Source: Herpetosiphon geysericola
GTDB taxonomy: Bacteria; Chloroflexota; Chloroflexia; Chloroflexales; Herpetosiphonaceae
Reading direction: 5' to 3'
Assembly (NCBI RefSeq): GCF_001306135.1
Contig: NZ_LGKP01000040.1
Span: forward strand, 152,726 to 216,725
Length of the DNA stretch: 64,000 bases
Shown here: positions 1 to 64,000 of the stretch, in pieces
Position numbering within the stretch: the first letter of the stretch is position 1
Layout: each line of letters begins with the position of its first letter
The notes under the pieces: model-generated
The model's input: the letters and a program-made list of their open reading frames with translations, nothing else
Databases searched by the model: none
What the model was told of the DNA's origin: nothing
Program-made: the position numbers and the translations under genes

Positions 1-1
1 T

Positions 2-373
2 GATTTTTCATTCAATCTAGATAATTGGATTTTCTTTATTAAAAATAAATTCCAATTAGAAGATAAAGTTATTAATGAAATGAGTGAAAAATTTTTATAT
101 ATTTATAGAAAGGTTTCAATTTTAGACGTTGATAAAATTCAATGGATTTGTCATGGTCATATAGGTTTACAATTCTTATGGGATACATTTAGTAAATGTG
201 TTTATAGTATTACAAATGGATTATCTGAAGATAAAAGGCAGAAAGCATTTCAGAATTCACGCAAATTTGATACTAATACTATATTTAGTATTGGTACAAT
301 TATCTGGTCTTATCGGTATCTTAATAATCAAGAAGTATTCTGTGACGATGTTGTCAATTTCTGCTTACAATAA
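2..373 (+). CDS. hypothetical protein, 5'-truncated at window edge (AT-rich moron)
   Basis: Reading frame is open from nt 2 (no stop before the ATG at 80) to the stop at 371-373. GC is very low relative to the neighbouring phage DNA. The translation contains scattered C/H residues (WICHGH...C...C..C). No recognisable domain. Confidence 0.4.
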   Translation, partial: DFSFNLDNWIFFIKNKFQLEDKVINEMSEKFLYIYRKVSILDVDKIQWICHGHIGLQFLWDTFSKCVYSITNGLSEDKRQKAFQNSRKFDTNTIFSIGTIIWSYRYLNNQEVFCDDVVNFCLQ

Positions 374-409
374 CTATCTAAACTAATATATACTTATCAA
401 TAGAGCTAC

Positions 410-439
410 TTGACAATCGCTCATGACTACTGGTATAGT
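410..439 (+). promoter_or_regulatory. sigma70-type promoter (TTGACA, 18-bp spacer, extended -10 TGgTATAGT), candidate phage late promoter
   Basis: TTGACA at 410-415. TG at 431-432 followed by TATAGT at 434-439. Lies directly upstream of the lysis/packaging operon. Confidence 0.4.
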
Positions 440-463
440 ATTCGTACCGTAAGGACGGATGAC

Positions 464-503
464 CGCCTACGATGTGTGCAACACATCGGGGCGTTTTTTA
501 TTT
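464..503 (+). terminator. intrinsic terminator hairpin plus T-run immediately downstream of the promoter
   Basis: Stem GATGTGT / ACACATC with loop GCA (471-487). Outer pairs CGCC/GGCG. Followed by TTTTTTATTT (497-506). Confidence 0.5.
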
Positions 504-521
504 CCCCACTGAGGAGGGGAT

Positions 522-896
522 ATGCTTCCAGAGACGCTACGCACCATCTATGGCGATCCGGATGCGGATGCAACGGAATTTGGCACCAAGTACTTTGTCT
601 GGGGAACACCGCTCGACACCAATCCAGCAACACCCAGCACACCCACGCAGCGGCGGCTCTGCGGCGCACGCTTCACCTATCGGATTCGCCCAGGCGAAAG
701 CAATCATGAATTTGAAGCCCGAATCGATGCCGTAGCGTTGAAATTCCTGAGCGGCAGCGGGACGCTGTACATCGAAGGCGAGATGACCTTTAGTCGCCAT
801 CGCTATACCGAAGCAGCCCTGATGCTCTATCATCCGCCCATTGTTGCGCCGATCGAGGTGCCAAAAATGCTCCGTCGTCCATCCGCTGCGGCCTGA
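522..896 (+). CDS. hypothetical phage protein
   Basis: RBS GAGGAGGGGA precedes the ATG at 522. GC-rich codon usage like the structural genes. Followed by a terminator. Confidence 0.5.
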   Translation: MLPETLRTIYGDPDADATEFGTKYFVWGTPLDTNPATPSTPTQRRLCGARFTYRIRPGESNHEFEARIDAVALKFLSGSGTLYIEGEMTFSRHRYTEAALMLYHPPIVAPIEVPKMLRRPSAAA

Positions 897-948
897 AGCG
901 CCTCAGTCGGAACAATAGAATCATATGGATAGTCAGTAGTTACGAGAC

Positions 949-991
949 GCGGCTATCAACCCTCACCTGAGGGTTGGTGGCCGCTTTTTTT
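949..991 (+). terminator. intrinsic terminator
   Basis: Perfect hairpin CAACCCTCA cc TGAGGGTTG with outer GCGGC/GCCGC pairs, followed by TTTTTTT (985-991). Confidence 0.6.
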
Positions 992-1013
992 ATGCCCGTT
1001 GGAGGAATCACCC

Positions 1014-1376
1014 ATGACCGAAGGAGACTTGCTCAAACTCTATGGCCCCAGCCTCTTTTTGGTGGGGTGGTTCCTCTACCGCGAAGTCTGGCCATTACTC
1101 AAAGAACGGCTGCGCCCCGACCTCGTGGCCCAACGCCGCAAGGCCGAAGCCCAAGCCGAAGCCAAGGTCTTGACCGCCTTTATCGACAACACCGTCGCCA
1201 TGACCGGGCTGAAGCACACCTTGGAAGTCGTGTCGGATGAAATGAGTCGCCTGCGCGCAGGCCAAGAAGTCCATACCCAGTTGTTAGCCGAGCTGTTTGG
1301 CTTTTTACGTCATCCACGCCCAAGTCCGAAACCCAGTACCCAACGCCAACCTAGCAAAAAAGGAGAGACCGTATGA
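1014..1376 (+). CDS. small membrane protein, holin-like candidate (lysis cassette)
   Basis: RBS GGAGGA 8 nt upstream of the ATG at 1014. One N-terminal hydrophobic helix (LFLVGWFLY). Immediately precedes the endolysin. Confidence 0.45.
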   Translation: MTEGDLLKLYGPSLFLVGWFLYREVWPLLKERLRPDLVAQRRKAEAQAEAKVLTAFIDNTVAMTGLKHTLEVVSDEMSRLRAGQEVHTQLLAELFGFLRHPRPSPKPSTQRQPSKKGETV

Positions 1377-1741
1377 CCACCGCTGTTTCACCATCCCTCG
1401 TGACCACTCTCGTGCAGCTGCTCCTCGCCGTGCTCGTCCCGCTGGCGCTCGCCGTCGCCGCGCGGATCGGTCGCCGCATTGCCCGCGCGCTCGAAGATAA
1501 AGCCACGGCCCTGCTCAGTCACGAAGAGCGTGACACGCTCTATGGGGCAATTAAGGTTGGCTTGCGGGTAGCCCAAAGCTATGGCATTACGCCCGAGGGC
1601 GTGCGCCACCAGATCGAAGAAAAGGGTGTGGATGCGGCACGCCGCTACTTAGGCGAGCTGGGCCTGCGCTTTGATCCAAAGTTTCTCGTTGACTTGTTGC
1701 ATGCCGAATATCAGAAGCAATTTGGAGCACCCACCTCATGA
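1373..1741 (+). CDS. small membrane protein, holin/antiholin-like candidate
   Basis: RBS AAAGGAGAG. N-terminal TM segment LVTTLVQLLLAVLVPLALAVAA. Start overlaps the previous stop and the gene ends overlapping the endolysin start. Confidence 0.45.
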   Translation: MTTAVSPSLVTTLVQLLLAVLVPLALAVAARIGRRIARALEDKATALLSHEERDTLYGAIKVGLRVAQSYGITPEGVRHQIEEKGVDAARRYLGELGLRFDPKFLVDLLHAEYQKQFGAPTS

Positions 1742-2490
1742 CCTTCGTGATCGATTTGCGCTGGCGGAAGCATTATCGCCCAATTGGAACGGGCTGGGAC
1801 TATCGTCCGAAAGGCATCAAGCCCAGTTCCGTCGTGATTCACACGACCAATGGCAATCGCGGCAGCAGCTTTGACGGCGAAGCCGACTACTTGGAAACCA
1901 GTAGCGGCGTGGGTGCGCACTATCTGGTTGGCCAACGCGGCCAGATTGCTGAGATTCTGCCGCCGATCTATCGGGCCTGGCATGCGGGAGCGGCGAAGGA
2001 TGACTGGATCAACAGTCGCTCGATTGGAATCGAATGCCATCATGCGGTCGGCGAAGCATGGACACCGGAACAACGCGCCGCGCTCGCGTGGCTTTGCCAA
2101 CGCCTGATGGCTGACTGGTCGATCGTGCTTGGCGCGATTGAAACCCATCGCTTTGTCGCCCTCCCTGCCGGACGCAAGCCCGATCCGTCCGACTGGACTG
2201 ATCGCAGCTTCTATGCCTGGCGTGATAGCCTCATCGATCCGGTGCAACCAGCCGGAACCTATCCGGTGGCCCTAGAACTCAAGGTGGCATGGCAAACCAG
2301 TGGTGGGCTGTGGCATCCCTCGCAGTTCGCACCCGGCTATGCGTTGACTCCCTTCTTTCGCCATCCCGATGGCCAGCAGTATCAACTCTTCGAGCGCAGC
2401 GGCGCACGCTTTACGGCGCAGGGCACGATCGAATGGTTGTTTACCGAGGAAGTGGAACGCTTTAAACAGTGGTGGCGAACCCACCCATAA
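1738..2490 (+). CDS. endolysin, N-acetylmuramoyl-L-alanine amidase (Amidase_2/PGRP fold)
   Basis: The region VVIHTTNG...HYLVGQRGQIAEILPPIYRAWHAG...SIGIECHHA...ETHRFV has the Zn-ligand and catalytic pattern of T7-lysozyme-like amidases. Confidence 0.85.
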   Translation: MTFVIDLRWRKHYRPIGTGWDYRPKGIKPSSVVIHTTNGNRGSSFDGEADYLETSSGVGAHYLVGQRGQIAEILPPIYRAWHAGAAKDDWINSRSIGIECHHAVGEAWTPEQRAALAWLCQRLMADWSIVLGAIETHRFVALPAGRKPDPSDWTDRSFYAWRDSLIDPVQPAGTYPVALELKVAWQTSGGLWHPSQFAPGYALTPFFRHPDGQQYQLFERSGARFTAQGTIEWLFTEEVERFKQWWRTHP

Positions 2491-2599
2491 TGTCGCTTTG
2501 GCGACGATCAGCGGCGGTGCGGCTGCGCCGTGGGCGGGGCTAGAGCAGCAACTTGGCTGTGTTCCCCCGCCCCACCGCATCATTTTTCAAGGAGTGTTC

Positions 2600-2902
2600 A
2601 TGCCACGTCGCCTTCCAGCTGACCAACTCACGCTGTTTTGGCAGGCCTACGATGCCAGTGGCAATGCAAGTGCAGCGGGGCGCATTGCGGGCCTGAGCAA
2701 AGATCAAGCCCATCGCCTGCTCAAAAAACGGGGTGAGCGCCCCATGGCCACGGTCACGCGCGCGCAGCTCGAAGCGGTGCTTCAACAGGTCGACACACTC
2801 GCGACCGATGTGCAGACCGTCCGCCAACGGCTGCTGCGGTTGGTGGCCCTCGTGCCCGCAGCACCACTATCAGGTCACACATCCAATACATCGAATCACT
2901 AA
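2600..2902 (+). CDS. hypothetical DNA-binding protein (possible small terminase or regulator)
   Basis: RBS AAGGAG before the ATG at 2600. Predicted helix-turn-helix-like segment (AGRIAGLSKDQAHRLLKK). Confidence 0.45.
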   Translation: MPRRLPADQLTLFWQAYDASGNASAAGRIAGLSKDQAHRLLKKRGERPMATVTRAQLEAVLQQVDTLATDVQTVRQRLLRLVALVPAAPLSGHTSNTSNH

Positions 2903-2943
2903 CGCATCATTTCGAATCAATTTCGGATCACCCTGAGGCTGCC

Positions 2944-3471
2944 ATGGGACGCAAAAGCACGATTACCGATGACCTTGCCAACCAGCTGCTCGCCGCTGCC
3001 AAAGCGGGATCAAGCCAACGCCAAATCGCGCGGGACTTCGGCTTATCGGTCAGTACCGTGCAGCGTTTTTTCGAATCACTGCCGACGGCAACCGCGCCGA
3101 CGCTCGTGCAGCATGCGGCGGTCGTCGAGCGGGCTGGCTCATCGCTCTGGGATAGTCGCTCAGCATTAAGTGAGAACTACCAACGGGTGCTCGATCTGGT
3201 GAGCAAGCTTGACGCGGGGATTGTCGAAGTCGATGGCGAGTACACCAGTCGCACGCCCATTGCCGTGCATGTCGCGGCGCTGCGGGAAGTGCGCGAGCAC
3301 ATCAAAACCAGCCTGGCCATTCTCAAGTTATTGATCGATGTCGACGAAGTACGGCGGTTTCAGCAAGCAGTGATCGATGCCATTGGAGAGGCGGATGAAT
3401 CGACCAAACAACGCATCCTTGCCATCCTCCAGGCGCGACACGCTCTGGAATTCACTCTTTTCCGATCTTAG
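2944..3471 (+). CDS. terminase small subunit-like HTH protein
   Basis: N-terminal HTH (SQRQIARDFGLSVSTVQRF). Position immediately upstream of the large terminase. Confidence 0.5.
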   Translation: MGRKSTITDDLANQLLAAAKAGSSQRQIARDFGLSVSTVQRFFESLPTATAPTLVQHAAVVERAGSSLWDSRSALSENYQRVLDLVSKLDAGIVEVDGEYTSRTPIAVHVAALREVREHIKTSLAILKLLIDVDEVRRFQQAVIDAIGEADESTKQRILAILQARHALEFTLFRS

Positions 3472-4915
3472 TCTGGCCTTTGGCGGCAAACGCACCGTCT
3501 TGCCCTATGCCCATGATCCCGTGGCCTATGCCCGCGAGGTGTTAGGGGAAGTCTGGTGGACAAAGCAGGAACTGATCGCGCGGTCGTTGCTCACGCCGCC
3601 GTATCGCACGTTGGTCAAAGCCTGCCATAAGGTTGGCAAAACCCACCTCGGTGGTGGCTTAGTCAACTGGTGGTACGACAGTTTTGATCCCGGGCTGGTG
3701 CTCACCACCGCGCCCACCGATCGCCAAGTGCGTGACCTGCTCTGGAAAGAAGTGCGGATGCAGCGGCGCGGACGATCGGGCTTTACCGGACCCAAGTCGC
3801 CGCGTTTGGAAAGTAGCCCTGATCACTTTGCCTATGGCTTCACGGCCAAAGATGGCGATTCGTTTCAAGGCCATCACTCGCCGCATACGCTGTTCATCTT
3901 TGACGAAGCCGTTGGCGTGGCCAGTGTATTTTGGGAAACCGCCGAATCGATGTTCAACGAAGGCGGCGCATGGCTGGCGATTTTCAATCCGACCGACACC
4001 AGCTCGCAAGCCTATGCTGAGGAATTGAGTGGCGGCTGGCATGTCATTTCGATGAGCGTGCTGGAACATCCCAACATTCTGGCCGAATTGCAGGGCTTCC
4101 CGCCGCCGTTTCCCTCGGCGATTCGCCTGAGCCGCGTCGATACCTTGCTCAAGAAGTGGTGTCGGGCACTCAGTCCCGAAGAGCCAAAACGGGCCACGGA
4201 TATTTTATGGCGCGATGCCTGGTATCGCCCTGGACCGATCGCCGAAGCGCGGCTCTTGGGGCGCTGGCCATCGCAGGCCACAAACAATGTCTGGAGTGAT
4301 GGCGCGTTTCAGGTAGCGGAAAGCCTGATCTTGCCCACCAATGACGAGCCATGCGAACTGGGCTGTGATGTGGCCCGCTATGGCGATGACTATACCGAGA
4401 TTCATGTGCGCCGTGGTGGCCACAGTCTCTATCACGAAGCAGCCAATGGCTGGAGTACGGTCGAAACCGCTGGCCGCTTGAAACAGTTGGCCAACGAATA
4501 TGGACGGCTATGTGGGGTCGATGGACGCGCCATCGCGGTCAAAATCGACGATGACGGCATCGGCGGCGGCGTGGTCGATCTCGCCGACGGCTACACCTTC
4601 CTTGGGGTAAGTGGGGCACGCACGGCCTACGATCCCGAGAAGTATCCGAATCGCCGGAGCGAGTTGTGGTTCAGCGTGGCCGATCGGGCCATGGAGCAGC
4701 GCCTCAGTTTCGTCGCACTTGATGCGGAGACGCGCCGCGAGTTACGGCGCCAAGCGATGGCTCCCACGTGGAAGCAGGATAGTCAGGGACGGCGGGTCGT
4801 CGAGCCAAAAGCCGATACAAAGAAACGGATTAAGCGCAGTCCCGATGGCATGGATGCCGTCAATCTGGCCTATGCACCAGCACCGATTGTCAGTTTTGGC
4901 CCAACGTTATGGTAA
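3395..4915 (+). CDS. terminase large subunit
   Basis: Walker A-like KACHKVGKTH. Walker B LFIFDEA. C-terminal nuclease-like acidic residues. Start is ambiguous (ORF open from 3377, overlaps the previous gene). Confidence 0.8.
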   Translation: MNRPNNASLPSSRRDTLWNSLFSDLSLAFGGKRTVLPYAHDPVAYAREVLGEVWWTKQELIARSLLTPPYRTLVKACHKVGKTHLGGGLVNWWYDSFDPGLVLTTAPTDRQVRDLLWKEVRMQRRGRSGFTGPKSPRLESSPDHFAYGFTAKDGDSFQGHHSPHTLFIFDEAVGVASVFWETAESMFNEGGAWLAIFNPTDTSSQAYAEELSGGWHVISMSVLEHPNILAELQGFPPPFPSAIRLSRVDTLLKKWCRALSPEEPKRATDILWRDAWYRPGPIAEARLLGRWPSQATNNVWSDGAFQVAESLILPTNDEPCELGCDVARYGDDYTEIHVRRGGHSLYHEAANGWSTVETAGRLKQLANEYGRLCGVDGRAIAVKIDDDGIGGGVVDLADGYTFLGVSGARTAYDPEKYPNRRSELWFSVADRAMEQRLSFVALDAETRRELRRQAMAPTWKQDSQGRRVVEPKADTKKRIKRSPDGMDAVNLAYAPAPIVSFGPTLW

Positions 4916-4934
4916 GAAAGCAGCAGGAACGGGT

Positions 4935-6302
4935 ATGTTTCCACCAACCGCCACCAGTAGCATCATTAGCCAGCATCTGCATGGGCAGCGTTTGGCGGAT
5001 GATTTTCAGCGCCTCCAGCAGTTTCGCGCGGCGTGGGAAGCCTATCGCAAACAGGATACCCCACCGCTGCCGATTGAAGCGGGGCGGCCCAACGACAACG
5101 TGCGGGTCAACCTGATTAAGCTGATTGTCCAAACCTCGGTCTCGTTCTTGTTTGGCGATCAGGTTGCCTTTACCGTGCCGGATGCCCAGCCGGATGATGC
5201 CCGTATCCAGTATCTTGAGCGTGTTTGGACTGCCGCGAAAAAGATGACCTGGCTCTATAAGCAAGGCATCAATGGCTGCTTATGCGGCCACATCTTTGCC
5301 CGCATCTACCCCGATCAGCCCACTCCACGCATTGTGATTCTCGATCCGGCGACCGTGACCGTGCGCTGGGCGGCGGACGATCTGGATCGGGTGGAATGCT
5401 ACCTGATTGACTACACCGCCTACGAATGGCAGGGCAACCGCGAAGTGCTGGTCAGCATTCGCCAACGCATCGAGCGCACCGACACCGACTGGCGCATTCT
5501 TGACCAACGGAGTCAGCCGGATAAGCAGGCCTTTGATACCCTGCATGAAGCGCCATGGCCCTATCCCTTCCCGCCGATCGTCGATAGCCAGAACCTCGCC
5601 GCCCCGAATGAATACTGGGGTGAGGCGGATATCACGCCTGACCTGATTGCCCTGGTCAATGCCGGTGATTTCACCTTATCCAACCAACAACGGATTGTGC
5701 GCTTCTATGCCCAGCCGCTCACCGTGGCCAAGGGCATGGACCCCGCCCAACTCAAGCATGGGCGTGACCGCACGGTCTTCATTCCAGCGAATGCCGATTT
5801 AGGCATTGTCGAGATGCAAAGCGAGTTAGCGGGCAGCCTTGAGCATCATAGCCGAATCAAAAGCAGTATTCACGAGGTGGCCCAAACGCCCGAGATTGCC
5901 ACCGGCAAGGTCGATGATTTGGGCAATCTGAGTGGCTTAGCCTTGAACATCCTCTATGGCCCCTTGCTGCAAAAGACCGTGCAAAAGCGCATGCTCTATG
6001 GCGATTTCCTGAGCGAACTCAATCGTCGCCTACTGATCATTGGTGGGTTTGCTGAGACCACCACCACCGTGGTATGGGATTCCATGCTGCCAACCGACCC
6101 ACAGGCCGAACGCGCCGTTGCGCAGGCCGATCGTGCGCTCGGCGTGAGTGAGGCCACAATCTTGACCCAGCTCGGCTATGACCCCGCCCATGAACGTGAA
6201 CAACGCCAGGCCGAAACGCCAGCGGACAACGACCCAATAACAAACCAAGGAGATGATGATGCGACGAATCCTGATTCCGAATCGCCTGCTGAACGCGGAT
6301 GA
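4935..6302 (+). CDS. portal protein
   Basis: Size and position after terminase. In-frame ATG at 4935 with GGAACGGG upstream. Acidic C-terminus. Confidence 0.65.
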   Translation: MFPPTATSSIISQHLHGQRLADDFQRLQQFRAAWEAYRKQDTPPLPIEAGRPNDNVRVNLIKLIVQTSVSFLFGDQVAFTVPDAQPDDARIQYLERVWTAAKKMTWLYKQGINGCLCGHIFARIYPDQPTPRIVILDPATVTVRWAADDLDRVECYLIDYTAYEWQGNREVLVSIRQRIERTDTDWRILDQRSQPDKQAFDTLHEAPWPYPFPPIVDSQNLAAPNEYWGEADITPDLIALVNAGDFTLSNQQRIVRFYAQPLTVAKGMDPAQLKHGRDRTVFIPANADLGIVEMQSELAGSLEHHSRIKSSIHEVAQTPEIATGKVDDLGNLSGLALNILYGPLLQKTVQKRMLYGDFLSELNRRLLIIGGFAETTTTVVWDSMLPTDPQAERAVAQADRALGVSEATILTQLGYDPAHEREQRQAETPADNDPITNQGDDDATNPDSESPAERG

Positions 6303-6840
6303 TGGCGGCGGCGATGGTGGTGATCCCACACCACCCGCTGCACCGCCAAGTCCCGCGCCAGCACCAGCACCGGTGCCTGCTCCAGCGCCCCAACCTGCCG
6401 CTGCACCCGCGCCGGTTGCACCGCCGGCTGCGGATACCGGGGTCGCAACCCTGCAAGCGCGCTTGGCCACGTTGGAAACACAACTCGAAGCCGACCGCGC
6501 GGCGTTGCGCACCGAGCGCGGCGCACGCCTGATTGAGCAAACCGCTGCGGCCCATGGGCTGGATTCTGAGTTATTAGCTCGCCTCGTTAAGGTGGAATTT
6601 GATGAGCATGGCCAACCGAAACCGCTTGATACGGCGATCGCCAGATTGCTCACAACCTATCCCTACTTGGCCAAGCAATCAGGCCCGGGTGGCGCGGCGG
6701 CACCAGCATCGATAGGAACCAGTCCCGCCAATCCGGCGCGGCCACCGGCGTTGACCAAGGCCGCGATTGAACGCATGACTCCTGAACAAATCAATACCAA
6801 CTGGGAGGCGATTCAAGCCTTCTTAGCCCGCCAAAGCTAG
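6253..6840 (+). CDS. capsid scaffolding protein
   Basis: RBS AAGGAG. Pro/Ala-rich linker followed by a coiled-coil (LQARLATLETQLEADRAALRTERGARLIEQ). Located between portal and major capsid. Confidence 0.6.
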   Translation: MMMRRILIPNRLLNADDGGGDGGDPTPPAAPPSPAPAPAPVPAPAPQPAAAPAPVAPPAADTGVATLQARLATLETQLEADRAALRTERGARLIEQTAAAHGLDSELLARLVKVEFDEHGQPKPLDTAIARLLTTYPYLAKQSGPGGAAAPASIGTSPANPARPPALTKAAIERMTPEQINTNWEAIQAFLARQS

Positions 6841-6879
6841 GCACGAACTGCACGCACTGCGTGCCAGAAAGGAATCAGT

Positions 6880-7731
6880 ATGGCCCTGAGTAATTTCATT
6901 CCTGTCGTCTGGAGTGCGCGGATTCTCTCAAATCTGCATCGCGCCCATGTGTATGGGCAAGCAGGCGTGGTCAATCGCGATTATGAAGGCGAGATTCGCG
7001 ATGTCGGTGATACCGTCAAGATCAATAGCATTGGCCCGGTCACGATCGGGAATTACACCAAGAATACCAATATTGGTGATCCCGAAACCTTGACCGATGC
7101 CCAAATGACTTTGCTGATCAACCAAGCCAAATACTTCAACTTCCAAGTCGACGATATCGATCGTGCGCAACAAAAGCCCAGTGTGATGGATGAAGCCATG
7201 AAGGAAGCCAGCTATGGCTTGCGCGATGTCAGCGATACCTTCATCGCCTCGCTGTATACCGGCGTGGCCGCTGGCAATGTGATTGGCAATGACACCACCC
7301 CGGTCACACCCACCAGTGCTAATGCCTATGATTATCTGGTCGATTTGGGCACGCTGCTCGATGAAGCCAATGTCCCAACCGAAGGCCGCTGGTCGATTGT
7401 CCCGCCATGGTTTCACGGCTTATTGCTTAAAGATGATCGCTTCGTCGGTGTTGGCTCGGCGAGCAGCGATCAGGTGTTGCGCAATGGCGAAATTGGCACC
7501 GCAGCGGGCTTTCGCGTGTTGAAGTCGAATAGTGTGCCCAACGTGGCCGGAGCCAAATACAAGATTATGGCCGGTCACCCGATGGCCATCTCGTTTGCCG
7601 AACAAATCGTCAAGGTCGAAGGCTATCGCCCAGAAAAGCGGTTTGCCGATGCCGTGAAGGGTTTGCATGTCTATGGGGCCAAGGTCGTGCGGCCCACTGC
7701 CTTCGCCGTCATGACCGCAAATCGCAGCTAG
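6880..7731 (+). CDS. major capsid protein
   Basis: RBS AAAGGAA. 283-aa protein immediately after the scaffold. Sequence character typical of HK97-fold coat proteins. Confidence 0.7.
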   Translation: MALSNFIPVVWSARILSNLHRAHVYGQAGVVNRDYEGEIRDVGDTVKINSIGPVTIGNYTKNTNIGDPETLTDAQMTLLINQAKYFNFQVDDIDRAQQKPSVMDEAMKEASYGLRDVSDTFIASLYTGVAAGNVIGNDTTPVTPTSANAYDYLVDLGTLLDEANVPTEGRWSIVPPWFHGLLLKDDRFVGVGSASSDQVLRNGEIGTAAGFRVLKSNSVPNVAGAKYKIMAGHPMAISFAEQIVKVEGYRPEKRFADAVKGLHVYGAKVVRPTAFAVMTANRS

Positions 7732-7764
7732 CTACGCGCACGTGCGCAGCCCAAGGGGGTTTGA

Positions 7765-7923
7765 ATGTGGGTCTTAAATACCGAAACTGGTGTGACTTGG
7801 GAAGTCGAAGGTGAACTGGCCGAGCGGCTCGCCGCCGATCCGGTCTATCGCGTCGTCGATGCGCCGATCGATCAGGCCGCTGCGGACGATGGGAAGCAGA
7901 CCAAGAAAGCTTCCACCAAATAA
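7765..7923 (+). CDS. small hypothetical protein (52 aa)
   Basis: Short ORF, not in the supplied track (<60 aa). RBS-like AAGGGGG upstream. Function unknown. Confidence 0.3.
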   Translation: MWVLNTETGVTWEVEGELAERLAADPVYRVVDAPIDQAAADDGKQTKKASTK

Positions 7924-7935
7924 GGATAGGCTGCC

Positions 7936-8523
7936 ATGCTGTATGTGAGCGTTGCTGAAGTTCAAGCCCAATTAGACGATGCACCCGCCGATCCCGACCT
8001 TATTGAACCCTACGTGGTGCGGGCCTCGGATATTGTGCGCTCGGCATTGCGGGCGTTGCTGCGTGATCCATCGTTTGAGTTTGTCCCGAATCCGGTCACC
8101 ACGATGCGCGTCGTGACCGGCCTCCCATTGCCCACCTTGACGCTCGAGGCGCATGTCATTGGCAGTATTAGCCTGATCGAGCAACGACTCCATGGGGCAT
8201 GGCAGCCACTGCCCGTTGCTGCATGGCTCGAAGATGCACGCGGCATGCTGCACGCGGAATCCGTGTGGGATGGCTACTGGGCCATCAGTTGGACCGATCA
8301 TGCACTCTATCGCATTACCGCAATCTGGGGCTATGGCGATGTTCCGCCAGCGGTGGCCGATGTGGCGCTGCAGCTAACAATTAATCTCTATCGCTCGCGC
8401 TCGACCGGCGGCATGATCGACAGCGTTGGGGTGCAGGGGCTGGGCATGACCCGCGTGGTTGCCGGCCTGACCAAGCAACAACTGGCGATTCTGGAGAGTG
8501 TGGTTGCCCCATGGCGAGCCTAA
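7936..8523 (+). CDS. head-tail connector/adaptor protein
   Basis: Size and position in the gene order after the capsid gene. Confidence 0.55.
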   Translation: MLYVSVAEVQAQLDDAPADPDLIEPYVVRASDIVRSALRALLRDPSFEFVPNPVTTMRVVTGLPLPTLTLEAHVIGSISLIEQRLHGAWQPLPVAAWLEDARGMLHAESVWDGYWAISWTDHALYRITAIWGYGDVPPAVADVALQLTINLYRSRSTGGMIDSVGVQGLGMTRVVAGLTKQQLAILESVVAPWRA

Positions 8524-8984
8524 GAACCGTCGCCATGGCCCTCCAGCGCGGCGTGCCATCGGTTTGGCGCGCCGAAGTGTTGCAACGGGTGGTGCTCACG
8601 GTCAAAAGCGCGATCGAGCAGGCGACTCCCATCAAGGATGGACATCTCAAGGCTAATACGCGCCACGAGATTCTGACCACCGGGGTCAAGGGCCGGATTT
8701 ACAACCGCACGCCCTATGCCGTGTTTGTCCACGAGGGCACCAAGCCGCACGTGATTTTGCCCAAATTCACCTCGCGCGATGCCGCACGCACGATCGGGGG
8801 CGGCGCGGCGCTGCTGGCTTTTCAGATTGGCGGGCGCTGGGTGCGCACCCCCATGGTTCGCCACCCCGGCACACGGGCCAACCCGTTCATGCGGCGCGGT
8901 TTGACGGAGGCACGGCCCAGTTTGTCCTTGCTGTTGAAGCTCGCCGCTGCCGACTTAATAAGCGAGTTACGAGGTCACGCATGA
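8511..8984 (+). CDS. HK97 gp10-like head-tail joining protein
   Basis: VFVHEGTKPH motif and an about 157-aa size are typical of the HK97 gp10 family. Confidence 0.55.
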   Translation: MASLRTVAMALQRGVPSVWRAEVLQRVVLTVKSAIEQATPIKDGHLKANTRHEILTTGVKGRIYNRTPYAVFVHEGTKPHVILPKFTSRDAARTIGGGAALLAFQIGGRWVRTPMVRHPGTRANPFMRRGLTEARPSLSLLLKLAAADLISELRGHA

Positions 8985-9430
8985 CGATCACCTATCAAGC
9001 CATTATTGACCAGCTGCACCAGCGCTTTGCTACCCTGCCAAGTTTAGTGCGCCTGAATGCCAGTGGCCAGAATGTCGCGTTGTTGACTGAGGAACCCAAG
9101 ACGATCAGCCAGTGCCCAACGCTCTACAGTTTGCTCGAGCACGTGACCTATGCGCCAAGCACCCCCGTGACGATCAGCGATGTCGTGATTCTCTCGCGAC
9201 TGGTGGTTGCTGATGCAGGCAGCGATCGCTGTGAAGCAGCCTTGATGCCCTATGTCTTTGACCTGCCTGCCACCATCAACGGTTCATCCGAAGGGCGGCG
9301 CTTGGGCAACTGGAGTGCCATGCGGCGGGGGATAGCGACCGTCGAACGGGCGGAAGCGGTATGGGTGGCGATTGGGGGTAAGCAGCTCTATCGTGCCCTC
9401 GATGTGTATACAAGGATTACTCTGCAATGA
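8981..9430 (+). CDS. tail completion/neck protein (hypothetical)
   Basis: Position only. Starts and ends overlap its neighbours (translational coupling). Confidence 0.4.
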   Translation: MTITYQAIIDQLHQRFATLPSLVRLNASGQNVALLTEEPKTISQCPTLYSLLEHVTYAPSTPVTISDVVILSRLVVADAGSDRCEAALMPYVFDLPATINGSSEGRRLGNWSAMRRGIATVERAEAVWVAIGGKQLYRALDVYTRITLQ

Positions 9431-9795
9431 CTGTGATCTATTTTACCTATGTGGCCACGCCGGATGCCGGCTTTTTGCCTGGCATTCCCTTGGCCGATTT
9501 GACTGCAACTCACTGTGTGCAGATGGCGGATTGGCAGCTGCGCAGTGTGGCCGCCGCGCCGATGTATCAGCCAACGCCTGCGGGTGTCGCCTATGTGGCA
9601 GAACGCTTGCCCGAACCGGAGCCAGAACCAGAGCCACCCGTGGAGCCAGAACCACCGGCTGAGCCACCCGTTGACCCGGAGCCACCGGCTGAGCCACCCA
9701 GCGAGCCAGAGCCACCCGTGGAGCCAAAACCACCGAGTGAACCCGAGCCAACGCCGACGGCGACGACCGTGCGTCGCAAAGGAGGTGCTGCATGA
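9427..9795 (+). CDS. hypothetical protein with (E/P)-rich EPEPP repeats
   Basis: C-terminal PEPEPEPEPPVEPEPPAEPP repeats. Position before the major tail gene. Confidence 0.4.
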   Translation: MTVIYFTYVATPDAGFLPGIPLADLTATHCVQMADWQLRSVAAAPMYQPTPAGVAYVAERLPEPEPEPEPPVEPEPPAEPPVDPEPPAEPPSEPEPPVEPKPPSEPEPTPTATTVRRKGGAA

Positions 9796-10808
9796 CCATT
9801 GCCCAACAAATTGCCTTTGAATCATTCGCCATGGCGCGGGAAGCCACCGCTGGCACACCCGCCAGTGCGCCAACTCATTATGTCACCGCCAAAGGACAAG
9901 TCGATCCTGAAATCACGCACGACGAGCCAGAAGAATCGCGCGGCACGTTGGCCAAAATCTACCGCTCGGCGGTGGTGAATCGCCAATCCAAGTGGAAAGC
10001 CAGTGGCGGTCTCGATCTCGATCTGATGCCGTTTCTGATGCAAATGCTGCACAACGGATCGCTCACTGCGCCAACAACTCCTGCTGGGGCAACGCTCGCA
10101 CGGTTGTGGGAGTCCACCCGCGTGATGACCAGTGCCAATACCAAATTTGCCACGCTCTGGTTTGGTGATCCCAATGTCCAAACGTTTCGTGCTGCCTTTG
10201 GAGGGCTGAACAATTGCAAGCTCACGAGCAATGTGGTAGGGAATGCGGCCACCAAGTTCGACCTCGATGGCTTTGCCCAATTTATGGAGGCGGTCAGCAC
10301 GCCCGCCTTGCCACCGCAAACCGCTGGCGATTTGGTAATTCCGAGTGACTTGGAATGCTGGATTGACCAAGGCAGCGATGCCATTGGGACCACTCCGGCA
10401 ACCTTCCGCGTGATTCAGGTCGAGCACACCTTTCAACCAGGACTCGAACCCGATAAGTCGGCCAGCGGTCCGAGTGGCAACCGCACCTGGAATCGGGTCA
10501 ATGTCGGCGTGAGTTCGCCGCAAACCATCCTGACCCTCTATTTTGATGACCTGATCGATTACGACCGCTGGCGCAACGGCGTGCGTTGTAAGGTGCGCGT
10601 GCGCCATAACGGCACCTTCATCGAGACCGTGGCGGGCAATCCCAGCTATCGCTATCTCGAAGTCGATGGCTATGGCGTGCTCAAAGCCATGACCTGGGGG
10701 GCGCAGAAGAACGCCCGCACCATCAAGCTCACCCTTGACCATGCCTATGAACCAACGATTGGCAGCGATTTGCGCATGGCCTGCCAGAATACCAAAACGA
10801 CCGTCTAA
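9792..10808 (+). CDS. major tail (tube) protein
   Basis: 338-aa protein immediately upstream of the chaperone and tape-measure pair. Confidence 0.55.
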   Translation: MTIAQQIAFESFAMAREATAGTPASAPTHYVTAKGQVDPEITHDEPEESRGTLAKIYRSAVVNRQSKWKASGGLDLDLMPFLMQMLHNGSLTAPTTPAGATLARLWESTRVMTSANTKFATLWFGDPNVQTFRAAFGGLNNCKLTSNVVGNAATKFDLDGFAQFMEAVSTPALPPQTAGDLVIPSDLECWIDQGSDAIGTTPATFRVIQVEHTFQPGLEPDKSASGPSGNRTWNRVNVGVSSPQTILTLYFDDLIDYDRWRNGVRCKVRVRHNGTFIETVAGNPSYRYLEVDGYGVLKAMTWGAQKNARTIKLTLDHAYEPTIGSDLRMACQNTKTTV

Positions 10809-10861
10809 GCCACGGTTTCGTAGCCAAGCTGAATCTTTTTATTCCGCGAAAGGATAGCCCC

Positions 10862-11245
10862 ATGAGCCGTTTTACCCCAACCACCACCATCGCCCTGACC
10901 GATGCTGACGACACCATCACCATGCGCACCGGTTTGACCTATGGCCAACGGGCCGACTATGCCGATGCCTTGATGCAGATCGAAGGCGAGTATGTCACCA
11001 CTTATCGCCGCCAGTTGCTGATGCTCGAAGCCACGATCGAGGACTGGTCAGGCCCATCGTTTGATGCCATGCCGATCACGCGCACCAGCATTGCGGCGCT
11101 CGATCCCCGTGATCCGTTGGTGCAACGTGCGGTTGCCCATGCGGAGGCGGTGATTTACCCAAAGGCCGCACCATTAACGGGCGACACCAGCAGCACACCA
11201 TCAGCCACGCCGACCAGCTCTATTGGGGATGGTACAGCCAGCTAA
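10862..11245 (+). CDS. tail assembly chaperone (gpG-like)
   Basis: 127-aa acidic protein directly upstream of the tape measure. An overlapping -1 frame ORF runs 11245-11430 (see findings). Confidence 0.5.
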   Translation: MSRFTPTTTIALTDADDTITMRTGLTYGQRADYADALMQIEGEYVTTYRRQLLMLEATIEDWSGPSFDAMPITRTSIAALDPRDPLVQRAVAHAEAVIYPKAAPLTGDTSSTPSATPTSSIGDGTAS

Positions 11246-11368
11246 GTGGTGGAGGGGCCGCACGAATCGGCGATTACGATGCTGAGGTCGCCTTGACCAT
11301 GCGCTTTGGCTGGACCTATGAGCAAATTCGCCAGCAACCGGCTGGCTTTATCGATGAATTAATCGCGC

Positions 11369-14300
11369 GTGCCAATGCGGAAAGCGACTGGCATGCCGAG
11401 GAGCAGGGCCGTGGCGGAAGAAACCCTTGATCTGATTCTCTCCCTGCGCGATGAGGCCACCAGCAAACTCGCCGCTGCTGGTGGCCAGCTTGCGTCCCTG
11501 AACGAGCAATCGACCCGCGCCGCCGCGACCGTGCAGACCTTGGCGGATAAATATCGGTTAGCGGGACAATCCCAAGACCTCGTGGCCAAGTCCGTAACCG
11601 ATCTCACGGGCAAGCAGGCCAAACTCGAAAGCACCATCGAGGCAACCACCCGCGCGCTGGAGCAGGAACGATCCAAAGCGGATAGCAATGCCACCACCAT
11701 TGCCACCTTAGAACGATCGTTGGAAAAGCTCCAACAGCAAGCCCGCTCCACCAGTGATGCAATCGAGCGCAAGGTCATCAGTATTGAGAAGGCCAGCGTG
11801 AGCATGCGCCAGCTGGAGCAGCGCACCCTGACCGCCGCCGATGCCATGCGCCACGAAGACTCCGCCATGAGCGAAGCGAAAGGCTCGATGGGCGGTCTCG
11901 CTGATGGACTCATGGGCGTGGCCAAGGCCTATGTGGGGGTGGAAGCCGTCCGCAAAGCGGTGCAGTGGGGCAAAGAAGGGGCGGCAATCGAAGGGGTTGA
12001 AGAAGCCTTCGAGAACCTTGCCCGCAAATCGGGCATGTCCAGTACTACCTATCTCGCCGCCCTCAAAGACGCGAGTGCGGGCACGATTAGCGAAACCAAT
12101 CTGATGATTGGGGCCAATAAGGCGGTGCTGCTCGCCGGTGATCGCCTGGCGAAAGATGTGCCGCAGCTTTTGGAAATTGCCCGGGCTGCGTCGAAAGCCA
12201 CCGGCGAAGATATCAACTTCATGTTCGATTCGCTGGTGACGGGCCTCGCCCGCAACAGCAAGATGATCATCGATAACCTAGGGATCACGGTCGATGTGGC
12301 CAAGGCCAATGAGACCTACGCCGCATCGATTGGGAAAACTGCCGATGCCCTGAACGATCAAGAAAAGGCGCTGGCTTTCCAACAAGCGGTCATGCAGAGC
12401 GGCCAGCAGATGATCAACGATGTTGGGGTCGATGTTGACTCCAACGCCGCCAAGATTGCCCGCGCGGAAGCCCATTTGGAGAACTTTGGCAACAAATTGA
12501 AAGTCTTGGCTGGCGATATTGTGGGCTTCTTTGCTGAGGGCATTGATGTGCTGGATCGCCTCACCAGCCAAAACTTCACGGTCGCGCAGCGGCTGCATGA
12601 GGTCGACTATCTCGCTATCCAATCGGGCAAGAGCTTTGCCACCTATGAGCAGTCGCTTAAGGATCTGGATGCCACCGAGGGCATGGTCACCGAGCGTCAG
12701 TACCATTTGGCCGAAGCCTTCCTCAAAACGGGCATGGATGCCCAAACCGCCATGGATCGGGTGCGCAGCTTAGGCGATGCGTTTGTGCGCAAAGCCGAGG
12801 CGGTGGGACTCTCCAGTACCGCGATTGCCGATCTCGCGGTGCGCGCGGATACGCTGTCAGAAAAAAGTGAGCGGGCACGCGGGGCCGTCGAAGCCACCAC
12901 CTTTGCCTTCAGTGCTGGATCAATCGATGCGACGATGTACCGCGATGCGCTCGATGCCATTGAGCAGCAAGTGGTACAGGATGAACTTGAGCTGACGCGC
13001 CTCGAATCGGCGACGTTGCTGGTCGCGGACAGCACGCGCGAGGCAACCGCCAGCACCGATGAGTTTACGGCGGCGGTTGAAGCCCATACCGATAGCCTCT
13101 ATGCCAAAATCGATGCCACGATCGAAGCCAGCATGGAGCAAGAAACCCTTGCCCTCTTGACCCAAAACGCGCGCTTGGCCGCTGATGATCATATTGGCGC
13201 GCTGGCTGCCGAAACTGGCAGTCTTTATGACTTGGCCGCAGCGGCCCAAACCGCCGGCGATGCGCTCGCTTATAAAGCCTTGATGGAAGGGGCGGCCCAG
13301 CTGCCGCGCAATACCACCGCCGCCCGCAACGAACTGCGCGCCGAGGGGATCGACCCCCGTGATCAGCGCCAATACAAAGATGCGGTCGTTGATCGCTCAC
13401 AGGATTTGGTCAATCCGGCAGGGGCCGCAGCGCGCCAACGGGAAGCCGAACGCCAAGCGGATGACTTCAATCGCCAAAACGCTGATCGTATCCGCACGAC
13501 ACGCGGCACGACGCGGCGGAGCAGTGGCGGCGGTGGGAGCCGTGGGAGTGGCGGCAGCCGTAGCAGTGGCAAAACTGCCAGCGAGCGCGAAGCCGAACAG
13601 CGCATCAAACAGGCCGAGCAAACCGAAGCCAAGATTGCCAAGGCGAAGGAGGATTTTCAGGAGAAGGCCGAACGCCTCACCCGTGATCACCATGCCGCCG
13701 TGCGCAAGATTGAGGATGACTACCACCGTAAGGCACTGGCTGCCGAACAATCTTTCAATCGTCAGAAGTTTGCCGGTCAAGCCGATTTCTTGGAATCCGT
13801 TGCTGGGATGAACAAAGCCGATCGGGCAGAGGCGCTGCGCAAGCAAACCGAGGCATGGGACAAAGCCCAGGTGATGGCCCAAGCCGGGCGTGCCAAAGAA
13901 GCCGATGCCTACCTCAAAGCAGCGGAAGAAGAAATTGAAGCGGATCAGCAACGCACCGATCGCATGCGCCAGCTGCGCCAACAGTTGTCCGATGACACGG
14001 CGGAATTGACCGCTGCCGATCGTGCCGATCTGGAAGAACAACTGCGGCTCTTGGATAAAGCCGACCAAATCAAAGATGACCTTGCCGCCAAACGCCTGAG
14101 CGACTTGGAAACGGCCAATGATAGCCTGAAAGCCGAGCGCGATGAAGCCTTGGCCAGTGAGAACGCCGACTATACCGAAGCCCAGGCCAAGCTGCGTGAT
14201 GACTTTGCCGACACCATGCGCGGGATTGTCGACAAACAAACCGAGCAGTTGCACGCCCATCAAACGTGGGCCGATGCCACGATCGCCTTGTATGGCTTGG

Positions 14301-14800
14301 TGGCTTCAGCGGCAAGCAACGCCGCGAACGCCGCTAGTCGTGTCCCAAGTGGCACGTCTGCACCTGGTGATGACGCAATCTACACCACGCAGGATAAAGT
14401 CGAAGCCAGTTACGCCCTTGGCACCGGTGATCGGGGCTTGGCGCGCGATATGATCGTCCAAGCCCACGCCCGCGAAATTATTGTTGACCCAACCCGCTCC
14501 GATGTGATTCGCAAAGCCGGCGGGATTGATTATCTGATCAAATTGGGTGAAACCGAACGAGTCAATCGGTCGCGCCCCGATCGGCTGCCCACCGTCACGC
14601 CCGCGCCGCTGGTGCAACCAGCTCCACGTGACTATCCCCCAACAGCGGCTGCAGCTGGGCCAACCAGCGTGGCCATTCAGGCAGGCGGGTTGACCCTTGC
14701 CCAAGTCGAAGCACTTATGCGCCGGATTCTGGCCCAAAACAATCAAGGCATGGGGCAACAGAGCCAGGTCCGGCAACGTCTCGCCAGCCCCCGAAAGTGA
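11369..14800 (+). CDS. tail tape measure protein
   Basis: 1143 aa, highly alpha-helical and coiled-coil (Ala/Glu/Gln/Arg-rich) with a glycine-rich segment. Alternative starts GTG 11369, ATG 11375 or ATG 11392. Confidence 0.85.
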   Translation: MPMRKATGMPRSRAVAEETLDLILSLRDEATSKLAAAGGQLASLNEQSTRAAATVQTLADKYRLAGQSQDLVAKSVTDLTGKQAKLESTIEATTRALEQERSKADSNATTIATLERSLEKLQQQARSTSDAIERKVISIEKASVSMRQLEQRTLTAADAMRHEDSAMSEAKGSMGGLADGLMGVAKAYVGVEAVRKAVQWGKEGAAIEGVEEAFENLARKSGMSSTTYLAALKDASAGTISETNLMIGANKAVLLAGDRLAKDVPQLLEIARAASKATGEDINFMFDSLVTGLARNSKMIIDNLGITVDVAKANETYAASIGKTADALNDQEKALAFQQAVMQSGQQMINDVGVDVDSNAAKIARAEAHLENFGNKLKVLAGDIVGFFAEGIDVLDRLTSQNFTVAQRLHEVDYLAIQSGKSFATYEQSLKDLDATEGMVTERQYHLAEAFLKTGMDAQTAMDRVRSLGDAFVRKAEAVGLSSTAIADLAVRADTLSEKSERARGAVEATTFAFSAGSIDATMYRDALDAIEQQVVQDELELTRLESATLLVADSTREATASTDEFTAAVEAHTDSLYAKIDATIEASMEQETLALLTQNARLAADDHIGALAAETGSLYDLAAAAQTAGDALAYKALMEGAAQLPRNTTAARNELRAEGIDPRDQRQYKDAVVDRSQDLVNPAGAAARQREAERQADDFNRQNADRIRTTRGTTRRSSGGGGSRGSGGSRSSGKTASEREAEQRIKQAEQTEAKIAKAKEDFQEKAERLTRDHHAAVRKIEDDYHRKALAAEQSFNRQKFAGQADFLESVAGMNKADRAEALRKQTEAWDKAQVMAQAGRAKEADAYLKAAEEEIEADQQRTDRMRQLRQQLSDDTAELTAADRADLEEQLRLLDKADQIKDDLAAKRLSDLETANDSLKAERDEALASENADYTEAQAKLRDDFADTMRGIVDKQTEQLHAHQTWADATIALYGLVASAASNAANAASRVPSGTSAPGDDAIYTTQDKVEASYALGTGDRGLARDMIVQAHAREIIVDPTRSDVIRKAGGIDYLIKLGETERVNRSRPDRLPTVTPAPLVQPAPRDYPPTAAAAGPTSVAIQAGGLTLAQVEALMRRILAQNNQGMGQQSQVRQRLASPRK

Positions 14801-14807
14801 GGATCGC

Positions 14808-16175
14808 ATGCCAACTACCCAACGTACCTGTTCGTTGATTGCCGGAACTGATACCTTTACGATTGGCGACCCCAGCACGGGAGCCGATGCCACCTTTGTC
14901 TTGGGCGGCGGGGCCATTCCCAGCACCCACGATGATCGCCCGGTCGAAACCCAATGGCTGATTAATATTGTGGGGAGCACGGCAGCGGATGCCATGAGTC
15001 GGCTGCAAAAACTGGGGCGGATTCTGACCGCTGCCACCTACTACCGCACCGCCCCTGAGCTGTATGAAACGCTGCGGCCACGGGTGCTGTTTCAGCCCTT
15101 CGGCAGTAATCGCAGCACGCCGCTTGTGCGTAGCCTGCTTGATGCCGCAGTGCCTGATGTGCCCGCTGGCATGATTGATACCGATTTACAAGCCATTCCC
15201 CCAGGCATTAATGGCGTGGCCATCAGCTTCCAGTCGGGCGGCTGGTGGTTGCCCAGTGAATTGAATGACTACGATCGGGTGACTTCGAGCAGTGTGGCCA
15301 ATGGCAATGTGATGACGCTGAACTTTGGCGCAACCATCCATGCCATTCCCTCGCCAGCCCGGGTTGTCGTTGCGGGCAATTTTCCACCCACTAGCAGTGG
15401 CTTTCTGAACATGCCGCTCTCGGCGTTGCTAATCAGCAAACAAGGTGGGGTTCAGATTGTCGCTGGCAATAGCTGGAGCAACGATGCGACGTGGATCAAC
15501 AACAACCAGTCTGCCCAAAAAGCGCGTGATACAAACGTCTTGCGCGGGACGCTGAGTACCGGCATAACCAGCATCACCCCACAGCACAGCGGCAGCTTCA
15601 CCGTCAGTGGGCGACAAACCGTGGTCACCAAGATTGCCGTGCGCACGGCGGGGGTGAGCGTGCGGATTGCGGCAGTCTTGGAGAATCTCGAGAATGGCCA
15701 AAGTCTCGTCTCGCCAGAAGAAGTGGTGAGTGGCGGCACGACCACCAATCCTCAGATCGTCATCTTTCGCGAGATTGCGATTAATAGTGTCAGCACGCGC
15801 TTGCGCTATCGGGTCACCGCCAGCGCTGCGGCGATCATGGATATTGAAACCAGCTACCTCGTCGATACCACGCGCACCGAGTATGGGGTGCGCATCCTTG
15901 AACCGTTTACCATTAATAGCAGCCCCACCGGCTTTGTGCTCGACTTCCAACCCACCTACCGCCCACGGGTTGCCATCACGGGCAAGTTTGTCGGCGCGCG
16001 GGGTCGCTTACCGGTGCAGGTGCCGGCCCAAACCGTTGCCGGAGCGGATGCCAATCTCGATGCCGTCTATGTCGGCACCTATAGCACCAACTGGCGGGTC
16101 GTCGACGCGGCCAGCGCAGTGACCAATTATGTCCTGACCCTTGACCGCTATCGGGCCTACCGGATTCCAGAGTAA
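14808..16175 (+). CDS. distal tail protein (Dit-like)
   Basis: First gene after the tape measure. ATG at 14808 with GAGGAT upstream. Confidence 0.5.
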   Translation: MPTTQRTCSLIAGTDTFTIGDPSTGADATFVLGGGAIPSTHDDRPVETQWLINIVGSTAADAMSRLQKLGRILTAATYYRTAPELYETLRPRVLFQPFGSNRSTPLVRSLLDAAVPDVPAGMIDTDLQAIPPGINGVAISFQSGGWWLPSELNDYDRVTSSSVANGNVMTLNFGATIHAIPSPARVVVAGNFPPTSSGFLNMPLSALLISKQGGVQIVAGNSWSNDATWINNNQSAQKARDTNVLRGTLSTGITSITPQHSGSFTVSGRQTVVTKIAVRTAGVSVRIAAVLENLENGQSLVSPEEVVSGGTTTNPQIVIFREIAINSVSTRLRYRVTASAAAIMDIETSYLVDTTRTEYGVRILEPFTINSSPTGFVLDFQPTYRPRVAITGKFVGARGRLPVQVPAQTVAGADANLDAVYVGTYSTNWRVVDAASAVTNYVLTLDRYRAYRIPE

Positions 16176-16186
16176 GCGAGGCACCC

Positions 16187-17950
16187 ATGCTTGATCCCCA
16201 ATTCCAGATTCTGATTCAGGATCTGACGAGTAATCAAATCCTTGATATTTCCGATCGAGTGATCGCCGCCACGTGGCGCTATACCGAGCAAGGGTGTGGT
16301 GATTTGAATGTCACCATGCCCTGCACCATTGCCGAAGCCTATTGGTTCAAAACCGTGCCGTTTATCTATGTGAAAGTGTTCAACCGCTGCTCAAAGCGCA
16401 TCTGGTGGGGCCGCGCGGCGGGCGATGATGTGGCGATTACCCGCACGGCGGATCGGGCCGTGTCAATCCAAATCGTGGCCTTGGGCTTAGTCAAAGCGCT
16501 CGAAGATATGCCGCATACCGGCTGGTGGAGCAGCACCCGCTATGGCGATTGGCAGGAAGTGACGACGGATCTGATTCCAAGCCGAACGCCCGAGCGCTAT
16601 AGCATGGAAACCGAACGCCGCTTGCGGATTGCGCCATCGGGCGGCAATGGTTTTACCAGCAGTAGCATTGGCATGCTCTCGATTGCCCAGCCCGCTGCGG
16701 CGACTGTCCAATGGCAAACCATTGAGGCAGCCTACACCCTCAAAGCCCCGGCAGGTTGGCGTGCCAGCTTGAGCCGCTATGATGGCATCACCTTTTTGTC
16801 GTCGCTCTGGACGCTCGATGGGATTGGCACTGGCTCGACCGGTATGACCACCCAAAGCGGCACGCTGAGCTTCCTGAGCGGGGTCGGCTGCTCGCGATTA
16901 GGCTTCAATCTGTTCTGTACCCGTGCGGCCACCACGCTGCATACCGCCGCAATCACCGCTGGCACGCGGGTGGTCACGCCAGGAACGATGGCAGGAATTA
17001 CCGTCAATGCCAAGCTGGCCATTGGCGGCGCGGAGCCAGAAGAAGTCGTCGTGACGGCCACGACCGCGACGACCTTTACCGCCGTGTTTCGCAATCCCCA
17101 CCTGGGGAGCGATCTCGTTGAACCCATCTGGGATGGCAATGATGGCGATATTGAATTGATCATCACCAACTTGCGCGTGAAAGCGGTAACTCTGTCAACG
17201 GTCACGCTCGACCAAGTGGCGAAGTATGCGTTGGGCGACGTGCTGGCGGTGAATCCTTGGGCCATCGTCAATAGCGATGGCAAGGTGCAAAGTCCGCTCG
17301 TCGATCTTGCCAATCTGCTCGCCGAAGATCAGCCGTGGGCCACCATCTTGAGTGAGCAGGTGCAGCTGGGCGATACCGCCAACCGACCATGGGTGTGGGG
17401 GGTCGATGAGGACGGGGTGCTGTTCGTGCGGCCCCGTCAGTCCGGGCGGGTGTGGTATCTCAGCACTGAACAATGTAGCTATACCCAAGGCGGGAACAGC
17501 GATGGGCGCTGGACGAGTGGCTATGGGGTCTATGAAGATGAGCAAGGCCTACGCCAGCGCACACCCATCCAAACCGATGCCCAAGCCTTGGCGAATAGCG
17601 GCCTGGTGCGGCGCACGGCACTCGTAGTTGATAGTGGCACGCTTGCGGTGGCGACGCAGCGGACGAGCGTGTTTCTGGGTGATGCGGCCAAGGGTGAAGC
17701 CGCTGCGGGCGTGACCTGTGCCGTGCTCGAAACCGTGGATGGCATGGTCTATCCAGCTACTGAGGCCCGACCTGGCGACATGCTACTCTTTCGTGATGTG
17801 CTGCCGACCAGCAGCGCCGTGGCCAATCGCCTGAATGGCTTTGTATTGGCCGAAGTCCAGGTCGATGGATTCAATCTGGCGGCAGTGCAGCTCGTGCCGG
17901 AGGAGCCGCTGCCGCTACTGGAGATGGTGGTGGCGAAAGCTAAGCTATAA
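16187..17950 (+). CDS. tail-associated protein (Tal/baseplate hub-like)
   Basis: 587 aa. Second gene after the tape measure. Confidence 0.5.
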   Translation: MLDPQFQILIQDLTSNQILDISDRVIAATWRYTEQGCGDLNVTMPCTIAEAYWFKTVPFIYVKVFNRCSKRIWWGRAAGDDVAITRTADRAVSIQIVALGLVKALEDMPHTGWWSSTRYGDWQEVTTDLIPSRTPERYSMETERRLRIAPSGGNGFTSSSIGMLSIAQPAAATVQWQTIEAAYTLKAPAGWRASLSRYDGITFLSSLWTLDGIGTGSTGMTTQSGTLSFLSGVGCSRLGFNLFCTRAATTLHTAAITAGTRVVTPGTMAGITVNAKLAIGGAEPEEVVVTATTATTFTAVFRNPHLGSDLVEPIWDGNDGDIELIITNLRVKAVTLSTVTLDQVAKYALGDVLAVNPWAIVNSDGKVQSPLVDLANLLAEDQPWATILSEQVQLGDTANRPWVWGVDEDGVLFVRPRQSGRVWYLSTEQCSYTQGGNSDGRWTSGYGVYEDEQGLRQRTPIQTDAQALANSGLVRRTALVVDSGTLAVATQRTSVFLGDAAKGEAAAGVTCAVLETVDGMVYPATEARPGDMLLFRDVLPTSSAVANRLNGFVLAEVQVDGFNLAAVQLVPEEPLPLLEMVVAKAKL

Positions 17951-17956
17951 GTCCGG

Positions 17957-17992
17957 CAAGAGAACCGCTTCATTAATGAGGCGGTTCTCTTG
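17957..17992 (+). terminator. hairpin terminator at the end of the tail operon
   Basis: Perfect 12-bp inverted repeat CAAGAGAACCGC ... GCGGTTCTCTTG with a 12-nt loop. Confidence 0.5.
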
Positions 17993-18493
17993 TGTTCAAG
18001 ATAAATGTCTATAGTCATGTGAGGGGATTCTTGCTATACTCATATGGTGCAGGTGATAAATAAGAGAATAAGACTACCTCGAGCTAAGTTTTGTCTTAAT
18101 AATTCAGCCCAGTAACTATACCAATGTAAATCTAAATTACCTGTTGAATAATCACGACATGAACGAATCCGAGATAGCTCGGAATGAATTTTCAAGCTGA
18201 GTAGTGAGCAAACAGTAGCATTTCATATAAGCAAATAGATATCACTGATATACGAGTAAATCACGCTTGTAGTCATAGCTGTTTAGGCGATCAACTTGGA
18301 ATTTATCCCTCTCTTGAAGTATTAGGAATCACTGGATGATCACGTCGGCTTCTGGTTAGTAAGAGGAGGGCCATCGACAAAACTGCACATCCATCAATTC
18401 ATGGTGTCTATGCCCACCTTCTCCCTAACTACCGACCATAAAATTACTAGACAGAGCCTATTATTAGAAGCTATTTGGTTGTGAGGATCTTAT

Positions 18494-21400
18494 ATGTCAA
18501 TTTCAACATTTTTAAAGAAGGTCGAAGAATTACTCCAGACTGGCGTTGCCACAGAACATAGCTATCGATCAGCACTAGAGGCACTTTTTCTTTCGATGAA
18601 TCATGACATCACAGTTATTAATGAAGCAAAACGCGTATCTCAGGGATCACCTGATCTTATAATCATGAGACAGAATATCTTGATTGGTCATATAGAGGCG
18701 AAGGATGTTGGAAGAAATTTACATAGATTCATAAAAGATAGCGAGCGCTTATCGCCTAAAACATCAGAAGGATTACAACTTAATAGATATCGTAATGGAT
18801 TTTCAAATTTACTTTATACAGATGGACTTTCATGGTATTGGTTTATTGATGGAAACTTACAAAATGATGAACCTATTACTATAGGAAAATGGGACGATAA
18901 GCAAAAGAAAATTACTATATTCTCAGATAAATTCACGCAACTTGAAGCTATTATAAAACATTTTCTGGAAAATACTATAGTTATTTCAAGTCCTAAGCAT
19001 TTAGCACATCGACTTGCATCAATTACTCATTGGCTAAAAGATATTATTGAAAAAGAGGTTAAATTACAAAATTCTCAAGGAGATTTACGTCAACAATTAG
19101 AAGCATTTAAAAAAACACTTTTACCAAAACTAGAGCCAGAAGAATTTGCTGATATGTATGCTCAAACCATAGCATATGGCCTTTTTGCAGCACGTGCTGC
19201 CCAGCCTGAAAATAATTCATTTACACGATTCTATGCAGCACAATCAATACCAAAAACAAATCCTTTTTTACGTTCTTTATTTCAACAAATAGCTGGATAC
19301 GATCTAGATGAATCAATTGCATGGTTAGTAGATGAGTGTGCTTCATTACTTGCACAAACCAATATGATCGAAGTAATGCATGATTTTGGAAAATCAACAC
19401 GTCAAGAAGACCCAGTAATCCATTTCTATGAAACATTTCTACAATCATATGATCCTGCCTTAAAAGAAAAACGAGGAGTTTACTATACACCTGAACCAGT
19501 TGTTAATTTCATTGTTCGGTCAGTTAATTCAATACTCCAAACAGATTTTAATCGTACTATGGGTTTAGCAGATGATAATACAATAATTCTTGATCCTGCC
19601 ACAGGTACTGCTACTTTTCTGTATAGTGCTATTCAACACATCTATCAAGAATTAGTATCTCATGGGTTGCAAGGATCATGGAATAGATATATTAGTGAAA
19701 ATCTGTTTCCTAGAATCTTTGGATTTGAACTATTGATGGCTCCTTACACCATTGCACATTTAAAGTTAGGTATTTTACTTAAAGATTTAGGATACGATTT
19801 TGAAACATCTAATAGATTAGGAGTTTATCTTACAAATACCCTTGCCGATGCACCAGATTTACAATCATCATTTGCATTTGCTAATAAGATTGCAGAAGAG
19901 GGAGAGTCTGCCAATGAAGTAAAACATATGAAAAATGTTATGGTCATTTTAGGAAATCCACCTTATTCTGGACATTCGAGTAATAAGGGGGTATGGATCA
20001 ATAATCTTCTTCACGGAAAACTTGCTGATGGAACATTAACGGAAAATTATTATCAATTTGAAGGAAAACGTCTCGCTGAACGAAATTCTAAGTGGCTTCA
20101 AGATGATTATGTTAAGTTTATTCGTTTTGGTGAATGGCGAATAAGCAAAACTGGAGAGGGTATACTTGCATACATCTGTAACAATTCCTTTCTGGATAAT
20201 CGAACATTTCGTGGTATGAGAGAAAGTTTACTCAATGATTTTGATAAAATATATATTCTTAATCTACATGGTAACAGTAAAAAACGTGAAAAAACACCAG
20301 AAAGAAAAGTTGATGAAAATGTCTTTGACATACAACAAGGCGTTGCAATAAGTATTTTTATAAAGAAAAGAAGTTCTAGTAAGAATCGTGCAACCGTATA
20401 CTATGCTGATGTTTGGGGTAAAAGTGAAGAAAAATACAATTTTCTTGATGAAACAAATTTTGATGATATCAATTGGATAGAAATAGATATGGATAAAAAT
20501 AAAAAATCATATTGGTTTATACCAAGAAACTTTAATAATCAAAAAGAATATAATTTAATGACTTCCATATTAGAAATAATGAAAAACAGTGTTGTTGGTT
20601 TTCAGACTCATAGGGATAAATTAGCAATATCATTTAGTCAATCAGAAATGAAAGAGCGAATGAAAAGATTAATGGATGTTTCCATTAATGATAGTATCTT
20701 ATTTGATGAGTTTAAATTAAGTAAAAAAAGTCCATGGAGTTTATCAGATGCAAGAATGAGAATAATAGAAAATTATGATGAAGGTGATATCATTCCTTGT
20801 TTATATAGACCATTTGATATAAGGTTTATATATTTCAATGATTATATTGTTGATCGCCCAAGAACAGAATTAAAAAAACATGTTAAAGATAAAGAAAATT
20901 TATGCTTGTTAGTAGCAAATCAAATGCAAGACGATATGGCTTATACTCATTTTTTTGTTTCAGAATTGGTTACCATAGATCGAACCTTCAGATGTTCGCG
21001 TGGTGCGGCAATAGTACTACCCCTTTATAACTATGAAAATCCCAGTAAGCCAAATGAAGTCTCAATGTTTGACAAAACTCGAAAATCTTCTTTCAAGCTT
21101 GATTACATAAATATCGTATGTCAGAAACTGAGATTAACATGGATTGATGATGGAAAAGGTGATCAAGATGCAACCCTTGGACCAGAAGATCTATTCCACT
21201 ATATTTATGCCATATTCCATAGTGCAATATACCGTGATCGTTATATCGAATTTCTGGAGACTGATTACCCTCATATTCCACTAACAACTAATAAAACTTT
21301 ATTTTTTTCTCTAATTCAGTTAGGTTCTGAATTGGTAGATTATCATCTTTTGAGACTTCCTGGTTCAGGAGGTGTTGGTGGAAATGGTGGATCAAAAAAA

Positions 21401-21727
21401 CTAGCTCGTCCAAAAAGCGAAGGATTAAGCTTTCCTATTGATGGGAATAATGAGGTTGATGTTATTAGATATAATGCATCGAATGATGAAGAATTAGGCG
21501 AGGTATGGATTAATTCAAATCAAAAATTTATTGGAATCGATCAGGAAACATGGGATATGGAAATAGCAGGATATCATCCATTAGAGAACTGGCTTAAAGA
21601 ACGAGAAAATCGTACTTTATCAATGAATGATATAGTCCATTTTATGCGAATGGTGATTTCCTTAAAAGAAACACGTCGTATTATAGATGAAATAGACGCA
21701 GCAATACCCAATTGGCCAATCGAATAA
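18494..21727 (+). CDS. Type IIG restriction-modification enzyme (MmeI-like fused endonuclease, N6-adenine methyltransferase and target-recognition domain)
   Basis: N-terminal PD-x12-EAK nuclease motif (PDLIIMRQNILIGHIEAKD). MTase motif I LDPATGTATF. YYTPEPVV. Motif IV NPPY (ILGNPPYSG). Long C-terminal TRD. Gene is about 30% GC inside about 58% GC DNA. Confidence 0.7.
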   Translation: MSISTFLKKVEELLQTGVATEHSYRSALEALFLSMNHDITVINEAKRVSQGSPDLIIMRQNILIGHIEAKDVGRNLHRFIKDSERLSPKTSEGLQLNRYRNGFSNLLYTDGLSWYWFIDGNLQNDEPITIGKWDDKQKKITIFSDKFTQLEAIIKHFLENTIVISSPKHLAHRLASITHWLKDIIEKEVKLQNSQGDLRQQLEAFKKTLLPKLEPEEFADMYAQTIAYGLFAARAAQPENNSFTRFYAAQSIPKTNPFLRSLFQQIAGYDLDESIAWLVDECASLLAQTNMIEVMHDFGKSTRQEDPVIHFYETFLQSYDPALKEKRGVYYTPEPVVNFIVRSVNSILQTDFNRTMGLADDNTIILDPATGTATFLYSAIQHIYQELVSHGLQGSWNRYISENLFPRIFGFELLMAPYTIAHLKLGILLKDLGYDFETSNRLGVYLTNTLADAPDLQSSFAFANKIAEEGESANEVKHMKNVMVILGNPPYSGHSSNKGVWINNLLHGKLADGTLTENYYQFEGKRLAERNSKWLQDDYVKFIRFGEWRISKTGEGILAYICNNSFLDNRTFRGMRESLLNDFDKIYILNLHGNSKKREKTPERKVDENVFDIQQGVAISIFIKKRSSSKNRATVYYADVWGKSEEKYNFLDETNFDDINWIEIDMDKNKKSYWFIPRNFNNQKEYNLMTSILEIMKNSVVGFQTHRDKLAISFSQSEMKERMKRLMDVSINDSILFDEFKLSKKSPWSLSDARMRIIENYDEGDIIPCLYRPFDIRFIYFNDYIVDRPRTELKKHVKDKENLCLLVANQMQDDMAYTHFFVSELVTIDRTFRCSRGAAIVLPLYNYENPSKPNEVSMFDKTRKSSFKLDYINIVCQKLRLTWIDDGKGDQDATLGPEDLFHYIYAIFHSAIYRDRYIEFLETDYPHIPLTTNKTLFFSLIQLGSELVDYHLLRLPGSGGVGGNGGSKKLARPKSEGLSFPIDGNNEVDVIRYNASNDEELGEVWINSNQKFIGIDQETWDMEIAGYHPLENWLKERENRTLSMNDIVHFMRMVISLKETRRIIDEIDAAIPNWPIE

Positions 21728-21787
21728 CATCTCTATTGAAAGGTAATATACTGCGCAAGCAAGGAAATAATATACATTAGTTATCTT

Positions 21788-21831
21788 CTACACCACAAGC
21801 GCATCCCACAATCTAACCTATTGTGGTGTAG
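21788..21831. terminator. bidirectional hairpin between convergent genes
   Basis: 11-bp inverted repeat CTACACCACAA ... TTGTGGTGTAG (21788-21798 and 21821-21831). Confidence 0.45.
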
Positions 21832-21899
21832 AGGATAATATTTGGCTTAATCAAATTAGCGAATTCAAAGTTGACTATTTTATACATTTAATATCTTGC

Positions 21900-22838
21900 T
21901 TATGCCAAAACCTTTTCAAACCATCCTCCCCGGAAAAAACGATGCGGCTGCTGAATTCGTTGGCCTTGCTTCGTATACTGCGTTGTCCAGATCGGCGCAA
22001 GCACGCCCGATTCGCGCACGTCGTCGATGGTCGCAATGAGGAGTTGACTGCCGGGCCAGCCGATTTCCCATGCATCGAGCACAGCGCGTTTCCGCCGTTC
22101 GTTCGGCACCGTAAAAGCAATCAATGGCCAGCTATAGCGCCCTTCCCAATAGCGTGATCGATATAATTCACGATACGAGTTGGCTTTGCCAGTAATGATA
22201 CTCAGTTCCTCGGTGCCCCGATCGATTTCAATGGCATAGAGTTGATCGATCTGTCCTGGCTGTTGGCCAAGACCGAGCCATGGATACAACGATGACCGCT
22301 CACAATCGGGCAGTGTCGCATCAGCCCAGCGCCGCACCACGATAATGCCGTCGGCGCGTGGCCGCGCGGTTGGACCCAAATCCATCTCAATATAACTACT
22401 CATCCCCACAATTCCAGGAACATACGGTAGCGATTGAATCAAGCTGGTGATGACCTCGGCATATTCAATCTGGTGCTCAGCTTGATGTTGGGGATTGAAC
22501 ATCGTTGGAGCCAATCGTTCGCTCCCTTCTTCCAACAACGGAAAGGCCTGCTTGACGATTTCCCAGCCAAGCGGGGTGAGGCTATACAACCGGCCATGGC
22601 GCGTCCAGCCAATTGCACCACGCGGATCATAGCCATGCGATTGAAAGTGCTCACAGTAGGTCAGCAGCTTGGCATCAACCAGTTTGGCCAACGTGCGATT
22701 GACCGTTTGAATCGTCACGGTAAACGGATGGCCCCAGGCCGTGCGGAGGTGGCGCGAGAGCAATCGCCCGAGCCGAGCAATGAGTACAAGCACGTGCATC
22801 TCGATGGGATTCAAGCCAACGGGTGTATGGATAGTCAT
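21900..22838 (-). CDS. winged-HTH protein with replication-relaxation (Replic_Relax, PD-(D/E)xK-clan)-like C-terminal region
   Basis: N-terminal wHTH-like segment (MHVLVLIARLGRLLSRHLRTAW...VNRTLAKLVDAKLL). C-terminal YAIEIDRGTE and ADGIIVV acidic motifs. Assignment from memory of family motifs, not verified. Confidence 0.4.
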   Translation of the reverse strand: MTIHTPVGLNPIEMHVLVLIARLGRLLSRHLRTAWGHPFTVTIQTVNRTLAKLVDAKLLTYCEHFQSHGYDPRGAIGWTRHGRLYSLTPLGWEIVKQAFPLLEEGSERLAPTMFNPQHQAEHQIEYAEVITSLIQSLPYVPGIVGMSSYIEMDLGPTARPRADGIIVVRRWADATLPDCERSSLYPWLGLGQQPGQIDQLYAIEIDRGTEELSIITGKANSYRELYRSRYWEGRYSWPLIAFTVPNERRKRAVLDAWEIGWPGSQLLIATIDDVRESGVLAPIWTTQYTKQGQRIQQPHRFFRGGWFEKVLA

Positions 22839-22859
22839 TCAATCACTCCTCACGACAAA

Positions 22860-23855
22860 TTACGAAAGAACAAGCTTTTCTAAAAGTTTTTTCTTCTCAA
22901 TTATTTCTAATTGTCGCTGTTGGAGGTGTACACGAATAGCATTTTGGGTCGATGAAGCAACGAAGGCTCGATAATATACGGATACACCAAACATTATTCC
23001 ACTACCAAATAAGAAAGCAATAATACTGATGGTAAGAACGCTAGTTACTCCAACTGGTGATTGCTCTACAATACTGAAAAAAGAGAATATTTTATCGCCT
23101 GCGGCAAGAACACCAGCACCCATGGAAACAAGAATGCCCACAAGCGCAGCAACCGTCATTATTAGGCTAATGATGCTCACACTATGCATACGAGTTTCTC
23201 TTCGCTGAATGAGGAGATCTAAGGTTTGTTCCAACTGTATTGTCTCTATCGGATTCAATATTTCATTTAATTCGTCCTGCAAAAAAGTATAAATTTTTTC
23301 AACTGAATAATTATTTTTATTACTATTCATTTCAGCAATAGTAACAAAAATAAAATCCATACTTGTTATAAAGTATATACATATACTAATAAGTAATGAG
23401 ACTATAAAACTTGATATTTCTATAAATATCAAACTAAATATTATAGGATTCATATTTTGAATGTTTATCAAAGAAAAACTGATAGACATTATGTAGAATA
23501 AATATAACTCTATAAGAAGAAATGATTTTATTGCTAATGATCTTTTTATAAAAGAGAAAATATGGTCTCTATAGTGTATAGGCTTGAATACCTTAAAGAA
23601 AGCTATTCCTATAGACACAAAGAAAAAGGTACCCACAAGTATATCTATATTAAAATTCTTGAAAATAGCTACAAATGAGGTTTGACGTGCTATTGAAAAT
23701 GCCGAGAGTATCATTGCAATTACAAAAATCAAGGTATATATAATAATGAAATTACGCCCCTGACGAATTCCTCCTTTCCAGTCCTCATACATTTTTGAAA
23801 TACCTTTTTCTACTTCGTTTTGAAACTGAATACAGAGTTCAAGATTTGTCGCCAT
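22860..23855 (-). CDS. polytopic membrane protein (about 7 TM), AT-rich moron of unknown function
   Basis: Seven strongly hydrophobic 20-25-aa segments with a about 50-aa soluble loop in the middle. About 30% GC. No catalytic motif. Confidence 0.6.
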   Translation of the reverse strand: MATNLELCIQFQNEVEKGISKMYEDWKGGIRQGRNFIIIYTLIFVIAMILSAFSIARQTSFVAIFKNFNIDILVGTFFFVSIGIAFFKVFKPIHYRDHIFSFIKRSLAIKSFLLIELYLFYIMSISFSLINIQNMNPIIFSLIFIEISSFIVSLLISICIYFITSMDFIFVTIAEMNSNKNNYSVEKIYTFLQDELNEILNPIETIQLEQTLDLLIQRRETRMHSVSIISLIMTVAALVGILVSMGAGVLAAGDKIFSFFSIVEQSPVGVTSVLTISIIAFLFGSGIMFGVSVYYRAFVASSTQNAIRVHLQQRQLEIIEKKKLLEKLVLS

Positions 23856-24166
23856 AACGTCCTGCCCTTCATAAAACTATAGCGATCATACGCATGCGCT
23901 AATACATCGTTACACGCTTAATAGGTCTATCCTCTATTCAAAGCATCAAAGGTAGCTGCGCAGCCTGTTAAAGAATGTCGGCACGACCAAATAGCCAGTT
24001 TAGGCCATTCTAGTGGGCTATTTTCTACGTGGCGGTTTGTAGACCATCTGAACGCGATATGAATACGGTTTGAACACGATATGAATGGGCAAGAATGCCG
24101 CAAACATGCCGATCACTAAATGGCCGTGGCAGCGATATTAAGCAAGCCACGGCCTCGAATACTCGA

Positions 24167-24706
24167 TTAAAGTCCACTGAGCCAGTATTCATCGGTTCGC
24201 ACTGGTTCAGGTGGAACAGGACGCTGCCAGTCAGCTAACCGCCTAGCAAGAACACCATCACCCTCACCCATATATTCCCACCACGACGGCGCTCTAGGGG
24301 TGGAAAAGGCATGAATAAACACGGGGATGTGCGGTAAAACGAGCGCTGGCGGAACGGCCATGAGCGCAACCGTCCACAACTGGTGGGATTGTCCGTTAGC
24401 ATCGACGACCGTTTCCGCAAGCAAGGTTTCGAGCGGCGTACTTTGGGGCACACGCAGATACAAACCAAGAAACGGGCAGACCAGCACACTACACAGTGCG
24501 CCGCACAGATAACGCGGTGGTTGCTGGACACGAATCAGAGCAGCATCCAGTTGCTGAAAAAGCGTCATCGTGGCGTGTTGGAGCAAGGGTGCAAGGTCGT
24601 GGGGCTGCATGCTGGGTGGCGACAGCGTAATTTGCACAGTATGCTGGCCGTTATTGGGCAAAGCCAACGTTTCGGTCAAGGTAATGGTCATGGGTATCGT
24701 GGTCAT
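24167..24706 (-). CDS. hypothetical protein
   Basis: GC-rich ORF downstream of and overlapping the FtsK-like gene. Start is uncertain (24706 or 24742). Confidence 0.4.
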   Translation of the reverse strand: MTTIPMTITLTETLALPNNGQHTVQITLSPPSMQPHDLAPLLQHATMTLFQQLDAALIRVQQPPRYLCGALCSVLVCPFLGLYLRVPQSTPLETLLAETVVDANGQSHQLWTVALMAVPPALVLPHIPVFIHAFSTPRAPSWWEYMGEGDGVLARRLADWQRPVPPEPVRTDEYWLSGL

Positions 24707-24725
24707 GAGCGAGATTCCTTTCTGC

Positions 24726-25835
24726 TTAAGCACCGAGATCAAGCACCTGCTTGACCTGGCGAATTTGAGTTAAACGGCGCGTGCGTTTGCCACCCAAGCT
24801 GTCAATAATTTCGTTGCCACTTTTGCCTGCAAGAACGAGCTTGGTAATCAGGATGACATCGGTCAGCATGGCCTCGTCAACCAGGTTCTCATCGCTAGTT
24901 CCCATGGTTCCAAGCGGGGAATCACCGGCTATATCGCCCATGGAATCGGGAACTTGCCAGAGGCGGCGCGGGTCAATCGGGCGAGTGGACAACATCCACG
25001 CGGGTTCACGATCGCACCAAAACCATTGACAATTCCATTCAATCGCTGCGGGCCACGGAGCGAGCAACGGCGACTTCATTTTCTCCAACGCTCGATCGCC
25101 AATGGCAATCCACAGCAGGTTATCGAGCGCTTCGCTATCGCCTTCAATGCCCAGCGGTTTGACCAAGGTGGTTTGGGTTACCAGAATCAGATGCATCCGA
25201 TACTTAGCTGCTTGGCGCAGCATTTCGCCCACAAAGCGTTGGGCCACCGGCACTTTGGGTTTCGCTGCCGAGCCATCTTCACCATGCACCTTGCTCATCA
25301 CATCGGGCGCTTCTTCCAACACCACCGTGATGGGGTCAAACGTTTCGACACCCGTGGCCGCAGCGGCCTTGCGTCGCCCCAGTTCGGCGAGCAGTGCTTT
25401 CATCACGCGATTGATCGCAGGATAGTCATAGACTTGCGGCAAACCACCATAGTCATTGGGTCGCGCATGGGAATTGAGAATCACCAGCTGGTGGCCCTCC
25501 AGGGCGCGTAAATAGGTCAACGCCATGCTCAGCACCGACTTACCTTGCCGCGAAGGGCCAGCAATCCCGATATGCGGACGCTTGGCCAAGGTGTCGAGCA
25601 ACATGGGCCACGAATAGGTTGGCAAGTGTGCAACATCGGGTTCAACTGGTTCATCAACCACCGGTCGCGCCACGACCACTGTCCGCGCCGCAGCCGCAGA
25701 ACGCGGGGCAGCGGGGGCAGCGGCAGGGCGGCGTTCGCTGGCCGGTGTGCGCGCGTGCCACCAGAGAAACGTCCCAACAAAACTACACGCAAAGAGAAAA
25801 ATCAGCGGATATAGCCAAGGCGAATTAATATCCAT
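24726..25835 (-). CDS. FtsK/SpoIIIE-family DNA translocase (TraB/Tra-like of conjugative elements)
   Basis: N-terminal TM helix. Walker A GIAGPSRQGKS. Walker B VVLEEAPD. FtsK signature RMHLILVTQ. RBS AGGAG before the ATG. Confidence 0.7.
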   Translation of the reverse strand: MDINSPWLYPLIFLFACSFVGTFLWWHARTPASERRPAAAPAAPRSAAAARTVVVARPVVDEPVEPDVAHLPTYSWPMLLDTLAKRPHIGIAGPSRQGKSVLSMALTYLRALEGHQLVILNSHARPNDYGGLPQVYDYPAINRVMKALLAELGRRKAAAATGVETFDPITVVLEEAPDVMSKVHGEDGSAAKPKVPVAQRFVGEMLRQAAKYRMHLILVTQTTLVKPLGIEGDSEALDNLLWIAIGDRALEKMKSPLLAPWPAAIEWNCQWFWCDREPAWMLSTRPIDPRRLWQVPDSMGDIAGDSPLGTMGTSDENLVDEAMLTDVILITKLVLAGKSGNEIIDSLGGKRTRRLTQIRQVKQVLDLGA

Positions 25836-26274
25836 GGGGATGCTCCTGTGGAGTGCGGCCAAAGGCCAAATATTCTGGCCACCGCGCCGAGACAATACCA
25901 AGGATGAGACCGGCTCCCCATGCCAGGGCAATGGCTGGCATGCCAGATGTCAGTTTGTAGGCGATGGGATAAAACAACCATTCGCACCACTTGTAGGCCG
26001 TAATCATGGCATCGGGAGCGAGGAAACACCCATAGCCCCACGCGGTTCGGCGCAAGGTATAGAGTTGGCCAAGGAAAAGAAAGAGCGCCAGCCCAAGACC
26101 CGCGAGGATGCCACGATAATCGCGAATACCCCAGAGCCAGTGTTGAAAGTCACTCAGCGTCGAGACCGTGGTGACAATGCTATTGCCCCAGCCCAACGTG
26201 CAGGCGATTCCTTTGACCAATTTGCGACTCGGTTCAAGGCGGCGAAGATCAAATAACACATTCGATGTGGTCAT
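25825..26274 (-). CDS. small membrane protein (Spd-like spread protein candidate)
   Basis: 149 aa with 3-4 TM segments. Overlaps the start of the FtsK-like gene by 11 nt, so operon partner. Confidence 0.45.
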   Translation of the reverse strand: MTTSNVLFDLRRLEPSRKLVKGIACTLGWGNSIVTTVSTLSDFQHWLWGIRDYRGILAGLGLALFLFLGQLYTLRRTAWGYGCFLAPDAMITAYKWCEWLFYPIAYKLTSGMPAIALAWGAGLILGIVSARWPEYLAFGRTPQEHPHGY

Positions 26275-26386
26275 CGTGTTCTCCTTTGGTATACTAGCGC
26301 TGCATCACTTTCGTGTTCTCCGGTGATGCACGCCGCCGATGCTGATTTCATCGGCGGTTTGTGTGTCAAAAGAAGCGTGGTGGTTC

Positions 26387-26780
26387 CTAGACATCTTGAT
26401 ACTCGGGATCAGGCGGCAAATCGAGCGAATCGGGCAGCGGAACCGGAGTTTGTTCAACTGGTGGTGTACCACGGTTCAACCCATGGTCAACAACGGGTGC
26501 ACTGCGGTTCAACCCATGGTCAACACTAGGGGAACGACTGTGCAACGCGTGTTCAACAGGTTTCATCAGGACTGCGAGTAAGGTGTCCCGCACGACGTGA
26601 TCATCAAGCCGCGCAACGCTGGCCAACGCATCGGCAGTGAACAACTGGATGTCTTTGCCACAGGTATGCAGACCGATAATCACGAGGGCGCGGAGCACGG
26701 CAGACTCGTTGCCTAGGCTGGCAATCATCGCACTGAGCACGCTCGAGCTGCGGGTCGTCAGTCGTTCATCAAAACTCATT
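26387..26780 (-). CDS. hypothetical protein downstream of parM (possible partition adaptor)
   Basis: 131-aa ORF whose start overlaps the parM stop (ATGA-type coupling). Contains a protein-level repeat VDHGLNR x2 encoded by DNA direct repeats. Confidence 0.35.
26472..26525. repeat. two 21-bp direct repeats CGGTTCAACCCATGGTCAACA, plus a third GTTCAAC-containing copy at 26551-26557
   Basis: Exact copies at 26472-26492 and 26505-26525. Confidence 0.6.
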
Positions 26781-27765
26781 GGCCAAACTCCTCGTAGCGC
26801 CGCGCACGGCGGGCATAACCACGCGCGATCGCGGTTTGCGGATTGGGGGCAACGATCGTTTGGCGAAAACGCTGTTGAATCGCCTGAACCAGCATGGGCA
26901 TTTCCGCACCACCCCCAGCCACGATAATCGCCGCCAGCTTCGCACCGCTGCCCCACGCCCGAACTAGCGCATCGGCGACTTGGTGGCCATTGGCCAACCA
27001 TGGCCGATCCCAGCCGGTTGGCAGATCGCATTCCTCACCCGCGACCTCCACATAGCCAGCACGCACCGCGCGATCGACTTCGTGTAAGGTCAGATCAAGG
27101 TTGTAACGCCCACTAATTTTGGTTTGCAGCTGCTGGAGTGGATTGGCGCTTCCGAGTTCAAAGCTAATCGCACTTTCCGGCACAACATTCATCGCTTGCA
27201 CAATGCAGGCATCGACGGTGTTATGGCCCAAGTCAATCACGCCAACGCGACTCAGCTCATAGCCGCTGCGGGCAATGGCTCCGCTCGGGTCGAGCAAGAC
27301 CCCATACAACGCGCCGAGCGGTTCACTAATCACCCGAATACCGGTTTTGAGCGTCGTCCCGTGGTAATACTGGGTCACAACCGCATCCCGCAGCCGCGAC
27401 CCCAAGGCCACCGCTAAGTCGCGTTCGCCGGACCAGGCGGCGGGCAGTCCGGTAACACATGCACCACCGCAGGGCTGCTTGAGGCGCTGTAAGGCTCCTT
27501 TGACGAGCGCAGGGATAATGTGGCGATCGTAGAGTCGTTGTTGCGAGCGGAGCGAGATCGGTGCGGGATGCAGCAAGGCATCCTCGCCCGTCCACCACAG
27601 CGTGCCGTGGACTTCAACCGTGGGCACATCGTGCAGATTGCCATCGGTGCTACTGGCCGGAGCCACCAGCGCAGGAAAGATAATGGTTTCTTCGTGATCG
27701 CCGGTATTGATCGTATATTTCACATAGCCATGGCCAATATTGGCCCCATGGGCAATAGCAGTCAT
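26776..27765 (-). CDS. parM: ParM/StbA-family actin-like segregation ATPase
   Basis: 329 aa. Actin-fold phosphate-binding motifs IDLGHNTVD and IIVAGGGAE. RBS GAGGAG before the ATG at 27765. Confidence 0.7.
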   Translation of the reverse strand: MTAIAHGANIGHGYVKYTINTGDHEETIIFPALVAPASSTDGNLHDVPTVEVHGTLWWTGEDALLHPAPISLRSQQRLYDRHIIPALVKGALQRLKQPCGGACVTGLPAAWSGERDLAVALGSRLRDAVVTQYYHGTTLKTGIRVISEPLGALYGVLLDPSGAIARSGYELSRVGVIDLGHNTVDACIVQAMNVVPESAISFELGSANPLQQLQTKISGRYNLDLTLHEVDRAVRAGYVEVAGEECDLPTGWDRPWLANGHQVADALVRAWGSGAKLAAIIVAGGGAEMPMLVQAIQQRFRQTIVAPNPQTAIARGYARRARRYEEFGQ

Positions 27766-27841
27766 AGAACACTCCTCTACGATGGATGGGCGTTGAATCC
27801 CATCCATCAAGAACACATCAGTGAATCGACCCGACGCAGCC

Positions 27842-28981
27842 TTAAGCAACCGATTGGATGGCACTGGTGGTGAGATCATGCGTCCACCAGTGATCAAGGT
27901 GCGTCGCAATCCACGACCGCAAATCCACGCCACACTGCACGGCCATCGTGCCAAAGTCGTGGGGATCGGGCCGCATGCGGGCAACCTCTTTGCCTTTGAA
28001 AATATCGAGCCAATACGCAGCGGCTTTATCACCGGCTGCATCGGCATCGGTTGCAATGAAGAGTGGCTGGCAGAGGCTGTACTGAACGAGCCAGCGAAAG
28101 CCACGACCTTGGGTGGTTCCAATCGCTGCCACCCCGCTGAGCGGCTGGCCATGGCGTTCAAATTGGCCAAGGGCTTGTTGGGCCACCAACGCATCGATGG
28201 GGCCTTCCACCAGAATGCCAGGGCGACCAGCGTGGAAGGTATCGATGCCATACGGCACATTGCTGCTTCCAGCAATCGTCACGTATTTCATACCCTCATC
28301 GCGGGGCGTGGTTTGGCGAATCGAGAGCTTCCAGAGCTGGCCATCACAAAACCATGGGATGACATAGCCAGCGGGCAACCACACGCCATCTTTATCGGGA
28401 TCAGTCAATCCCCACTTGTGCAGTGGACGGTAGAGCGGCTTGGGGTTATAGCCAATTGCAGCGGTGCGAAGCGTGTGATCGGTCAGGCCACGCTGGTGTA
28501 AGTAGCTGCGTGGCGAGGACTGACTATCCCCATCCTTCCACAACATATCAACCGAGTAGCCAAGGAAACTCAGAGCGGCCTGCTGCCACGTCGCTGAGGG
28601 CGGCTCACAGGCATTCGGTGGCTCAGGATCAGGGACTGCTGCTGTAAGCGAAGTCGATTGGGTCAGCGTCAGCCCCAGTGTTGTAAAGACCCCTTTGATC
28701 AAGTTCTTCCAATCAGGATGATCCTTGGTAGGAATGCTGCCGTGGTCGCGCAGGAAAACAAAATCAACATCAGAGGCCCATGGCTGGCCATCGCGACAAC
28801 TGCGACACCACCAGCGGCCACCATTGCTATCCCCATGTGGTTGCACCCGAAAGCGATCCTTGCCACCACAGAGCGGACAGGCTCCAGCCCATTCACCGCC
28901 ATTGGTCGCGGCCACTTTGCGCAGGGCGGTGCGCTGGCCAACCAACGAAAGAAACGCATCGCCCGAAAGATGTTCAATCAT
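27842..28981 (-). CDS. DNA primase (CHC2 zinc finger plus Toprim, DnaG-like)
   Basis: CPLCGG...RFRV...WWCRSC zinc ribbon. Toprim ILVEGPIDAL and IATDADAAGD. RBS GGAGG. Confidence 0.8.
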   Translation of the reverse strand: MIEHLSGDAFLSLVGQRTALRKVAATNGGEWAGACPLCGGKDRFRVQPHGDSNGGRWWCRSCRDGQPWASDVDFVFLRDHGSIPTKDHPDWKNLIKGVFTTLGLTLTQSTSLTAAVPDPEPPNACEPPSATWQQAALSFLGYSVDMLWKDGDSQSSPRSYLHQRGLTDHTLRTAAIGYNPKPLYRPLHKWGLTDPDKDGVWLPAGYVIPWFCDGQLWKLSIRQTTPRDEGMKYVTIAGSSNVPYGIDTFHAGRPGILVEGPIDALVAQQALGQFERHGQPLSGVAAIGTTQGRGFRWLVQYSLCQPLFIATDADAAGDKAAAYWLDIFKGKEVARMRPDPHDFGTMAVQCGVDLRSWIATHLDHWWTHDLTTSAIQSVA

Positions 28982-28996
28982 TGAAACCTCCCAAGA

Positions 28997-29267
28997 GAAG
29001 TGTCATGAAGTGTCATAGAAGTGTCATGCTGCCTAAACTGTCGGTTTAGGGCTTTCCAATGGGATAAAACGGAGAAGTGTCATAGTGTCATAAGTGTCAT
29101 GTATTTTTTCAGTCGTGTGGGTTCTCTCCAGCCTCGCGTACATGTTCCATATTAAATTGGACATGTCCCCTTATGACACTATGACACTTCTCAAGAAAGG
29201 CGCTCTGGGAGTGGATTTTTAGCGTCATAAACCGTTTATGACACTTCATGACACTTCTGACACTTCT
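28997..29267. repeat. iteron array, putative replication origin
   Basis: Six direct copies of (GA)AGTGTCAT at 28997-29100 and five inverted copies ATGACAC(TTC) at 29173-29267. They flank a 70-bp central region. Confidence 0.6.
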
Positions 29268-30862
29268 CATGCGCTATATCTCCACAATTGCATCGTTCGA
29301 CCATTGGCGGCTTTGGTCTCAAGCACGTCAATTTGGCCAGCGAGGCGTAAGACTTCTAAGATTTCGGTGATTTCTTTTTTGGATTGATTGGTCTGGCGAC
29401 ACAGATCGCGCACCGTCAATCCCGAAAGCGACTCTTTCAGAACGGCCAGCAGCTTATCGCCCAGCTTGGTTTCTTCACTCTGAATCCCATCGCTCCAAAT
29501 GCGGTGCAAGTCGCTGCGCCAGCGCTCGACAATCGTGATCGCACGTTTGAGATGATCGAGCTGCATCACCACCGGTAATTCGGGGCAGTCCATCGCGGCC
29601 AGAATCATGGCCACCCGCAGGACGTGCCCAGGGAAACGGGCATAACTGGCATAGAGCGTGTCAGGTAGCCCATTGTTCGGCAGATCAAAGCGCAACACCT
29701 TGTCATAGCGCTTCCACAACGTCATCACGCCAGGCGCGAGCCGAATCGAACTGGGCGGATGCTCGTTATAAATCCGCACAAAGCGCTTGATATTCTCTTC
29801 CGGCACATCATCGACCAATTCGGCCTCTGGCTTCGGAAAGAGCGCATCGAGCGCCTGCAAGTCCTGAATCAAGCGTTCAGGCATCACCAGCTCGTCAGGA
29901 AACTCGGCATAGCATGGTGGGGCATCGGGAATCAGAATCGCGAAGCGACTCCACAACCCTTCGTCCCACAGCTTTTCGCTGCGCAAGTGATCTTCGATAT
30001 TCTTGGGCGTGGTTGCGCCCAGAAACGAGAGACTGGCATCGCGAATCGTGGTGCGGCCATGGGTGATCGTTTCATGGGCCAAATACTCAGGGTTATCAAA
30101 CAACTTGAGTAACAGCGAGAGCAGCTCGGCCATATACTCTTTTTTCATATCGCTGAACAAGAACCCTGCTTCGTCGAGTAGCCATGCCCGTTGAGCCGCT
30201 TGGGCACGGGCAAGCAGCCATTGCTCACGGTCATAATCACTGTAGCTGTCCAGCTTATCGGGAATGACGGTCGAAAACTGCTGAAGCAGCGACTGGGGCG
30301 TGCTTTTGTCGGGTAAGAGCAAGTGGCCAAGGCCAGCGCGCCGTAGCACCCGCTCGACAACCTTCATCGCGGTCGATTTGGCATAGCGCCCTGGTGGGGC
30401 AACAAATAGCGCATAAATATTCGGGTAATAGTAAGTTTCACCAATTTGGAGATACAACCGCCGCGCGATCACGGTGGCGGCAAGGAAGAGACCCGCCGCC
30501 TCATGGAAAATCGGTGGCGTGACCGGACTCGCTTGGCTGGCATAGTCGATAAATGTATCAAGCCACTGCCCACATACGCCCTGCTGCCGGATGGTTTTCG
30601 TAAGTTCACTCGGCAGCGGCGGCATAGTTCGTAAGACGGTTGGGGCAGGCTGGTCAACGAGCAAGGCCGCCACCCGACTATCCACCCGAATCGCGGTTTC
30701 CAGTGCGGTTTGCACGGCAGGCGCACCGCCATGCTCAAAGGCATACACTAAACTTTGCATCATGGCTAACCATTCGCCCCAATCACGGGTCAGGTCAATC
30801 GTCTGGCCTGCGAGCAACTGCTGCAGCGCAGTGCGCACCTGCACATAGAGTGGAGTTGTCAT
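29267..30862 (-). CDS. DUF3987-like replicative helicase/loader protein with C-terminal wHTH
   Basis: Degenerate Walker A APPGRYAKST. Walker B LLDEAGF. About 530 aa. Downstream of the integrase, as in many tRNA-integrated islands. Confidence 0.55.
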   Translation of the reverse strand: MTTPLYVQVRTALQQLLAGQTIDLTRDWGEWLAMMQSLVYAFEHGGAPAVQTALETAIRVDSRVAALLVDQPAPTVLRTMPPLPSELTKTIRQQGVCGQWLDTFIDYASQASPVTPPIFHEAAGLFLAATVIARRLYLQIGETYYYPNIYALFVAPPGRYAKSTAMKVVERVLRRAGLGHLLLPDKSTPQSLLQQFSTVIPDKLDSYSDYDREQWLLARAQAAQRAWLLDEAGFLFSDMKKEYMAELLSLLLKLFDNPEYLAHETITHGRTTIRDASLSFLGATTPKNIEDHLRSEKLWDEGLWSRFAILIPDAPPCYAEFPDELVMPERLIQDLQALDALFPKPEAELVDDVPEENIKRFVRIYNEHPPSSIRLAPGVMTLWKRYDKVLRFDLPNNGLPDTLYASYARFPGHVLRVAMILAAMDCPELPVVMQLDHLKRAITIVERWRSDLHRIWSDGIQSEETKLGDKLLAVLKESLSGLTVRDLCRQTNQSKKEITEILEVLRLAGQIDVLETKAANGRTMQLWRYSA

Positions 30863-30972
30863 GTATCTATCCTCGGTGCTGCGGGAGGATACTCACCACA
30901 GCACACTACACTTACAAAACTGGGAAGGACTAGGATGCTGCCCCAATCACCGGCGGCGATTGGGGCACCTGA

Positions 30973-31278
30973 TTACGTCGACTCTGGCGCTTTGTCTTCG
31001 CCTTGCGCTGCATCAATCAAGAGGCGTTGAATTCGTTCCTGGTTGGCCTCGATCTCTGCGAGCAGCAGGGCGATCTTGGTCAGGATAAGTTCGACGGCTT
31101 CGGGATTGTTCAAGTGGTAGCGTTGATGCACCACTTGGTTGAGCAACTCTTTGGCTCGGATAGCTTGCTTCGACGATTGCGCGGCGTTCGCCAGCGCTTC
31201 GAGTCGATGTTCGTTCACCACGTTCGGCCAACGCAGTCGTCGCCGTGGCATCCACATCCCTTTCTTGGTGGTCGCCAT
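30973..31278 (-). CDS. small helical protein (possible excisionase/regulator)
   Basis: 101-aa ORF with sensible helical sequence. Overlaps the tail of the next ORF in another frame. Confidence 0.35.
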   Translation of the reverse strand: MATTKKGMWMPRRRLRWPNVVNEHRLEALANAAQSSKQAIRAKELLNQVVHQRYHLNNPEAVELILTKIALLLAEIEANQERIQRLLIDAAQGEDKAPEST

Positions 31279-31582
31279 TCACGAGGTCAAAGACAACCGC
31301 ACGGGTTTGCTGGCGACGTTTGATCATGCGCCAGACTTGCCACGTAATAATGACCCCACCACCAATGCCAAAGCTGGCGATGATCTGCTGCTCATACTGG
31401 GGCCAGCTGGCGTTCGGCGTAAGGCGGATGGCGATCCCTGCGGCAGTCACGCACAACAGGGTTCCGACAACCACTTCAATCCACGTCCAATCTGGTTCCA
31501 AGTAGTGCTTGTAATGCTCAAGCATCACGGCATACAGCATCGTGGCCATGGCCAAACCGATACCAATATTGATGGGCATAGA
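31013..31582 (-). CDS. small membrane protein (3' extent uncertain)
   Basis: ATG at 31582. Three hydrophobic helices in the first about 100 aa. The C-terminal about 80 aa of this frame look like low-complexity out-of-frame translation of the 30973-31278 ORF. Confidence 0.35.
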   Translation of the reverse strand, partial: SMPINIGIGLAMATMLYAVMLEHYKHYLEPDWTWIEVVVGTLLCVTAAGIAIRLTPNASWPQYEQQIIASFGIGGGVIITWQVWRMIKRRQQTRAVVFDLVNGDHQERDVDATATTALAERGERTSTRSAGERRAIVEASYPSQRVAQPSGASTLPLEQSRSRRTYPDQDRPAARRDRGQPGTNSTPLD

Positions 31583-31675
31583 TCCCCCTATCAGCAGGTT
31601 TTTTGTCAAAAACCTGCTGACTTTCTGTACACTTTTTCCCTTGTTTCTACCGGGATAGGTGGGCATACTGGAGGC

Positions 31676-32539
31676 TTATAAGCATGACTCCACCTTCTCG
31701 AGGAGGTTCACGCCTTGCCGATTTTGGGTCGCCTCATGGGATGAGAGTTGTGCATAGTGCAGAGACATTTGAATCGTTTCATGGCCCATCAATACCCGTA
31801 GACTTTCTGCATCAAGGCCTTTCTTGATCAGTTCGCGGGCGAAGGTGGCACGAAAGGAGTGAATCAAACGCCGCACATCATTGCGGATTTCCGCGTCGGA
31901 GGCTAAGCGATCGAAGCTCTGGTGTACGCCGCTAATCGTCAGCGTTTTTTGCTGGCGATGGCTGACAAACAACGCAGGGTTCGTATCCGTCCGACTGGCG
32001 ATGTAGGTTCGAAGGACTTCTTGGGTCACGGATGAAATCCAGATATATCGATCCTTGCTGCCTTTGCCAAGAATCATGGCGCAGCCTTCCGAGTCAAAGC
32101 TGGTCCGACGGAGTTGAATCAGTTCACTGACCCGAACGCCGGTATCCAGTAAGACACAGAGCATGGCTTTTTCACGAAGCTCGGCAACCAGCAGGAGGCG
32201 CTTAATTTGATCCATCGTGTAATGGGCAGGTAAGCGCTTGGGTAATCGGGGTTTGAGTTTATCGGTATTTACTGGCTGAATATAGCCTTCTTCAGCAAGC
32301 CAGCGCACGAGGATGAGTGCATCGTTGAGATAGCTATAGTGGCTGGCAATGCTTAAGTTTTGTTGGGCTAAGTACGCACTGTAGGCCCGCAATAACGCCC
32401 GACTGAGCACCTGATTCGGTTGCTCAAGCACCCAAGCGCCAAAGCGTCCTAACCGAATTCGGTAGGTGGTGATGGTTGCAGGGCTGCGGCGTTCGGCGAC
32501 TTTTGCGGACAAATATTCTTCAATCCATTGGCTAATCAT
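31676..32539 (-). CDS. int: tyrosine recombinase/integrase (XerC/D-like)
   Basis: Catalytic residues R (LLDTGVRVSEL), K, HxxR (HSFRATF), H..Y (LMGHETIQMSLHY). Lies 0.9 kb from the att duplicate. Confidence 0.85.
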   Translation of the reverse strand: MISQWIEEYLSAKVAERRSPATITTYRIRLGRFGAWVLEQPNQVLSRALLRAYSAYLAQQNLSIASHYSYLNDALILVRWLAEEGYIQPVNTDKLKPRLPKRLPAHYTMDQIKRLLLVAELREKAMLCVLLDTGVRVSELIQLRRTSFDSEGCAMILGKGSKDRYIWISSVTQEVLRTYIASRTDTNPALFVSHRQQKTLTISGVHQSFDRLASDAEIRNDVRRLIHSFRATFARELIKKGLDAESLRVLMGHETIQMSLHYAQLSSHEATQNRQGVNLLEKVESCL

Positions 32540-33460
32540 ACGAAATGACCTCGATCTATCGCGTTATCCCCGAAGGGATAGCGTGTGCGTTCGCAAATAC
32601 TCGACTCGAGGCCGCGCGGAGCGGAAAGAGTATGTGATGGGATACCTCTGCAGGTGGTGCTAAAGGGGTATCTCATTACAGGTCTTCAGACACACTGCGT
32701 TAAGGGGTGCTTGCACAACCAGCAATGGCGGTCGCCATTTTTTGGGTATAGCAAAGCAACCTACACGTTTGGTATTGGCAAATGGCTTTGGCTAGGTTGA
32801 TCTTCCAGAATTGGAAGCAACACAAAGCCAACCGTCATTCACCAATCGGTGTGAGGAAGACAGGAAACACACTGAGTCAAGGTCATTGGTATAACACTCA
32901 TCCATCGTAACCTTGCTTTGTGTCGATGGAGAGTGATGATCGTCAATCTCCGAACGATCATCTTTATGTATTAGGAAATGCCGGAGCGCGTTAATGGTTG
33001 AAGGCCGCAAGCGGCGTTCAGGAATAGGGAAGTCGGTGGGCAGGATTCCCAAGACGACATATGGTAAGCTTCGTGGATTCAATGATCCTGAATGCCCATG
33101 AAGCGTGGTAGATAAGCAGCGTGTCTTTGCATCAGTCCTGCTTATCTAACAAGTGGCGTGTCTAGCATCAACCACTTGTATTGGGTTTCTAGCAACGAGT
33201 GCATGCCAGATCCAAGGGAAGGCTATTGCTTTAATAAAGCACCCGATAACAATAGCCATGTTGGAAAGCTCGATGTGTCGAGTCAAGTTCGGGGTTAGCG
33301 TACCATATGCCAACCATGCAGAACGTTAACGCTGTATAAGAAAATGCTTTTGTAGTGACAGTGCATTGCAGCAATGTGGTGTTGCTGGCGAGCAGAAGCC
33401 AATAATCCTCCTTCAAAGCAGCCTGGTGAAACAGGGTGCTTGCTTTGCATTTTAGGCAAA

Positions 33461-33506
33461 CCTGTTAATCAATGGGTCCTAGGTTCGAGTCCTAGTCAGG
33501 GAGCCA
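33461..33506 (+). other. 46-nt duplicate of tRNA-Asn 3' half (anticodon loop to CCA), candidate attR core
   Basis: CTGTTAATCA...GTCCTAGGTTCGAGTCCTAGTCAGGGAGCCA is identical over 31 nt (and nearly over 46) to the 3' half of the tRNA gene 21 bp downstream. No 5' half is present. Confidence 0.6.
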
Positions 33507-33527
33507 CTTCTTTTTACAACTTGATAT

Positions 33528-33603
33528 TCCCTGATAGCTCAGTTGGTAGAGCGGTTGACTGTTAATCAGCATGTCCTAGGTTCGAGTCCTAGTCAGGGAG
33601 CCA
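33528..33603 (+). tRNA. tRNA-Asn (GTT)
   Basis: Cloverleaf with anticodon loop CTGTTAA. Close to the E. coli tRNA-Asn sequence. CCA encoded. Confidence 0.85.
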
Positions 33604-33608
33604 AAAAG

Positions 33609-33644
33609 ATCAACGCCCGCCTGAAATTTCAGCTGGGCGTTGAT
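33609..33644 (+). terminator. hairpin downstream of tRNA-Asn
   Basis: ATCAACGCCC ... GGGCGTTGAT 10-bp inverted repeat. Confidence 0.45.
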
Positions 33645-33836
33645 GATTTAAACCCATATGGTATCACTTAATAACTTCGCCACATCGCTGAACACCAATT
33701 AGCCAGCTGCCGATTGCGGTACACTATAACCCAGCATTATGCCCAATGATCAAAGATGCTAGGTTTTGCTGACGAGCGCTTAAAACCCTTGCTTCGCTGC
33801 ATGGGCAATCGTCGGCTCGTACCAAGAAAGGATGTT

Positions 33837-34754
33837 ATGAAGCAGGCTGTTGGTGATTCAGCTATTTCTACGCCGCCGCATCAAGCCGACCCATCGGCTC
33901 GCCGTCAACGTTGGTTTGGGATTGCGGCCATGCTGCTTTCGGCAACCGCCTTTGGCTGGCTCGGCGTATTTGCGCGGCTGGCCTACCAGGCTGGAGCCGA
34001 GCCGATTACGGTGTTATGTATGCGGTTTAGTATCGCCGCACTTGTTATGTTTGGGATTCTGCACGTGCGGGGCCAACGGCTGCCCCGTGGGAAAGTCCTC
34101 ATTGGATTAATCCTCTTGGGAGGGATTGGCTATGTAGCTCAATCCATGGCCTATTTTGTGGCGCTTACCATGGCCTCGGCTGGCTTAGTCGCAGTCTTGC
34201 TGTATTTGTATCCAGGGCTTGTTACCTTATTGGCAGTCGTCTTTTTCAAGGAACGCCTGACTCCACGCATGGTTCTGGCCTTAGTGCTGGCCCTCATAGG
34301 CTCGGCTTTGGCAATTGGCCCAATTGGCGGCGGCAAGCCACTCGGCATCATTCTCGCCATCAGTGGAGCGGTGATCTATGCCATTTATATCACCGCTGGG
34401 AGCCAAATTACCGCTCGCGCTGGAGCAATCCCTTCATCGACCGTGATTATGAGTGCAGCAGCGGTCGTATATACAGGCATTATGCTGGCTCGCGGCCCGG
34501 TTTGGCCAGCGACCACAGGCGGTTGGCTGGCAATTGTGGGCATTGCTCTTGTTTCAACGGTGTTGGCAATTGTGATGTTCTTTGTGGGGATGGAACGGAT
34601 TGGCCCAACCGCCGCCTCGACCATCTCGGCGTTGGAGCCGTTAGTCTCGGTTGGGGCGGCAGTTGTTGTGCTCCACGAGCCAATTAGCATTTGGCAACTT
34701 GCTGGTGGCCTGCTGATACTCACGGCAGTTGTGTTGTTAGCCCGAAGTTCATAG
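33837..34754 (+). CDS. EamA/DMT-family transporter
   Basis: Ten predicted TM helices with two EamA-like halves. GIGYVAQSMAYFVAL-type motifs. Confidence 0.75.
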   Translation: MKQAVGDSAISTPPHQADPSARRQRWFGIAAMLLSATAFGWLGVFARLAYQAGAEPITVLCMRFSIAALVMFGILHVRGQRLPRGKVLIGLILLGGIGYVAQSMAYFVALTMASAGLVAVLLYLYPGLVTLLAVVFFKERLTPRMVLALVLALIGSALAIGPIGGGKPLGIILAISGAVIYAIYITAGSQITARAGAIPSSTVIMSAAAVVYTGIMLARGPVWPATTGGWLAIVGIALVSTVLAIVMFFVGMERIGPTAASTISALEPLVSVGAAVVVLHEPISIWQLAGGLLILTAVVLLARSS

Positions 34755-34879
34755 CGAGCACTGCTCCATACCTAAACCTTCAAGTATCAATGTTCTCAAT
34801 AGGTTAAATGGCGAGCGATCGATAGCGAACCATCGATCGCTCTAGCAGTCATTTTAGAGCAGCATTATGCGCTAAGCTG

Positions 34880-36106
34880 CTACTGCACGTCACGCCCGAC
34901 AAGCGGCAAATAGAGTTTCCAACTTGGCGGCGTTGTGGTTGGCGATGTGATGGTTACGGTTGTTGTTGGAGTGCTGGTTGGAGTGGTGGTAGTGGGCGTG
35001 GTTGATGGTGGAGTGCTGGTTGGAGTGGTGGTGGTTGGAGTCACGCTTGGTGGAGTGGTTGCTGTTGGCGTGATGGTTGCTGTCGGCGTAATTGTTACAA
35101 TTGGCGTAATCGTTGCCGTTGGCGTGACGGTTGCTGTAATCGTTGCTGTTGGCGTAATTGTCACAATTGGCGTGACCGTTGCCGTTGGTGTAACAGTCGC
35201 CGTTGGTGTAACCGTTGCGGTTGGCGTGACGGTTGCGGTTGGTGTAATCGTTGCCGTTGGCGTGACGGTTGCCGTCGGTATGATCGTTGCGCTTGGCGTG
35301 ACGGTTGCCGTTGGCACAGGAATGTCAGCAAACAAGATCATGTATAAGGCGCTATTGTCTCCAACTTGGCGTAAATCGTTTGCCAGGAAATTGAAGTCGG
35401 TTTGCCCATTAACATTGCGATAATAGCCATAAGTTGGAGCGCCTAACGGTACAGAACCAGCAGCAAAGGCAGGAGCACCTGTACCGCCACGAATTGCTGT
35501 AGTCAGGTTCGTCGTATCAACAAGGCCAGCACCGCTATCGCCACGAATATTAATCGTCACACCATGATTGCTGAGGCCACTCAGGGTCAGCGGGTTGGTC
35601 AACGGAATTGAGATATCGTAAAGTCCTCCCGCTACGAGGCTGCGACTCCCAAAATCAAAGCTTAGTAAGCCGCCAACAGGGCTTGTAAACACTGTTGTAT
35701 TAGTAGCATTGAAACTATCCCAGAATTGAATCCGAACTTGGATATTGGTATAGGTAGTTGTGGAGAGCGAAACCAACCCAAACTGCAATGCAGTAATATC
35801 GCTTGCTGTTGCCAAATTGAATGGTTGCCCCATATAGGTATGGGGTGCGTTTGCAAAAGTAATAAAATCATCTGCCCCAGTGATTGTATCGAATATTGGA
35901 GTGATTACCTGCGGCAAACGAGCATTCGTCAGTAACGTGCCACTAGGCTTGAGTTGGCCCAGTGATGTGTCGAGCGCAGCTTCAGGCAAGCCTTGAGCTT
36001 GACGTGTAGCACTGGTTGTCGTTGGCGAAACTGCCAAGCTGGCAAGCAACGCTAACAGACACCCAACAGCACTCAGAATTCCCAACTGGCGATTGATTCG
36101 ATCCAT
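34880..36106 (-). CDS. secreted protein with C-terminal Thr/Pro-rich tandem repeats
   Basis: N-terminal signal/TM (LGILSAVGCLLALLASLAV). C-terminal (TATVTP)n and (TTTPTS)n repeats. RBS AGGAGGT before the ATG at 36106. Confidence 0.55.
   Translation of the reverse strand: MDRINRQLGILSAVGCLLALLASLAVSPTTTSATRQAQGLPEAALDTSLGQLKPSGTLLTNARLPQVITPIFDTITGADDFITFANAPHTYMGQPFNLATASDITALQFGLVSLSTTTYTNIQVRIQFWDSFNATNTTVFTSPVGGLLSFDFGSRSLVAGGLYDISIPLTNPLTLSGLSNHGVTINIRGDSGAGLVDTTNLTTAIRGGTGAPAFAAGSVPLGAPTYGYYRNVNGQTDFNFLANDLRQVGDNSALYMILFADIPVPTATVTPSATIIPTATVTPTATITPTATVTPTATVTPTATVTPTATVTPIVTITPTATITATVTPTATITPIVTITPTATITPTATTPPSVTPTTTTPTSTPPSTTPTTTTPTSTPTTTVTITSPTTTPPSWKLYLPLVGRDVQ
34930..35330. repeat. 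18-bp-periodic tandem repeats (GGCGTGACGGTTGCGGTT-like) encoding the TP-rich linker
   Basis: Directly visible periodic DNA. Confidence 0.6.
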
Positions 36107-36322
36107 GGATACCTCCTGCATGTTACCTAGCTTCAACTGAAGCCACGTAACTAATTAGCAATGATGAGGCCATAGAGTCAATAGCATATGCGCAGCATAG
36201 ACCATAAGTCCTTCTAGGAGGGCATCAATCCAACCAATTGGGCTGCTCGCGCTGAAGGTAAATCGATTCAAAATGATGATATGGTGCAATTGCAGTAGCC
36301 TTTACGATTACAATTTACCTAG

Positions 36323-36351
36323 TTGACATCCTATGTATGCCCCAATATAGT
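36323..36351 (+). promoter_or_regulatory. sigma70 consensus promoter for the OLD-family gene
   Basis: TTGACA (36323-36328), 17-bp spacer, TATAGT (36346-36351). 36 bp upstream of the ATG. Confidence 0.4.
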
Positions 36352-36387
36352 TAATAGTCAACATCCTTCAAGCTTTGGGGTAAATTT

Positions 36388-38169
36388 ATGTATCAAATTG
36401 AAACCTTATATTTGCCAGATTCAATCAAAAGCAGTTATCAAAATGTCGAAAGTCAGCCACTTACTCAACTCGATAGCCTTTCAAGGGTTAATATTTTAGT
36501 TGGCGAAAATAATGCAGGTAAAAGTCGGTTTATGCGGTTATTGGCCGAAGAGTCTAATTTTAAACTAAAACATACTAAAATTAATGAATTCAACTACAAA
36601 ATTGAACAAGAAATTAATAGATTAATTGATATATTTGATATTCATGAAGTTGATAGAATTGAGGCAATAACAAGGATTAATATAGAGAATTGTATTCATT
36701 ATCTGAAGGAAATAAATAGTATTTATACAAATCCGAAATATACAACATACAATAATATTTTTAATATTATTGAGACCATAAAAAACGATAATAGAATATC
36801 TTCTATTGCAAATATAATTATAAATCTACTTAATCAAGTACAGATTAAGTTTAATAAAAATATATATATACCTACTCTTCGTAGTTTACGCCCTTTAGAT
36901 AGTGAATATACGGATTTTTATCAAAATCAAACTATTGAGAGTTATTTTAAATCCGCAATTCATAAACCAGAAATTTATACAGGTTTAGGGATATATGCCA
37001 AACTAAGAATTTATCTACTTGGGGATAATGTAAAACGTAAAAAAATCAGAGAATATCAAGAATTTATTTCACATACTTTATTCGAAGACAAAGAAGTAAC
37101 TTTGATTCCGAGAGATGAAGAAAAACATATTTTTGTAAAAATTGGTAATGAAAAAGAACGACCAATTTATGATCTTGGTGATGGAATTCAATCAGCAATC
37201 ATTTTAACCTTTTTGCCATTTGTGAGCCTTGAAAATTGTATTTTCTTTATCGAAGAGCCAGAGCTTTTTCTACACCCAAGTATGCAGCGCAAAATTCTGG
37301 AGTTCTATCACTCGTTGGATCGTCATTTATTTTTTATGACAACTCACTCGAATCACTTGCTTGATATTACGATTGATATTCCTGAGATTTCAATCTATAA
37401 CTTTCGAAAATCACTTACTAGTAGTGATGATGATGAAACACCTCATTTCATTGTTGAAAATGTTGATAACAATCAAACTAGTTCATTAGAATTATTGGGA
37501 GTACGAAATTCATCAGTCTTATTAGTCAATGCCACAATCTGGGTTGAAGGAATAACCGACCGTTGGTATTTACGTGAGATGCTCCAAATGTATATGGAGA
37601 GTCAAAAAGATTTGAAACAGTTTGTTGAAGATATGCATTATATGTTTGTTGAGTATGGCGGTGGAAATATTACTCATTTCTCATTTGTAGATATGGAAGA
37701 TAAACTTATTACAATAGAACGACTATGTGCGAAAGCCTTTGTTATCATTGACCAAGATGGCGATGCTAAATTAAAACGTAAAGAAGAGCTTAAAGCTAAA
37801 CTTGGCGATACTTTACTTATTTTACCTTGTCGGGAAATTGAAAATAGCCTACCATCCGAGGTCATTCGCTCAGTTGTAATTGAATATGAGACATCTATAC
37901 AAAACCCAAACCCCGAAACAAATTCTTTTGTGTATGAGGATTACCAAAATGAATCGTTAGGGGAATTTATCGAAGATCATGTTATAAAAGGTGAGAAACA
38001 TCGTCGAGGTTCTTATAAAGCTGATTCAGGAACTATTACCGATAAACTTGGTTTTTGTACAAAAGCCTTAGCATATTTGAAAAATCTTACATTCGATCAA
38101 CTACCTTCTACAATTCAAAAAGAAATAGAGGGCATATATAAGTTTATTGCAAAGCTGAATCCTAGCTAA
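36388..38169 (+). CDS. OLD-family nuclease (N-terminal ABC-type ATPase plus C-terminal Toprim), standalone
   Basis: Walker A GENNAGKS. ABC signature/Walker B region IEEPELFLHP. H-loop TTHSNH. Toprim WVEGITDRW ... FVIIDQDGD. About 30% GC. Confidence 0.7.
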   Translation: MYQIETLYLPDSIKSSYQNVESQPLTQLDSLSRVNILVGENNAGKSRFMRLLAEESNFKLKHTKINEFNYKIEQEINRLIDIFDIHEVDRIEAITRINIENCIHYLKEINSIYTNPKYTTYNNIFNIIETIKNDNRISSIANIIINLLNQVQIKFNKNIYIPTLRSLRPLDSEYTDFYQNQTIESYFKSAIHKPEIYTGLGIYAKLRIYLLGDNVKRKKIREYQEFISHTLFEDKEVTLIPRDEEKHIFVKIGNEKERPIYDLGDGIQSAIILTFLPFVSLENCIFFIEEPELFLHPSMQRKILEFYHSLDRHLFFMTTHSNHLLDITIDIPEISIYNFRKSLTSSDDDETPHFIVENVDNNQTSSLELLGVRNSSVLLVNATIWVEGITDRWYLREMLQMYMESQKDLKQFVEDMHYMFVEYGGGNITHFSFVDMEDKLITIERLCAKAFVIIDQDGDAKLKRKEELKAKLGDTLLILPCREIENSLPSEVIRSVVIEYETSIQNPNPETNSFVYEDYQNESLGEFIEDHVIKGEKHRRGSYKADSGTITDKLGFCTKALAYLKNLTFDQLPSTIQKEIEGIYKFIAKLNPS

Positions 38170-38181
38170 AGGTCTCACACT

Positions 38182-38718
38182 ATGCAGCAACCTACGTGGC
38201 AGATTAATACTTATCAACAAAGATGGCATGTGCGTTGGCACCCAGCCGATAGCGAGCCAGCAGGCAAAGCTCATGGCTCAGCTGGTATTTGCCTCACGCC
38301 TGAACGCCACATTGTAGTGGTGAGCCAAAATGGGCGTGATTGGGATGTACCAGCTGGCCGCAGCGAGGCGGGCGAATCGTGGGCAGCAACCTTGCAGCGT
38401 GAGGTGGCCGAAGAAGCATGTGCGATAGTTCAAAGTGCCAGCTTATTGGGCTTTTGCCAAAGCCAATGTTTGGACGGGGCAGAACAAGGGCTAATCTTAG
38501 TGCGCGCATTTTGGTTGGCCCACGTTACAATCCAAGCATGGCAGCCTCAATTCGAAATGATCGAACGCCGGATTATTGCTCCAAGCCAAATTTGGAGCTA
38601 CCTACCGCAGGCCTATCTACCAATCTATCGCCATGTATTGCAACTCGCCGCAGAATTCAGCTCGGCAACACAACAATCGCGAAGCTTATTTTCTAGCCCC
38701 GAAGCCCACAAAGGATAG
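38182..38718 (+). CDS. NUDIX hydrolase
   Basis: Nudix box GRSEAGESWAATLQREVAEEAC. Host-like GC. Confidence 0.7.
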   Translation: MQQPTWQINTYQQRWHVRWHPADSEPAGKAHGSAGICLTPERHIVVVSQNGRDWDVPAGRSEAGESWAATLQREVAEEACAIVQSASLLGFCQSQCLDGAEQGLILVRAFWLAHVTIQAWQPQFEMIERRIIAPSQIWSYLPQAYLPIYRHVLQLAAEFSSATQQSRSLFSSPEAHKG

Positions 38719-39060
38719 GAACCGCGAAGAGCGCTAAGGACACGAAGATTATTTTCGCCACGAATTCCACGAATTGCACGAATCTATGATCACTAACCCA
38801 AAGCCACATTCCTCTACACCTCTGCTTAACATTGATCTATGAAGGCTCAGTTTTTAGCCACAGATTGTCACAGATTGTTTTGATTGCTGTTTCCCTAGCC
38901 CATAGCCCAGCCCCCAACAACCGATCCCCATCCCTTCTGACTTCTGACTTCTGACTTTTGATTTGGCATTTCATCCTTCATCCCTCATCCTTCATCCTTT
39001 CAAAATTGCCGCTTGACTCTATAGCATAGTATAGGGTTTATCCTAGGCAACAGAAAGGAA
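38719..39060. repeat. intergenic short-repeat cluster (CCACGAATT, TTTTTAGCCACAGATTG, CTTCTGACTT x3, CATCCTTCATCC)
   Basis: Visible tandem and dispersed words shared with other intergenic regions of the window. Confidence 0.5.
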
Positions 39061-39067
39061 TTGAGCG

Positions 39068-39478
39068 ATGCAAATTGGCCAAGTAGCCCGCCGCTGTGGA
39101 GTAAGTGTCCAAACAGTCCGTTTGTATGAACGCATGAGCTTGATCGAAACCGCCCAACGCCGTGAATCAGGCTATCGCGATTATTCGAGCACAGTCATTG
39201 CGCGAATTTTGGCGATCAAGCAGGGCCAAGCGCTTGGCTTTAGCCTACGCGAGATGGGCATGTTTCTGCAACTCAGCCCACAAACCACAGATCAGCAGTT
39301 GATTGAGCAATTTGTTGGGCAAAAAATTAAGCAAATTGACCAGACGGTTCAACAATTTCAACGCTTGCGCTTGGCGCTCGAAGAATTTGCCACTCGTTCT
39401 GCCGATGACCCGGGTGAATGCCCAGTTATTTATGCCTTGGCCGAGATGGCCTGTGTACAAGGAGTTTCTGATGCGTAG
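39068..39478 (+). CDS. MerR-family transcriptional regulator
   Basis: N-terminal MQIGQVARRCGVSVQTVRLYE MerR HTH. Confidence 0.75.
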   Translation: MQIGQVARRCGVSVQTVRLYERMSLIETAQRRESGYRDYSSTVIARILAIKQGQALGFSLREMGMFLQLSPQTTDQQLIEQFVGQKIKQIDQTVQQFQRLRLALEEFATRSADDPGECPVIYALAEMACVQGVSDA

Positions 39479-39866
39479 AACAACGCAAAGTTTACGTTGG
39501 TTTGGGTGGTATGCGGTTAGTACAGGCTTGTTGGCGGCGCTCGCGCCAAATCTCATTTTGGGGCTTTTTGGCTTGCCAGCAACCAGCGAAGTTTGGCCAC
39601 GGGTGGCGGGCATGCTGATTGGCTTTATCGGCATATTGCACATGAATGTTAGCCCAATCAATCTGCAACGCTATGCCTTAGCGACGGTGGTGTTAAGACT
39701 TAGCGTGCCATTGATCTTTGGTTGGTGGGTGCTGAGCGGGCTTGGCCCATGGCAGCTACTCTTTTTTGCTGGTGCTGATGTAGTTGGAGCGCTGGCGACG
39801 TTGTGGGGCTTGCGGGTTGATCAACAAACGGGCAATCCACGCCAAACTAGCGCAATTGCCCGCTAA
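39472..39866 (+). CDS. small membrane protein
   Basis: About four hydrophobic helices. Start overlaps the MerR stop. Confidence 0.45.
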
Positions 39867-39871
39867 AAAAG

Positions 39872-41134
39872 CTAATCGCGCACGTGACCAGCGCCACGCA
39901 CAATCCATTTATACGAGGTCAATTCGCGCAAGGCCATCGGGCCACGAGCATGCAATTTTTGGGTGCTGATCGCAATTTCAGCGCCCAAACCCAATTGCGA
40001 GCCATCGGTGAAACGAGTTGAAGAATTGGCATAGACCACCGCCGAATCAACTTCATTCAAAAAGCGCTCGATTGCCATTGGATCTTGCGACAAAATCGTT
40101 TCTGAATGGTCGGTTCCATACTGATCAATATGCTCAAGCGCTTGATCAAGCCCATCAACTACCCGCACGGCCAAGATTAATGCAGAAAACTCTTGGCCAA
40201 AATCATCAGGCTGGGCCGCGACTAAATGCCACTCGCTGTTGCCAGCCTCGCGCAAAATCGCCAACGACTCGGGATCGCAGCGCAATTCGACCTTATGCTC
40301 TTGCAAGGCAGCACCCAAGCGCGGCAAGAGTTTGGCGGCAGCACTGCGTTCAATCAACAAGGTTTCAAGCGAATTGCAGACGCTTGGGCGTTGCACCTTC
40401 GCATTAACAATGATTGGCACAACTTGATCGAGCGGCGCAGTATGGTCAACATAGGCATGGCACACGCCAATCCCGCCAGTAATTACCGGAATCGTAGCAG
40501 TTTGGCGGCAAAACGCGTGCAAGCCCGAGCCACCACGCGGAATAATCATATCGACATAACGATCCAAGGTCAGCAAACCACGCACCAATTCACGATCAGG
40601 GTTATCGATCAATTGCAAGGCATCGGCGGGCAAATCGACGCGTTCTAAGGCGCGACGCAAGGCCTGCACCAACGCTGCTGCAGAACGGGTAATTTCCTTG
40701 CCACCACGCAAAATCACCGCGCTGCCAGCTTTGATGCACAAGGCGGCCACATCAGCGGTAACATTGGGCCGCGCCTCGTAGATGACGCCGACCACGCCCA
40801 GCGGCACACGGCGCTTTTCAATGCGCAAGCCATTGGGCAGCACGCCTTGCTCAAAAACCTCGCCAACAGGATCGGGTAACACCGCCACCGTGCGCACATC
40901 GTTGGCAATTGCTTCGAGCCGTTGTTCATTGAGTAATAAACGGTCAAGCAAAGCCGGAGTTAAGCCAGCCTCGCGCCCCAGCCGCATATCAGCAGCGTTA
41001 GCCGAAAGAATCGATTCGCGATCAAGGCTTAGTTCTTCGGCCATCGCCTCGACGGCTGCATTGCGTTGGGCCGTAGTTGTGCGGGCCAATAATCGGGCTG
41101 CCAGCTTTGCGCGCTGACCCATTGCCTCAAGCAT
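39872..41134 (-). CDS. proA: gamma-glutamyl phosphate reductase
   Basis: Aldehyde dehydrogenase fold with ProA-specific segments ([15 protein letters not shown]). Confidence 0.9.
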
Positions 41135-41158
41135 TGTACACTCCTCATTGACTAGCCA

Positions 41159-41854
41159 TCATAACTCGCCGAGTGGTGCTGCTGGATGATCTTCGCCTTC
41201 GAGATCGCCTTCGAGTTGCCAGCGAACTGCTGCATGCAAATGTACAGCATCGTTGTAGCCACCCAAAAACCAGCGCACCTGCCCACCCCGCTGATGCTGA
41301 TACCAATGAGTCAAGGATGTATTGGTCACTTCTAGGTCAACATTCGGTTGCTCGCTGCGGGTATGTGGCCAAAAATAGCTTAATGATGATTCTATCACCC
41401 AACCATGGCAAACAATTACAATCGTTGCATCAGGATTTGCCTTCAGCACTCGTTCGAAATTGGTGTGAGTTCGTAGGCAAAAGCTTTGCCATGTCTCGCC
41501 ACCTGGTGATAAGGGCTTACGCAAATCAAAATCAAATTTGCCATAGCGTTGATTATATTCTTTCCAGCTTAGGCCATCGGCCTCGCCAACATTGAACTCG
41601 CAAAATGTCTCATCATAAATCAAGGGTTGGGCAAACGCAGGCGCAATAATCTCGGCGGTTTGCATTGCCCGTGGCATCGTACTACAAATAAACAGATCGG
41701 GCACGATTTCGCGGGTCGCAATCAGCCGATCGCGCAAATGTTCAGCTTGTTGCACGCCCAAATCGGTCAAGCCCCGATCGCCTTTGATGCCACCAATAAT
41801 TGGCTCGACATTCACCACAGCCTGCCCATGGCGTATCAAATACAGTTTAGCCAT
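41159..41854 (-). CDS. histidine phosphatase family protein (PGM-like)
   Basis: N-terminal LYLIRHGQ (RHG catalytic motif). Confidence 0.7.
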   Translation of the reverse strand: MAKLYLIRHGQAVVNVEPIIGGIKGDRGLTDLGVQQAEHLRDRLIATREIVPDLFICSTMPRAMQTAEIIAPAFAQPLIYDETFCEFNVGEADGLSWKEYNQRYGKFDFDLRKPLSPGGETWQSFCLRTHTNFERVLKANPDATIVIVCHGWVIESSLSYFWPHTRSEQPNVDLEVTNTSLTHWYQHQRGGQVRWFLGGYNDAVHLHAAVRWQLEGDLEGEDHPAAPLGEL

Positions 41855-41859
41855 AAAAC

Positions 41860-42072
41860 CCCACATAGAAAGGCAGAAGTCAAAAATCAAAAGTCAAAAT
41901 GGCCTTTGCTATTAAACATAAAGCCAATCAGCATCCCAAATGAACTCAGAAGTCAAAAATCAAAAGTCAAAATAACGTATCGGTTGCTATTCAGTTAGCG
42001 GTAATCCTATCAACATTTTGAGAAATATCAAAGGACTAAGCATTTTTGCCTTTTGATTTCTGCCCTTTGACT
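41860..42072. repeat. intergenic short-repeat cluster (AGTCAAAA(A)TCAAA, TTTTGCCTTTTGATTTCTGCCCTTTGACTT)
   Basis: Visible repeated words, same family as elsewhere. Confidence 0.4.
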
Positions 42073-43167
42073 TTAAAAGGCTACCATATCATCGCGGTGA
42101 ATCACTTCATCGCCGTAGGAATAGCCGAGAATATGTTCGATGTCGCTGGTACGTGAGCCTTTGATTTGAGCAACTTCATGGGCGGCATATTGGCATAAAC
42201 CACAGGCAATCGCCTGCCCATCGGGCGCGACAATCGCCACGGTCTGGCCACGGCGCCACTCGCCCTCGACCGCCACAATTCCTGCTGGCAACAGGCTGCG
42301 GCCTTGCTGAGTGAGGGCTTGCACCGCCCCAGCATCAACCGCAATATGCGCTTGGCGCACGCGCTCGGCCATAATCCAACGCTTGCGGCTCTCTAGGCGC
42401 GTACTCACAGGCCGAAAGCGCGTGCCAACATTCTCGCCAGCAGCTAAGCGCAACAGCACATCAGGCTCGTTGCCAGCAGCAATGATCATGCTTGTGCCAG
42501 CCCTGGTGGCCAATTCGGCAGCCTGAATTTTGGTAGCCATGCCACCAGTGCCTCGATGCGAGCCAGCCGCCCCAGCCAAGGCATAGATTTGTTCAGTAAC
42601 CGCCGCCACATCGTCAATTAACTGGGCTTCGGGGTTATGGCGCGGATCAGCGCTATACAAGCCAGCAATATCGCTCAAAATAACCAAAAGCTGAGCGTCG
42701 ACCAAATTTGCCACCAACGCTGAAAGTGTATCATTATCGCCAACCCGAATCTCATCAACCGCCACCGCATCGTTTTCGTTGATAATCGGCAGCACGCCAA
42801 TTTCCAAGCAGGTTAATAAGGTTGCTCGGGCATTGAGGTAGCGCACCCGATCGCGCAAATCAGCGCGGGTCAGCAGGGTTTGGGCAACTGGCACATCGTA
42901 AATTTCAAATAATTGGCCATAAATGTGCATTAATCGGCCTTGCCCAACCGCCGCCAAGGCCTGTTTGTGGGTCAATTCGCGTCGCCGTTTGGGAAAACCC
43001 AAGCGCTCCCAGCCAGCCAAAACCGCCCCCGAGGAAACCAACACAACGTCGTGGCCAGCAGCGCGCAATTGGGCCATCTGGCGCGCCAAATCGACCATGC
43101 GCGGGCGATGCAAACGGTCGGTGCCATCGGTCAAAACGCTGGTGCCAAGTTTAATTACAATTCGCAT
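42073..43167 (-). CDS. proB: glutamate 5-kinase
   Basis: Amino-acid kinase fold plus C-terminal PUA. Start MRIVIKLGTSVLT. Confidence 0.9.
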   Translation of the reverse strand: MRIVIKLGTSVLTDGTDRLHRPRMVDLARQMAQLRAAGHDVVLVSSGAVLAGWERLGFPKRRRELTHKQALAAVGQGRLMHIYGQLFEIYDVPVAQTLLTRADLRDRVRYLNARATLLTCLEIGVLPIINENDAVAVDEIRVGDNDTLSALVANLVDAQLLVILSDIAGLYSADPRHNPEAQLIDDVAAVTEQIYALAGAAGSHRGTGGMATKIQAAELATRAGTSMIIAAGNEPDVLLRLAAGENVGTRFRPVSTRLESRKRWIMAERVRQAHIAVDAGAVQALTQQGRSLLPAGIVAVEGEWRRGQTVAIVAPDGQAIACGLCQYAAHEVAQIKGSRTSDIEHILGYSYGDEVIHRDDMVAF

Positions 43168-43199
43168 AGCAAGCTCTATTCATCAAGATACCTATAAAA

Positions 43200-43540
43200 G
43201 CTATTTTAACGCCTAGCGTCAAATTGATTTTCACCAAACCCTAAAAAAAGCTGCATTTTGAAACCACGAAGCGCACGAAGGATAAGTTTTTAGCCACGAA
43301 TTCCACGAATTCCACAAATGATCATTCTTTGAGCCACAGATTGCACAGATTATATTAATTCACTTCTTGCTCGCCCTAAGCCAAGAGCCCAAAGCTATAT
43401 TTTTAGCCACAGATTGCACAGATTTGCTTGATTATATTTCGATATTCAATCATTTCATCGCTCATAATGCATCCTTCATCTTTGGTTTCTGCCTTTTGAT
43501 TTTTGACTTCTGAATTTGCTCTATGCTCTATGTTCTATGT
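43200..43540. repeat. intergenic short-repeat cluster (CACGAAG, CCACGAATTCCACGAATTCCACAAAT, TTTTTAGCCACAGATTGCACAGATT x2, CTATGCTCTATGTTCTATGTTC)
   Basis: Visible repeated words. Confidence 0.5.
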
Positions 43541-43544
43541 TCTT

Positions 43545-43595
43545 AAACGTTTGTAGGCCGTGGAGCATCAACACTCCACAGCCTACAAACGTTTA
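43545..43595. terminator. 21-bp near-perfect palindrome hairpin downstream of secA
   Basis: AAACGTTTGTAGGCCGTGGAG ... CTCCACAGCCTACAAACGTTT with 1 mismatch. Confidence 0.55.
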
Positions 43596-43611
43596 CAGTT
43601 ATGTCAAATGA

Positions 43612-46600
43612 TTATTTTTTACCAACAGCTTGGGCATGGGTATGTTTGACCGCCAAAATTGCTTCAAGCTCGGCTTCTTTGCCTGGCAAGCCATGGCATG
43701 CTTTGAACTTCTTGCCGCTATCGCACGGGCAAGGGTCATTGCGTCCGATTTTGATAATAATTCGGCGGGCGGGAGCAGCTTGACCAGCAGCATTGCTGAC
43801 GCGGCGTGCAGCGCCACCAACACCCCGTTTGGCTGGCTTGGGTGCTTCTTCAGTGGCGTTTTCTGAGCCACCAGCAGTTTGGGCCATTGCCAAACGAGCT
43901 TCCATTTCTAGCTCAACTTGGCGCAAGCGCACTTGCCAGTTGGCAGCATCGGTGAAGAAGTTGTAGACAATCCGGTTTTGAATATTGCCTTTGAGTTCAT
44001 CGAACATCTTATAGGCTTCGCGTTTGAAGGCCACCAACGGATCTTGTTGGGCAATCGCGACGTTGCCAATCCCTTGGCGCAATTCATCAACCGCCGTCAG
44101 ATAATCGATCCATTCGCGATCGATTGCGCCGAGCATTTCTTGGCGCTCGAAGTGGGCAAAGAAGGCTTCTGGGCCGCTAACCCCAGGAATTGGCTGCACG
44201 CCACGTTGCAACAAACCAGTGTATTGAGTTGCTAACTCTTGACCTAAGCGATTGTAGGCTTCTTCAACAACTTCGGTGGCAATTTCGCCAATTTCATCAG
44301 CTTGGCGGCCTTTGAAACGAGCAGCCAATTCAGCTTCTTGAGCCTTGAGTTGGGGCACAATCGCATACAACTGGCGCAAGAAGCCTTCCATATCTGGCTG
44401 ATCAAGCTCTTTGTTATCAAGGAAGTCTTCGACATGGGCTTCGATTTCATCAACCACCATTTCAAGGATGCGGTCGCCCATATCTTCGCCACCAAGGATT
44501 GCATGGCGATCGGCGTAGATAACTTCGCGTTGTTTGTTCACCACGTCGTCGTATTCGACCACATGTTTACGGACATCGAAGTTATAGCCTTCAACCCGCG
44601 TTTGCGCGCTTTCGATTGCTTTATCGAGCAAGCCCGATTCGAGTGGCAATTCTTCCTCGCCATCAGACATGCGTTCCATTAAGCGCTTGATTGTGTCGAT
44701 GCGTCCGAAGCGGGTCATCAACTCGTCTTCAAGCGAGATGAAGAAGCGCGATGAGCCAGGGTCGCCTTGACGGCCAGCTCGACCACGCAACTGATTGTCA
44801 ATCCGGCGGGCTTCGTGGCGCTCAGTACCGATGATATGCAAGCCGCCAGCATCCATCACCGCTTTGCGTTCTGCTTCCACATCAGCTTTGGCTTTGGCAG
44901 TTGCTTCGGCTAATTGCTCAGGCGTAGCTTCGGTGATGGTTGTGCCAAGCGCTTTAAGATGCTCCTCGACCAAACCATCGGGATTGCCACCAAGCAAAAT
45001 GTCGGTACCGCGACCAGCCATATTCGTTGCAATCGTAATTGCGCCAGTGCGGCCAGCTTGGGCCACAATATACGCTTCACGTTCGTGTTGCTTAGCGTTC
45101 AAGAGATAATGTTCAAGCCCTGATTGATTCAGCAAATTGCTGACAATTTCTGAGCTTTCAACCGAGGTTGTACCTACCAAGACTGGACGGCCAAGCTCGT
45201 GCATCTCTTTGATTTCGCGCAACACGGCGTTATATTTGGCTTTTTGGCTAGCATAAATATGGTCGCGATAATCTTCACGAATGACTTGGCGGTTGGTTGG
45301 GATAATCACCACTTCCAAATTGTAGATTTTGCTAAATTCTTCTGCTTCGGTGATTGCCGTCCCCGTCATACCGCCAAGTTTGTTGTACATGCGGAAGTAG
45401 TTTTGAAAGGTAATCGTTGCCAAGGTGACGTTTTCGCGCCGTACCTCGACCGATTCTTTGGCCTCAACCGCTTGGTGCAAGCCATCCGACCAGCGCCGAC
45501 CAGGCATCGTCCGGCCAGTAAACTCATCGACAATCACGACTTCGCCATTTTGCACCACATAATCAACATCACGGTGGAAAACGTATTCGGCTTTGAGCGC
45601 GTTTTCCAAGTAGTGGGTTAATTCGAAGTTTTTGGCATCGTACATGTTCTCGCCTTCGGGCAAGTTGAGGCGTTTTTCCATCACCTCTAAGCCCGATTCG
45701 GTTAAGGTAATTGAGCGCGATTTTTCGTCGATCCAGTAATCGCCGTCGAAATCGTCTTTCAAGCCTTTGCGCACTTCATCAGGCGAGATGCTTGAGCGCT
45801 TGAGGCCACGCACCAATGAAGAAAAACGGCGATAGTTATCGCTGGATTCTTGGGCTGGGCCGGAGATAATCAACGGAGTTCGGGCTTCGTCGATCAAAAT
45901 ATTATCAACTTCGTCGACAATCGCATAGTGCAATTCACGCTGCACACATTGATCTTTGTGCTGCACCATGTTATCGCGCAGATAATCGAAGCCATATTCG
46001 TTGTTCGTGCCGTAGGTCATATCGGCCATATAGGCTTCGCGACGTGAGCAAGGCCGCCAGTGGACCAAACGGCTATCATCTTGCTTGGCGTTGGGATCGA
46101 TATAATTGGGGTCGTAAATTGCTGAATAATCGTGGGCGATATAGCCAGTGCTCATGCCAAGGCTATGGAAAATTGGCCCCATCCAACCACCACCAACTTT
46201 GGCGAGGTAGTCGTTGACCGTGACTAAGTGTGCGCCACGGCCTGGAATTGCATTGAGAAACAAGGGCAAGGAAGCCACAAGGGTTTTACCTTCACCAGTT
46301 TTCATTTCCGCAATTCGGCCTTCGTGCAGCACAATCCCGCCGATCATCTGGACATCGTAGTGACGTTGGCCAATGACCCTGCTTGAGGCTTCGCGCACGA
46401 GGGCAAACGCTTCGGGCAACAATTCATCAAGTGCTGAATCTTCGATAATCCGTAATTCTTTTTGATACTCTTTTTCGACGGTTGAATCGTGGCGATTTTC
46501 GTCAGCGTAGCGATCGTCGAGCGCTTCACGATCCGCTTTGGTAAGCTCTGCGAACCGTGTGCGTAATTCAGCCGTTTTTTCACGGAGTTGTTCATCGCTA

Positions 46601-46710
46601 AGAGCCTTGAATGTTGGCTCAAGGGCATTAATTTCATCTAAGGTTGGCTGCATTTTCTTCACAACCTTAGCGTTGGGGTCGCCCAGTAGTTTCCCAAGCC
46701 ATTTAAACAT
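43612..46710 (-). CDS. secA: preprotein translocase ATPase SecA
   Basis: DEAD-like motor and SecA-specific segments. C-terminal zinc-binding [14 protein letters not shown]. Start [10 protein letters not shown]. Confidence 0.95.
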
Positions 46711-46814
46711 GTGGTACCTCGTGGTGTCTGAATATCGGCAGCACGGCTGCATCGCTAGATTATACCACGCAGCTTTGGCGCTTTGAATGGCTTAAAAGCT
46801 GCTTAAACGAAATG

Positions 46815-47402
46815 TTAACGCACTGCCAATAATCGTCGATCTTCGCGATTAAGCAGCTGTTGAAACTTACCAAGAAAGCGTCCGAGCTGGGGATCGCTGC
46901 GTTCCAACGGTACGTCAGCAAGCGCAAACCAACGAATTTGGGCGAATTCAGCCTGATCGTAATGCAATGCTTGTTGCGAATCGGCCTGCACCACATACCA
47001 CAACGAAACATCAATATGGCCTGCGGTCAGGCCAACGGTTTCAGTTACGGTAATAAAGCATGGCTCCGGCCAATAAAACTGCGCTTCAATCCCCAATTCT
47101 TCGTAGATTTCGCGGCTGACGGTGCTGGCTGGATGTTCATCTGGCTCAACATGACCACCGCAAGGCAACCACAACTGAGCATTACGATGATCAACCAATA
47201 ATATCTGGGCGGTCGCAGGATCATAGACCACAATATAAGAAACTAAGTGCATCGAGGGCGTAGCAGGCTTGGCGGTTCGAAACAACGGCGCATCACTATC
47301 GATCCAGGCCAAGGTTTCGTTACAATCTGCTTGCTCGCGTAAATCCAAGGGGGCAATTTGGGTCACTAAACTACGAATCGTCGAACGCATAACTTCCTCC
47401 AA
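46815..47402 (-). CDS. NUDIX hydrolase
   Basis: Nudix box GGHVEPDEHPASTVSREIYEELG. Confidence 0.65.
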   Translation of the reverse strand: MEEVMRSTIRSLVTQIAPLDLREQADCNETLAWIDSDAPLFRTAKPATPSMHLVSYIVVYDPATAQILLVDHRNAQLWLPCGGHVEPDEHPASTVSREIYEELGIEAQFYWPEPCFITVTETVGLTAGHIDVSLWYVVQADSQQALHYDQAEFAQIRWFALADVPLERSDPQLGRFLGKFQQLLNREDRRLLAVR

Positions 47403-47700
47403 CTATCAATTCTCGGTTTGAACCACGAACGACACGAAGAACGGAAACCACGAAGGACACGAAGAGCATGAAGACTGTTTTTAGCCGCAGATGCTTATGT
47501 TCTCAGCTCTCTGTTCTTGAATTCATCCCTCATAATTCATAATCCATCCTTCGGTTGCTCTGCGCCTCTGCGTTAAAATCCGATCCCCAATTTTTAGCCA
47601 CAGATTGCACAGATTGGCTCACATTATTATGTTCCCATAGCCAATAGCCAACAGCCCATAGCCATCCTTTTCTATGTTCTCTGCTCTCTGTTCTATGTTC
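47403..47700. repeat. intergenic short-repeat cluster (ACACGAAGA x5, TTTTTAGCC(A/G)CAGAT x2, CATCCCTCATAATTCATAATCCATCC, CTATGTTCTCTGCTCTCTGTTCTATGTTCTC)
   Basis: Visible repeated words. Confidence 0.5.
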
Positions 47701-47705
47701 TCGTT

Positions 47706-48293
47706 TCATCCTTTCAAGGCTTCGATGCTACCAACCAGCAAGGGTACGCTATCGTTGATAAAACTTTCGAGGTTTTGGCAGCGGTCGCTATAGAGCCAGC
47801 GGGCGGCCAAGGCATACACCGACCAACTGAGCATGGTCGCCAAAAGTTGGCGTTGCATGGCAGGCACGCTGCGCAAGGGCGAATAATGATCAAGCCATGT
47901 TTGAATGTGTTGCTCTAACATGCGTTTAATCTGGTTTTCAGCCAACGAATCAAAAAAGCGATGATACTGATTGCACTGGCCATGGACCATAGCCCAATGG
48001 TCAGCGATTGCCCACAGCAAGGCCTGCATATAGCGGGTTGGCGTGTCGGGATAATGCTGCATGCGCCGATCAAGGAACATCATAAAGCCATCGCGAATTA
48101 ATTCATCAACCAAGGCATATTTATCGCTGAAATGGGCATAGAAGGTTGCCCGATTAATCGTCGCCGCTTCGGCAATCTCATTAACTGTTACTTCCTCGAA
48201 GGTACGGGTGCGCAAGAGCTGAATCAAGGCATCAAGAATTAATTTGCGGGTGCGTTTGGCGCGCGGGTCAATTTTTACAGCGTTTCCCAACAT
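47706..48293 (-). CDS. TetR/AcrR-family transcriptional regulator
   Basis: N-terminal TetR HTH (FEEVTVNEIAEAATINRATFYAHF). Confidence 0.8.
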   Translation of the reverse strand: MLGNAVKIDPRAKRTRKLILDALIQLLRTRTFEEVTVNEIAEAATINRATFYAHFSDKYALVDELIRDGFMMFLDRRMQHYPDTPTRYMQALLWAIADHWAMVHGQCNQYHRFFDSLAENQIKRMLEQHIQTWLDHYSPLRSVPAMQRQLLATMLSWSVYALAARWLYSDRCQNLESFINDSVPLLVGSIEALKG

Positions 48294-48436
48294 TTTAGCT
48301 CCTTATGTTGCCTAAGCAACACATTTTCGTTTTTGCTGGTTGACACTATAGCACGAGTTCTCTATGCTATTCAACAGATGTCAATTAAACAACGAGTGTT
48401 GTTTAGCTTTCAATCAAATTAGTGAGGTTTTTAATC

Positions 48437-49321
48437 ATGGCTCATACTCAAGGTTTGGTCGCGATCACCGGTGCAGCAGGTCAATTAGGGCGCTTAGTGT
48501 TGCAACATGTGCTCGAACACGTTGGGGCACATCAAGTTGTGGCAATCACCCGTGATCCAGCCAAATTAGCCGATGTTGCCGCCCAAGGCGTCAAAGTTGC
48601 CGCTGGCGATTTCAACGATCCAGCAAGTTTGACTGCTGCCTTGGCCGGAGTCGAACGAGTGTTGCTTATCAGCATCGATGTTGTTGGCAGCGAACGGGTA
48701 CGTTTGCAAAACGATGCGGTCAAGGCAATCGCCGAGGCTGGCGTAAAACACATCGTCTATACTTCGGCAATTAATCCAGCAGAAGCCCCAATGGAGTTCA
48801 TTCGCGAACACGCTGCGACCGAGGAAGCAATTAAGGCCAGTGGTTTGAGCTACAGCTTCTTGCGCAATAACTTCTATTTTGAGACGATCACCGATAAGGT
48901 GAAAGGTGCCTTGGCAAGTGGCGCCATTGCTGCCGCCGCAGGCGATGCTGCTGCTGGCTTAGTTGCCCGCGCCGATTGTGCCGCTGCCGCCGCTGCCGCC
49001 TTGGTCAGCGCTAGCACCGCTTCAGAAGTGTACAACATTACTGGCCCAGTGAGCTTAACCCACAAAGCAATCGCCGAAACCGTCGCCGAATTCGCAGGCC
49101 GCGAGGTGGTTTATCAGCCAATCGATGCAGCCAGTGCCCAACAACAACTTGAGCACTATGGCCTGCCAGCGCCAGTTGCCGGTTTTGTCGTCGCCATCGA
49201 TCACGATTTGATCGGCTCAAGCGCGTTGGATGTTGTGAGCAACGACGTTGAGCGCTTGACTGGCAAGCCAGCTCAATCGTTGGCCGAATATCTTAACGCG
49301 AATCGCGCGTTGTTTAGCTAA
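48437..49321 (+). CDS. NmrA-like/NAD(P)-binding SDR-family oxidoreductase
   Basis: N-terminal Rossmann motif VAITGAAGQLG. RBS AGTGAGG. Confidence 0.7.
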   Translation: MAHTQGLVAITGAAGQLGRLVLQHVLEHVGAHQVVAITRDPAKLADVAAQGVKVAAGDFNDPASLTAALAGVERVLLISIDVVGSERVRLQNDAVKAIAEAGVKHIVYTSAINPAEAPMEFIREHAATEEAIKASGLSYSFLRNNFYFETITDKVKGALASGAIAAAAGDAAAGLVARADCAAAAAAALVSASTASEVYNITGPVSLTHKAIAETVAEFAGREVVYQPIDAASAQQQLEHYGLPAPVAGFVVAIDHDLIGSSALDVVSNDVERLTGKPAQSLAEYLNANRALFS

Positions 49322-49373
49322 GATTAGATTATTCCCTAGCCATAGTTGGGTCACAGTATCCGGAAGGATGGTT

Positions 49374-49449
49374 AATCACCACCCTTCCGTCCCGCCTCAA
49401 GGCGGGAGACGCAGGGGGTTTTCATCCCCCTGCACCCCCTAAAATCGGA
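49374..49449. terminator. paired hairpins between convergent genes
   Basis: CCCGCCTCAAGGCGGG and GCAGGGGGTTTTCATCCCCCTGC stem-loops. Confidence 0.4.
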
Positions 49450-49531
49450 TATATAGATTGCCTAAATTCTTTCTATATCCCGCTACATATTTACCAACAG
49501 GTTCACCCACCATACTGAGCAAACAAATTAG

Positions 49532-50422
49532 CTATTTACTAGTGGTTGGGTTATGAATTGGCAAGCCAACGACGTTGCCCCACTCAGTCCATGAGCCGTC
49601 GTAATTGCGCACGTTTTTGTAGCCTAGCAATTCGTGCAGCACAAACCACGTTAGCGATGAGCGCTCGCCAATTCTGCAATAAACCACGGTATCGCTTTCG
49701 GGCGTAACCCCAACCTCGCCATACAATTGGCGAATTTCGTCGGCGCTCTTGAAGGTGCCATCGTCGTTAACTGCTTTGGCCCAAGGCACATTGACCGCGC
49801 CTGGAATATGGCCGCCGCGCACAGCACCCTCTTGGGGATATTCGGGCATGTGCAATTTTTTGCCAGTAAATTCATCGGGCGAACGCACATCGACCAAACT
49901 ATGGCCAGCTGGCAAGTCAATTGCGGTTTGGCGAGCATTTGGGCGGCCAATATGGGCCAATACATCATCGCGGAAAGCACGAATTTCGGGCTTTGGTTCG
50001 CCCACAACATACTGAGTTGGCTCGAAGCTTGGCACAACCCGCGTCAATTCGCGGCCTTCGTCAATCCATTTTTTGCGGCCACCGTTCATAATTTTGAGCT
50101 TTTCGTGGCCAAGCAATTGGAAAACCCAATAGGCATAGCAGGCCCACCAATTATTTTTATCGCCATAAAAAACGATCGTCGTGTCATTACTAATGCCAAA
50201 ACGGCTCATCAGCGCAGCAAAGGCATCGCCATCAATATAATCGCGAATCTGCACATCATTTAAATCATCTTGCCAATTGATTTTGACCGCGTTGGCGATA
50301 TGGCCCATTTCGTAGAGCAAAATATCTTCATCAGACTCAACCAAGCGCACATCTGCATCGTTCAAATGTTCGGCAACCCAATCTGTGCTCACCAAGACCT
50401 CAGGATTCACATAATCGCTCAT
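49532..50422 (-). CDS. thiosulfate/3-mercaptopyruvate sulfurtransferase (tandem rhodanese)
   Basis: Two rhodanese domains. Active-site loop CRIGERS. Confidence 0.85.
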
Positions 50423-50449
50423 CGATTGCTCCTTTATTGAGATTAATAT

Positions 50450-50764
50450 TTAAGCTTCAAGCAAAATTTGATCGCCTTCAATTTTAAGGCTATAGACCTT
50501 CAATGGTTCGGTCGCTGGCAACGATCGCGGGCGACCACTAGCCAAATCAAAACGTGCGCCATGCAACGGACATTCGATTGTGCAATCATCAACATCCAAC
50601 TCGCCCTCGTGCAATTCGGCATAGGCATGGGTGCAAATGTTGCTGGTGGCAAAATATTGGCTGCCACAGCGAAAAATCCCAACTTGCTCGCCAGCAAAAT
50701 CAATTTGAATCGCTGGCGTGTCGGCCAAATCGTGCAGCGTTGCAACAACGTGAAAGCTCATCAT
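50450..50764 (-). CDS. Rieske (2Fe-2S) ferredoxin
   Basis: CTH ... CPLH Rieske ligand boxes. Confidence 0.8.
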   Translation of the reverse strand: MMSFHVVATLHDLADTPAIQIDFAGEQVGIFRCGSQYFATSNICTHAYAELHEGELDVDDCTIECPLHGARFDLASGRPRSLPATEPLKVYSLKIEGDQILLEA

Positions 50765-50859
50765 TATTCCTTAATTTATTAACTAAATTGATTAACAATA
50801 ATCTGACATAGAAAACGCCGAGGACGCAGTGGTTGCGCCTCGGCGTTGGTAGGCCAAGC

Positions 50860-52278
50860 CTAGCCGACCGAACCTTCCATTTCCATTTGGATCAAGCGGT
50901 TCAATTCGACCGCGTATTCCATGGGCAATTCGCGGGTAAATGGCTCCATAAAGCCCAGCACAATCATCGAAAGTGCTTCGGCTTCGTCGAGGCCACGGCT
51001 CATCAGATAGAACAATTGCTCTTCACCGATTTTGCCGACGGTTGCTTCGTGGGCCACGGTCGCTGAATCTTCCTCGATCTCGATGTACGGAATCGTATCC
51101 GAGGCTGAGCGATCGTCGAGAATCAAGGCATCACAGACCACATTGATTTTGGCGTTGTGGGCGCCGCGTTGAACTTTGGCCAAGCCACGATAGGTCGTGC
51201 GACCGCCGTTCTTCGAGACTGATTTGTTGGTGATGCGGCTGGTGGTGTCGGGAGCGCCGTGCACCATTTTGGCCCCAGCATCTTGATGTTGGCCTTCGCC
51301 AGCATAAGCGACTGAAAGCACCTCGCCCTTTGCGCCGCGACCCATCATATAAACTGCGGGATACTTCATGGTCAACTTCGAGCCAATGTTACCATCGACC
51401 CATTCCATTGAGGCATCTTCGTAGGCAACAGCGCGTTTGGTCACCAAATTGAAAATATTATTGGCCCAGTTTTGAATCGTGGTATAGCGGCATTTGCCAC
51501 CTTTTTTGATGATAATTTCAACGACTGCTGAGTGCAGCGAGTTGGTGCTGTAAACTGGCGCAGTACAACCTTCGATATAGTGAACTTCTGCGCCTTCGTC
51601 GACGATAATCAAGGTGCGTTCGAACTGGCCCATGTTTTCAGCGTTGATGCGGAAATAGGCTTGCAATGGAATATCGACCTTGACACCCTTGGGCACGTAC
51701 ACGAACGAGCCACCAGACCAAACTGCTGTGTTCAAGGCAGCAAATTTGTTATCTGCTGAAGGAATGATCGTGCCGAAATATTCCTTGAACAACTCTGGAT
51801 ACTCTTTCAAACCAGTGTCGGTATCAAGGAAGATCACGCCCAGTTTTTCCCACTCTTCGCGCAATGAGTGGTAGACAACTTCTGATTCGTATTGAGCGCC
51901 AACGCCAGCCAAGAACTTGCGTTCAGCTTCAGGAATACCCAATTTTTCAAAGGTATTCTTGATATTTTCTGGCACATCGTCCCAGCTATTTTCGGCGCGT
52001 TCGCCAGGCCGCACATAGTAGTGAATATCTTGGAAATCCAACTCAGCCAAGCGTGGGTTGGCCCACACGCCACTGACTGGCAGTGGTTTTTTATGGAAAA
52101 TTTCCAGCGCCTTCAAGCGGCGTTGCAACATCCATTCAGGTTCGCCCTTCATTTCCGAGATCGTGCGCACAATATCGGCATTCAGACCTTTTGAAGATTT
52201 GAATGTATAGTTCTCTTCGTCGCGAAAGCCGTACTTCGAGTAATCAAACTCGATCTCGTTTTGTGCAGGGTTGGACAT
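50860..52278 (-). CDS. sufB: Fe-S cluster assembly protein SufB
   Basis: About 470 aa. Characteristic SufB C-terminal region. Confidence 0.95.
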
Positions 52279-52301
52279 GCCCTGAGCCTCCTATAGTGTG
52301 A

Positions 52302-52532
52302 TCACGAATAAGTGATGAGATTACTTGATTCAGAATCTTGCAATTCTGTTTCTAAATGCTGCCATTCGTTAGCAGAAAATTCAGCTAGTGCCGTAGCAAT
52401 TGATTGTTCATAGCGCTGCTTACGCAATCGTTCGAACAAGGCATAGATTGCCCAGAAAGCGAATCCGACTCCATCCAACTTAATCAATCGGATAATACTA
52501 ATTAGTGCTGGATGTCGAACAGACTTGATCAA
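52302..52532 (-). CDS. small hypothetical protein
   Basis: 76-aa ORF between sufU and sufB. Overlaps the sufU stop. Confidence 0.3.
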   Translation of the reverse strand: MIKSVRHPALISIIRLIKLDGVGFAFWAIYALFERLRKQRYEQSIATALAEFSANEWQHLETELQDSESSNLITYS

Positions 52533-52924
52533 AGGCTATCCTCATCGTCGTCAACCAGATTGACCCCGTAGAGCCCAGCTTTGAGTGTTTTGAGCGAGAG
52601 CAAGGCACACTTGAGCCGCACAGGCCCAATCGGTATCCCCAATAAATCGAGGATGGTTTGTTTATCAAAAGCTTTGGCTTCATCAACGCTTTTGCCAGCA
52701 AGTTCTTCGCTGAGCATCGAGGCTGAAGCTTGGCTGATTGCGCAGCCTTTGCCTTTAAATTTTACATCAACAATCCGCTCATTTTCGACCAACAAATAAA
52801 TGCTGAGTTGATCGCCACACAACGGATTGTGTTCGTGTTGCACAATCGTTGCTTGCTCGATCTCGCCGTAATTTCGCGGATGACGATAATGATCTAATAT
52901 ATTTTCACGATATAAATCGTCCAC
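52529..52924 (-). CDS. sufU: SufU/IscU-like Fe-S scaffold/sulfur acceptor
   Basis: NifU-like N-domain with conserved Cys (PLCGD, GKGCAISQAS, KCALL). Confidence 0.8.
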   Translation of the reverse strand: MDDLYRENILDHYRHPRNYGEIEQATIVQHEHNPLCGDQLSIYLLVENERIVDVKFKGKGCAISQASASMLSEELAGKSVDEAKAFDKQTILDLLGIPIGPVRLKCALLSLKTLKAGLYGVNLVDDDEDSL

Positions 52925-52930
52925 AAGGCC

Positions 52931-54169
52931 TCACAGTTGGAAGGTATCGCGAGCCAAAACCAAGGCTTCGGCCAAACGATCAATTTCTTCCTCAAGCGTG
53001 TATAGGTAGAATGATGCGCGTACCGTTGCTGGCACGCCAAAAATATCGTGCAACGGATGGGTACAATGATGCCCAGCCCGCACTGCAATCCCTTGGGTAT
53101 CGAGAATCGCCGCCACATCATGGGCATGCACGCCTGCAAGGGTAAAGCTCAACAAGCCACCGCGCTCAGCAGCAGGCGGACCAAAAATAGTCAGCCCATC
53201 GATGGCACTGAGTTTATCCCAAGCGTAATGGGTCAACTGGCGTTCGCGCTCGTGAATCGCCTGCATCCCAAGTTCATTCAAGAAGTCAATCGCCGCGCCA
53301 AGGCCAATCGCCTCGGCAATCGCTGGCGTGCCTGCCTCGAATTTCCATGGAAGATCGTTCCATGAGCTTTCGCGTAGCCCGACCCGTTTGATCATATCGC
53401 CGCCACCCATAAACGGCGGCATGGCTTCAAGCAATTCGCGCCGCGCCCAGAGCACGCCAATGCCAGTAGGGCCGCACATTTTATGCCCCGAGAAGGCCAG
53501 GAAATCGCAGCCAAGCGCTTGCACATTGATGGGAAGATGTGGCACACTTTGCGCCCCATCCAGCAGTACCAAGGCTCCAACCTGCTTGGCCGCCGCAATC
53601 ACCTGTTCAACCGGATTGATCGTGCCCAGTACATTCGACATGTGGGTCATGGCAACCAATTTGGTGCGTTTAGTCAATAGTTGATCAAGGTTGCCGAGAT
53701 CAAGTCGGCCTTGCGCATCAAGCTCGATAAAATCAAGCTCCACACCAATTTGGGCTGCTAGCAATTGCCATGGCACTAAATTCGAATGATGTTCGCTGAC
53801 TGTGAGCAAAATTCGATCGCCCGCTTGCAAATTAGCACGGCCCCAGCTTTGGGCAACCAAGTTAATCGCTTCGGTCGCGTTGCGAGTAAAAATAATTTCT
53901 TTAGTCGATTTAGCGCCGATAAAGCGGCCAATCGTGCGGCGCGTGCCTTCATAGGCTTCGGTGGCGGCTTCGCTAATCTGATACACACCTCGATGAACAT
54001 TCGCATTAATCGTGCGATAATAGCGATCCATCGCGTCAAGCACTGCTAGCGGCTTTTGGGCAGTTGCGGTGCTATCCAAGTAGGCTAGGCGATGGCCGTT
54101 AATCGATTGATCCAAGAGCGGAAATTGCTCGCGAATGGCGTTAACATCAAGGGTTGTTTGTACAGACAT
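52931..54169 (-). CDS. sufS: cysteine desulfurase SufS
   Basis: Class V aminotransferase. PLP-lysine region SGHKMCGPTGIG. Catalytic Cys region RAGHHCTHP. Confidence 0.9.
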   Translation of the reverse strand: MSVQTTLDVNAIREQFPLLDQSINGHRLAYLDSTATAQKPLAVLDAMDRYYRTINANVHRGVYQISEAATEAYEGTRRTIGRFIGAKSTKEIIFTRNATEAINLVAQSWGRANLQAGDRILLTVSEHHSNLVPWQLLAAQIGVELDFIELDAQGRLDLGNLDQLLTKRTKLVAMTHMSNVLGTINPVEQVIAAAKQVGALVLLDGAQSVPHLPINVQALGCDFLAFSGHKMCGPTGIGVLWARRELLEAMPPFMGGGDMIKRVGLRESSWNDLPWKFEAGTPAIAEAIGLGAAIDFLNELGMQAIHERERQLTHYAWDKLSAIDGLTIFGPPAAERGGLLSFTLAGVHAHDVAAILDTQGIAVRAGHHCTHPLHDIFGVPATVRASFYLYTLEEEIDRLAEALVLARDTFQL

Positions 54170-54262
54170 AACTCACCAATATCCGATCGACAAAGAATTG
54201 CTTTTTGATCCACGAAGGACACGAAGAGCACGAAGAATAGAAACCGCGAAGGACGCGAAGAT
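54170..54262. repeat. CACGAAG-type short repeats (CCACGAAGGACACGAAGAGCACGAAGAATAGAAACCGCGAAGGACGCGAAGATCG)
   Basis: Visible. Inverted counterpart at 54740-54800. Confidence 0.45.
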
Positions 54263-54264
54263 CG

Positions 54265-54651
54265 CTAAGTATCGTTACTCAAAATTAAGCGTTTCCATTC
54301 CAGTGTTGGCCGACTATGAAAATTCATTAAGATCCCTAGCGGTTTATGCGTCGCCTTGAGATAATTTAATAATTGAGCATGTTCAACCGATGTTAATTGT
54401 TGAATTGCCTTTATTTCAACAATAATCTGGTCGAAGCAAACCAAATCGGCAATATAGAGTTTATTTAAGATCGTTTGTTTATAGCGAATTGGCAATGGCT
54501 GTTGACGTATAAAAGGAATTTGACGTTGAGTGAATTCGAATTCAAGTGCCTCTTGATAGACAGCTTCTAGAAATCCGCTACCCAACTCACGATGTACTTC
54601 AATCGCCGCTCCAACTACTGCGAATGCTTCATCAGCTAACAATAAAGGCAT
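54265..54651 (-). CDS. GxxExxY-family protein (PD-(D/E)xK-like fold) inserted in the suf operon
   Basis: N-terminal VGAAIEVHRELGSGFLEAVYQEAL, the GxxExxY signature. Confidence 0.6.
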   Translation of the reverse strand: MPLLLADEAFAVVGAAIEVHRELGSGFLEAVYQEALEFEFTQRQIPFIRQQPLPIRYKQTILNKLYIADLVCFDQIIVEIKAIQQLTSVEHAQLLNYLKATHKPLGILMNFHSRPTLEWKRLILSNDT

Positions 54652-54812
54652 AATTGTTTCTCCAAAATGAGTCAATGGATATCATTAGATACCTTTGTTA
54701 TTCATTTTTGGCGAATCAATTCTGATCTTATAACTTATCAACCTTAGCGTTCTTCGTGCTCTTCGTGGTTTCAATCTTATACATTGACTGAAACCACGAA
54801 GATTTTTGATAC

Positions 54813-56003
54813 TTAGACTTTTTCGGCGACGATGGTTTCGACCCGTTCGCGCACAGCTTCATCAGGAATCATATCGATGATTTCGCCGACAAAGCCCAAG
54901 ACGATTGTTCGTTTGGCTTCAGCAAACGGCAAACCGCGCGATTGCAGATAGAACAACTGCTCTTCGTCGATTTGACCGCTAGTTGAGCCGTGGCCTGCCT
55001 TAACTTCATTGGCATCAATCTCCAAGCCTGGAATTGAATCCGAGCGTGAAGTTTTGCTCAAGTGCAAGGCATTTTCGCGCAAGTCGGAGTTGGTGCCTTG
55101 GCCAGTAGCCGGAATTTTGACCATGCCATCGAAAACGGCATAGGCTTCATCATCGACCACGGTTTTGAAGTTGATTTGGCCTTCGGTATTCAAGCCAATG
55201 TGATTGAGTTTGGGCGCAACCAGCAAGTTTTGCTTACCATTGCCATACAACAAACCATTCCAATTGACGCTTGAGCCGTTGCCACTCAAATTGGCTTCCA
55301 AGGTAACGTGCTGCACGGCGCTGCCAACCACCACGTTCAACCATTCTGCTTGGGCATCGCGGTTGATGCGAATTTGTTGGCTGCCGAGCACATAAACATT
55401 GTTGTTCAAGGTTTGTACGCTGCTGAAATTAACTTGGCCACCATCGCCAACCTCGATTTCAACCCCGGTCAAGACCACTGCACTCGCATCAAAATCAGCT
55501 GAGCTAATTTCTTCGATCACGTTGATCGAGCTATGGCGCTCGGTCACGATCAGCGTGCGAGGAGCGACAATTGTGCCAGCCTTGGCGACGTGATAGCGAA
55601 TCCGCACCAATTCTTCGACTGCAACATCTTTGGCAACGTGGATAAAAAGCCCACCGTTGACCAAAGCATTATTGAGCGCTGAATAGGGATCGCGGCTGGT
55701 TTGCACGGCGCTACCAAGCACCCGTTGCACCAACTCGGCGTGGCTTTGAATCGCTTCGGCTAAAGGCAAAATCGTTACGCCTTCAGCGCCAGCAAATTCA
55801 ACCGAAACTTCGGCCTCAGCCAGCGTGTAATCAGCGATATTGAAGCCCTTCAAATTGGTTCGGCGCCAATCTGGTTGCTCGGCGGTTTCGAATGCTTGCC
55901 ATGCTTCGCGACGGCGGCTAGTCAGCCATTCTGGCTCGTTGCGGCTGGCCAGCAAGGCCTCAAATTGCGCCACATCAAAAGTAGATTGCAAATTAGCTGG
56001 CAT
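54813..56003 (-). CDS. sufD: Fe-S cluster assembly protein SufD
   Basis: Beta-helix SufB/D family. RBS GAGGAAG before the ATG at 56003. Overlaps the sufC stop. Confidence 0.85.
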   Translation of the reverse strand: MPANLQSTFDVAQFEALLASRNEPEWLTSRRREAWQAFETAEQPDWRRTNLKGFNIADYTLAEAEVSVEFAGAEGVTILPLAEAIQSHAELVQRVLGSAVQTSRDPYSALNNALVNGGLFIHVAKDVAVEELVRIRYHVAKAGTIVAPRTLIVTERHSSINVIEEISSADFDASAVVLTGVEIEVGDGGQVNFSSVQTLNNNVYVLGSQQIRINRDAQAEWLNVVVGSAVQHVTLEANLSGNGSSVNWNGLLYGNGKQNLLVAPKLNHIGLNTEGQINFKTVVDDEAYAVFDGMVKIPATGQGTNSDLRENALHLSKTSRSDSIPGLEIDANEVKAGHGSTSGQIDEEQLFYLQSRGLPFAEAKRTIVLGFVGEIIDMIPDEAVRERVETIVAEKV

Positions 56004-56784
56004 TGCCAAACACTTCCTCTCGAATGAAATCGTAGCCTTTTTCTTCGAGTTCCAAAGCCATTTCTGGGCCACCTTCGCGCACGATTTGGCCGTTCATCAA
56101 AACGTGCACATAATCAGGCTTGATGTAGTTGAGCAAGCGTTGGTAGTGGGTGATGACCAACACGCCAAGTTCAGGCTTTTCGGCTTTAACTTTGTTGACA
56201 CCTTCGGCCACAATTTTCAATGCGTCGATGTCAAGCCCTGAATCGGTTTCATCCATGATCGAGATTGAAGGCTGCAACATGGCCATTTGCAAAATTTCGA
56301 GCCGTTTCTTTTCGCCACCAGAGAAACCTTCGTTCAAATAGCGACGGGCAAAATCAGGCGCCATTTCCAACATATCCATGCGCGATTTGATCACTTTGCG
56401 ATATTCGGCCATTGGAATGGCGGTCGACTTTGGATCAACGCCTTCTTGAGCGCGATGGGCGTTCAAGGCAGCGCGCAAGAAGTTGGCAACGGTTACACCA
56501 GCTACCGCAACGGGATATTGGAATGCAAGGAACAAGCCCAATTTTGAACGATCGTTTGGTTCGAGATCAAGCACATCTTGGCCTTTGTACCAAACTTCGC
56601 CTTCAGTCACTTCATAGCGTGGGTGACCAGCGAGGGTATACGCCAAGGTTGACTTGCCTGAGCCATTTGGCCCCATGATGGCGTGAATTTTGCCTTCTTC
56701 GATGGTCAGATTAATACCTTTGAGAATTTCTTTGCCATCGACCGCAACGTGCAAGTTGCGAATGACCAAATTGTTGGCGCTCAT
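55993..56784 (-). CDS. sufC: Fe-S cluster assembly ATPase SufC
   Basis: Walker A GPNGSGKST. ABC signature LSGGEKKR. Walker B ILDETDSGLD. Confidence 0.95.
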   Translation of the reverse strand: MSANNLVIRNLHVAVDGKEILKGINLTIEEGKIHAIMGPNGSGKSTLAYTLAGHPRYEVTEGEVWYKGQDVLDLEPNDRSKLGLFLAFQYPVAVAGVTVANFLRAALNAHRAQEGVDPKSTAIPMAEYRKVIKSRMDMLEMAPDFARRYLNEGFSGGEKKRLEILQMAMLQPSISIMDETDSGLDIDALKIVAEGVNKVKAEKPELGVLVITHYQRLLNYIKPDYVHVLMNGQIVREGGPEMALELEEKGYDFIREEVFGNAS

Positions 56785-56856
56785 GACACTCCTATTCAAG
56801 ATTGCTATTCAAGACAACAGCATGGCATGCCCTTGCATTACCAGCCGCCAAAGAAC

Positions 56857-57519
56857 TTAGTTATGCTTCTCAATCCCAATCTCATCGGCCTTAATCACAA
56901 AGTGACAGCCGTTATGACCTTCGACCATGCGGCGTTGAATTTCAACTTCATGGCCGAGTGCAGTTTCCATCATTTGGCGTTCCATGCTACACAAACTATC
57001 GTGAGTTTGCGCGACCTCAAAATAGGGGCAGGCATACTCACTCACCACCCAACCACCACCAGGCGATTCGGCGACATTAATCGACATCCCTTTGCGGTTC
57101 ATCGTGTAGACAAATTGCATCAAGCGCTCACGCAAGGCCACATTGGCTGGATGATCGCCCGTGTAGAGCGTTGCCAAACGGGTGCCAACCCGACTGAGCA
57201 ATTGAGCCATGCCCTCTGGGCCTTCAGTCGCTAAAATTTCTTCGAGCAACACATTGAGCAACACATCGTAGCCCTTGGGAAAGAGCGATTGGGCCTTGGC
57301 AGTTAGGGTGTAGCGATAGGAAGGCCGGCCTGGGCCTTGGCGAATCTTGCTTGGCGTAATGAGGCCTTGGTTGGTGAGATGAGTTAGTTGCTCGCGCACC
57401 GCAGTTGTGCTCACAGCCAGCGCATCTTCCAATTCCTTGACAGTCGCTGAACCTTTACGCTGAATGTAGCTCACAATATCGCCGGCGGGCGTTCCTTCTC
57501 GGATACCAAACACGGTCAT
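56857..57519 (-). CDS. sufR: SufR-like transcriptional regulator (wHTH plus C-terminal Cys cluster)
   Basis: N-terminal wHTH. C-terminal C-x12-C-x~30-C (CPYFEVAQTHDSLC ... GCHFV). First gene of the suf operon. Confidence 0.65.
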   Translation of the reverse strand: MTVFGIREGTPAGDIVSYIQRKGSATVKELEDALAVSTTAVREQLTHLTNQGLITPSKIRQGPGRPSYRYTLTAKAQSLFPKGYDVLLNVLLEEILATEGPEGMAQLLSRVGTRLATLYTGDHPANVALRERLMQFVYTMNRKGMSINVAESPGGGWVVSEYACPYFEVAQTHDSLCSMERQMMETALGHEVEIQRRMVEGHNGCHFVIKADEIGIEKHN

Positions 57520-57750
57520 AGATACCTCGCATGTTGCCTTGACCATACCGTTGCATGGTTCGTTATTGAGAATGATTATAAATCGATAATCATTTTCTGT
57601 CAATAAAATCGGAAAAAACTGTGTTTATTCATACTTTAGGCCTGTTTTAAACCAAAACAAGCCCGTTTTAGGGCAGATTTGGGGCAATAACCATACCAAT
57701 GAGTGCTCAATGCAGCATAGGCGGCTGCAAAAACGTTGATGAGAAGTTGA

Positions 57751-58143
57751 TTAAGCAGCCAATAGTTCTTGGTGCAAGCGTTGGAGTTGGGCTAAAGTCC
57801 GTTGAGTACGGGGGTGTTGTTCGCCAAAACGGGCTAAATCGCCTTGCAAACGCACCTCGACAGTTTGCAAATTGCGGCGCCGATTGAGCCAGCGTTGATA
57901 GTGAGCGGTGGCTTGGCGATAGACAGCTTGGGCTTGAGCAAGCACAGGATTACCATACATCGCGCCAATCAAGCACCACAAATGTTTATCGCTGGCCAAA
58001 GGGCGCAGATTGGCTGGGTTATGCCTCCATGCTTTGAGCAAACGGGTATTGGCGTTGACCGCACTACGAATTTGGTCGGCCTCGCTTGAAGAATATTGTT
58101 CAGCAAACCATTGCAATACTGCTTCGATTCCCGTTACTGGATG
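57751..58143 (-). CDS. hypothetical protein
   Basis: Alpha-helical about 130-aa ORF. Start assumed at MHPVTGIEA. Confidence 0.4.
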   Translation of the reverse strand, partial: HPVTGIEAVLQWFAEQYSSSEADQIRSAVNANTRLLKAWRHNPANLRPLASDKHLWCLIGAMYGNPVLAQAQAVYRQATAHYQRWLNRRRNLQTVEVRLQGDLARFGEQHPRTQRTLAQLQRLHQELLAA

Positions 58144-58282
58144 CATTGCAGACCTCCTAACCAATGTTGGCTTGAGCATAGCAGCACCTTGTGACAACAA
58201 CTGTCACAAGGTTTTGTCACAATTTCGATTCAGGGGTATAGTTGCGCTCTATTGAAGGCTTGCTGTTGAAAGGAAGATCGAC

Positions 58283-59695
58283 ATGGTTTGGTTGAGGGTC
58301 GCCCTTGTTGGGCTGATGCTAGCGCTGTTGCTGGGAAGTATCCCACAAACCCAAGCTGCGAACCCAGACTCTACAGAACGAATTTTTGGCGAAGGTGAGG
58401 GAGATCCAGCAGGCGCATTTCAGGTGCTGCGGATGCATTCCATTCCCACAACAATGAATTTTGGCGATGCTGTGCGTGGGGTCGCCAGTGGCGATAGTTG
58501 GTTGGTTGGGGTTGGTCAAAACACCTTTTTGACGCTTGATGCAGGCAATCATTGGCAACAGCTTGATCCACAAGCGCTGTTTCCGGTGGCGGCAGGCGGC
58601 TTGTGCTGCCAACAAGCGTTTGCTTACGATTATGGCCGTGATCTTTTTATTTGGTTGTTGCAGTATGCGCCTGATACTCAACGCGGCTTAGTGCGGATTG
58701 CATACACCGATAGCGCAGGTTTGGCCGGACACGAATGGGAATGGTATGACGTGCCAGCGGTCCAAGGCTACACTTGGGTAGAGCCACAGCTTGAGCTAAG
58801 CGCCAACCAAATTTGGCTAGCAATGGATCGCCAAGCGATCGGCGGGGCAATCGACAGCACTTGGGTCAGTCAGATTCAAACTGATACGCTTGAAGATGAA
58901 CCAGTCTTTATGCGCAGTTATCCTTCTACAACGGAGCGGGCCTGGCACTTGGTGCGAGGCGCAAAAGATATGATGTATTTTGCAACCCACATCAATCAAA
59001 CAACCCTGCGCATGTACGCTTGGGATGAAAACCAGCCAGTTCCAACCAGTAGCGACGTAACGGTAGCAGAGTGGACAGCAGGCGCGCGGATTTGCCCAAC
59101 GCCTGATCAAGGTAACTGGTGCGCAGACGATGATGGCCGAATTCGCGCTGGCTGGGTAGCCAAAGGCACAGTCGGGTTTATGTGGAATGCTGTTTCCAGC
59201 AACACCATTACCTTTCCCTACATCGATGCAGTGCGAGTCTATGAACGTGACTTAAGCTTACTGCCATTTAGTTTAGCGCGGCCATTTATTTTCAATGCCC
59301 AAAATGGTTTTTCGCTGCCGAGTGCTGCGGTAAATGGCCGCGATGATGTGGCGGTGAGTTTTTACCATAGCAGCACCGAGCAATTTCCCACCCTTTCGAG
59401 CAGCATTTTTGATGATTTTAATGCGCCGCCCCCAGGCTGGGCCTATTACAACGTCCAAAGCAGCAGTACGACACCTCATCAACAGCAATGGGTTGGCCAA
59501 CTTGATACCCAAGTATTCGGCCCAACCAACCTTGGCTGGAGCGTGACTGGCGCGAGCTTAAATGGTTGTGCTGAGGCCCGTTGTTTGCAGCCATTTATTG
59601 CCATCTTCAGCCGTGAGCGCGATCGCCCAGCGATTGAACGCTGGCTAAGCCCGATCAGCTATGAAGTATTCAGCCCAGTTGTTCAAATAAACTAA
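58283..59695 (+). CDS. secreted hypothetical protein
   Basis: N-terminal signal peptide (LVGLMLALLLGSIPQTQAA). Confidence 0.55.
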   Translation: MVWLRVALVGLMLALLLGSIPQTQAANPDSTERIFGEGEGDPAGAFQVLRMHSIPTTMNFGDAVRGVASGDSWLVGVGQNTFLTLDAGNHWQQLDPQALFPVAAGGLCCQQAFAYDYGRDLFIWLLQYAPDTQRGLVRIAYTDSAGLAGHEWEWYDVPAVQGYTWVEPQLELSANQIWLAMDRQAIGGAIDSTWVSQIQTDTLEDEPVFMRSYPSTTERAWHLVRGAKDMMYFATHINQTTLRMYAWDENQPVPTSSDVTVAEWTAGARICPTPDQGNWCADDDGRIRAGWVAKGTVGFMWNAVSSNTITFPYIDAVRVYERDLSLLPFSLARPFIFNAQNGFSLPSAAVNGRDDVAVSFYHSSTEQFPTLSSSIFDDFNAPPPGWAYYNVQSSSTTPHQQQWVGQLDTQVFGPTNLGWSVTGASLNGCAEARCLQPFIAIFSRERDRPAIERWLSPISYEVFSPVVQIN

Positions 59696-59736
59696 AACAA
59701 CAAAAAACCACTGGTCATTCGACCAGTGGTTTGATT

Positions 59737-59812
59737 TGGTGCCACCTTCCGGGCTCGAACCGGAGACCCTACAATTTTCAGTCGTATGCTCTACCAACTG
59801 AGCTAAAGTGGC
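59737..59812 (-). tRNA. tRNA-Phe (GAA)
   Basis: Cloverleaf on the minus strand. Anticodon loop CTGAAAA. CCA encoded. Confidence 0.8.
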
Positions 59813-59814
59813 AT

Positions 59815-59890
59815 TGGTGGGTGATGAGGGACTCGAACCCCCGACCTACTCGGTGTAAACGAGACGCTCTACCAACTGAGCTAATCACCC
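59815..59890 (-). tRNA. tRNA-Val (TAC)
   Basis: Minus-strand sequence GGGTGATTAGCTCAG ... TTACAC ... CATCACCCACCA closely resembles E. coli tRNA-Val(UAC). Confidence 0.8.
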
Positions 59891-59909
59891 ATATGTATGA
59901 AGAACGAAT

Positions 59910-59996
59910 TGGTGCCCAGAGTGGGACTTGAACCCACACGAGATTGCTCCCACTACCCCCTCAAAGTAGCGCGTCTGCCAATTCCGCCACCTGGGC
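59910..59996 (-). tRNA. tRNA-Leu (GAG)
   Basis: 87 nt with long variable arm. Anticodon loop TTGAGGG. CCA encoded. Confidence 0.75.
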
Positions 59997-60135
59997 AGGT
60001 GGTTTGCAACATTTGGTTTGTGTTGCATTTCGTTATTCAATTGTTTAGTGCCGTGGTATTATAATCAGCTTTGGCATTCTTGTCAAATTTTAGCTTGCTG
60101 CGCCAAAATGCCAGAATTTAGCCCGCAAAACTAGC

Positions 60136-60567
60136 TCAATTCTCGGTTTGTTGCTTGAAGATTTCCATCCATGGTTCGGCTGATGCGAGTGGGCCAAAAC
60201 CAACTTGGGCATACAGGCCTTGGGCGTTTCTGGTGGCCAACAGCCAGCGTCGCAAGCCTTGCAACTCAGGGTAAGCCAACATGGTTTGCACCAGCCACTT
60301 GCCAAGCCCCTGGCCCCGATGTTCAGCCAAAATATAGACATCATCAATATAGGCAAAAACCGCGTAATCGGTAATGACCCGTGCCAAGCCAATTTGCTGC
60401 TGGCCGTGATAGACCCCAAAACACAACGAATGCTCAACCGAGCGAATAATGATTGCTGGATCGCGTTCGGCGGCCCAATAGGTTTGATGCAGCCCAGCAA
60501 CAATCGCCGCATAATCGAGCAATGCAGGATCGGTGCTAATTGTATAATCGCCACGTTGCCATTGCAT
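60136..60567 (-). CDS. GNAT-family N-acetyltransferase
   Basis: Acetyl-CoA motif region ILAEHRGQGLGKWLV. Start ambiguous (60567 or 60606). Confidence 0.65.
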   Translation of the reverse strand: MQWQRGDYTISTDPALLDYAAIVAGLHQTYWAAERDPAIIIRSVEHSLCFGVYHGQQQIGLARVITDYAVFAYIDDVYILAEHRGQGLGKWLVQTMLAYPELQGLRRWLLATRNAQGLYAQVGFGPLASAEPWMEIFKQQTEN

Positions 60568-60634
60568 AAACAGTGCTCCACAAAAAAACACCAGCCCCAG
60601 TTTCATTAACTGAGGCTGGTGCAAGAACGAAGAT

Positions 60635-62311
60635 CTACGGGGCGCAGCTTGGTTTGGCATTCAGCCATGGACTGAAGGTCAAGTTTACACCGACCGCATC
60701 GCCAGTGCCAGCGCCATTTTGCTCAGGGTGATAGGGACCTGAGGCATCGCCCCACCAGTTGTTGCGGGCATCAAAGCCCACATCGCCAGTTAGGCCATAG
60801 TTTTTGTGGCTTTGGAAGCTATTGCCGCTAATCAAAATCCGTGAGCCATCTAAGGTGGGGTCGGTTGATTTGATTTGCAAGCCATAAGCGCCGCCGCTAA
60901 AGTTATTGCACTGGAAGACTGCATTCAACGATTGGTTGAATTGAGCGCGAACATTCGTACCGCTATTGCCACGGAAGCTATTCTTCTCCAGCACGATTTC
61001 AACATCATCGGCGGTTGCGCTGAGGCTTACGCCAGTTGCGCCATCGCTGGCTGTGTTGTTAATCACATTGCTGAATAGGCGCAAGCTCTTACCCCCGCGC
61101 ACCTCAGCGCTAATTGGCGCATAGCCAACCACACGGCTGCGTTGCATATCGAAGTTGCCGCCGCTGATATACATGCGGCCTTGGTTTTCTTCAAAGACGC
61201 TATCTTGGATGACCGTATTGCCGCCGAGCGCTGAGATTAGCACGCCTTCGGCCCCGCCACCACGGACATCAACCCCGTTCAAATTGGCTTGACCGCCATT
61301 ATTGACCACAATCGATTTCCACAAGCTTTGGCCACTTTTGCGGAAGCGCGCGCCATTGGCATTCAAGCTGCCATCGACCACCAACGACGTATTGGCATCC
61401 ATTAACACTTCAACCCCATCGTCAATCGTCAGGGTTGCGCCTTTGGCGATGATCGTATCGCGGCGAACTTTGACTGGGCTTTGAGCGATTGACCAACGAG
61501 TATTGCCACGAATCATATCGTAGGGCAATGGGGTTGGAGTTGGCGTATTGGTTGGTGTTGCGGTTGGGCCTTCGGTTGCAGTAGCCGTTGGGGTTTCAAA
61601 TGGCTCCTCAGTGCTGCTCGGAGTTTCCAAGGAATCTTCGGTTGGCTTAGGATCGTCATCTTCCTCAGTTGGGAACGGCAATTGATCGGTTGGCAACGGG
61701 ATTGAATCAGTTGGCACAGGAATATTGGTTGGGGCTGGAGTGCTTTTTGTATCGGGAGTAGGATAATTGCTGCCAGAGCCTTGGGTTGGGGCAGTTGTAC
61801 CCCGATTGGCCGTGCTACTGGTTGGGAAAAGCGGCATTGATGTGCCACCAACTGGCAACGTTGGAAAAGGATCAATTGTTGGGGTTGGCCCATCGCCCAT
61901 TGGCGGCGGATAGGCCCCTTCAATTGTTGGGGTTGCCCGATTTGGGGCTGGAGGCCCGACTGGCCCGCCGCCTGCCACATCAGTTGCAGTTGGGCGATTG
62001 CTGGTTACTTCCGTGCTGCTAATCAGCGTTGGCGTAATTGAGCCATCAGCAGGCGCCAGCGTTGCTTGAGATAGCGTCGTTGGGCTAGAGCCAGTTGCAG
62101 GCGCTTCAATGGGCGCTTGCGAATTAAGCCCAAAAATTGCAGCCAACACAAAAAAGGTACCAGCCATAAGAATTGTCTGATACTGGCGGATTTTTTGCAT
62201 CGCACGACTTGAACGCAGGGCGCTGAGCAACTTCGCTCGTTGAGTTGGTGGGCCACTTGGTGGCAGGTTTTGCATCTCCATAGTGCGCCATGGTAGCACA
62301 GCCTGAGCCAT
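60635..62311 (-). CDS. membrane-anchored/secreted right-handed parallel beta-helix repeat protein
   Basis: N-terminal TM helix. Thr/Pro-rich linker. C-terminal NxxGxxN-type beta-helix repeats. Confidence 0.55.
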   Translation of the reverse strand: MAQAVLPWRTMEMQNLPPSGPPTQRAKLLSALRSSRAMQKIRQYQTILMAGTFFVLAAIFGLNSQAPIEAPATGSSPTTLSQATLAPADGSITPTLISSTEVTSNRPTATDVAGGGPVGPPAPNRATPTIEGAYPPPMGDGPTPTIDPFPTLPVGGTSMPLFPTSSTANRGTTAPTQGSGSNYPTPDTKSTPAPTNIPVPTDSIPLPTDQLPFPTEEDDDPKPTEDSLETPSSTEEPFETPTATATEGPTATPTNTPTPTPLPYDMIRGNTRWSIAQSPVKVRRDTIIAKGATLTIDDGVEVLMDANTSLVVDGSLNANGARFRKSGQSLWKSIVVNNGGQANLNGVDVRGGGAEGVLISALGGNTVIQDSVFEENQGRMYISGGNFDMQRSRVVGYAPISAEVRGGKSLRLFSNVINNTASDGATGVSLSATADDVEIVLEKNSFRGNSGTNVRAQFNQSLNAVFQCNNFSGGAYGLQIKSTDPTLDGSRILISGNSFQSHKNYGLTGDVGFDARNNWWGDASGPYHPEQNGAGTGDAVGVNLTFSPWLNAKPSCAP

Positions 62312-62530
62312 CGTGCAATGAAGATTGGTTAAGAAATTATACTTAGTTGCCCATTGATTATGTCTATGGTATAGTCAGTCTCTACGAGATTTAACCATCA
62401 GTTAAAGCAGCATTGACATGCGGTTTATCTTCTTTATGCAGCATGACATTCCAGAACTGAAGGTTCCGCTTTGGTTTAGCCGTCACAGTTGGTGTGAACG
62501 GCCTTTCTACATGAATCGTGGAGGATTCTG

Positions 62531-64000
62531 TGCAATTTAAGGGTTTACGACTCCTAACAGCGTTAACGATGCTGTTCACGTTGATTGGTACTTCGTTGTC
62601 CGCGACCTACACCAAGCCGACCAGTGCTGTTTCAACCTCTCTGGTTATTAGTCAATTCCAAATTGCTGGCGCTAATGCTAGCGATGAATTCATCGAACTG
62701 CATAACGTTAGTGCTAGCCCAATTGATCTGACCAACTATCGCATACTGTATCGTTCAGTTTCGGGAACTTCCGATATTTCAATTACTAGCTGGTCAACCT
62801 CAGTTGTGATTCCTGCTGGTGGTTTTTATCTCTTAACAAACAGCGGCTATGATGGCACTATTACTAGTGATCGATCATTTACAAGTGGGACTGGTTTGGC
62901 TGCTGCTGGTGGCGGGATCGCCATTTTTAACGGCACTACCAAAATTGATTCAGTTGGCTTTGGCACCAATGCTACCAACACCTTTGTTGAAGGCACACCT
63001 ACTGATGTGCCTTCAGCCAACAATAGCTACCAACGCAATAATTCAAGCTGTGCTGATACCGACAACAACGCTGCTGATTTCAGCTTGTTGACTCCCTCAG
63101 CACCACGCAATAGCAGCAGCCCAGCCGCAACCTGTGGTGGCTCACCTGTTGATAACGCACCAACCGTTGCCAGCACTGTGCCAGCCAACGCTGCCAACAA
63201 TGTTGCATTGAACGCCAACGTGACGATCACGTTCAGCGAACCAGTCACCACTACTGGCACATGGTACACCATCAGCTGCACCAGTGGCACCCGCACCGCG
63301 ACCGTTACTGGCGGCCCAACCAGCTATGTGCTTGATCCAAGCAGCGATTTTGATGCTAGCGATGCTTGTACGGTGACGGTTGTTGCTAGCCAAGTAACCG
63401 ATCGCGATGGCACGCCTGATCAACTGGCCCAAGACTACAGCTTCAGCTTCAACACTGCGAGCGGGGTTGCTTGTGTCGGCGGCACGGTTACGCCAATCGG
63501 CCAAGTGCAAGGCACTAGCGAAACCACCCCAGCGAATGGTACGGTTGTAACCGTTCAAGGCACCGTTGTTGCCGATTATGAAGGTGCTCAACCAGCCTTG
63601 CGCGGTTTCTACCTGCAAGATGCTGGCGATAACAACCCAGCCACCTCGGATGGTATTTTCGTGTTCAACGGTGGCACTGACCAAGTTGCCTTAGGTCAAG
63701 TCGTCCGCGTTACTGGTACTGCTGGTGAAAACCAAGGCCAAACCCAATTGAGCGGCAGCTTGACGGTTGAGCTTTGTGGCACAACCAACATAGTTACCCC
63801 AACTCAGGTGAACTTGCCATTCGCCTCAGCGACCGAAGCCGAGCGCTACGAAGGCATGGCCGTTCAGTTCAACCAAAAACTGGTTGTTTCAGAGCACTAC
63901 TTGTTGGCCCGCTTCGGCCAAGTTACCTTGTCGCTCAACGAACGCTTGATGCAACCAACCAATGTGGTTTCACCAGGTGCGCCAGCTTTGGCCTTGCAAG
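62531..64000 (+). CDS. secreted lamin-tail-domain protein, ExeM/NucH-type extracellular nuclease family (3' truncated by window)
   Basis: RBS GGAGGA before the GTG at 62531. Signal peptide. LTD motif FIELHN. Ig-like T/S-rich modules. Frame stays open to the window end. Confidence 0.5.

Follow-up and report, generated by a model that had tools for sequence, protein, structure and literature searches.

A replication and maintenance arm of a probable siphovirus-type prophage at a tandem tRNA-Asn array in Herpetosiphon geysericola

Kits of Replic_Relax, ParM, Xer and FtsK/SpoIIIE genes have already been described in siphoviruses of Bacillus (PMC9658697, PMC7685451, PMC8026635). Temperate Bacillus siphoviruses and plasmid-prophages with plasmid-type maintenance kits are vB_BtS_B83, Novomoskovsk/Bolokhovo, Izhevsk and those of the B. 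cereus group (PMC6669507, PMC9658697, PMC7685451, PMC8026635). [quoted passage not shown]

In the window analysed here, a stretch of 64,000 nucleotides of Herpetosiphon geysericola, positions 21900–33506 are probably the arm for early functions, replication and maintenance of a single temperate Herpetosiphon prophage of siphovirus type. The whole element is about 40 kb long, an ordinary size, and is integrated in a member of a tandem tRNA-Asn array. A conjugative element that was joined to a phage, or that lies next to one, is most likely not the explanation. These conclusions are based on gene content, on a single att pair, and on the co-inheritance of the arm and the structural genes in several lineages. 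A sequence-only reading of the same DNA had seen either a phage–ICE chimera or two elements in tandem; its gene calls were confirmed, whereas its interpretation is for the most part unsupported.

The same gene order (int, DUF3987, primase, ParM, small ORFs, the membrane protein gene mem149, the FtsK-like gene, Replic_Relax, cargo and tail genes) is present in H. aurantiacus, H. llansteffanensis and a sister phage (L006). The element occupies the same site in three species. Nucleotide identity of the late arm to H. llansteffanensis is 94%, beginning exactly at position 405 of the window, and the tail genes are 85% identical to those of H. aurantiacus. Relative to H. aurantiacus, the prophage is 86.6% identical at the nucleotide level, versus 77–80% for the flanking host genes. 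The sister phage is integrated at tRNA-Val/Phe; the corresponding site of the window (59815–59890) is unoccupied. Its replication and tail proteins are 80–92% identical to those of the window, whereas its integrase is only 26% identical to int1 and lies in the opposite orientation; a swap of integrase thus accompanies the swap of att site. The presence of the sister phage elsewhere and the empty site here indicate recent mobility. On a distant metagenomic contig of 68% GC (L104), arm genes and tail genes again occur together at 27–46% identity (ParM 46%, adaptor 34%, mem149 42%, FtsK-like ATPase 30%, Replic_Relax 27%, tape measure 35%). The claim that the arm is an ICE module untypical of a phage early region is not supported, given that the arm is linked to siphovirus structural genes in three genomes of Herpetosiphon, in the sister phage with its other tRNA and integrase, and on the 68%-GC contig. 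A Tn3-family insertion disrupts the H. llansteffanensis copy, so some copies are defective. IMG/VR lists the copy of H. aurantiacus DSM 785 as a 34.3-kb provirus, IMGVR_UViG_2508501111_000002; our literature search turned up no account of its genes or biology. No sequence-level match to the element was found among isolated phage genomes.

The right border of the element is marked by an attR core (33461–33506, plus strand), 46 nt that duplicate tRNA-Asn from the anticodon loop to the 3′ end. It is followed by an intact host tRNA-Asn (33528–33603, plus strand; ARAGORN) outside the element, which is the next gene of the tandem array, in agreement with the tRNA-Asn flank proposed earlier. The core/tRNA-Asn pair was also found in L002, L003, L004 and L009. 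An exact-match count over the 64-kb window gave exactly two copies of a 31-nt core, with none expected. Since the window holds no third copy of the att core, the right flank is the sole part of the island visible here. Even when 6–7 mismatches in 30 nt were allowed, no internal att copy appeared in the window, L010, L011, L001, L003 or L009, which fits the single att/integrase system suggested before. ARAGORN also called an 87-nt ‘tRNA-Lys’ (33420–33506), which we rejected as a pseudo-tRNA built from the phage arm and the attR core. The integrase that sets the tRNA-Asn specificity is int1 (31676–32539, minus strand), a short Xer-like tyrosine recombinase (Pfam Phage_integrase 7.7e-25; PHROG 1 integrase 2.2e-34; NCBIfam XerA/XerD-like). 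Downstream of int1 lies the gene of a 188-aa membrane protein (31013–31579, minus strand; two predicted TM by hydropathy) that is 95% identical in H. aurantiacus and had no family match in profile searches including NCBIfam.

Replication genes were recognised in the minus-strand arm only, which also argues against an ICE module. A candidate helicase/initiator with a P-loop (29267–30862, minus strand) matches Pfam DUF3987 (1.5e-22) and PHROG 3022/14296 ‘DNA primase’ (1.5e-23), shows a weak C-terminal HTH signal, and is 85–89% identical in the related elements. Between this gene and that of a DnaG-type primase with zinc ribbon and Toprim (27842–28981, minus strand; Pfam Zn_Ribbon_Prim 5.5e-7, Toprim_2 7.8e-7; PHROG 47 DNA primase 1.4e-19) lies an origin-like iteron array (28992–29271). 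In this array, about 10–12 copies of (A)AGTGTCAT form two blocks in inverted orientation on either side of an AT-rich centre with ACATGT palindromes. Exact copies of AGTGTCAT are concentrated at 28999–29255, where 10 of the 11 copies in the 64-kb window are found (six on the plus and four on the minus strand), versus 1.35 expected by chance. The iterons reported by the sequence-only reading were thereby confirmed. The position of the array is conserved in L003, L009 and L006, with the lineage-specific variants GTGTCAC and GTCAC. A ParM-like actin of 329 aa is encoded on the minus strand at 26776–27765, although the ORF was called as 26776–28275 (Pfam ALP_N and MreB-like_C; PHROG 691 ‘partition protein’ 1.5e-24; NCBIfam PRTRC_D 8e-17 and ParM 5.8e-11). 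Directly downstream, a 130-aa protein (26387–26779, minus strand) is a candidate ParR-type adaptor by position and homology. Its gene has three 33-nt tandem repeats in the 3′ half (26451–26549), and the protein had no family match in Pfam or NCBIfam.

A membrane-anchored FtsK-HerA superfamily ATPase of 369 aa is encoded at 24726–25835 (minus strand). Its N-terminal TM helix is followed by a Pro/Ala linker, a P-loop domain with the motifs G93-x4-GKS100 (Walker A), VVLEE175 (Walker B) and ‘LILVTQT’, and a three-helix HTH at the C-terminal end (321–368). The protein does not match Pfam FtsK_SpoIIIE and is too divergent for this model, whereas TcpA proteins pass it (PMC5357655). Alignment of the family profile with pIJ101 Tra by hhalign (98.1% probability, E 8.6e-14, 271 columns) was collinear across the ATPase and the C-terminal HTH, in accordance with the resemblance to actinomycete Tra noticed earlier. 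However, this similarity is no better than that to FtsK, EccC or TcpA, and the best solved structural match is TcpA, a conjugative coupling protein. The search for phage matches came out essentially on the side of a phage protein for this family: its relatives are located in phage early regions and match PHROG FtsK/SpoIIIE-like families. Relatives are also present on plasmids of filamentous cyanobacteria. Because of the TcpA match, the Tra alignment and these plasmid relatives, we allow that the ATPase may have a TraB-like DNA-transfer function.

Hydropathy confirmed the earlier call of small membrane proteins, with two TM each in the 188-aa protein and in two further products. Of the latter, mem149 (149 aa; 25825–26274, minus strand) is translationally coupled to the ATPase, as the end of its gene and the beginning of the FtsK-like gene overlap. 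A small ORF of 143–175 aa precedes the FtsK-like gene in L104, L017, L014, L015 and L105. The suggestion of Spd-like spread proteins found no support, as mem149 has no similarity to pIJ101 SpdB. The other, a protein of ~179 aa (24167–24706, minus strand), is lineage-specific, being present in H. aurantiacus and H. llansteffanensis but absent from the sister phage. The last gene of the minus-strand arm encodes Replic_Relax (PF13814; 21900–22838; Pfam E 8.2e-9, above the gathering score), a family with a PD-(D/E)XK nuclease fold and an N-terminal wHTH that is MOBC in CONJscan terms. This protein also matches MarR_2 (4.5e-4) and, weakly, a PHROG for ‘replication initiation by nicking’. Like the integrase, DUF3987, primase and ParM identities, that of Replic_Relax was upheld by Pfam. 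Copies of Replic_Relax that are 90–92% identical occur in four other Herpetosiphon proviruses without the rest of the arm, and the FtsK-like ATPase occurs without Replic_Relax in L017. Hence, the cassette is not one obligate unit. The actin-like/FtsK-like gene cassette in the arm is conserved.

The late arm of the same prophage (405–17950, plus strand; PHROG and Pfam) bears out the siphovirus late region described before. It encodes an amidase for lysis (1738–2490), a small terminase candidate (2944–3471), TerL (3377–4915), a portal (about 4936–6302), a scaffold (6253–6840), the major capsid protein (6880–7731; PHROG 267, 8.6e-77), an adaptor (7936–8523), a tail protein (9792–10808), a tape measure (11369–14800) and distal tail/fibre proteins (14697–17950). 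Low-GC defence genes sit in three variable slots. The slot between the two convergent arms holds defence cargo, a low-GC Type IIG restriction-modification enzyme (18494–21727, plus strand; Pfam Type_ISP_C 1.6e-69 and N6_Mtase; PADLOC REase_MTase_IIG 1.7e-250). Elsewhere this slot contains an MmeI-like gene (L009) or SLFN/AlbA_2 and MTase-Mrr genes (L006). A 6-TM protein of low GC content (32%; 22860–23855, minus strand; composition, hydropathy) is variable cargo outside the conserved module; it is 28% identical to its H. aurantiacus counterpart and absent in L009 and L006. Positions 1–404 (plus strand) form the AT-rich end of a variable cargo slot by composition and have no homology to L001, L010 or L011, loci that run on for 5.5–10 kb to attL. 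All long ORFs in the window are intact.

In the relatives, attL, with tandem tRNA-Asn, lies 5.5–10 kb to the left of the window's equivalent; at the far left end of the element in H. llansteffanensis there are two more tRNA-Asn genes in tandem (L010 4224–4396). A copy of the att core is also present in L011. A left-hand region with its own integrase, which speaks against the conjugative interpretation, was essentially recovered: a second tyrosine recombinase adjoins attL in both relatives, with Cro/CI-type regulators in H. llansteffanensis only. This left arm is conserved between the two species (93% amino acid identity for the second recombinase, rec2), and Pfam recognised no replication gene among those of its ORFs that were scanned. 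By comparison with these relatives, the element of the window is predicted to run on to the left of position 1, with a second recombinase, regulators and attL.

We propose that int1 would recombine the 46-bp core for excision and integration, and that the circular genome would fire at the iteron array through the DUF3987 helicase and the DnaG-type primase. With the plasmid-prophages and AlpC/AlpA of CGP3 as precedents, the ParM-like actin and the candidate 130-aa adaptor may move or segregate replicating genomes. The conserved pair of mem149 and the FtsK-like ATPase may handle double-stranded DNA of the phage at the membrane or septum, perhaps in concert with the second Xer-like recombinase, and would keep copies from being trapped or lost as the filament cells divide. 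Replic_Relax is a putative sequence-specific nuclease/wHTH protein in replication initiation or processing. For the ATPase, mem149, the 130-aa protein and Replic_Relax, these suggested roles derive from position and homology.

A phage–AICE chimera would spread as a virion and also by conjugation, with a TraB-type pore and Spd-like proteins that pump the excised double-stranded element into neighbouring cells. The ATPase architecture (TM, FtsK-type ATPase, C-terminal HTH) fits TraB/Tra, and the pIJ101 Tra alignment, the coupled small membrane protein and the cyanobacterial plasmid relatives point the same way. Moreover, AICE transfer is regarded as adapted to growth in multicellular filaments (PMC3429521), and the host grows in this way. 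We nevertheless regard such a chimera as quite unlikely, in view of the equally good matches to FtsK, EccC and TcpA and the lack of SpdB similarity in mem149. Profile searches including Pfam and NCBIfam found no RepSA, RepAM or Prim-Pol initiator, Kor/GntR regulator or Nudix Pif. No replication genes of the phage were recognised outside the arm, and the arm always occurs linked to tail genes. Relatives of the ATPase are found in early regions of phages where no other transfer gene is present, and AICEs have been reported from Actinomycetales only (PMC3429521). It is very unlikely that the element is a mobilisable prophage, in which Replic_Relax would serve as relaxase (MOBC type) and the FtsK-like protein as coupling protein (TcpA type), so that the excised prophage could borrow a resident conjugative T4SS. 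In streptococcal IMEs, the partner of MOBC is VirD4 and in no case TcpA (PMC5357655). The two genes also occur apart, in the proviruses and in L017, and no T4SS component, Spd homologue or oriT was identified in the loci examined.

A decaying or domesticated prophage, inherited vertically as a relic for its defence cargo and with an arm nonfunctional in transfer or replication, is unlikely. Occupation of the same site in three species, the transposon in H. llansteffanensis and the three slots filled with defence genes are consistent with a relic, whereas the intact ORFs, the higher identity of the prophage than of the flanking host genes in H. aurantiacus, and the sister phage at a site unoccupied here are not. 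That a phage (left) and an integrative plasmid-like element (right) inserted independently and in tandem at a tRNA-Asn hotspot is extremely unlikely. The tandem array does offer several attB copies, the full element has two tyrosine recombinases, and GC content and strand switch at about 18–22 kb. Yet the arms are not separated by an att-like copy, either here or in the elements of H. aurantiacus and H. llansteffanensis; the junction of the arms is a variable cargo slot. Both arms are joined in the sister phage and on the distant contig, and the left part has no recognised replication module.

The prophage can be compared with several known systems. IMGVR_UViG_2508501111_000002, a machine prediction only, is the same element at about 86–90% identity. 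Unlike the TcpA systems of conjugative and mobilisable elements in Firmicutes (pCW3, the Tn916/ICEBs1 family, streptococcal IMEs), the Herpetosiphon ATPase has no partner T4SS, and no MobT/RCR-type relaxase adjoins it. With pSAM2, pIJ101 and pSVH1 (Int, Rep, FtsK-like Tra/TraB, clt and Spd) the element shares the use of a tRNA 3′ end by a tyrosine integrase and an FtsK-type ATPase that is anchored in the membrane and has a C-terminal HTH; autonomous replication after excision would be a further common feature. It differs from these actinomycete elements in its full virion gene set, its Rep type, its host outside Actinomycetales and the lack of detected Spd, Kor or Pif homologues, and its ATPase, with 369 aa versus 648 aa in Tra, is roughly half as long. 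By its description, CGP3 resembles it as an integrated prophage with an actin-like protein and an adaptor or adaptor candidate; to our knowledge, CGP3 has not been described with a mem149/FtsK-like pair. Unlike the Bacillus siphoviruses, the Herpetosiphon phage is chromosomally integrated at a tRNA in a filamentous Chloroflexota host, its replication genes are DUF3987 and a Toprim primase with iterons, and its FtsK-like protein is too divergent for Pfam FtsK_SpoIIIE. Like them, it combines a morphogenesis module with a ParM/ParA-type motor, a small adaptor, Xer recombinases and Replic_Relax, in some of them also with an FtsK/SpoIIIE-family protein, and it carries these maintenance genes on the strand opposite to the late genes.

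The plus strand at 405-17950 carries a siphovirus late region that was recognised with PHROG and Pfam profiles. Its genes encode, in order, an Amidase_2 endolysin, the large terminase (TerL), portal, scaffold, an HK97-type major capsid protein, a head-tail adaptor, a tail protein and a 1143-aa ORF that occupies the tape-measure position. PHROG matches were obtained for TerL (1.9e-23), portal (2.3e-29) and major head protein (PHROG 267, 8.6e-77), as well as for the scaffold, adaptor and tail proteins, and the lysis gene matched Amidase_2 in Pfam (1.7e-24). Terminase, portal, capsid, tape measure and tail in this canonical order, together with a lysis gene, are those of a temperate siphovirus-type member of the Caudoviricetes.

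On the minus strand, the block at 21900-32539 encodes a Replic_Relax protein (Pfam 8.2e-9; 36.3 bits, above the gathering cutoff of 25.3), a ParM-like actin (ALP_N and MreB-like_C; PHROG 691 'partition protein', 1.5e-24), a Zn-ribbon/Toprim primase recognised by Pfam, a DUF3987 protein (Pfam 1.5e-22) and a XerA/XerD-like tyrosine recombinase, the integrase int1 at 31676-32539 (Pfam 7.7e-25). An iteron array of two inverted blocks sits between the DUF3987 and primase genes, and this helicase-primase gap holds the sole strong repeat array. Within 28999-29255 there are 10 of the 11 exact AGTGTCAT copies of the whole 64 kb (1.35 expected). The layout of the array and its central GGGGACATGTCCAATTTAATA element are constant between the window (28992-29271) and the loci of H. 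aurantiacus (L003), H. llansteffanensis (L009) and a sister phage (L006). The iteron itself is GTGTCAT in the window, GTGTCAC in H. aurantiacus and H. llansteffanensis, and a degenerate GTCAC in the sister phage. Conservation of position with lineage-specific sequence agrees with coevolution of an initiator and its sites. Scans of the arm for sigma-70 promoters and terminators gave counts at chance level and were uninformative on operon structure.

A 46-nt repeat of the 3' part of the tRNA-Asn gene (33528-33603) is located at 33461-33506, and the 87-nt 'tRNA-Lys' called by ARAGORN is this att core fused to phage sequence. As in a prophage, the integrase lies by the att site and direct repeats surround the whole element. 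For the copy in the window, the left repeat falls outside the sequence; at the far end, a second core copy or tRNA-Asn was seen in the left-end loci of H. llansteffanensis (L010) and H. aurantiacus (L011). No att-like sequence was found inside the element, even at 6-7 mismatches in 30 nt. Pfam, PHROG, the iteron count and the att core thus confirm the gene annotations and the observation of the sequence-only reading, which had described a phage morphogenesis module joined to a second gene set in one tRNA-Asn-flanked island, and the single att system that it had proposed holds as well.

The window is most similar at the nucleotide level to H. llansteffanensis (91-94% identity), while identity to H. 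aurantiacus DSM 785 is ~86%, and these close relatives place its source in the genus Herpetosiphon. In both species the order is integrase, DUF3987, primase, ParM, small ORFs, the 149-aa two-TM protein mem149 (25825-26274 in the window), the FtsK-like protein, Replic_Relax, variable cargo and convergent tail genes, and it adjoins the same partial-core/tRNA-Asn pair. A third genome (GCA_020161265.1) and matching metagenomic contigs contain the sister phage, which has the same order, again joined to tail genes, with proteins that are 65-92% identical. The sister phage adjoins tRNA-Phe, with its junction ~20 nt inside the 3' end of tRNA-Val, and its attB is empty in the window (tRNA-Val 59815-59890, beside tRNA-Phe 59737-59812). 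Its integrase is inverted and 26% identical to int1. Integrase and att site have been swapped with both arms still together, and hence the two arms look like one mobile unit.

The left end was traced in the two relatives. In H. llansteffanensis the equivalent of window position 405 has two intact tRNA-Asn genes in tandem 5.5 kb to its left, and in H. aurantiacus a core copy is found ~10 kb to the left. The stretch from attL to the late genes contains, in both species, a second tyrosine recombinase gene and a low-GC cargo slot besides small ORFs. The second recombinase (L010 7897-8919, L011 5405-6430) has 340 aa with SAM_1 and Phage_integrase domains, and is 93% identical between the species and 25% identical to int1; it may resolve multimers, act as an inversion switch or confer a second integration specificity. 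The sequence-only reading had suggested looking for a second integrase or an attL copy to the left of the window; this second tyrosine recombinase and an attL were found in L010 and L011. Three Cro/CI-type HTH genes are present as well in the left arm of H. llansteffanensis, and H. aurantiacus has at this place a low-GC ORF without a family match. In the left-arm ORFs scanned with Pfam no replication gene was recognised, so that the minus-strand arm is the element's only recognised replication module.

The other option of the sequence-only reading, two elements inserted in tandem at the same tRNA-Asn, was rejected because there is no internal att site, the same arms are joined across lineages including the sister phage, and only one replication module was recognised. 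The element is a single ~40-kb prophage whose left end lies beyond the window. Its nucleotide conservation relative to H. aurantiacus is 86.6%, compared to 77-80% for the flanking host genes, which favours a recently mobile element over an old relic. The H. aurantiacus copy is listed as a provirus in IMG/VR, and PHAST gave only an 'incomplete prophage of 16.2 kbp' in the genome paper of H. llansteffanense (PMC6210107). We found no published description of the element in the literature searched. In H. llansteffanensis, a ~9.2-kb insertion (L001 11357-20531) soon after the capsid gene takes the place of the match to window 8237-8878. The inserted genes are for a Tn3-family transposase, metal efflux, methyltransferases and a further integrase. 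This copy, broken by the Tn3-family insertion, is presumably defective.

The GC content is ~59% at 1-18 kb, ~34% at 18-22 kb, ~52-58% at 22-33 kb with a dip to 32% at 23-24 kb, and ~50% in the host sequence from 33.5 kb. Three low-GC (29-36%) cargo slots, at 18494-21727, 1-404 and 22860-23855, interrupt the prophage of 56-60% GC. The central slot (18494-21727) encodes a Type IIG restriction-modification enzyme (PADLOC 1.7e-250); at this position H. llansteffanensis encodes an MmeI-like enzyme, and the sister phage both SLFN/AlbA_2 and an MTase-Mrr fusion. The slots look like defence hotspots. On the host side, a 33%-GC gene at 36388-38169 encodes an OLD/GajA/AriA-like AAA ATPase (PADLOC AriA 2e-19, Old 1.3e-15); it forms a separate small defence island immediately beyond the tRNA-Asn/EamA locus on the right, and H. 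aurantiacus has it as well. The host protein at 34880-36136 (minus strand) has a signal-like N-terminus and a long C-terminal run of TPTATV/TPTATI repeats.

The FtsK-like protein is encoded at 24726-25835 and has 369 aa counted from a conserved ATG. It gave no match to Pfam, PHROGs or NCBIfam, even with permissive thresholds, and a direct search with Pfam FtsK_SpoIIIE failed. A shallow 5-sequence profile found only noise in the PDB, and an AlphaFold model built from 5 sequences was set aside (pLDDT 41.6). Its close homologues fall into just four clusters, every one from Herpetosiphon or Chloroflexi, and a HMMER scan with the family profile over 1.84 billion representatives recovered 581 relatives at E <= 1e-3. 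Among 72 relatives scanned for families, FtsK_SpoIIIE was matched by 44, DUF87/HerA by 38, AAA_10 by 31 and TrwB_AAD_bind by 12. Searched against the PDB, a 91-sequence profile matched EccC (4nh0, 3e-16) and FtsK (2iuu, 1.8e-14), and the alignments included the Walker A, Walker B and 'LILATQ' regions. In the protein, a single N-terminal TM helix is joined through a Pro/Ala linker to the ATPase domain, and the C-terminus forms a three-helix HTH. These results establish a membrane-anchored ATPase of the FtsK superfamily. Hence, of the profile checks called for by the sequence-only reading, those for Replic_Relax, DUF3987 and ParM-like proteins were positive, whereas FtsK_SpoIIIE failed in the direct search and the superfamily emerged only from the family profile.

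Many members of the ATPase family match phage protein families. PHROG 2666 was matched by 71 of the 91 family members and PHROG 1358 ('FtsK/SpoIIIE-like protein') by 24, and the best BFVD matches of the predicted structure were similarly long proteins of phages, among them one from a Nodularia phage and 'DNA translocase FtsK [Siphoviridae]' entries. A tblastn search with the FtsK-like protein against 50,697 phage genomes gave no match, and a search for related loci in IMG/VR and metagenomes with an 8-sequence alignment returned the known Herpetosiphon loci and nothing further. Plasmid matches came only from filamentous cyanobacteria, namely pCC7120zeta of Nostoc sp. PCC 7120 (L109) and pPg_01 of Pseudanabaena galeata (L108). 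The 5.6-kb pCC7120zeta has five genes, of which that for the 390-aa homologue is the largest, and none is annotated as Rep. A packaging role for the ATPase was rejected because a conventional TerL is present. Defence as its main role was likewise rejected, as PADLOC gave a match at P-loop level only (mad8, 1.6e-6) and no stretch passed the threshold alone.

We examined nine loci with distant members of the ATPase family (L014-L017, L104-L106 and the cyanobacterial plasmid loci L108 and L109), of which the following were informative. In L017 (ATPase 48% identical), an integrase 37-39% identical to int1 is followed by DNA methylases, a 163-aa ORF, the ATPase and convergent capsid genes. The metagenomic contig L104 (68% GC; ATPase 30%) encodes an HTH_36 protein, ParM (46%), an adaptor-like ORF (34%), a mem149 homologue (42%), the ATPase and ParB, and beyond ParB a convergent Replic_Relax gene, SPP1_Dit and a tape-measure homologue (35%). 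L105 has a Cro-type HTH gene, a 175-aa ORF, the ATPase and a VapE-type primase-helicase, while L014 and L015 have a small ORF, the ATPase, ParA, RusA, DUF5131 or HNH, and a Dam methylase. A cassette of ParM, adaptor, small membrane protein and FtsK-like protein, often with Replic_Relax, thus stays together in phages down to 27-46% protein identity.

Replic_Relax (PF13814) represents the MOBC class of relaxases (PMC5357655), and TcpA is the nearest structural neighbour of the ATPase, so that a relaxase and a TcpA-like coupling ATPase could be read as a mobilisation module. The element does encode a relaxase-family protein, with putative nicking activity. However, this reading is weak. Replic_Relax proteins 90-92% identical to that of the window occur in four other Herpetosiphon proviruses that lack the arm's ATPase, ParM, primase and DUF3987, and the ATPase occurs without Replic_Relax in L017. 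The two genes are hence separate in relatives, and no type IV secretion gene was found in any locus, including the nine distant loci. Replic_Relax of the sister phage is 92% identical, whereas the adjacent ATPase is only 65% identical. This difference, together with identities of 90-92% in unrelated contexts, suggests that this one gene was recently exchanged between phages. In the Replic_Relax-bearing IMG/VR proviruses (L099, L101, L102 and L103) the neighbouring genes are unrelated; upstream of the gene in L099 are Prok-E2_D, Prok-JAB, ThiF and DUF3102 genes.

An integrative conjugative element of the actinomycete type (AICE), alone or in a phage chimera as the sequence-only reading had proposed, would have an FtsK-domain Tra protein with a membrane anchor, an ATPase and a C-terminal DNA-binding domain. 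The ATPase of the window falls in this superfamily and has this architecture, but gave no direct match to Pfam FtsK_SpoIIIE. An hhalign comparison with pIJ101 Tra (from NC_001387) gave 98.1% probability over 271 columns, including the C-terminal HTH. This similarity is no stronger than that to FtsK, EccC and TcpA, and the ATPase is not established as a TraB orthologue. The initiators RepSA, RepAM and Prim-Pol (PMC3429521) have no match in the element, which has DUF3987 and the Toprim primase instead. No Kor/GntR or Pif/Nudix genes were found inside it, and mem149 gave E 2.1 against pIJ101 SpdB, a weak negative since Spd proteins are poorly conserved. An AICE would also have a clt locus with repeats for TraB recognition; the one strong repeat array here is the iteron block. 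AICEs have no virion genes, whereas a complete late region accompanies the arm in every case; AICEs have been reported solely from Actinomycetales (PMC3429521), and Herpetosiphon lies outside this order. With no match to AICE Rep, Kor, Pif or SpdB, and with ATPase relatives that match PHROG families, the conjugative module was not borne out.

With gene content, a single att pair, conserved linkage and an iteron array kept in position demonstrated, we consider it highly probable that the element is one temperate phage and that the minus-strand segment is its own early arm. In a cycle consistent with these genes, int1 would excise the genome, and replication would fire at the iterons with DUF3987 and the primase, in which Replic_Relax might take part as a site-specific nuclease or wHTH protein. 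ParM and the 130-aa protein encoded 3' of it, inferred to be its adaptor, would position or segregate the copies. Three 33-nt tandem repeats (26451-26549) in the 3' half of the 130-aa gene encode a repeated VDHGLNR, and could be a centromere-like site. The mem149/FtsK-like pair would handle the double-stranded phage genome at the membrane or the closing septum, where the second Xer-like recombinase may resolve multimers alongside it. If the element is a single phage, the chances that the cassette serves in segregation are about even.

Herpetosiphon grows as a multicellular filament. It is conceivable, though very improbable, that the ParM-like actin, adaptor, small membrane protein and anchored ATPase with DNA-binding tail form a device that translocates double-stranded phage DNA across the septa of the filament, in which case the ATPase relatives on cyanobacterial plasmids would act alike. 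If true, a tailed temperate phage would spread lysogeny along a filament without virions, in a TraB-like manner. To our knowledge, FtsK-like proteins are widespread in phages and no function has been assigned to them, and the conserved ParM/membrane protein/FtsK-like cassette offers a way into this question. The question is experimentally approachable, as H. aurantiacus DSM 785, a public type strain, carries the element. Our analysis also removes a false lead, as there is neither a phage-ICE hybrid nor a tandem island, and provides a usable description of a temperate phage lineage of Herpetosiphon (Chloroflexota), with att sites at tRNA-Asn (tRNA-Val in the sister), a co-varying iteron origin, three defence-type cargo slots and two tyrosine recombinases.

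Among known systems, the arm resembles the kit of Bacillus siphoviruses and plasmid-prophages, in which Replic_Relax is combined with ParM or ParA and its adaptor, with Xer recombinases and in some cases with FtsK/SpoIIIE (PMC9658697, PMC7685451, PMC8026635, PMC6669507). A motor and a putative adaptor are represented by the ParM-like protein and the subsequent 130-aa ORF, a pair that is kept in L104, and Xer-family recombinases by the XerA/XerD-like int1 and by the second recombinase in the left arms of L010 and L011. Plasmid-prophages are maintained extrachromosomally, whereas every copy of the present element was seen integrated in the chromosome at tRNA genes. The integrated prophage CGP3 has an actin-like system as well (summarised in PMC8026635).

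Follow-up and report, generated by a model that had tools for sequence, protein, structure and literature searches.

An orphan membrane protein gene carried in the leader of a portable Replic_Relax module in Herpetosiphon prophages

The window (the whole stretch of DNA analysed, 64,000 nt) represents an integrated tailed prophage of Herpetosiphon geysericola, with genes for a portal, a capsid protein, a primase, a DUF3987 protein, a ParM-like protein and an integrase, beyond which lie tRNA genes and host genes. The locus described here forms the distal end of the prophage early/replication arm and contains a gene for a Replic_Relax protein (RR) and a gene for a polytopic membrane protein whose sequence matches a protein of H. 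geysericola at 100% identity. No T4SS gene or coupling protein is linked to RR in this prophage. The features of the locus are listed with the basis on which each was assigned.

21900..22838, minus strand: RR gene, encoding a 312-aa Replic_Relax protein (PF13814, CONJscan MOBC); open reading frame and profile match.
22839..22859 (21 nt), minus strand: spacer, in which GAGGAG, 7 nt 5' of the start codon ATG, is the ribosome-binding site of RR; sequence.
22860..23855, minus strand: orphan polytopic membrane protein gene, 331 aa; open reading frame, four alleles and hydropathy.
22854..23950 (1,097 bp), minus strand: presence/absence cassette comprising the membrane gene, 95 nt of leader before it and the first spacer bases; blastn against the closest relative, L010.
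23951..23996, minus strand: 46-bp conserved core GGCTATTTGGTCGTGCCGACATTCTTTAACAGGCTGCGCAGCTACC, with palindrome GGCTGCGCAGC; cross-locus alignment and pattern scan.
24042..24085, minus strand: four 11-bp direct repeats (TTCATATCGTG TTCAAACCGTA TTCATATCGCG TTCAGATGGTC); sequence and TRF.
24106..24125, minus strand: second conserved box GGCCATTTAGTGATCGGCAT; alignments.
24122..24154, minus strand: perfect 9-bp GC-rich inverted repeat (GGCCGTGGC / GCCACGGCC, 15-nt loop); repeat search and DNA fold.

Both open reading frames lie where a preliminary description of this DNA had placed them, on the same strand and adjacent, although the gap it gave as 22 nt is a spacer of 21 nt. The difference in composition that it pointed out is also present, the membrane gene having about 30% GC (0.313) and the RR gene being GC-rich (0.546, or 55%; GC3 0.59). 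The GC3 of the membrane gene is 0.27, compared with 0.57-0.63 in the flanking genes, and its low GC is therefore compositional and not merely an effect of hydrophobic amino acids.

RR matches Replic_Relax PF13814 with 36.3 bits (cut-off 25.3) over residues 20-234, and the same profile is present in 8/8 RR homologues. The protein has an N-terminal MarR-like winged helix (the MarR_2 match is sub-threshold) followed by a predicted C-terminal PD-(D/E)xK-type domain, the putative catalytic core, and contains the motifs ADGIIVV and YAIEIDRGTE, much as had been described at first sight. PF13814 represents the MOBC relaxases in CONJscan (PMC5357655), which combine a winged helix-turn-helix with a restriction-endonuclease-like domain (PMC12857230). 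The RR family is of a known relaxase/replication type and not a defence nuclease family, contrary to the role first suggested for it, and neither RR nor the membrane protein matches PADLOC. Because the prophage itself lacks T4SS genes, the role of RR could be to initiate replication and not to act as a relaxase. There is no BLAST-level similarity of RR to plasmid relaxases outside Herpetosiphon, the only PLSDB match being a Herpetosiphon plasmid; a search of 50,697 phage records gave no match, and no solved structures were found among RR relatives.

RR is accompanied by a conserved upstream site. T4SS-linked loci still retain about 90% identity in the 46-bp core, against only about 70% at the nucleotide level for the RR gene, and a pattern scan finds the core in Herpetosiphon genomes only, always just 5' of RR or of the membrane gene plus RR. 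We infer for the core a candidate role as nick region, as promoter-operator of RR, or as both; read as a promoter it offers a weak TTAACA and a T-rich -10, which a consensus scan did not call. The palindrome within the core shows neither strict conservation nor covariation between loci, and a stem-loop at this position was rejected for lack of covariation. About 45 bp upstream of the core are the 11-bp repeats (TRF reports period 11, 2.9 copies at 24055-24086), to which the RR winged helix may bind; 11-bp arrays of other sequence are present in L004 (5.0 copies), L005 and the plasmid pHAU01. Beyond the 11-bp repeats, as seen from the core, the second conserved box partly duplicates the beginning of the core in direct orientation; GCCATTTGGT is found 5' of the repeat arrays of L004, L005, L006 and pHAU01 as well as of the window. 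This layout, with direct repeats set apart from a core, is conserved in 13 loci. The 9-bp inverted repeat is just past the stop of an upstream open reading frame (24167-24742) and is a possible terminator between the RR unit and the upstream operon; a strict terminator scan did not call it because it lacks a T-run. The leader gave no Rfam match and a fold z-score of -0.8, and thus no sign of structured RNA. In T4SS loci RR comes after a gene for an 882-aa protein; an upstream 401-aa P-loop open reading frame was considered as a homologue of that protein and rejected, as it shows no similarity to it, and it has no Pfam match.

RR, the 11-bp repeat array and the 46-bp core travel together as a portable unit, or module, about 1.2 kb long. 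The module is present in three unrelated prophage backbones, and RR and the core keep about 90% identity between the window and prophages, that of H. giganteus among them, which otherwise have nothing in common with it. A diverged form lies beside type IV secretion genes in plasmid pHAU01 and in ICE-like elements of the same genus, and RR relatives at 55% identity adjoin VirB4-like (DUF87) and NlpC/P60 genes, again including those of pHAU01. H. aurantiacus DSM 785 has the module in three settings at once, a chromosomal prophage with the membrane gene, a second chromosomal prophage without it, and the T4SS plasmid pHAU01.

The membrane gene sits inside the RR leader. Each of the four full alleles (window, L001, L007 and L009) occupies the same position directly upstream of RR, with the core on one side and the ribosome-binding site of RR on the other, and GTGAGGAGTGATTGAATG of the spacer is also found in L001, L007, L009 and the gene-less L010. 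Four distinct phage-type loci, L002, L008, L010 and L014, have RR and its cis site but not the membrane gene (L003 and L013 are further captures of the H. giganteus-type locus of L002 and are not counted separately), and the gene is absent from all T4SS-linked RR loci. It is also missing from L010, the closest relative of the window, whose neighbouring proteins are 89-99% identical and mostly 95-99%. A blastn comparison of the two shows homology (92.6% nt) up to 23951 and again from 22853, and L010 has 9 bp in place of the 1,097-bp cassette. In the gene-less loci only about 10 nt separate the end of the core from the ribosome-binding site of RR, and the 21-nt spacer is too short to hold a promoter or terminator, so the membrane gene and RR must be co-transcribed. 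No promoter or terminator of its own was recognized for the membrane gene, there being no terminator-like site and 6 promoter-like sites against 8.0 expected from shuffling.

The neighbourhood comparison thus supports the linkage proposed in the preliminary description but not an obligate two-gene module, since RR stands alone in four phage-type and all T4SS-linked loci. The membrane gene is accessory and optional, and is confined to a single phage lineage. By parsimony it was gained once, because the T4SS-type outgroup is without it; its alleles have since diverged deeply, and at least one deletion of the gene has occurred.

The zone 3' of RR is variable cargo in every phage-type locus examined, in keeping with the cargo slot that had been proposed. 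In the window it contains a type IIG R-M enzyme (PADLOC match, 1.7e-250) and in the H. aurantiacus relative weak PDC-M32A/B-like matches; further AT-rich genes occupy it in other relatives. In L010 AT-rich membrane open reading frames adjoin RR; these are unrelated to the membrane protein and were rejected as homologues of it (hhalign probability <1%). The proximity of this defence-cargo zone, the operon linkage in four loci and the resemblance of a nuclease-fold plus membrane protein to some Abi pairs could indicate that both genes constitute one abortive-infection or defence system, with RR as a DNA-sensing nuclease and the membrane protein as effector. We consider this highly improbable: RR has a dedicated conserved cis site, belongs to the PF13814 relaxase/replication family and is alone in most loci, including the T4SS elements, neither protein has a PADLOC match at E up to 0.1, and the evolutionary rates of the two genes differ about tenfold. 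The membrane protein by itself may still act in defence or exclusion.

The membrane gene has diverged far more than its surroundings. Its alleles are 28-52% identical in flanks whose genes are 77-94% identical; between the window and L009, for example, the membrane proteins share 30% identity and seven flanking genes 77-94%. Synonymous sites in the membrane gene are saturated (backbone dS is 0.55-0.75), dN/dS is 0.17-0.40, and dN is 6-13x that of RR. That the reading frame is a chance opening in AT-rich spacer DNA, as might be thought from the AF2 model (pLDDT 43) and from the lack of any domain match or of homologues outside one genus, is scarcely credible, because the four alleles keep frame, length (329-337 aa), start context and invariant residue blocks in spite of saturated dS, and the dN/dS values contradict it; the open reading frame is a real gene. 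Divergent alleles, dN/dS <1 and saturated dS also identify it as an old, fast-evolving resident, at one fixed site. Recent capture from an AT-rich donor, which the difference in GC had first suggested, is contradicted by the allele divergence, and no AT-rich donor lineage appears in any database searched.

Kyte-Doolittle hydropathy, on which the topology given here is based, predicts six transmembrane segments in the membrane protein, the seven proposed earlier being obtained only if residues 134-174, a hydrophobic stretch of 41 residues, form a hairpin. An N-in/C-in orientation is favoured by the positive-inside rule. The predicted external loops are tiny (1-8 residues), so any contact with incoming machinery would have to be intramembrane, and the conserved soluble segments are predicted to be cytoplasmic helices, at residues 184-224 with LELLHQRRESR and at the C-terminus with YYxAFxSSSTQ...LQxRQxE. 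Most of the difference between alleles falls in the TM1-TM4 bundle (pN 0.37, versus 0.12-0.26 elsewhere). There is no match in Pfam, NCBIfam, PHROG or PADLOC, as expected from the earlier reading of a protein with no recognisable domain; at E up to 10, Pfam and PHROG searches with the four alleles give no family common to two of them, a PDB sequence profile search gives nothing credible, no NTPase motif is present, and an AF2 model built with two sequences is of very low confidence. In a search space of about 15 billion proteins the family consists of four full alleles plus a single fragment. Word-indexed searches used the single sequence and a four-allele profile, and an exhaustive HMMER search covered 1.84 billion representatives. 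A JGI metagenome scan found nothing, an IMG/VR scan found only the H. aurantiacus prophage, and a profile search of all open reading frames of every retrieved locus found no paralogue. The membrane protein is thus a true orphan.

Two further functions can be considered in the light of this topology. The protein may be a tether or adaptor that holds a nicked DNA-RR complex at the cytoplasmic membrane, its conserved helices forming a docking surface. Loose parallels are the membrane proteins of phage phi29, which organise replication, and the membrane-associated MobB of CloDF13, which works with the MOBC relaxase MobC. All four full-length alleles (4/4) are directly 5' of RR, with co-transcription forced. 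A tether is nevertheless unlikely: RR is under strong purifying selection and about 90% identical with or without the membrane gene, which is lost in the closest relative and never accompanies T4SS-linked RR, and its product has neither an NTPase motif nor a family match. The protein could instead be some other lysogenic-conversion factor, such as a lone small pore or toxin-like Abi effector, an immunity protein against a toxin that targets membranes, or a modifier of a host membrane complex, which we regard as somewhat unlikely. Its polytopic form and helical, predicted cytoplasmic segments are compatible with such a role, as are the unrelated AT-rich membrane open reading frames beside RR in L010. 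The pattern of TM1-TM4 diversity also resembles that of immunity proteins to pore-forming colicins, which recognise their partner within the membrane. However, no toxin or partner gene travels with the membrane gene, and there is no homology to any toxin- or immunity-type family.

The best explanation, in which we have moderate confidence, is a portable RR/cis module together with an independent membrane protein that likely excludes incoming DNA. The RR winged helix would bind the 11-bp repeats and the protein would nick in or near the core, leading to strand transfer or rolling-circle-type replication. The core may also supply the promoter, in which case the membrane gene would be transcribed whenever RR is. 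The membrane protein would probably not be a working partner of RR; it would be an inner-membrane protein expressed in the lysogen, and may block DNA entry from related phages or conjugative elements, by superinfection or entry exclusion, with the variable TM1-TM4 bundle setting specificity and the conserved cytoplasmic helices providing a common scaffold. Exclusion of incoming DNA is the most likely function, judging from a predicted cytoplasmic-membrane location (by hydropathy), divergent alleles in conserved flanks, and dispensability; PHROG and Pfam searches at E up to 10 show no homology to described Sie/Eex families.

A broader and decidedly unlikely scenario is that these prophages carry an oriT plus MOBC-relaxase module through which prophage or adjacent chromosomal DNA could be mobilised by conjugation, with the hypervariable membrane protein, encoded between oriT and the relaxase gene, as the specificity or exclusion determinant of that route. 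The putative nick-side core of such prophages is nearly identical to that of a T4SS plasmid in the same cell, as in H. aurantiacus DSM 785 with its plasmid pHAU01, from which conjugative mobilisation of prophage or chromosomal DNA could follow.

For annotation, what seems to be a single module is a DNA-processing unit and an orphan membrane gene riding in its leader. The unit, comprising a winged-helix nuclease, 11-bp repeats and a core, moves between phages and T4SS elements in the Chloroflexota; its core is common to prophages and a conjugative-type plasmid, and if functional would be a concrete instance, in a phylum that has received little study, of phages and conjugative elements interacting. 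The four deeply divergent alleles, the precise deletion in the nearest relative and the ancestral empty sites constitute a natural experiment within one genus. With this allele set and the combination of elements in H. aurantiacus DSM 785, the exclusion and specificity hypotheses are directly testable.

In elements related to pAD1 the repeats reportedly differ from one element to the next and the nick-side region is common, as Francia and Clewell are said to have described in 2002, and RR loci likewise have variable repeats and a common core. pAD1 TraX has, like RR, an N-terminal winged helix and a restriction-endonuclease-like domain (PMC12857230) and binds five direct repeats 70-120 bp from nic (Francia et al. 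2013 via PMC12857230). The arrangement here resembles the pAD1 oriT, where a run of short direct repeats lies apart from a nick region that is conserved in its own right: the RR loci have four to five repeats of 11 bp, some 45 bp 5' of the 46-bp core. Unlike TraX, RR is linked to plasmid relaxases outside Herpetosiphon through the Pfam profile only, and unlike pAD1 the window RR is in a tailed prophage without T4SS genes and with a putative nick site. Replic_Relax proteins are also annotated in Bacillus temperate phages and phage-plasmids, according to titles and abstracts, where a PF13814 protein is similarly encoded in a temperate tailed phage; those titles and abstracts do not mention an associated cis site or an inserted membrane gene.

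The gene order, a MOBC-type gene directly after one for a membrane-associated protein in one operon, is that of CloDF13 MobB-MobC. However, MobB is a large coupling-protein-like NTPase required for relaxation, whereas the present membrane protein is optional and hypervariable, and an NTPase motif is absent from it. Superinfection-exclusion membrane proteins include HK97 gp15, P22 SieA and lactococcal Sie2009, and conjugative entry-exclusion proteins include F TraS, SXT Eex and ICEBs1 YddJ; the membrane protein has no homology to any of these and is larger (331 aa, about six transmembrane segments). As in morons, the gene is absent from a close relative and deviant in GC, although it has no promoter or terminator of its own. 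Variable presence in close relatives, deviant composition, a membrane product and divergent alleles in conserved flanks are all features that it shares with prophage morons and exclusion proteins.

The window contains an integrated tailed prophage, whose early arm lies on the minus strand and comprises an integrase, a DUF3987 protein, a Toprim primase, a ParM-like protein and several unknown ORFs. At the far end of this arm are an orphan gene for a 331-aa polytopic membrane protein and, downstream of it, RR, a Replic_Relax (PF13814) gene. Host genes (EamA and SecA among them) lie beyond the integrase and tRNA genes.

Ending at 17950, plus strand: amidase, SPP1-type portal, capsid and tail genes
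18494-21727, plus strand: AT-rich type IIG restriction-modification enzyme (PADLOC REase_MTase_IIG, 1.7e-250)
21900-22838, minus strand: RR, 312 aa
22860-23855, minus strand: membrane gene, 331 aa
23951-23996: core, 46 bp of conserved DNA upstream of RR
31676-32539, minus strand: tyrosine integrase
33420-33603: tRNA-Lys and tRNA-Asn, beyond the integrase

Several neighbouring features are of note. A 401-aa ORF that lies two genes ahead of the RR module (24726-25931, minus strand) has an N-terminal TM segment and, by eye, Walker A (GPSRQGKS), Walker B-like (VVLEEAPD) and FtsK/HerA-like (RMHLILVTQT) motifs; it matches PADLOC mad8 weakly (2e-6) and nothing in Pfam, and could be a membrane-anchored DNA-translocase-like ATPase. 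It was considered as a counterpart of the 882-aa protein preceding RR in T4SS loci, to which it has no similarity. A ParM/ALP-type actin-like partition protein (26776-28275, minus strand; Pfam ALP_N and MreB-like_C; PHROG 691 'partition protein', 1.5e-24) overlaps the primase gene as listed (499 aa), and a 338-aa form as in H. aurantiacus, starting near 27792, is more likely; its presence inside an integrated prophage suggests a phage-plasmid ancestry. The tRNA-Lys(ttt) call (33420-33506, plus strand) adjoins the integrase end of the prophage, is unusually long for tRNA-Lys at 87 nt, and may include the attachment-site junction. Outside the prophage, just beyond the tRNA genes, 36388-38718 (plus strand) encodes a 593-aa OLD/AriA/GajA-like ATPase (PADLOC AriA 2e-19, AriAB 5e-17, Old 1e-15; Pfam AAA_21 and AAA_15) and, after it, a 178-aa ORF; together they are probably a locus for defence, PARIS- or Gabija-like.

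The membrane and RR ORFs are both present on the minus strand as first described, separated by a 21 nt spacer with GAGGAG 7 nt ahead of the RR start. At 100% identity the membrane protein corresponds to a hypothetical protein of Herpetosiphon geysericola, and its reported lack of a recognisable domain is borne out by zero matches in Pfam, NCBIfam, PHROGs and PADLOC. Its gene has a GC content of 0.313 (GC3 0.27) and RR one of 0.546 (GC3 0.59); the GC3 values indicate that the contrast is compositional and not a mere by-product of hydrophobic residues.

RR adds a new member to a known family, matching PF13814 above threshold and MarR_2 weakly. Homologues were found only in Herpetosiphon-like sequences, with no BLAST-level relative among plasmids outside Herpetosiphon, and they form two groups. 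The phage-type group (~90% identity) consists of prophages: the window, L001, L007, L009 (H. aurantiacus, identical to IMG/VR record L015), L010 (H. llansteffanensis), L008, L014 and L002 (H. giganteus, captured again as L013; the Logan contig L003 is of the same locus type). The T4SS-type group (~55% identity) adjoins VirB4-like (DUF87) and NlpC/P60 genes on ICE-like contigs and the H. aurantiacus plasmid pHAU01. PF13814 is the family named MOBC by CONJscan (PMC5357655), and its relaxases carry both a winged helix and a restriction-endonuclease-like domain (PMC12857230, a 2025 T4SS review). Phage-type RR may act as a relaxase or as a nicking replication initiator; it has a weak PHROG match to 'replication initiation by nicking', and there are no T4SS genes in the window prophage. 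The window shares with the H. giganteus prophage only RR and ~140 bp upstream; the two phages are otherwise unrelated, and thus RR with its upstream DNA behaves like a portable module. Directly upstream of this module the H. giganteus prophage carries an operon of Prok-E2_D, Prok-JAB, ThiF and DUF3102 (L002 6615-9693), which is a ubiquitin-like conjugation cassette; its ThiF protein matches PADLOC E1-E2 models (9e-9).

The upstream DNA has a constant order: first comes a box GCCATTTGGT, then three to five direct repeats at 11-bp spacing (TRF confirms them for the window and the T4SS-type loci L004 and L005) and, ~45 bp further, the core. The repeat sequence varies between elements, and pHAU01 and two H. 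aurantiacus prophages have the same core with different repeats. The core is ~90% identical even across the two groups, whose RR genes are only ~70% identical in nucleotides, and among 185,579 species genomes scanned it was matched in Herpetosiphon only, in each case a short distance before RR. In pAD1 the five direct repeats bound by TraX lie 70-120 bp from nic (PMC12857230), an arrangement that the layout here, as read from sequence, would fit. With low probability, these Herpetosiphon prophages could be conjugatively mobilisable through the core that they have in common with the resident T4SS plasmid. pHAU01 itself (340 kb; region CP000876.1 153-162 kb) is classed as non-mobilisable in PLSDB and has, besides VirB4-like and NlpC/P60 genes, a gene for a PF13814 protein that is preceded by repeats and core; this gene content suggests an unrecognised conjugation system in Chloroflexota.

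All four full membrane alleles sit at one position, after the core and before the RR ribosome-binding site. In gene-less loci the core ends ~10 nt ahead of that site, so RR transcription starts within or upstream of the core, and the membrane gene, where present, is necessarily co-transcribed with RR; no terminator-like sites were found in the membrane gene-RR region. The gene is nonetheless optional. The closest relative, in H. llansteffanensis (neighbouring proteins 89-99% identical, most 95-99%), has 92.6% nucleotide identity to the window up to 23951, resuming at 22853, with 9 bp in place of the 1,097-bp cassette (22854..23950) that holds the gene. It keeps ACCAATTATCGTGTGAGGAG, the spacer normally 3' of the membrane gene, as in L007, which points to secondary deletion. 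In L002, L008 and L014 the junction ACC-TTTTTATGCT-GAGGAGG corresponds to both outer flanks of the cassette. Since the T4SS-type outgroup lacks the gene, parsimony favours one insertion and, after it, at least one loss. The preliminary description had proposed a two-gene defence module, which is not sustained in that form: as a DNA-processing protein RR is of a known kind, has a site of its own and does not depend on the membrane gene, and an Abi pair ranks below an exclusion role.

Among ~15 billion proteins the membrane family comprises four full alleles and one fragment, and metagenome and IMG/VR scans gave no further members. Besides the window protein the full alleles are P0002 (L001; 52% identity), P0011 (L007; 30%) and that of H. 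aurantiacus (L009; 28-30%). Seven flanking proteins of the window are 77-94% identical to their counterparts in the H. aurantiacus prophage; for the membrane protein the figure is 30%. Its gene has dN 0.34-0.73, dS at least 1.5 or saturated and dN/dS 0.17-0.40, compared with dN ~0.05, dS ~1.0 and dN/dS 0.05 for RR, and dS 0.55-0.75 and dN/dS 0.06-0.19 for backbone genes. These values show it to be a real gene under constraint, its protein evolving at 6-13x the RR rate and fastest in the TM1-TM4 bundle (pN 0.37). These rates place the alleles before the divergence of their carrier backbones, and all have a GC content (0.31-0.41; GC3 0.27 and 0.31 in the two measured) below that of the backbone, contrary to the recent capture first envisaged. 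Hydropathy predicts about six TM segments, with the N-terminus, loop 92-106, the central 46 residues and the C-terminal 36 residues on the cytoplasmic (positive) side, and external loops of just 1-8 residues. As a rival role, a membrane tether for RR ranks below exclusion.

Every phage-type locus examined has variable, AT-rich DNA downstream of RR; in T4SS-type loci GC there stays at 55-70%. In the window this cargo slot, between RR and the tail genes, is occupied by the type IIG enzyme, a 1077-aa fusion (GC 0.325) convergent with RR, with an N6 methylase, a Type_ISP_C specificity domain and, by eye, an N-terminal PD...ExK-like motif (SPDLII...IEAKD). In H. aurantiacus (L015 8135-9988) adjacent 240-aa and 148-aa ORFs lie between RR and a tail gene, with weak PADLOC matches to a candidate system (PDC-M32A 1.4e-4 and PDC-M32B 1.5e-4, respectively), and L014 has a cytosine-methyltransferase-like fragment (motif by eye) and another membrane-anchored ORF. 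H. llansteffanensis (L010 reverse-complemented, 6121-7391 and 7616-8000) has two unrelated membrane ORFs of 18-26% GC (228 and 209 aa) immediately after RR and, beyond them, another RR-like sequence that has diverged (48% identity over residues 171-301); this is the phage that lost the membrane gene. Another conversion function for the membrane protein, as a pore or in immunity, also ranks below exclusion.

The membrane gene is best seen as a dispensable accessory gene in the RR leader, hypervariable and resident for a long time, and its product as a new orphan family whose evolutionary role is a familiar one. The system lends itself unusually well to experiments, with nothing categorically new. 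We infer superinfection or entry exclusion as the first-ranked role. The gene shares with such determinants a membrane location, presence/absence polymorphism and allelic diversity within conserved flanks; low constitutive expression from an autoregulated promoter, which is likely here, would be a further exclusion-type property.

Follow-up and report, generated by a model that had tools for sequence, protein, structure and literature searches.

An opposed-iteron block beside a DUF3987 helicase gene as the probable replication origin of a Herpetosiphon prophage

Introduction

Does the cluster of short repeats between a primase gene and a DUF3987 helicase gene of Herpetosiphon geysericola mark the start of replication, and which protein reads it? 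The repeats lie in the 64-kb stretch of DNA analysed here (the window). Phages, satellites and integrative elements commonly encode a DUF3987 helicase. The family comprises MCM-related SF6 helicases with a C-terminal wHTH, often partnered by a primase (PMC4889955), and one member has been proven to act as an ATP-dependent helicase and to bind its primase (PMC11724360). In the literature that mentions the family, as far as its accessible text extends, we came across no cognate origin reported for a DUF3987 helicase.

Results

The host element is an integrated prophage

Prophage-type genes occupy positions 1001–18000 of the window (about 59% GC) and encode an endolysin, the large terminase, portal, major head, head–tail adaptor and tail proteins. 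An AT-rich insert with a Type ISP restriction–modification gene lies at 18–24 kb. From 21.9 to 32.5 kb all genes are on the minus strand and follow one another as Replic_Relax, several unknown ORFs, a 130-aa protein, an Alp/ParM-type ATPase, the primase, the repeats, the DUF3987 gene, two small ORFs and a recombinase. The identified genes of this segment are:

21900–22838, minus strand: Replic_Relax protein gene
26776–27765, minus strand: actin-like Alp/ParM-type ATPase gene
27842–28981, minus strand: primase gene, 379 aa, with a Zn ribbon (residues 32–65) and a Toprim domain (256–333)
29267–30862, minus strand: DUF3987 (PF13148) helicase gene, 531 aa, 80.7 bits in Pfam against a cut-off of 27
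31676–32539, minus strand: XerC/D-like tyrosine recombinase gene

The 3' end of tRNA-Asn is duplicated, with a 45-nt copy (33462–33506) located 21 nt ahead of the intact tRNA-Asn gene (33528–33603). To the right of the copy the GC content falls to about 50%. The phage gene set, the tRNA-Asn copy and the drop in GC content therefore identify the host element as an integrated full-size prophage of H. geysericola, at least 32 kb long and adjoining tRNA-Asn. No att repeat for the left prophage end was found between 1–2500 and 32400–33800, and a BLASTN search of a plasmid collection with 26000–33000 gave no match. The architecture had been attributed to phage-plasmids and satellites. This attribution does not hold for the element, which is an integrated prophage; the closest documented precedent for the block is SaPI Rep/ori (PMC9371898).

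Twelve sites in two facing sets fill the intergenic gap

An exact search for AGTGTCA returned 14 matches in the window, 11 of them within 28999–29264. Six start on the plus strand (28999, 29009, 29020, 29076, 29084 and 29093) and five on the minus strand (29174, 29182, 29239, 29249 and 29258), in full agreement with the six direct and five inverted copies of the original prediction. Shuffled windows contain on average 5.08 copies, none of the 100 shuffles reaching 14, and under a Poisson model the chance of 11 copies in 270 nt is estimated at about 1e-26. The three matches outside the block are isolated singles, within chance expectation, and no second cluster is present in the window.

The count of eleven is correct for exact copies and omits one site. 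With one mismatch allowed, a twelfth site is observed at 29221–29228, where the variant AGCGTCAT lies on the plus strand, inverted with respect to its neighbours. Likewise, the repeat had been described as a word of 7–10 bp around a 70-bp spacer, and proves to be an 8-nt word, AGTGTCAT, around a spacer of 72 nt. The block occupies the 285-nt gap between the stop of the DUF3987 gene (29267) and the start of the primase gene (28981), both on the minus strand, and thus sits exactly where it had been placed. Its elements are:

28999–29006, 29009–29016 and 29020–29027, plus strand: outer primase-proximal array, three copies of AGTGTCAT spaced by 10 and 11 nt
29032–29050: palindrome CCTAAAC-TGTCG-GTTTAGG in the primase-side spacer
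29052–29068, minus strand: conserved box TTTATCCCATTGGAAAG (gene sense), a single occurrence in the window
29076–29083, 29084–29091 and 29093–29100, plus strand: inner primase-side array, three copies of AGTGTCAT spaced by 8 and 9 nt
29101–29172: centre, 72 nt between the inner arrays
29139–29158: candidate unwinding element, with the lowest stability of all 20-mers in the module
29173–29180 and 29181–29188, minus strand: inner helicase-side array, two copies of AGTGTCAT in opposite orientation
29221–29228, plus strand: variant site AGCGTCAT, an AGCGT variant found at this position in all 11 modules and aligned as an invariant ACGCT
29238–29245 and 29248–29255 (AGTGTCAT) and 29257–29264 (AGTGTCAG), minus strand: outer helicase-proximal array

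Altogether, three plus three sites on one strand are followed by the centre and then by two sites, the single variant and three sites facing the opposite way, a 6+6 layout with a spacing of 8–11 nt within the arrays. The outer helicase-proximal array begins 3 nt past the helicase stop codon. At the other end, 17 nt separate the outer array from the primase ATG, an interval that holds a GGGAGG ribosome-binding site.

A 53-codon ORF overlies the repeats (29109–29270, minus strand). It was rejected as a gene on account of its unconserved length, which is 26 codons where the helicase is 98% identical and 25–90 codons in other relatives, when the ORF is not absent altogether. The region is therefore non-coding. 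An Rfam scan of 28700–29600 at E ≤ 1 identified no RNA family. The promoter scan gave one weak sigma-70-like match, at the primase-proximal edge and running over the primase start codon, and the terminator scan one match, on the plus strand and opposite to the genes; neither exceeds what is obtained with shuffled sequences.

Homologous modules share the site map and change their word in concert

Homologous modules are present at 10 related loci (L001, L003/L014, L004, L005, L006, L007, L008, L009, L044 and L045), the helicases of which are 44–98% identical to that of the window. With the word proper to each locus, the site maps superimpose within about 2 bp across the eleven modules. In relative positions, the map reads as follows:

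about 20, 30 and 40: three forward sites
about 57: one reverse site, always the AGCGT variant
about 98 and 106: two forward sites, followed by a centre of about 80 nt
about 186, 195 and 203: three reverse sites
about 233: a forward AGCGT variant, in six loci only
about 259–280: two or three reverse sites

The three sites of the outer primase-proximal array recur in the 10 related loci. At the position of the palindrome (29032–29050), the distant modules L004–L007, L044 and L045 carry an extra AGCGT-type iteron in the opposite orientation. The TTTATCCCATTGGAAAG box is retained with small changes in all related modules and is found in both spacers of L004–L007. A search of a viral collection for TTTATCCCWTTGGAAAG, from the conserved box, returned 17 loci, with iterons nearby only in a Herpetosiphon aurantiacus prophage contig; the other loci look like chance matches. 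No good DnaA box was seen on the module of the window, and CTATCCACA is present only in L005 and L007. A DnaA-box reading of the conserved box sets TTATCCCAT against TTATCCACA, with three differing positions.

In contrast to the geometry, the iteron word changes between loci, shifting in concert in all copies of a locus as AGTGT followed by CAT, CAC, CAG, TGA, AGA or AGC:

window: AGTGTCAT
H. llansteffanensis (L008) and H. aurantiacus (L009): AGTGTCAC
L001: AGTGTCAG/T
L003/L014: a degenerate GTCAC form
L004: AGTGTTGA
L005, L007 and L044: AG(T/C)GTAGA
L006 and L045: AG(T/C)GTAGC

Concerted change of the word within a fixed geometry is expected of sites that are read by a co-evolving protein, and not of a coding or RNA element.

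The surroundings of the module differ between the loci. It is located between the helicase and primase genes in the window, L001, L003, L004, L008, L009 and L014. In L005, L006, L007 and L044 these two genes adjoin each other, with the module immediately upstream of the helicase gene; the gene before the module encodes a UvrD-like helicase in L005 and RecT in L007 and L044, and in L006 it is a small unannotated ORF. The module of L045 comes after one fused gene that joins a Toprim-like domain (DUF3854) to DUF3987. The Alp and 130-aa genes are found only in the window, L001, L008, L009, L013 and L014, and an integrase only in the closer loci. The DUF3987 helicase gene alone is a constant neighbour of the module.

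A pac site, an att or other recombination site, an oriT or a small mobile inverted-repeat element present by chance might also display the terminal inverted symmetry over about 285 nt and the position relative to the helicase gene that varies between clades. The pac site of P1, for instance, has short repeats on both sides of its cleavage region. Nevertheless, we regard any element of this kind as extremely improbable here. There is one repeat cluster in the window and one module copy per related locus, always adjoining the helicase gene. The terminase genes lie about 25 kb from the block, which is internal to the integrated prophage and thus not an intact attP. No integrase is adjacent in L005–L007, L044 and L045, and the covariation described below is with a residue of the helicase. 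An oriT serving the Replic_Relax gene was considered separately and rejected, this gene being 6 kb away and found in no related locus.

The centre holds a conserved weak-duplex pocket

The module has a GC content of 43%, compared with about 57% in the flanking genes. Its centre contains a T-run pocket (29103–29110), a GC-rich core (29110–29139) and a conserved block (29133–29170). The latter, 38 nt long, is near-invariant in the five closest loci; in gene sense it reads GGGGACATGTCCAATTTAATATGGAACATGTACGCGAG, an imperfect palindrome around AATTTAATAT. The remaining half of the centre varies freely among these loci.

The least stable 25-mers of 28800–29500 lie at 29082–29114 and 29138–29166, that is, at both edges of the centre. 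Their stabilities range from −27.8 to −28.4 kcal/mol, compared with −35.6 ± 3.0 kcal/mol across the 24–33 kb segment. The core between these two weak pockets has 63% GC, and the primase-side half of the centre 57–63% GC. The least stable 20-mer occupies the same relative position (115–129 of about 300) in 11 of the 11 homologous modules, in each case 10–25 nt beyond the helicase-side inner array. The fixed place of this 20-mer is in line with the earlier view that opposed arrays flank an unwinding region, with the reservation that the centre is only partly AT-rich.

The helicase is the likely reader of the iterons

The DUF3987 helicase of the window shows 100% identity to a Herpetosiphon geysericola protein. 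Its Walker A lysine (K162) and Walker B residues (D230 and E231) are invariant in 19 homologues. An AF2 model built on these 19 homologues (mean pLDDT 86.4) points to an MCM-like AAA+ fold. Structurally, the model matches MCM subunits best and Orc1/Cdc6 in complex with origin DNA next. A C-terminal winged helix is predicted at residues 463–531 (nt 29270–29476), with helices 463–477, 484–491 and 495–507 and a beta wing formed by 511–517 and 523–529. At the level of sequence, a search of the helicase profile against PDB sequences at E ≤ 1 gave only two weak matches, OR280 and a dsRNA-binding/adenosine deaminase protein. A tblastn search of cultured phages returned four matches with 23–27% identity, uninformative on origins.

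Base 8 of the iteron defines three classes in the five closest loci: T in the window (11 T and 1 G), a G/T mix in L001, and C in L008 (9 C and 3 T), L009 (all C) and L003. Only one of the 531 helicase columns separates the three classes, column 492, which is Asn in the window, Thr in L001 and His in all three members of the C class; the sample comprises five related sequences in three classes, with mixed iteron copies in L001 and L008. In the model, Asn492 (codon 29387–29389) is located in the turn ahead of the third helix, the recognition helix 495–507. The helicases of the window and L008 differ at 11 positions, 492 among them. No column of the primase (379 columns), the Alp ATPase or the 130-aa protein separates the base-8 classes in the five closest loci. 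In general, Asn is preferred with A:T and His with G:C, and the pairings of Asn492 with T and of His with C fit these preferences. Taken together, the covariation and the structural model make it likely that the iterons are read by the C-terminal winged helix of the DUF3987 helicase, rather than by the primase.

The 130-aa gene, which occupies the position of ParR, follows the primase gene together with the Alp gene in one apparent operon. This arrangement would suit a parC-like centromere, in which the small protein encoded after the Alp ATPase binds the repeats and the excised prophage is partitioned like a plasmid. R1 parC also consists of two repeat sets, placed around a promoter. In R1 parC, however, all repeats run in one direction, whereas those of the block face each other. 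Moreover, the module is present in L005, L006, L007, L044 and L045, where tblastn or the called genes revealed neither an Alp nor an adaptor gene in the DNA fetched for these loci, and the changes in the iterons are tracked neither by the Alp ATPase nor by the 130-aa protein. A conserved 10-bp palindrome, GATGGATGGG-8 nt-CCCATCCATC, located directly upstream of alp (27781–27808), is a better candidate for the site of the Alp system. A centromere therefore appears very unlikely to us, and reading of the repeats by the helicase remains the preferred view.

Remote relatives place their repeats after the helicase gene

In remote loci with helicases 29–38% identical to that of the window, the densest 7-mer cluster of the locus is found just after the helicase stop in 22 of 23 cases, an interval that represents about 6% of each locus. 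Some of these loci duplicate each other, which brings the independent cases down to nearer 17. Copies in both orientations are present in all clusters except those of L038 and L039. In several loci the words are unrelated to that of the window (ACCGACA, ACTGACA, TTGTCAC, TGCAGAC and GTGTAGC). Remote relatives with a common word have a common turn and helix sequence, and those with a different word a different one, a comparison that is confounded by relatedness. Downstream of the cluster lies a primase gene in several loci and a small gene, HU/IHF-like as judged from its sequence, in others. In L010 (Abditibacterium, 38% helicase identity) no repeat cluster was found near the helicase gene, and the genes are tightly packed.

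These data also bear on a purely regulatory role, in which a protein, possibly the helicase, would bind the repeats as an operator or promoter element and control the downstream primase, actin-like ATPase and other genes, with replication starting elsewhere. No space remains for a separate promoter, because the module of each locus extends right up to the ribosome-binding site of a co-directional gene, and a regulatory role is thus inseparable from an origin role. Iteron origins often double as autoregulatory sites, and a dual function in origin activity and regulation is possible. Regulation by itself is an unlikely explanation. The scan placed no sigma-70-like promoter within the module, and an operator would not need as many as twelve sites, arranged as two facing sets about a conserved weak-duplex pocket. 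Furthermore, the downstream gene varies by locus (primase, helicase, an unknown ORF or an HU/IHF-like gene), in contrast to the position of the cluster right after the helicase stop in the remote relatives.

Discussion

We consider it probable that a temperate phage integrated next to tRNA-Asn starts its replication at the block 28999–29264, and that this origin operates through the DUF3987 helicase. This extends the putative origin of the original prediction by comparative evidence, namely the 10 conserved modules, the concerted words, the linkage to the helicase gene, residue 492 and the remote loci.

In the mechanism that we propose, the MCM-like AAA+ DUF3987 helicase would recognise the 8-bp AGTGTCAT at the twelve sites through its C-terminal winged helix. 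Because six sites on each side face each other, two helicase rings may assemble around the centre in opposite orientation, with no separate loader. The weak-duplex pocket at 29139–29158, beside the helicase-side inner array, would melt first and the rings would pass onto the single strands. The Zn-ribbon/Toprim primase encoded just downstream would then lay the first primers, leading to bidirectional replication. In this scheme we infer the binding, the number and orientation of the rings, the site of melting, the priming and the direction of replication from the DNA and from predicted folds. The model does not account for three conserved features, namely the TTTATCCC-TTGGAAAG box, one half of the centre and the constant AGCGT at the inverted site.

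By analogy, the locus is best read as a SaPI-type origin with a putatively self-loading helicase. SaPI Rep is a self-loading AAA+ helicase-initiator in which a C-terminal winged helix reads 6–12 short iterons located after the helicase ORF (PMC9371898). The SaPI ori has an AT-rich centre with at least two iterons per side in opposite directions and a primase alongside, and two hexamers are proposed to load on it (PMC9371898). The present locus is similar in that the site adjoins the helicase ORF (upstream of it in L005–L007 and L044), that twelve opposed iterons are present and that the helicase has a predicted C-terminal winged helix. As to the AT-rich centre, the least stable 20-mer is located there in every module, but half of the centre is GC-rich, as described above.

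There are also clear differences. The helicase of the window has no sequence relatives in the PDB profile search, unlike its fold, which matches MCM subunits. Cryo-EM structures of SaPI Rep have been reported (PMC9371898); their presence among the searched PDB sequences is not assured, which limits what this search says on kinship between the two proteins. SaPI iterons measure 5–6 bp as opposed to the 8 bp observed here, where the 6+6 map is fixed and includes an inverted AGCGT variant and an extra conserved box. The origin would lie between the helicase and primase genes, or upstream of the helicase gene in the sister clade, and the host is a full Chloroflexota prophage rather than a satellite.

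A second precedent is SCCmec Cch2, a helicase that binds AAGTG repeats just downstream of its own gene, is proposed to load itself and has a dedicated primase (PMC7581432). Unlike the module of the window, that system has a D5-family helicase and only three direct iterons, with no facing arrays (PMC7581432). The principle being established for SaPI Rep and SCCmec Cch2, the present locus brings a new protein family and a new phylum to a known design, and does not represent a new mechanism.

Other iteron systems are more distant. Rep_3/RepA-type origins (P1 oriR and pSC101) rely on a dimeric winged-helix Rep, direct iterons of 17–22 bp and DnaA boxes, in contrast to the 8-bp facing iterons of the window, and no Rep-type initiator was found among the ORFs neighbouring the block. 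The P4 alpha protein combines primase, SF3 helicase and C-terminal winged-helix DNA-binding domain in one polypeptide and has octamer iterons (TGTTCACC). P4 requires a second cis site, crr, several kb away, whereas the window has no second AGTGTCA cluster. In archaeal origins, Orc1/Cdc6 binds inverted ORB elements that flank an unwinding element, and MCM is the separate helicase. The presence of an AAA+ winged-helix protein and of inverted elements is reminiscent of the window. However, initiator and helicase are separate in archaea and would be one protein here, and the elements of the window are much shorter and more numerous.

Within the same Pfam family, the pAgo-associated AgaPH is an ATP-dependent helicase that binds the adjacent primase and has a small C-terminal domain (PMC11724360). 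It differs from the present pair in its AEP PrimPol partner, as opposed to a DnaG-type primase, and in its N-terminal PriCT domain, and the accessible part of its report describes no origin or recognition sites (PMC11724360). The one characterised DUF3987 helicase runs 5'–3', unlike MCM and SaPI Rep.

A more specific idea, which we put forward tentatively and hold to be possible rather than probable, is that the fixed 6+6 map acts as a template that loads two six-membered MCM-like rings head to head and loader-free, with one winged helix per iteron and residue 492 setting one base. If this were true, the prophage family would be a minimal bacterial model of MCM-type helicases that recognise and open an origin alone, and the module would amount to a portable origin cassette whose place relative to the helicase gene has shifted in evolution.

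For the DUF3987 family more broadly, the locus and its relatives provide a candidate origin and a conserved site map, made up of the 6+6 sites, the inverted AGCGT variant, the weak-duplex pocket and the conserved box. They also provide a testable specificity rule, in which Asn492 would go with T, His with C and Thr with G/T, and a rule for annotation, which is to seek facing short repeats right after a DUF3987 gene. Origin recognition by an MCM-like helicase of a bacterial virus thereby becomes directly testable.

Prophage junction and putative cargo

The prophage lies beside a tRNA-Asn gene. A 45-nt copy of the tRNA-Asn 3' end (33462-33506, 91% identical) ends 21 nt ahead of the intact gene (33528-33603). 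The 87-nt 'tRNA-Lys' that ARAGORN called at positions 33420-33506 probably represents a hybrid of phage and tRNA sequence at the prophage junction. No att copy matching this junction was found in positions 1-2500, and the other end of the prophage is therefore probably located to the left of the window. In IMG/VR, the H. aurantiacus relative measures 34.3 kb.

Within the prophage, positions 18000-24000 form an AT-rich insert with 29-36% GC, compared with 57-60% around it. It carries two genes:

18494-21727, Type ISP restriction-modification gene (1077 aa)
22860-23855, 331-aa ORF without a family match

The insert has the appearance of defence cargo (a moron). A second AT-rich patch (36388-38718, 33% GC) is found outside the prophage and encodes an AAA_21/AAA_15 ATPase of 593 aa and a NUDIX protein of 178 aa; it is possibly a small defence island near the tRNA genes.

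Other repeats in the window

Long tandem repeats of 18, 36, and 54 nt occupy positions 34963-35315, with about 15 units and 69-73% matches. They sit within a 418-aa ORF (34880-36136, minus strand) that shows a strong GC skew and has no Pfam match, and probably represent a repetitive coding region. Weaker 7-mer clusters are observed at 9421-9900 (AGCCACC, six copies per 300 nt) and 41781-42160 (AAGTCAA, five copies per 300 nt).

The Alp locus

A perfect 10-bp palindrome, GATGGATGGG-8 nt-CCCATCCATC (27781-27808), lies within the 76 nt that separate the primase stop codon from the start of Alp, the actin-like ATPase gene. It is kept in the close relatives L001, L008 (H. llansteffanensis), and L009 (H. 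aurantiacus), while the bases flanking it diverge. The palindrome may serve the Alp system as an operator or centromere; alternatively, it may form an RNA hairpin. The ParR position, following Alp, is occupied by a small gene:

26387-26779, minus strand, 130-aa ORF

The N-terminal 75 residues of its product are conserved among relatives and the tail is variable. Three 33-nt tandem repeats within the ORF (26451-26549) encode repeated VDHGLNRxxPxV peptides in this C-terminal tail.

Possible accessory features at related putative origins

In L005 and L007, two loci with the module upstream of the helicase gene, the module centre contains CTATCCACA (7820-7850 and 4350-4375, respectively), one mismatch away from the DnaA-box consensus TTATCCACA. 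Read by eye, the module of the window showed no comparable match.

In three remote relatives, a small gene immediately succeeds the iteron cluster that follows the helicase gene:

L011 5388-5684, iteron cluster and small gene
L012 5550-5840, iteron cluster and small gene
L024 4388-4640, iteron cluster and small gene

Judged from its sequence, with the motif IPGIGKIQ or IPYIGKVQ, the small gene product looks like a DNA-bending protein of the HU/IHF type, and this putative protein may act as an origin accessory factor in these phages.

Follow-up and report, generated by a model that had tools for sequence, protein, structure and literature searches.

The truncated copy of a tRNA-Asn gene at positions 33462-33506 of the window, by which we mean the whole 64,000-nt stretch of Herpetosiphon geysericola DNA analyzed here, is with a probability of about 80% the attR of a temperate tailed phage of ~42-49 kb that resides in the first of two tandem tRNA-Asn genes. 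The crossover would have occurred in the anticodon loop of this first gene (A1), and the second gene (A2) would have been displaced. A first-pass annotation of the window had taken the truncated copy as the signature of integration into a tRNA gene, and this interpretation is borne out, as the displaced 3' part of tRNA-Asn ends an integrase-bearing island that lies on its left.

The window contains one intact tRNA-Asn(GTT) gene at 33528-33603 (+), which was identified by ARAGORN and scored 68.6 bits with Rfam. Upstream of it lies the truncated copy, which comprises 45 nt and corresponds to nt 32-76 of tRNA-Asn. Compared with the adjacent gene, it consists of 10 identical nucleotides (CTGTTAATCA), four mismatches at positions 42-45 and 31 identical nucleotides that extend to the CCA end. 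The copy had been described as 46 nt long; it is real, but base 33461 is mismatched and the length has to be reduced by one. The distance of 21 bp to the intact gene was given correctly (spacer 33507-33527), and a 5' half is indeed absent beside the fragment, since the 25-nt 5' end of the intact gene occurs only once in the window, even when up to three mismatches are allowed. The 31-mer was found exactly twice in the window, while none was expected from shuffled sequences. When the fragment was analyzed alone, it was recognized as a 5'-truncated tRNA (Rfam tRNA model positions 31-71, 22 bits, E 0.004).

A scan of species-representative genomes with the 31-mer yielded matches only in Herpetosiphon and in one Chloroflexia MAG, and each matching locus contained two copies of the 31-mer, 95-97 bp apart. 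The loci without a prophage belong to Herpetosiphon sp. NSE202 (L003), H. giganteus (L009) and the Chloroflexia MAG (L005), while those with a prophage are from H. aurantiacus DSM 785 (attL, L008; attR, L007) and H. llansteffanensis (attL, L006; attR, L004). Each of the prophage-free genomes has one locus with two intact tandem tRNA-Asn genes, as determined with ARAGORN and from the raw sequences. The order at these loci is a promoter (TTGACA-17-TATACT), A1, a spacer of 20-21 nt, A2, a terminator-like hairpin and the EamA flank. The first-pass annotation had named a tandem arrangement of tRNA-Asn genes in the host as one possible origin of the geometry, and the intact pairs, 20-21 bp apart, confirm this for the host lineage; it had also pointed to island-free relatives as the proper comparison, and in these A1, the spacer and A2 are followed directly by the host flank. 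In DSM 785 and H. llansteffanensis two loci each were found, of which the upstream one has both genes intact and the downstream one consists of a fragment and one intact gene.

The two genes of the pair are distinct isodecoders that differ at positions 26, 27 and 42-45. Their anticodon stems are ATTGA/TCAAT in A1 and GTTGA/TCAGC in A2, and they have the anticodon loop CTGTTAA in common. The fragment in the window is identical to nt 32-76 of A1 at all 45 positions (A1 of NSE202, H. giganteus and the attL loci of H. llansteffanensis and DSM 785), and it differs from A2 by four mismatches at positions 42-45. The intact gene in the window matches A2 at 76 of 76 positions in seven related loci. The fragment is therefore derived from A1 and the adjacent gene is A2, the second gene of the original host pair, which explains the four mismatches that had received no comment in the annotation.

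Two further RNA predictions in this region were rejected. An 87-nt 'tRNA-Lys(ttt)' called by ARAGORN at 33420-33506 is spurious: it reuses the T arm and the acceptor strand of the fragment, has no Rfam tRNA match at E values up to 10, is not called by ARAGORN at the attR loci of H. llansteffanensis and DSM 785, and has a fold z-score of -1.2. A YrlA or Y RNA-like match (RF02553) at 33451-33583 reached 38.1 bits, below the gathering threshold of 69, and is made up of the T arm of the fragment, its acceptor strand paired with the 5' end of A2, and the D arm of A2. Any tandem tRNA genes with matching acceptor stems would yield such a match, and in their arrangement such genes resemble the permuted tRNA-like module of Y RNAs.

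To the right of A2, the window contains host core DNA with genes for an EamA transporter and SecA, proB/proA and the suf operon. The EamA-family transporter gene (33756-34754, +; Pfam EamA, E 1.6e-37) represents the conserved right flank of the host and is found at the same position after the tRNA-Asn pair in NSE202, the Chloroflexia MAG, H. giganteus and at the attR of DSM 785. Next to it lies an ORF of 418 aa (34880-36136, -) without a family match, which is kept beside EamA in several Herpetosiphon genomes; staggered BLAST matches to relatives (35057-35314) point to internal repeats in this protein. A segment with a GC content of 0.31 is inserted at 36264-38181 and contains an ORF (36388-38169, +) for an AAA ATPase similar to AriA, Old and GajA (PADLOC AriA, E 2e-19). 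This insertion is absent from NSE202 and H. giganteus, where homology jumps from ~36250 to 38182, and present in DSM 785; it probably represents a defence islet of one gene within the host flank. A second tRNA cluster is located at 59737-59996 (-) and consists of Leu(GAG), Val(TAC) and Phe(GAA) with spacings of 19 and 2 nt; no fragment or integrase was associated with it. At the attachment site of H. llansteffanensis, the left host flank is nearest to NSE202 (92-97%), and the right hairpin and flank are those of H. giganteus (60/60). Such mosaic host flanks suggest recombination at the locus.

The island to the left of the fragment occupies 409-33461 of the window, with its left end beyond the window, and was delimited by PHROGs and Pfam matches, GC content and an identity of 86-89% to the prophages of DSM 785 and H. 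llansteffanensis. PHROGs and Pfam matches identified genes for an endolysin (1738-2490), a large terminase (3377-4915), a portal (4611-6302), a major head protein (6880-7731), a long tail protein of 1143 aa (11369-14800), a minor tail protein, a ParM-like partition protein (26776-28275) and two primase-type proteins (27842-28981 and 29267-30862). The GC content is 0.59 in 410-18000 and 0.55 in 24000-33461, compared with 0.50 in the host part (38200-64000). These genes, together with that of the integrase, and the difference in GC content are the reason why the island is read as a phage. Within it, a block at 18000-24000 has a GC content of only 0.37 and contains ORFs at 18494-21727 (+), 21900-22838 (-) and 22860-23855 (-). 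The first of these encodes a Type IIG restriction-modification enzyme of 1077 aa (PADLOC, E 1.7e-250; Pfam Type_ISP_C and N6_Mtase), and the block also encodes a Replic_Relax-domain protein and an unknown protein of 331 aa; it has the appearance of defence cargo or of a small nested element.

The similarity to the two related prophages extends across the junction. Positions 29068-36179 of the window are 89% identical to the attR locus of H. llansteffanensis, and positions 29517-33606 are 88.8% identical to that of DSM 785. The IMG/VR contig UViG_2508501111_000002 is the DSM 785 prophage itself, being 100% identical to the latter locus, and aligns with window positions 409-12529 and 23941-32539 at 86% identity. 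No phage of Herpetosiphon was found among the deposited phage records searched, where the best integrase match was 34% identical. The one paper found that analyzes prophages of a Herpetosiphon genome reports only a different, incomplete prophage of 16 kb (PMC6210107).

Homology to the DSM 785 prophage starts abruptly at position 409. The first 409 bp, which are not homologous, have a GC content of 0.25 and contain the end of an ORF (stop at 373); in DSM 785, a gene for a Calx-beta/CBM-like protein is found instead. The matching breakpoint in DSM 785 lies 9.8 kb from attL, and these phages differ from one another in the left part of the element. Positions 1-409 appear to represent a slot for variable cargo that precedes the lysis genes, and their drop in GC content was therefore rejected as an island boundary. 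A left end inside the window was likewise rejected, as no second copy of the core was found and a comparison of the first 1 kb with the right end yielded no direct repeat longer than 9 nt. There is also no partner copy of the core in the 33.4 kb of the window left of the fragment. Since related prophages at the same site have this partner 41.9 and 49.4 kb upstream, the repeat partner is expected to the left of the window, as had been predicted; the sequence CTGTTAATCAATGGGTCC…GGGAGCCA would mark its locus. Because the leftmost 409 bp do not match the prophage of DSM 785, the island may be rearranged on its left side.

The integrase gene had been placed 0.9 kb to the left of the fragment, which is correct: the ORF at 31676-32539 (-) starts 922 bp from it. 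It encodes a tyrosine integrase of 287 aa (Pfam PF00589, E 7.7e-25; PHROG integrase, E 2e-34) with a simple Xer-like architecture, that is, a SAM-like N-terminal domain and a catalytic domain without an arm-binding domain. The R-H-R-H-Y region is conserved, and the protein scores far below the cut-offs of the NCBIfam models for XerA, XerC and XerD and of the integron model. Across the three lysogens, the integrases are 97-98% identical at the amino acid level, while the DNA is only 86-89% identical, a difference that indicates strong purifying selection and selection for function.

The 922 bp between the integrase gene and the fragment (32540-33461) contain no convincing ORF, neither for an excisionase nor for any other protein, and represent the P arm of the phage, which ends in GCATTTTAGGCAAAC. 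This arm is kept right up to the junction in H. llansteffanensis and DSM 785, and the sequence to the left of A1 nt 32 is conserved at attR as …GCATTTTAGGC[A/G]AAC. The P-arm sequence left of the loop (GCAAAC) is unlike an inverted half-site of the anticodon stem, and the missing resemblance is unusual for an integrase without an arm-binding domain. Two short inverted repeats are located in this arm directly beside the putative crossover, at 33423-33458: CCTG-N6-CAGG and TTTGC-ATTTTAG-GCAAA. The latter shows a compensatory change in DSM 785 (TTCGC/GCGAA) among the three sequences compared, and the repeats may be protein-binding sites or form a hairpin.

Integrases with 42-53% identity encoded on other contigs were also found beside tRNA sequences. 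Each of them adjoins a lone tRNA 3' fragment whose first bases are those of the anticodon loop, and a complete tRNA is absent from these contigs (L021-L025). On L024 and L025, a tRNA-Lys(CTT) fragment is located just past the stop codon of int. L021-L023 show the geometry of the window: ~460 nt upstream of int, the opposite strand carries a tRNA-Met(CAT)-like fragment. L024 and L025 diverge immediately 5' of CTCTTAA. Since phage genes flank int on both sides, the fragment on L024 is probably a free, unintegrated attP. For the phage of the window, no unintegrated attP was detected in the viral and metagenome contigs searched, neither by the junction between P arm and core nor by a phage-type left end, and attR was the same on all of the many metagenome contigs that encode the DSM 785 integrase.

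The anatomy of the two ends, the origins of the hairpins and the exact limit of homology emerge from the alignment of relatives with and without the prophage. At attL of DSM 785 and H. llansteffanensis, A1 and A2 are both intact and followed by a phage-type hairpin, while attR of both consists of the fragment, the spacer, A2 and a host-type hairpin. With A1 nt 32 at attL and the start of the attR fragment taken as its limits, the element has a length of 41,890 bp in DSM 785 and of 49,406 bp in H. llansteffanensis. From A1 nt 32 to the end of A2, 143 alignment columns are near-invariant in attR, attL and empty sites, with differences in the spacer only; homologous spacers of 20-21 nt are present at all loci, occupied or empty. 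Immediately 5' of CTGTTAA, attR departs from attL and the empty sites, which carry the 5' half of A1 and the promoter. The loop copy at 33462-33468 (+) in the window is thus the left limit of phage-host homology and the likely overlap region.

The hairpin segment after A2 (S4; 33604-33650, + in the window) distinguishes phage from host DNA. The two attL copies match each other at 56 of 60 positions and run on into shared phage sequence that includes, in DSM 785, a Cro/CI-like HTH gene just inside attL. In contrast, S4 at attR of H. llansteffanensis is identical to that of prophage-free H. giganteus (60/60), and S4 of the window matches prophage-free NSE202 and the Chloroflexia MAG better (45/60) than the phage-borne copies at the two attL loci (39/60). 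It follows from these identities and the continuation into shared phage sequence that the attL hairpin is phage-borne and the attR hairpin the host original. The phage hairpin resembles the native hairpin of H. aurantiacus (52-54/60), so that the repeat in DSM 785 extends over ~200 bp at 96.5% identity. The annotation had equated the core of the direct repeat with the 46-nt copy. This core does contain the 3' half of A1, but the anatomy of attL and attR argues for a direct repeat of at least 143 bp that includes the whole adjacent gene. In the relatives, the insertion parts the host promoter and the 5' half of A1 from the host copies of the A1 3' half, A2 and the terminator. The phage there carries the 3' half of A1, the spacer, the whole of A2 and the hairpin, by which a two-gene operon is restored at attL, and the same is predicted for the phage of the window.

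This anatomy bears on whether the host once had more than two genes. An attL with two intact genes and an attR with one gene beside a fragment would also result if the host had possessed four tandem genes (A1-A2-A1-A2), or at least three, with the island in the third gene and only a 45-nt fragment carried by the phage. We regard this as highly improbable, as all three prophage-free sites have two genes only, and as the attL hairpins, which are contiguous with shared phage sequence, match at 56/60 in two lysogens whose host hairpins match at only 43/60.

The fragment could conceivably also be left over from an older or second element in a tandem array, or stem from a local duplication that has nothing to do with the neighbouring prophage. 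Tandem islands at one tDNA are known, with 125 tandem arrays in the Islander survey (PMC4383910), and the annotation had likewise considered a second element sharing the site. This suggestion found no support: the window has one integrase and one fragment only, and the right flank, with EamA, SecA, proBA and suf, is conserved host DNA. Furthermore, the junction between P arm and fragment agrees at every base among the three lysogens, which belong to different species, and is not found at the prophage-free sites, and the complete DSM 785 genome contains the core tRNA 3' end only at the two prophage ends. We therefore give this origin next to no credence.

Where within the tandem pair the strands were exchanged can be judged from the limit of homology and from the spacers. 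The same prophage at the same site could have entered by a crossover in the loop of A2, which has the same sequence as that of A1; in that case, the 3' half of A1, the spacer and the 5' half of A2 at attR would have come from the phage, with the fragment as a passenger relic in its genome. Such a crossover would provide symmetric anticodon-stem half-sites in phage and host, which suits a simple Xer-like recombinase, and DSM 785 and H. llansteffanensis share one attR spacer, as close phages should, but differ in the attL spacer. The host spacers differ by only one or two positions, which makes the argument from polymorphism weak; a SNP in the DSM 785 spacer (…GATAT at attL, …GATAA at attR) and the other spacer polymorphisms are compatible with a crossover in either loop. 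An exchange in A2 leaves unexplained why phage-host homology stops exactly at A1 nt 32, and the anticodon-loop fragments beside the related integrases directly adjoin unrelated phage sequence. Overall, a crossover in A2 seems unlikely. Strand exchange in the 7-nt anticodon loop of A1 is instead suggested by three lines of evidence: homology starts exactly at A1 nt 32, the anticodon loop is the commonest sublocation for tRNA-targeting integrases, and the relatives of the integrase adjoin fragments that start at the anticodon loop. We rate this crossover well above one in A2, since only a crossover in A1 explains the sharp homology limit.

A model for integration by a crossover in A1 can be put together as follows. 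The target would be the only detected tRNA-Asn operon of the host, consisting of the promoter, A1, the 21-nt spacer, A2 and the terminator hairpin. The integrase would recombine the phage site with the CTGTTAA anticodon loop of A1. To the right of its own site, the phage would carry A1 nt 32-76, the spacer, a complete A2 and a terminator hairpin, that is, everything that the insertion cuts off. After integration, the host promoter and the 5' half of A1 would be joined at attL to this phage-borne segment, giving two promoter-driven intact genes, while the 3' half of A1, the spacer, A2 and the terminator of the host would be pushed ~42-49 kb downstream, behind the integrase gene and without the operon promoter. 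The displaced host segment would correspond to 33462-33650 in the window, and attL of the window genome is probably like that of its relatives. No sigma-70-like promoter was detected within 1 kb upstream of the displaced A1 fragment and A2. Cut off from the operon promoter by the prophage, A2 of the window has probably lost its normal transcription and would be poorly expressed. With a restored phage copy and a displaced A2, lysogens contain three intact tRNA-Asn genes and one fragment.

It is possible, though rather doubtful, that the attachment region grew to this size by capturing host DNA. An ancestral phage would have targeted the anticodon loop of a single tRNA-Asn gene and been excised through the identical loop of the upstream gene as a secondary site, thereby gaining the 3' half of A1, the spacer, A2 and an H. 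aurantiacus-like hairpin and shifting its target to A1. If so, lysogens would gain a third intact tRNA-Asn gene, and a second phage could integrate at the intact loop of the displaced gene.

Taken together, the junction is of a standard type for tRNA-targeting prophages of the anticodon-loop class and otherwise textbook biology. With it, the right end of a Herpetosiphon prophage is located to single-base precision (33461/33462). The small Xer-like integrase and the tRNA-Asn anticodon loop form a likely integrase/attB pair and thus a candidate integration tool for these predatory Chloroflexi. Although it stands beside the fragment, the intact tRNA gene is here a part of the displaced host DNA and should not be mistaken for the regenerated target; a program that finds islands by matching each fragment to its nearest cognate gene would err at such a site.

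The arrangement resembles the anticodon-loop ('A') islands of Islander (Williams; PMC4383910), a survey in which 2083 islands have anticodon-centred sites: a tyrosine integrase is present, the split tRNA gene is restored by the copy of the element, and the far end is recognizable by a displaced fragment that extends from the anticodon loop to the 3' end. Among the criteria of Islander, an intact cognate tDNA in the same orientation lies upstream in DSM 785 (41.9 kb) and H. llansteffanensis (49.4 kb), the tyrosine integrase inside the island is not of the Xer or integron type, the target is uninterrupted in NSE202, the Chloroflexia MAG and H. giganteus, and the fragment covers nt 32-76 with 45/45 identity to A1. 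In contrast to these islands, the target here is the first gene of a two-gene tRNA operon, the restored segment includes a second tRNA gene and a hairpin, and the integrase gene is located at the end with the displaced fragment, not beside the regenerated gene.

The Haemophilus phage HP1 integrates into tRNA-Leu (PMC3448106, PMC12540744). As here, the crossover takes place in a tRNA gene inside a tRNA cluster. In the work of Hauser and Scocca from 1990 and 1992, attP and attB of HP1 reportedly share ~180 bp that include downstream tRNA sequence, so that the cluster stays intact. An arrangement in which the element carries the downstream tRNA gene together with the 3' part of the target is also present in the relatives of the window's phage and probably in this phage itself. 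HP1 differs in being a P2-like myovirus of another host phylum with a heterobivalent integrase, and its downstream gene is a different tRNA species, whereas here it is a second isodecoder of the same tRNA. Like Mx8, the phage described here is a temperate phage that uses one of a tandem pair of tRNA genes with identical anticodons. [quoted passage not shown] Finally, P2-like prophages of the 186 type have common cores of 50-110 nt that extend beyond the tRNA gene (PMC3448106), whereas the extension found here amounts to 143 to ~200 bp and includes a complete extra tRNA gene.
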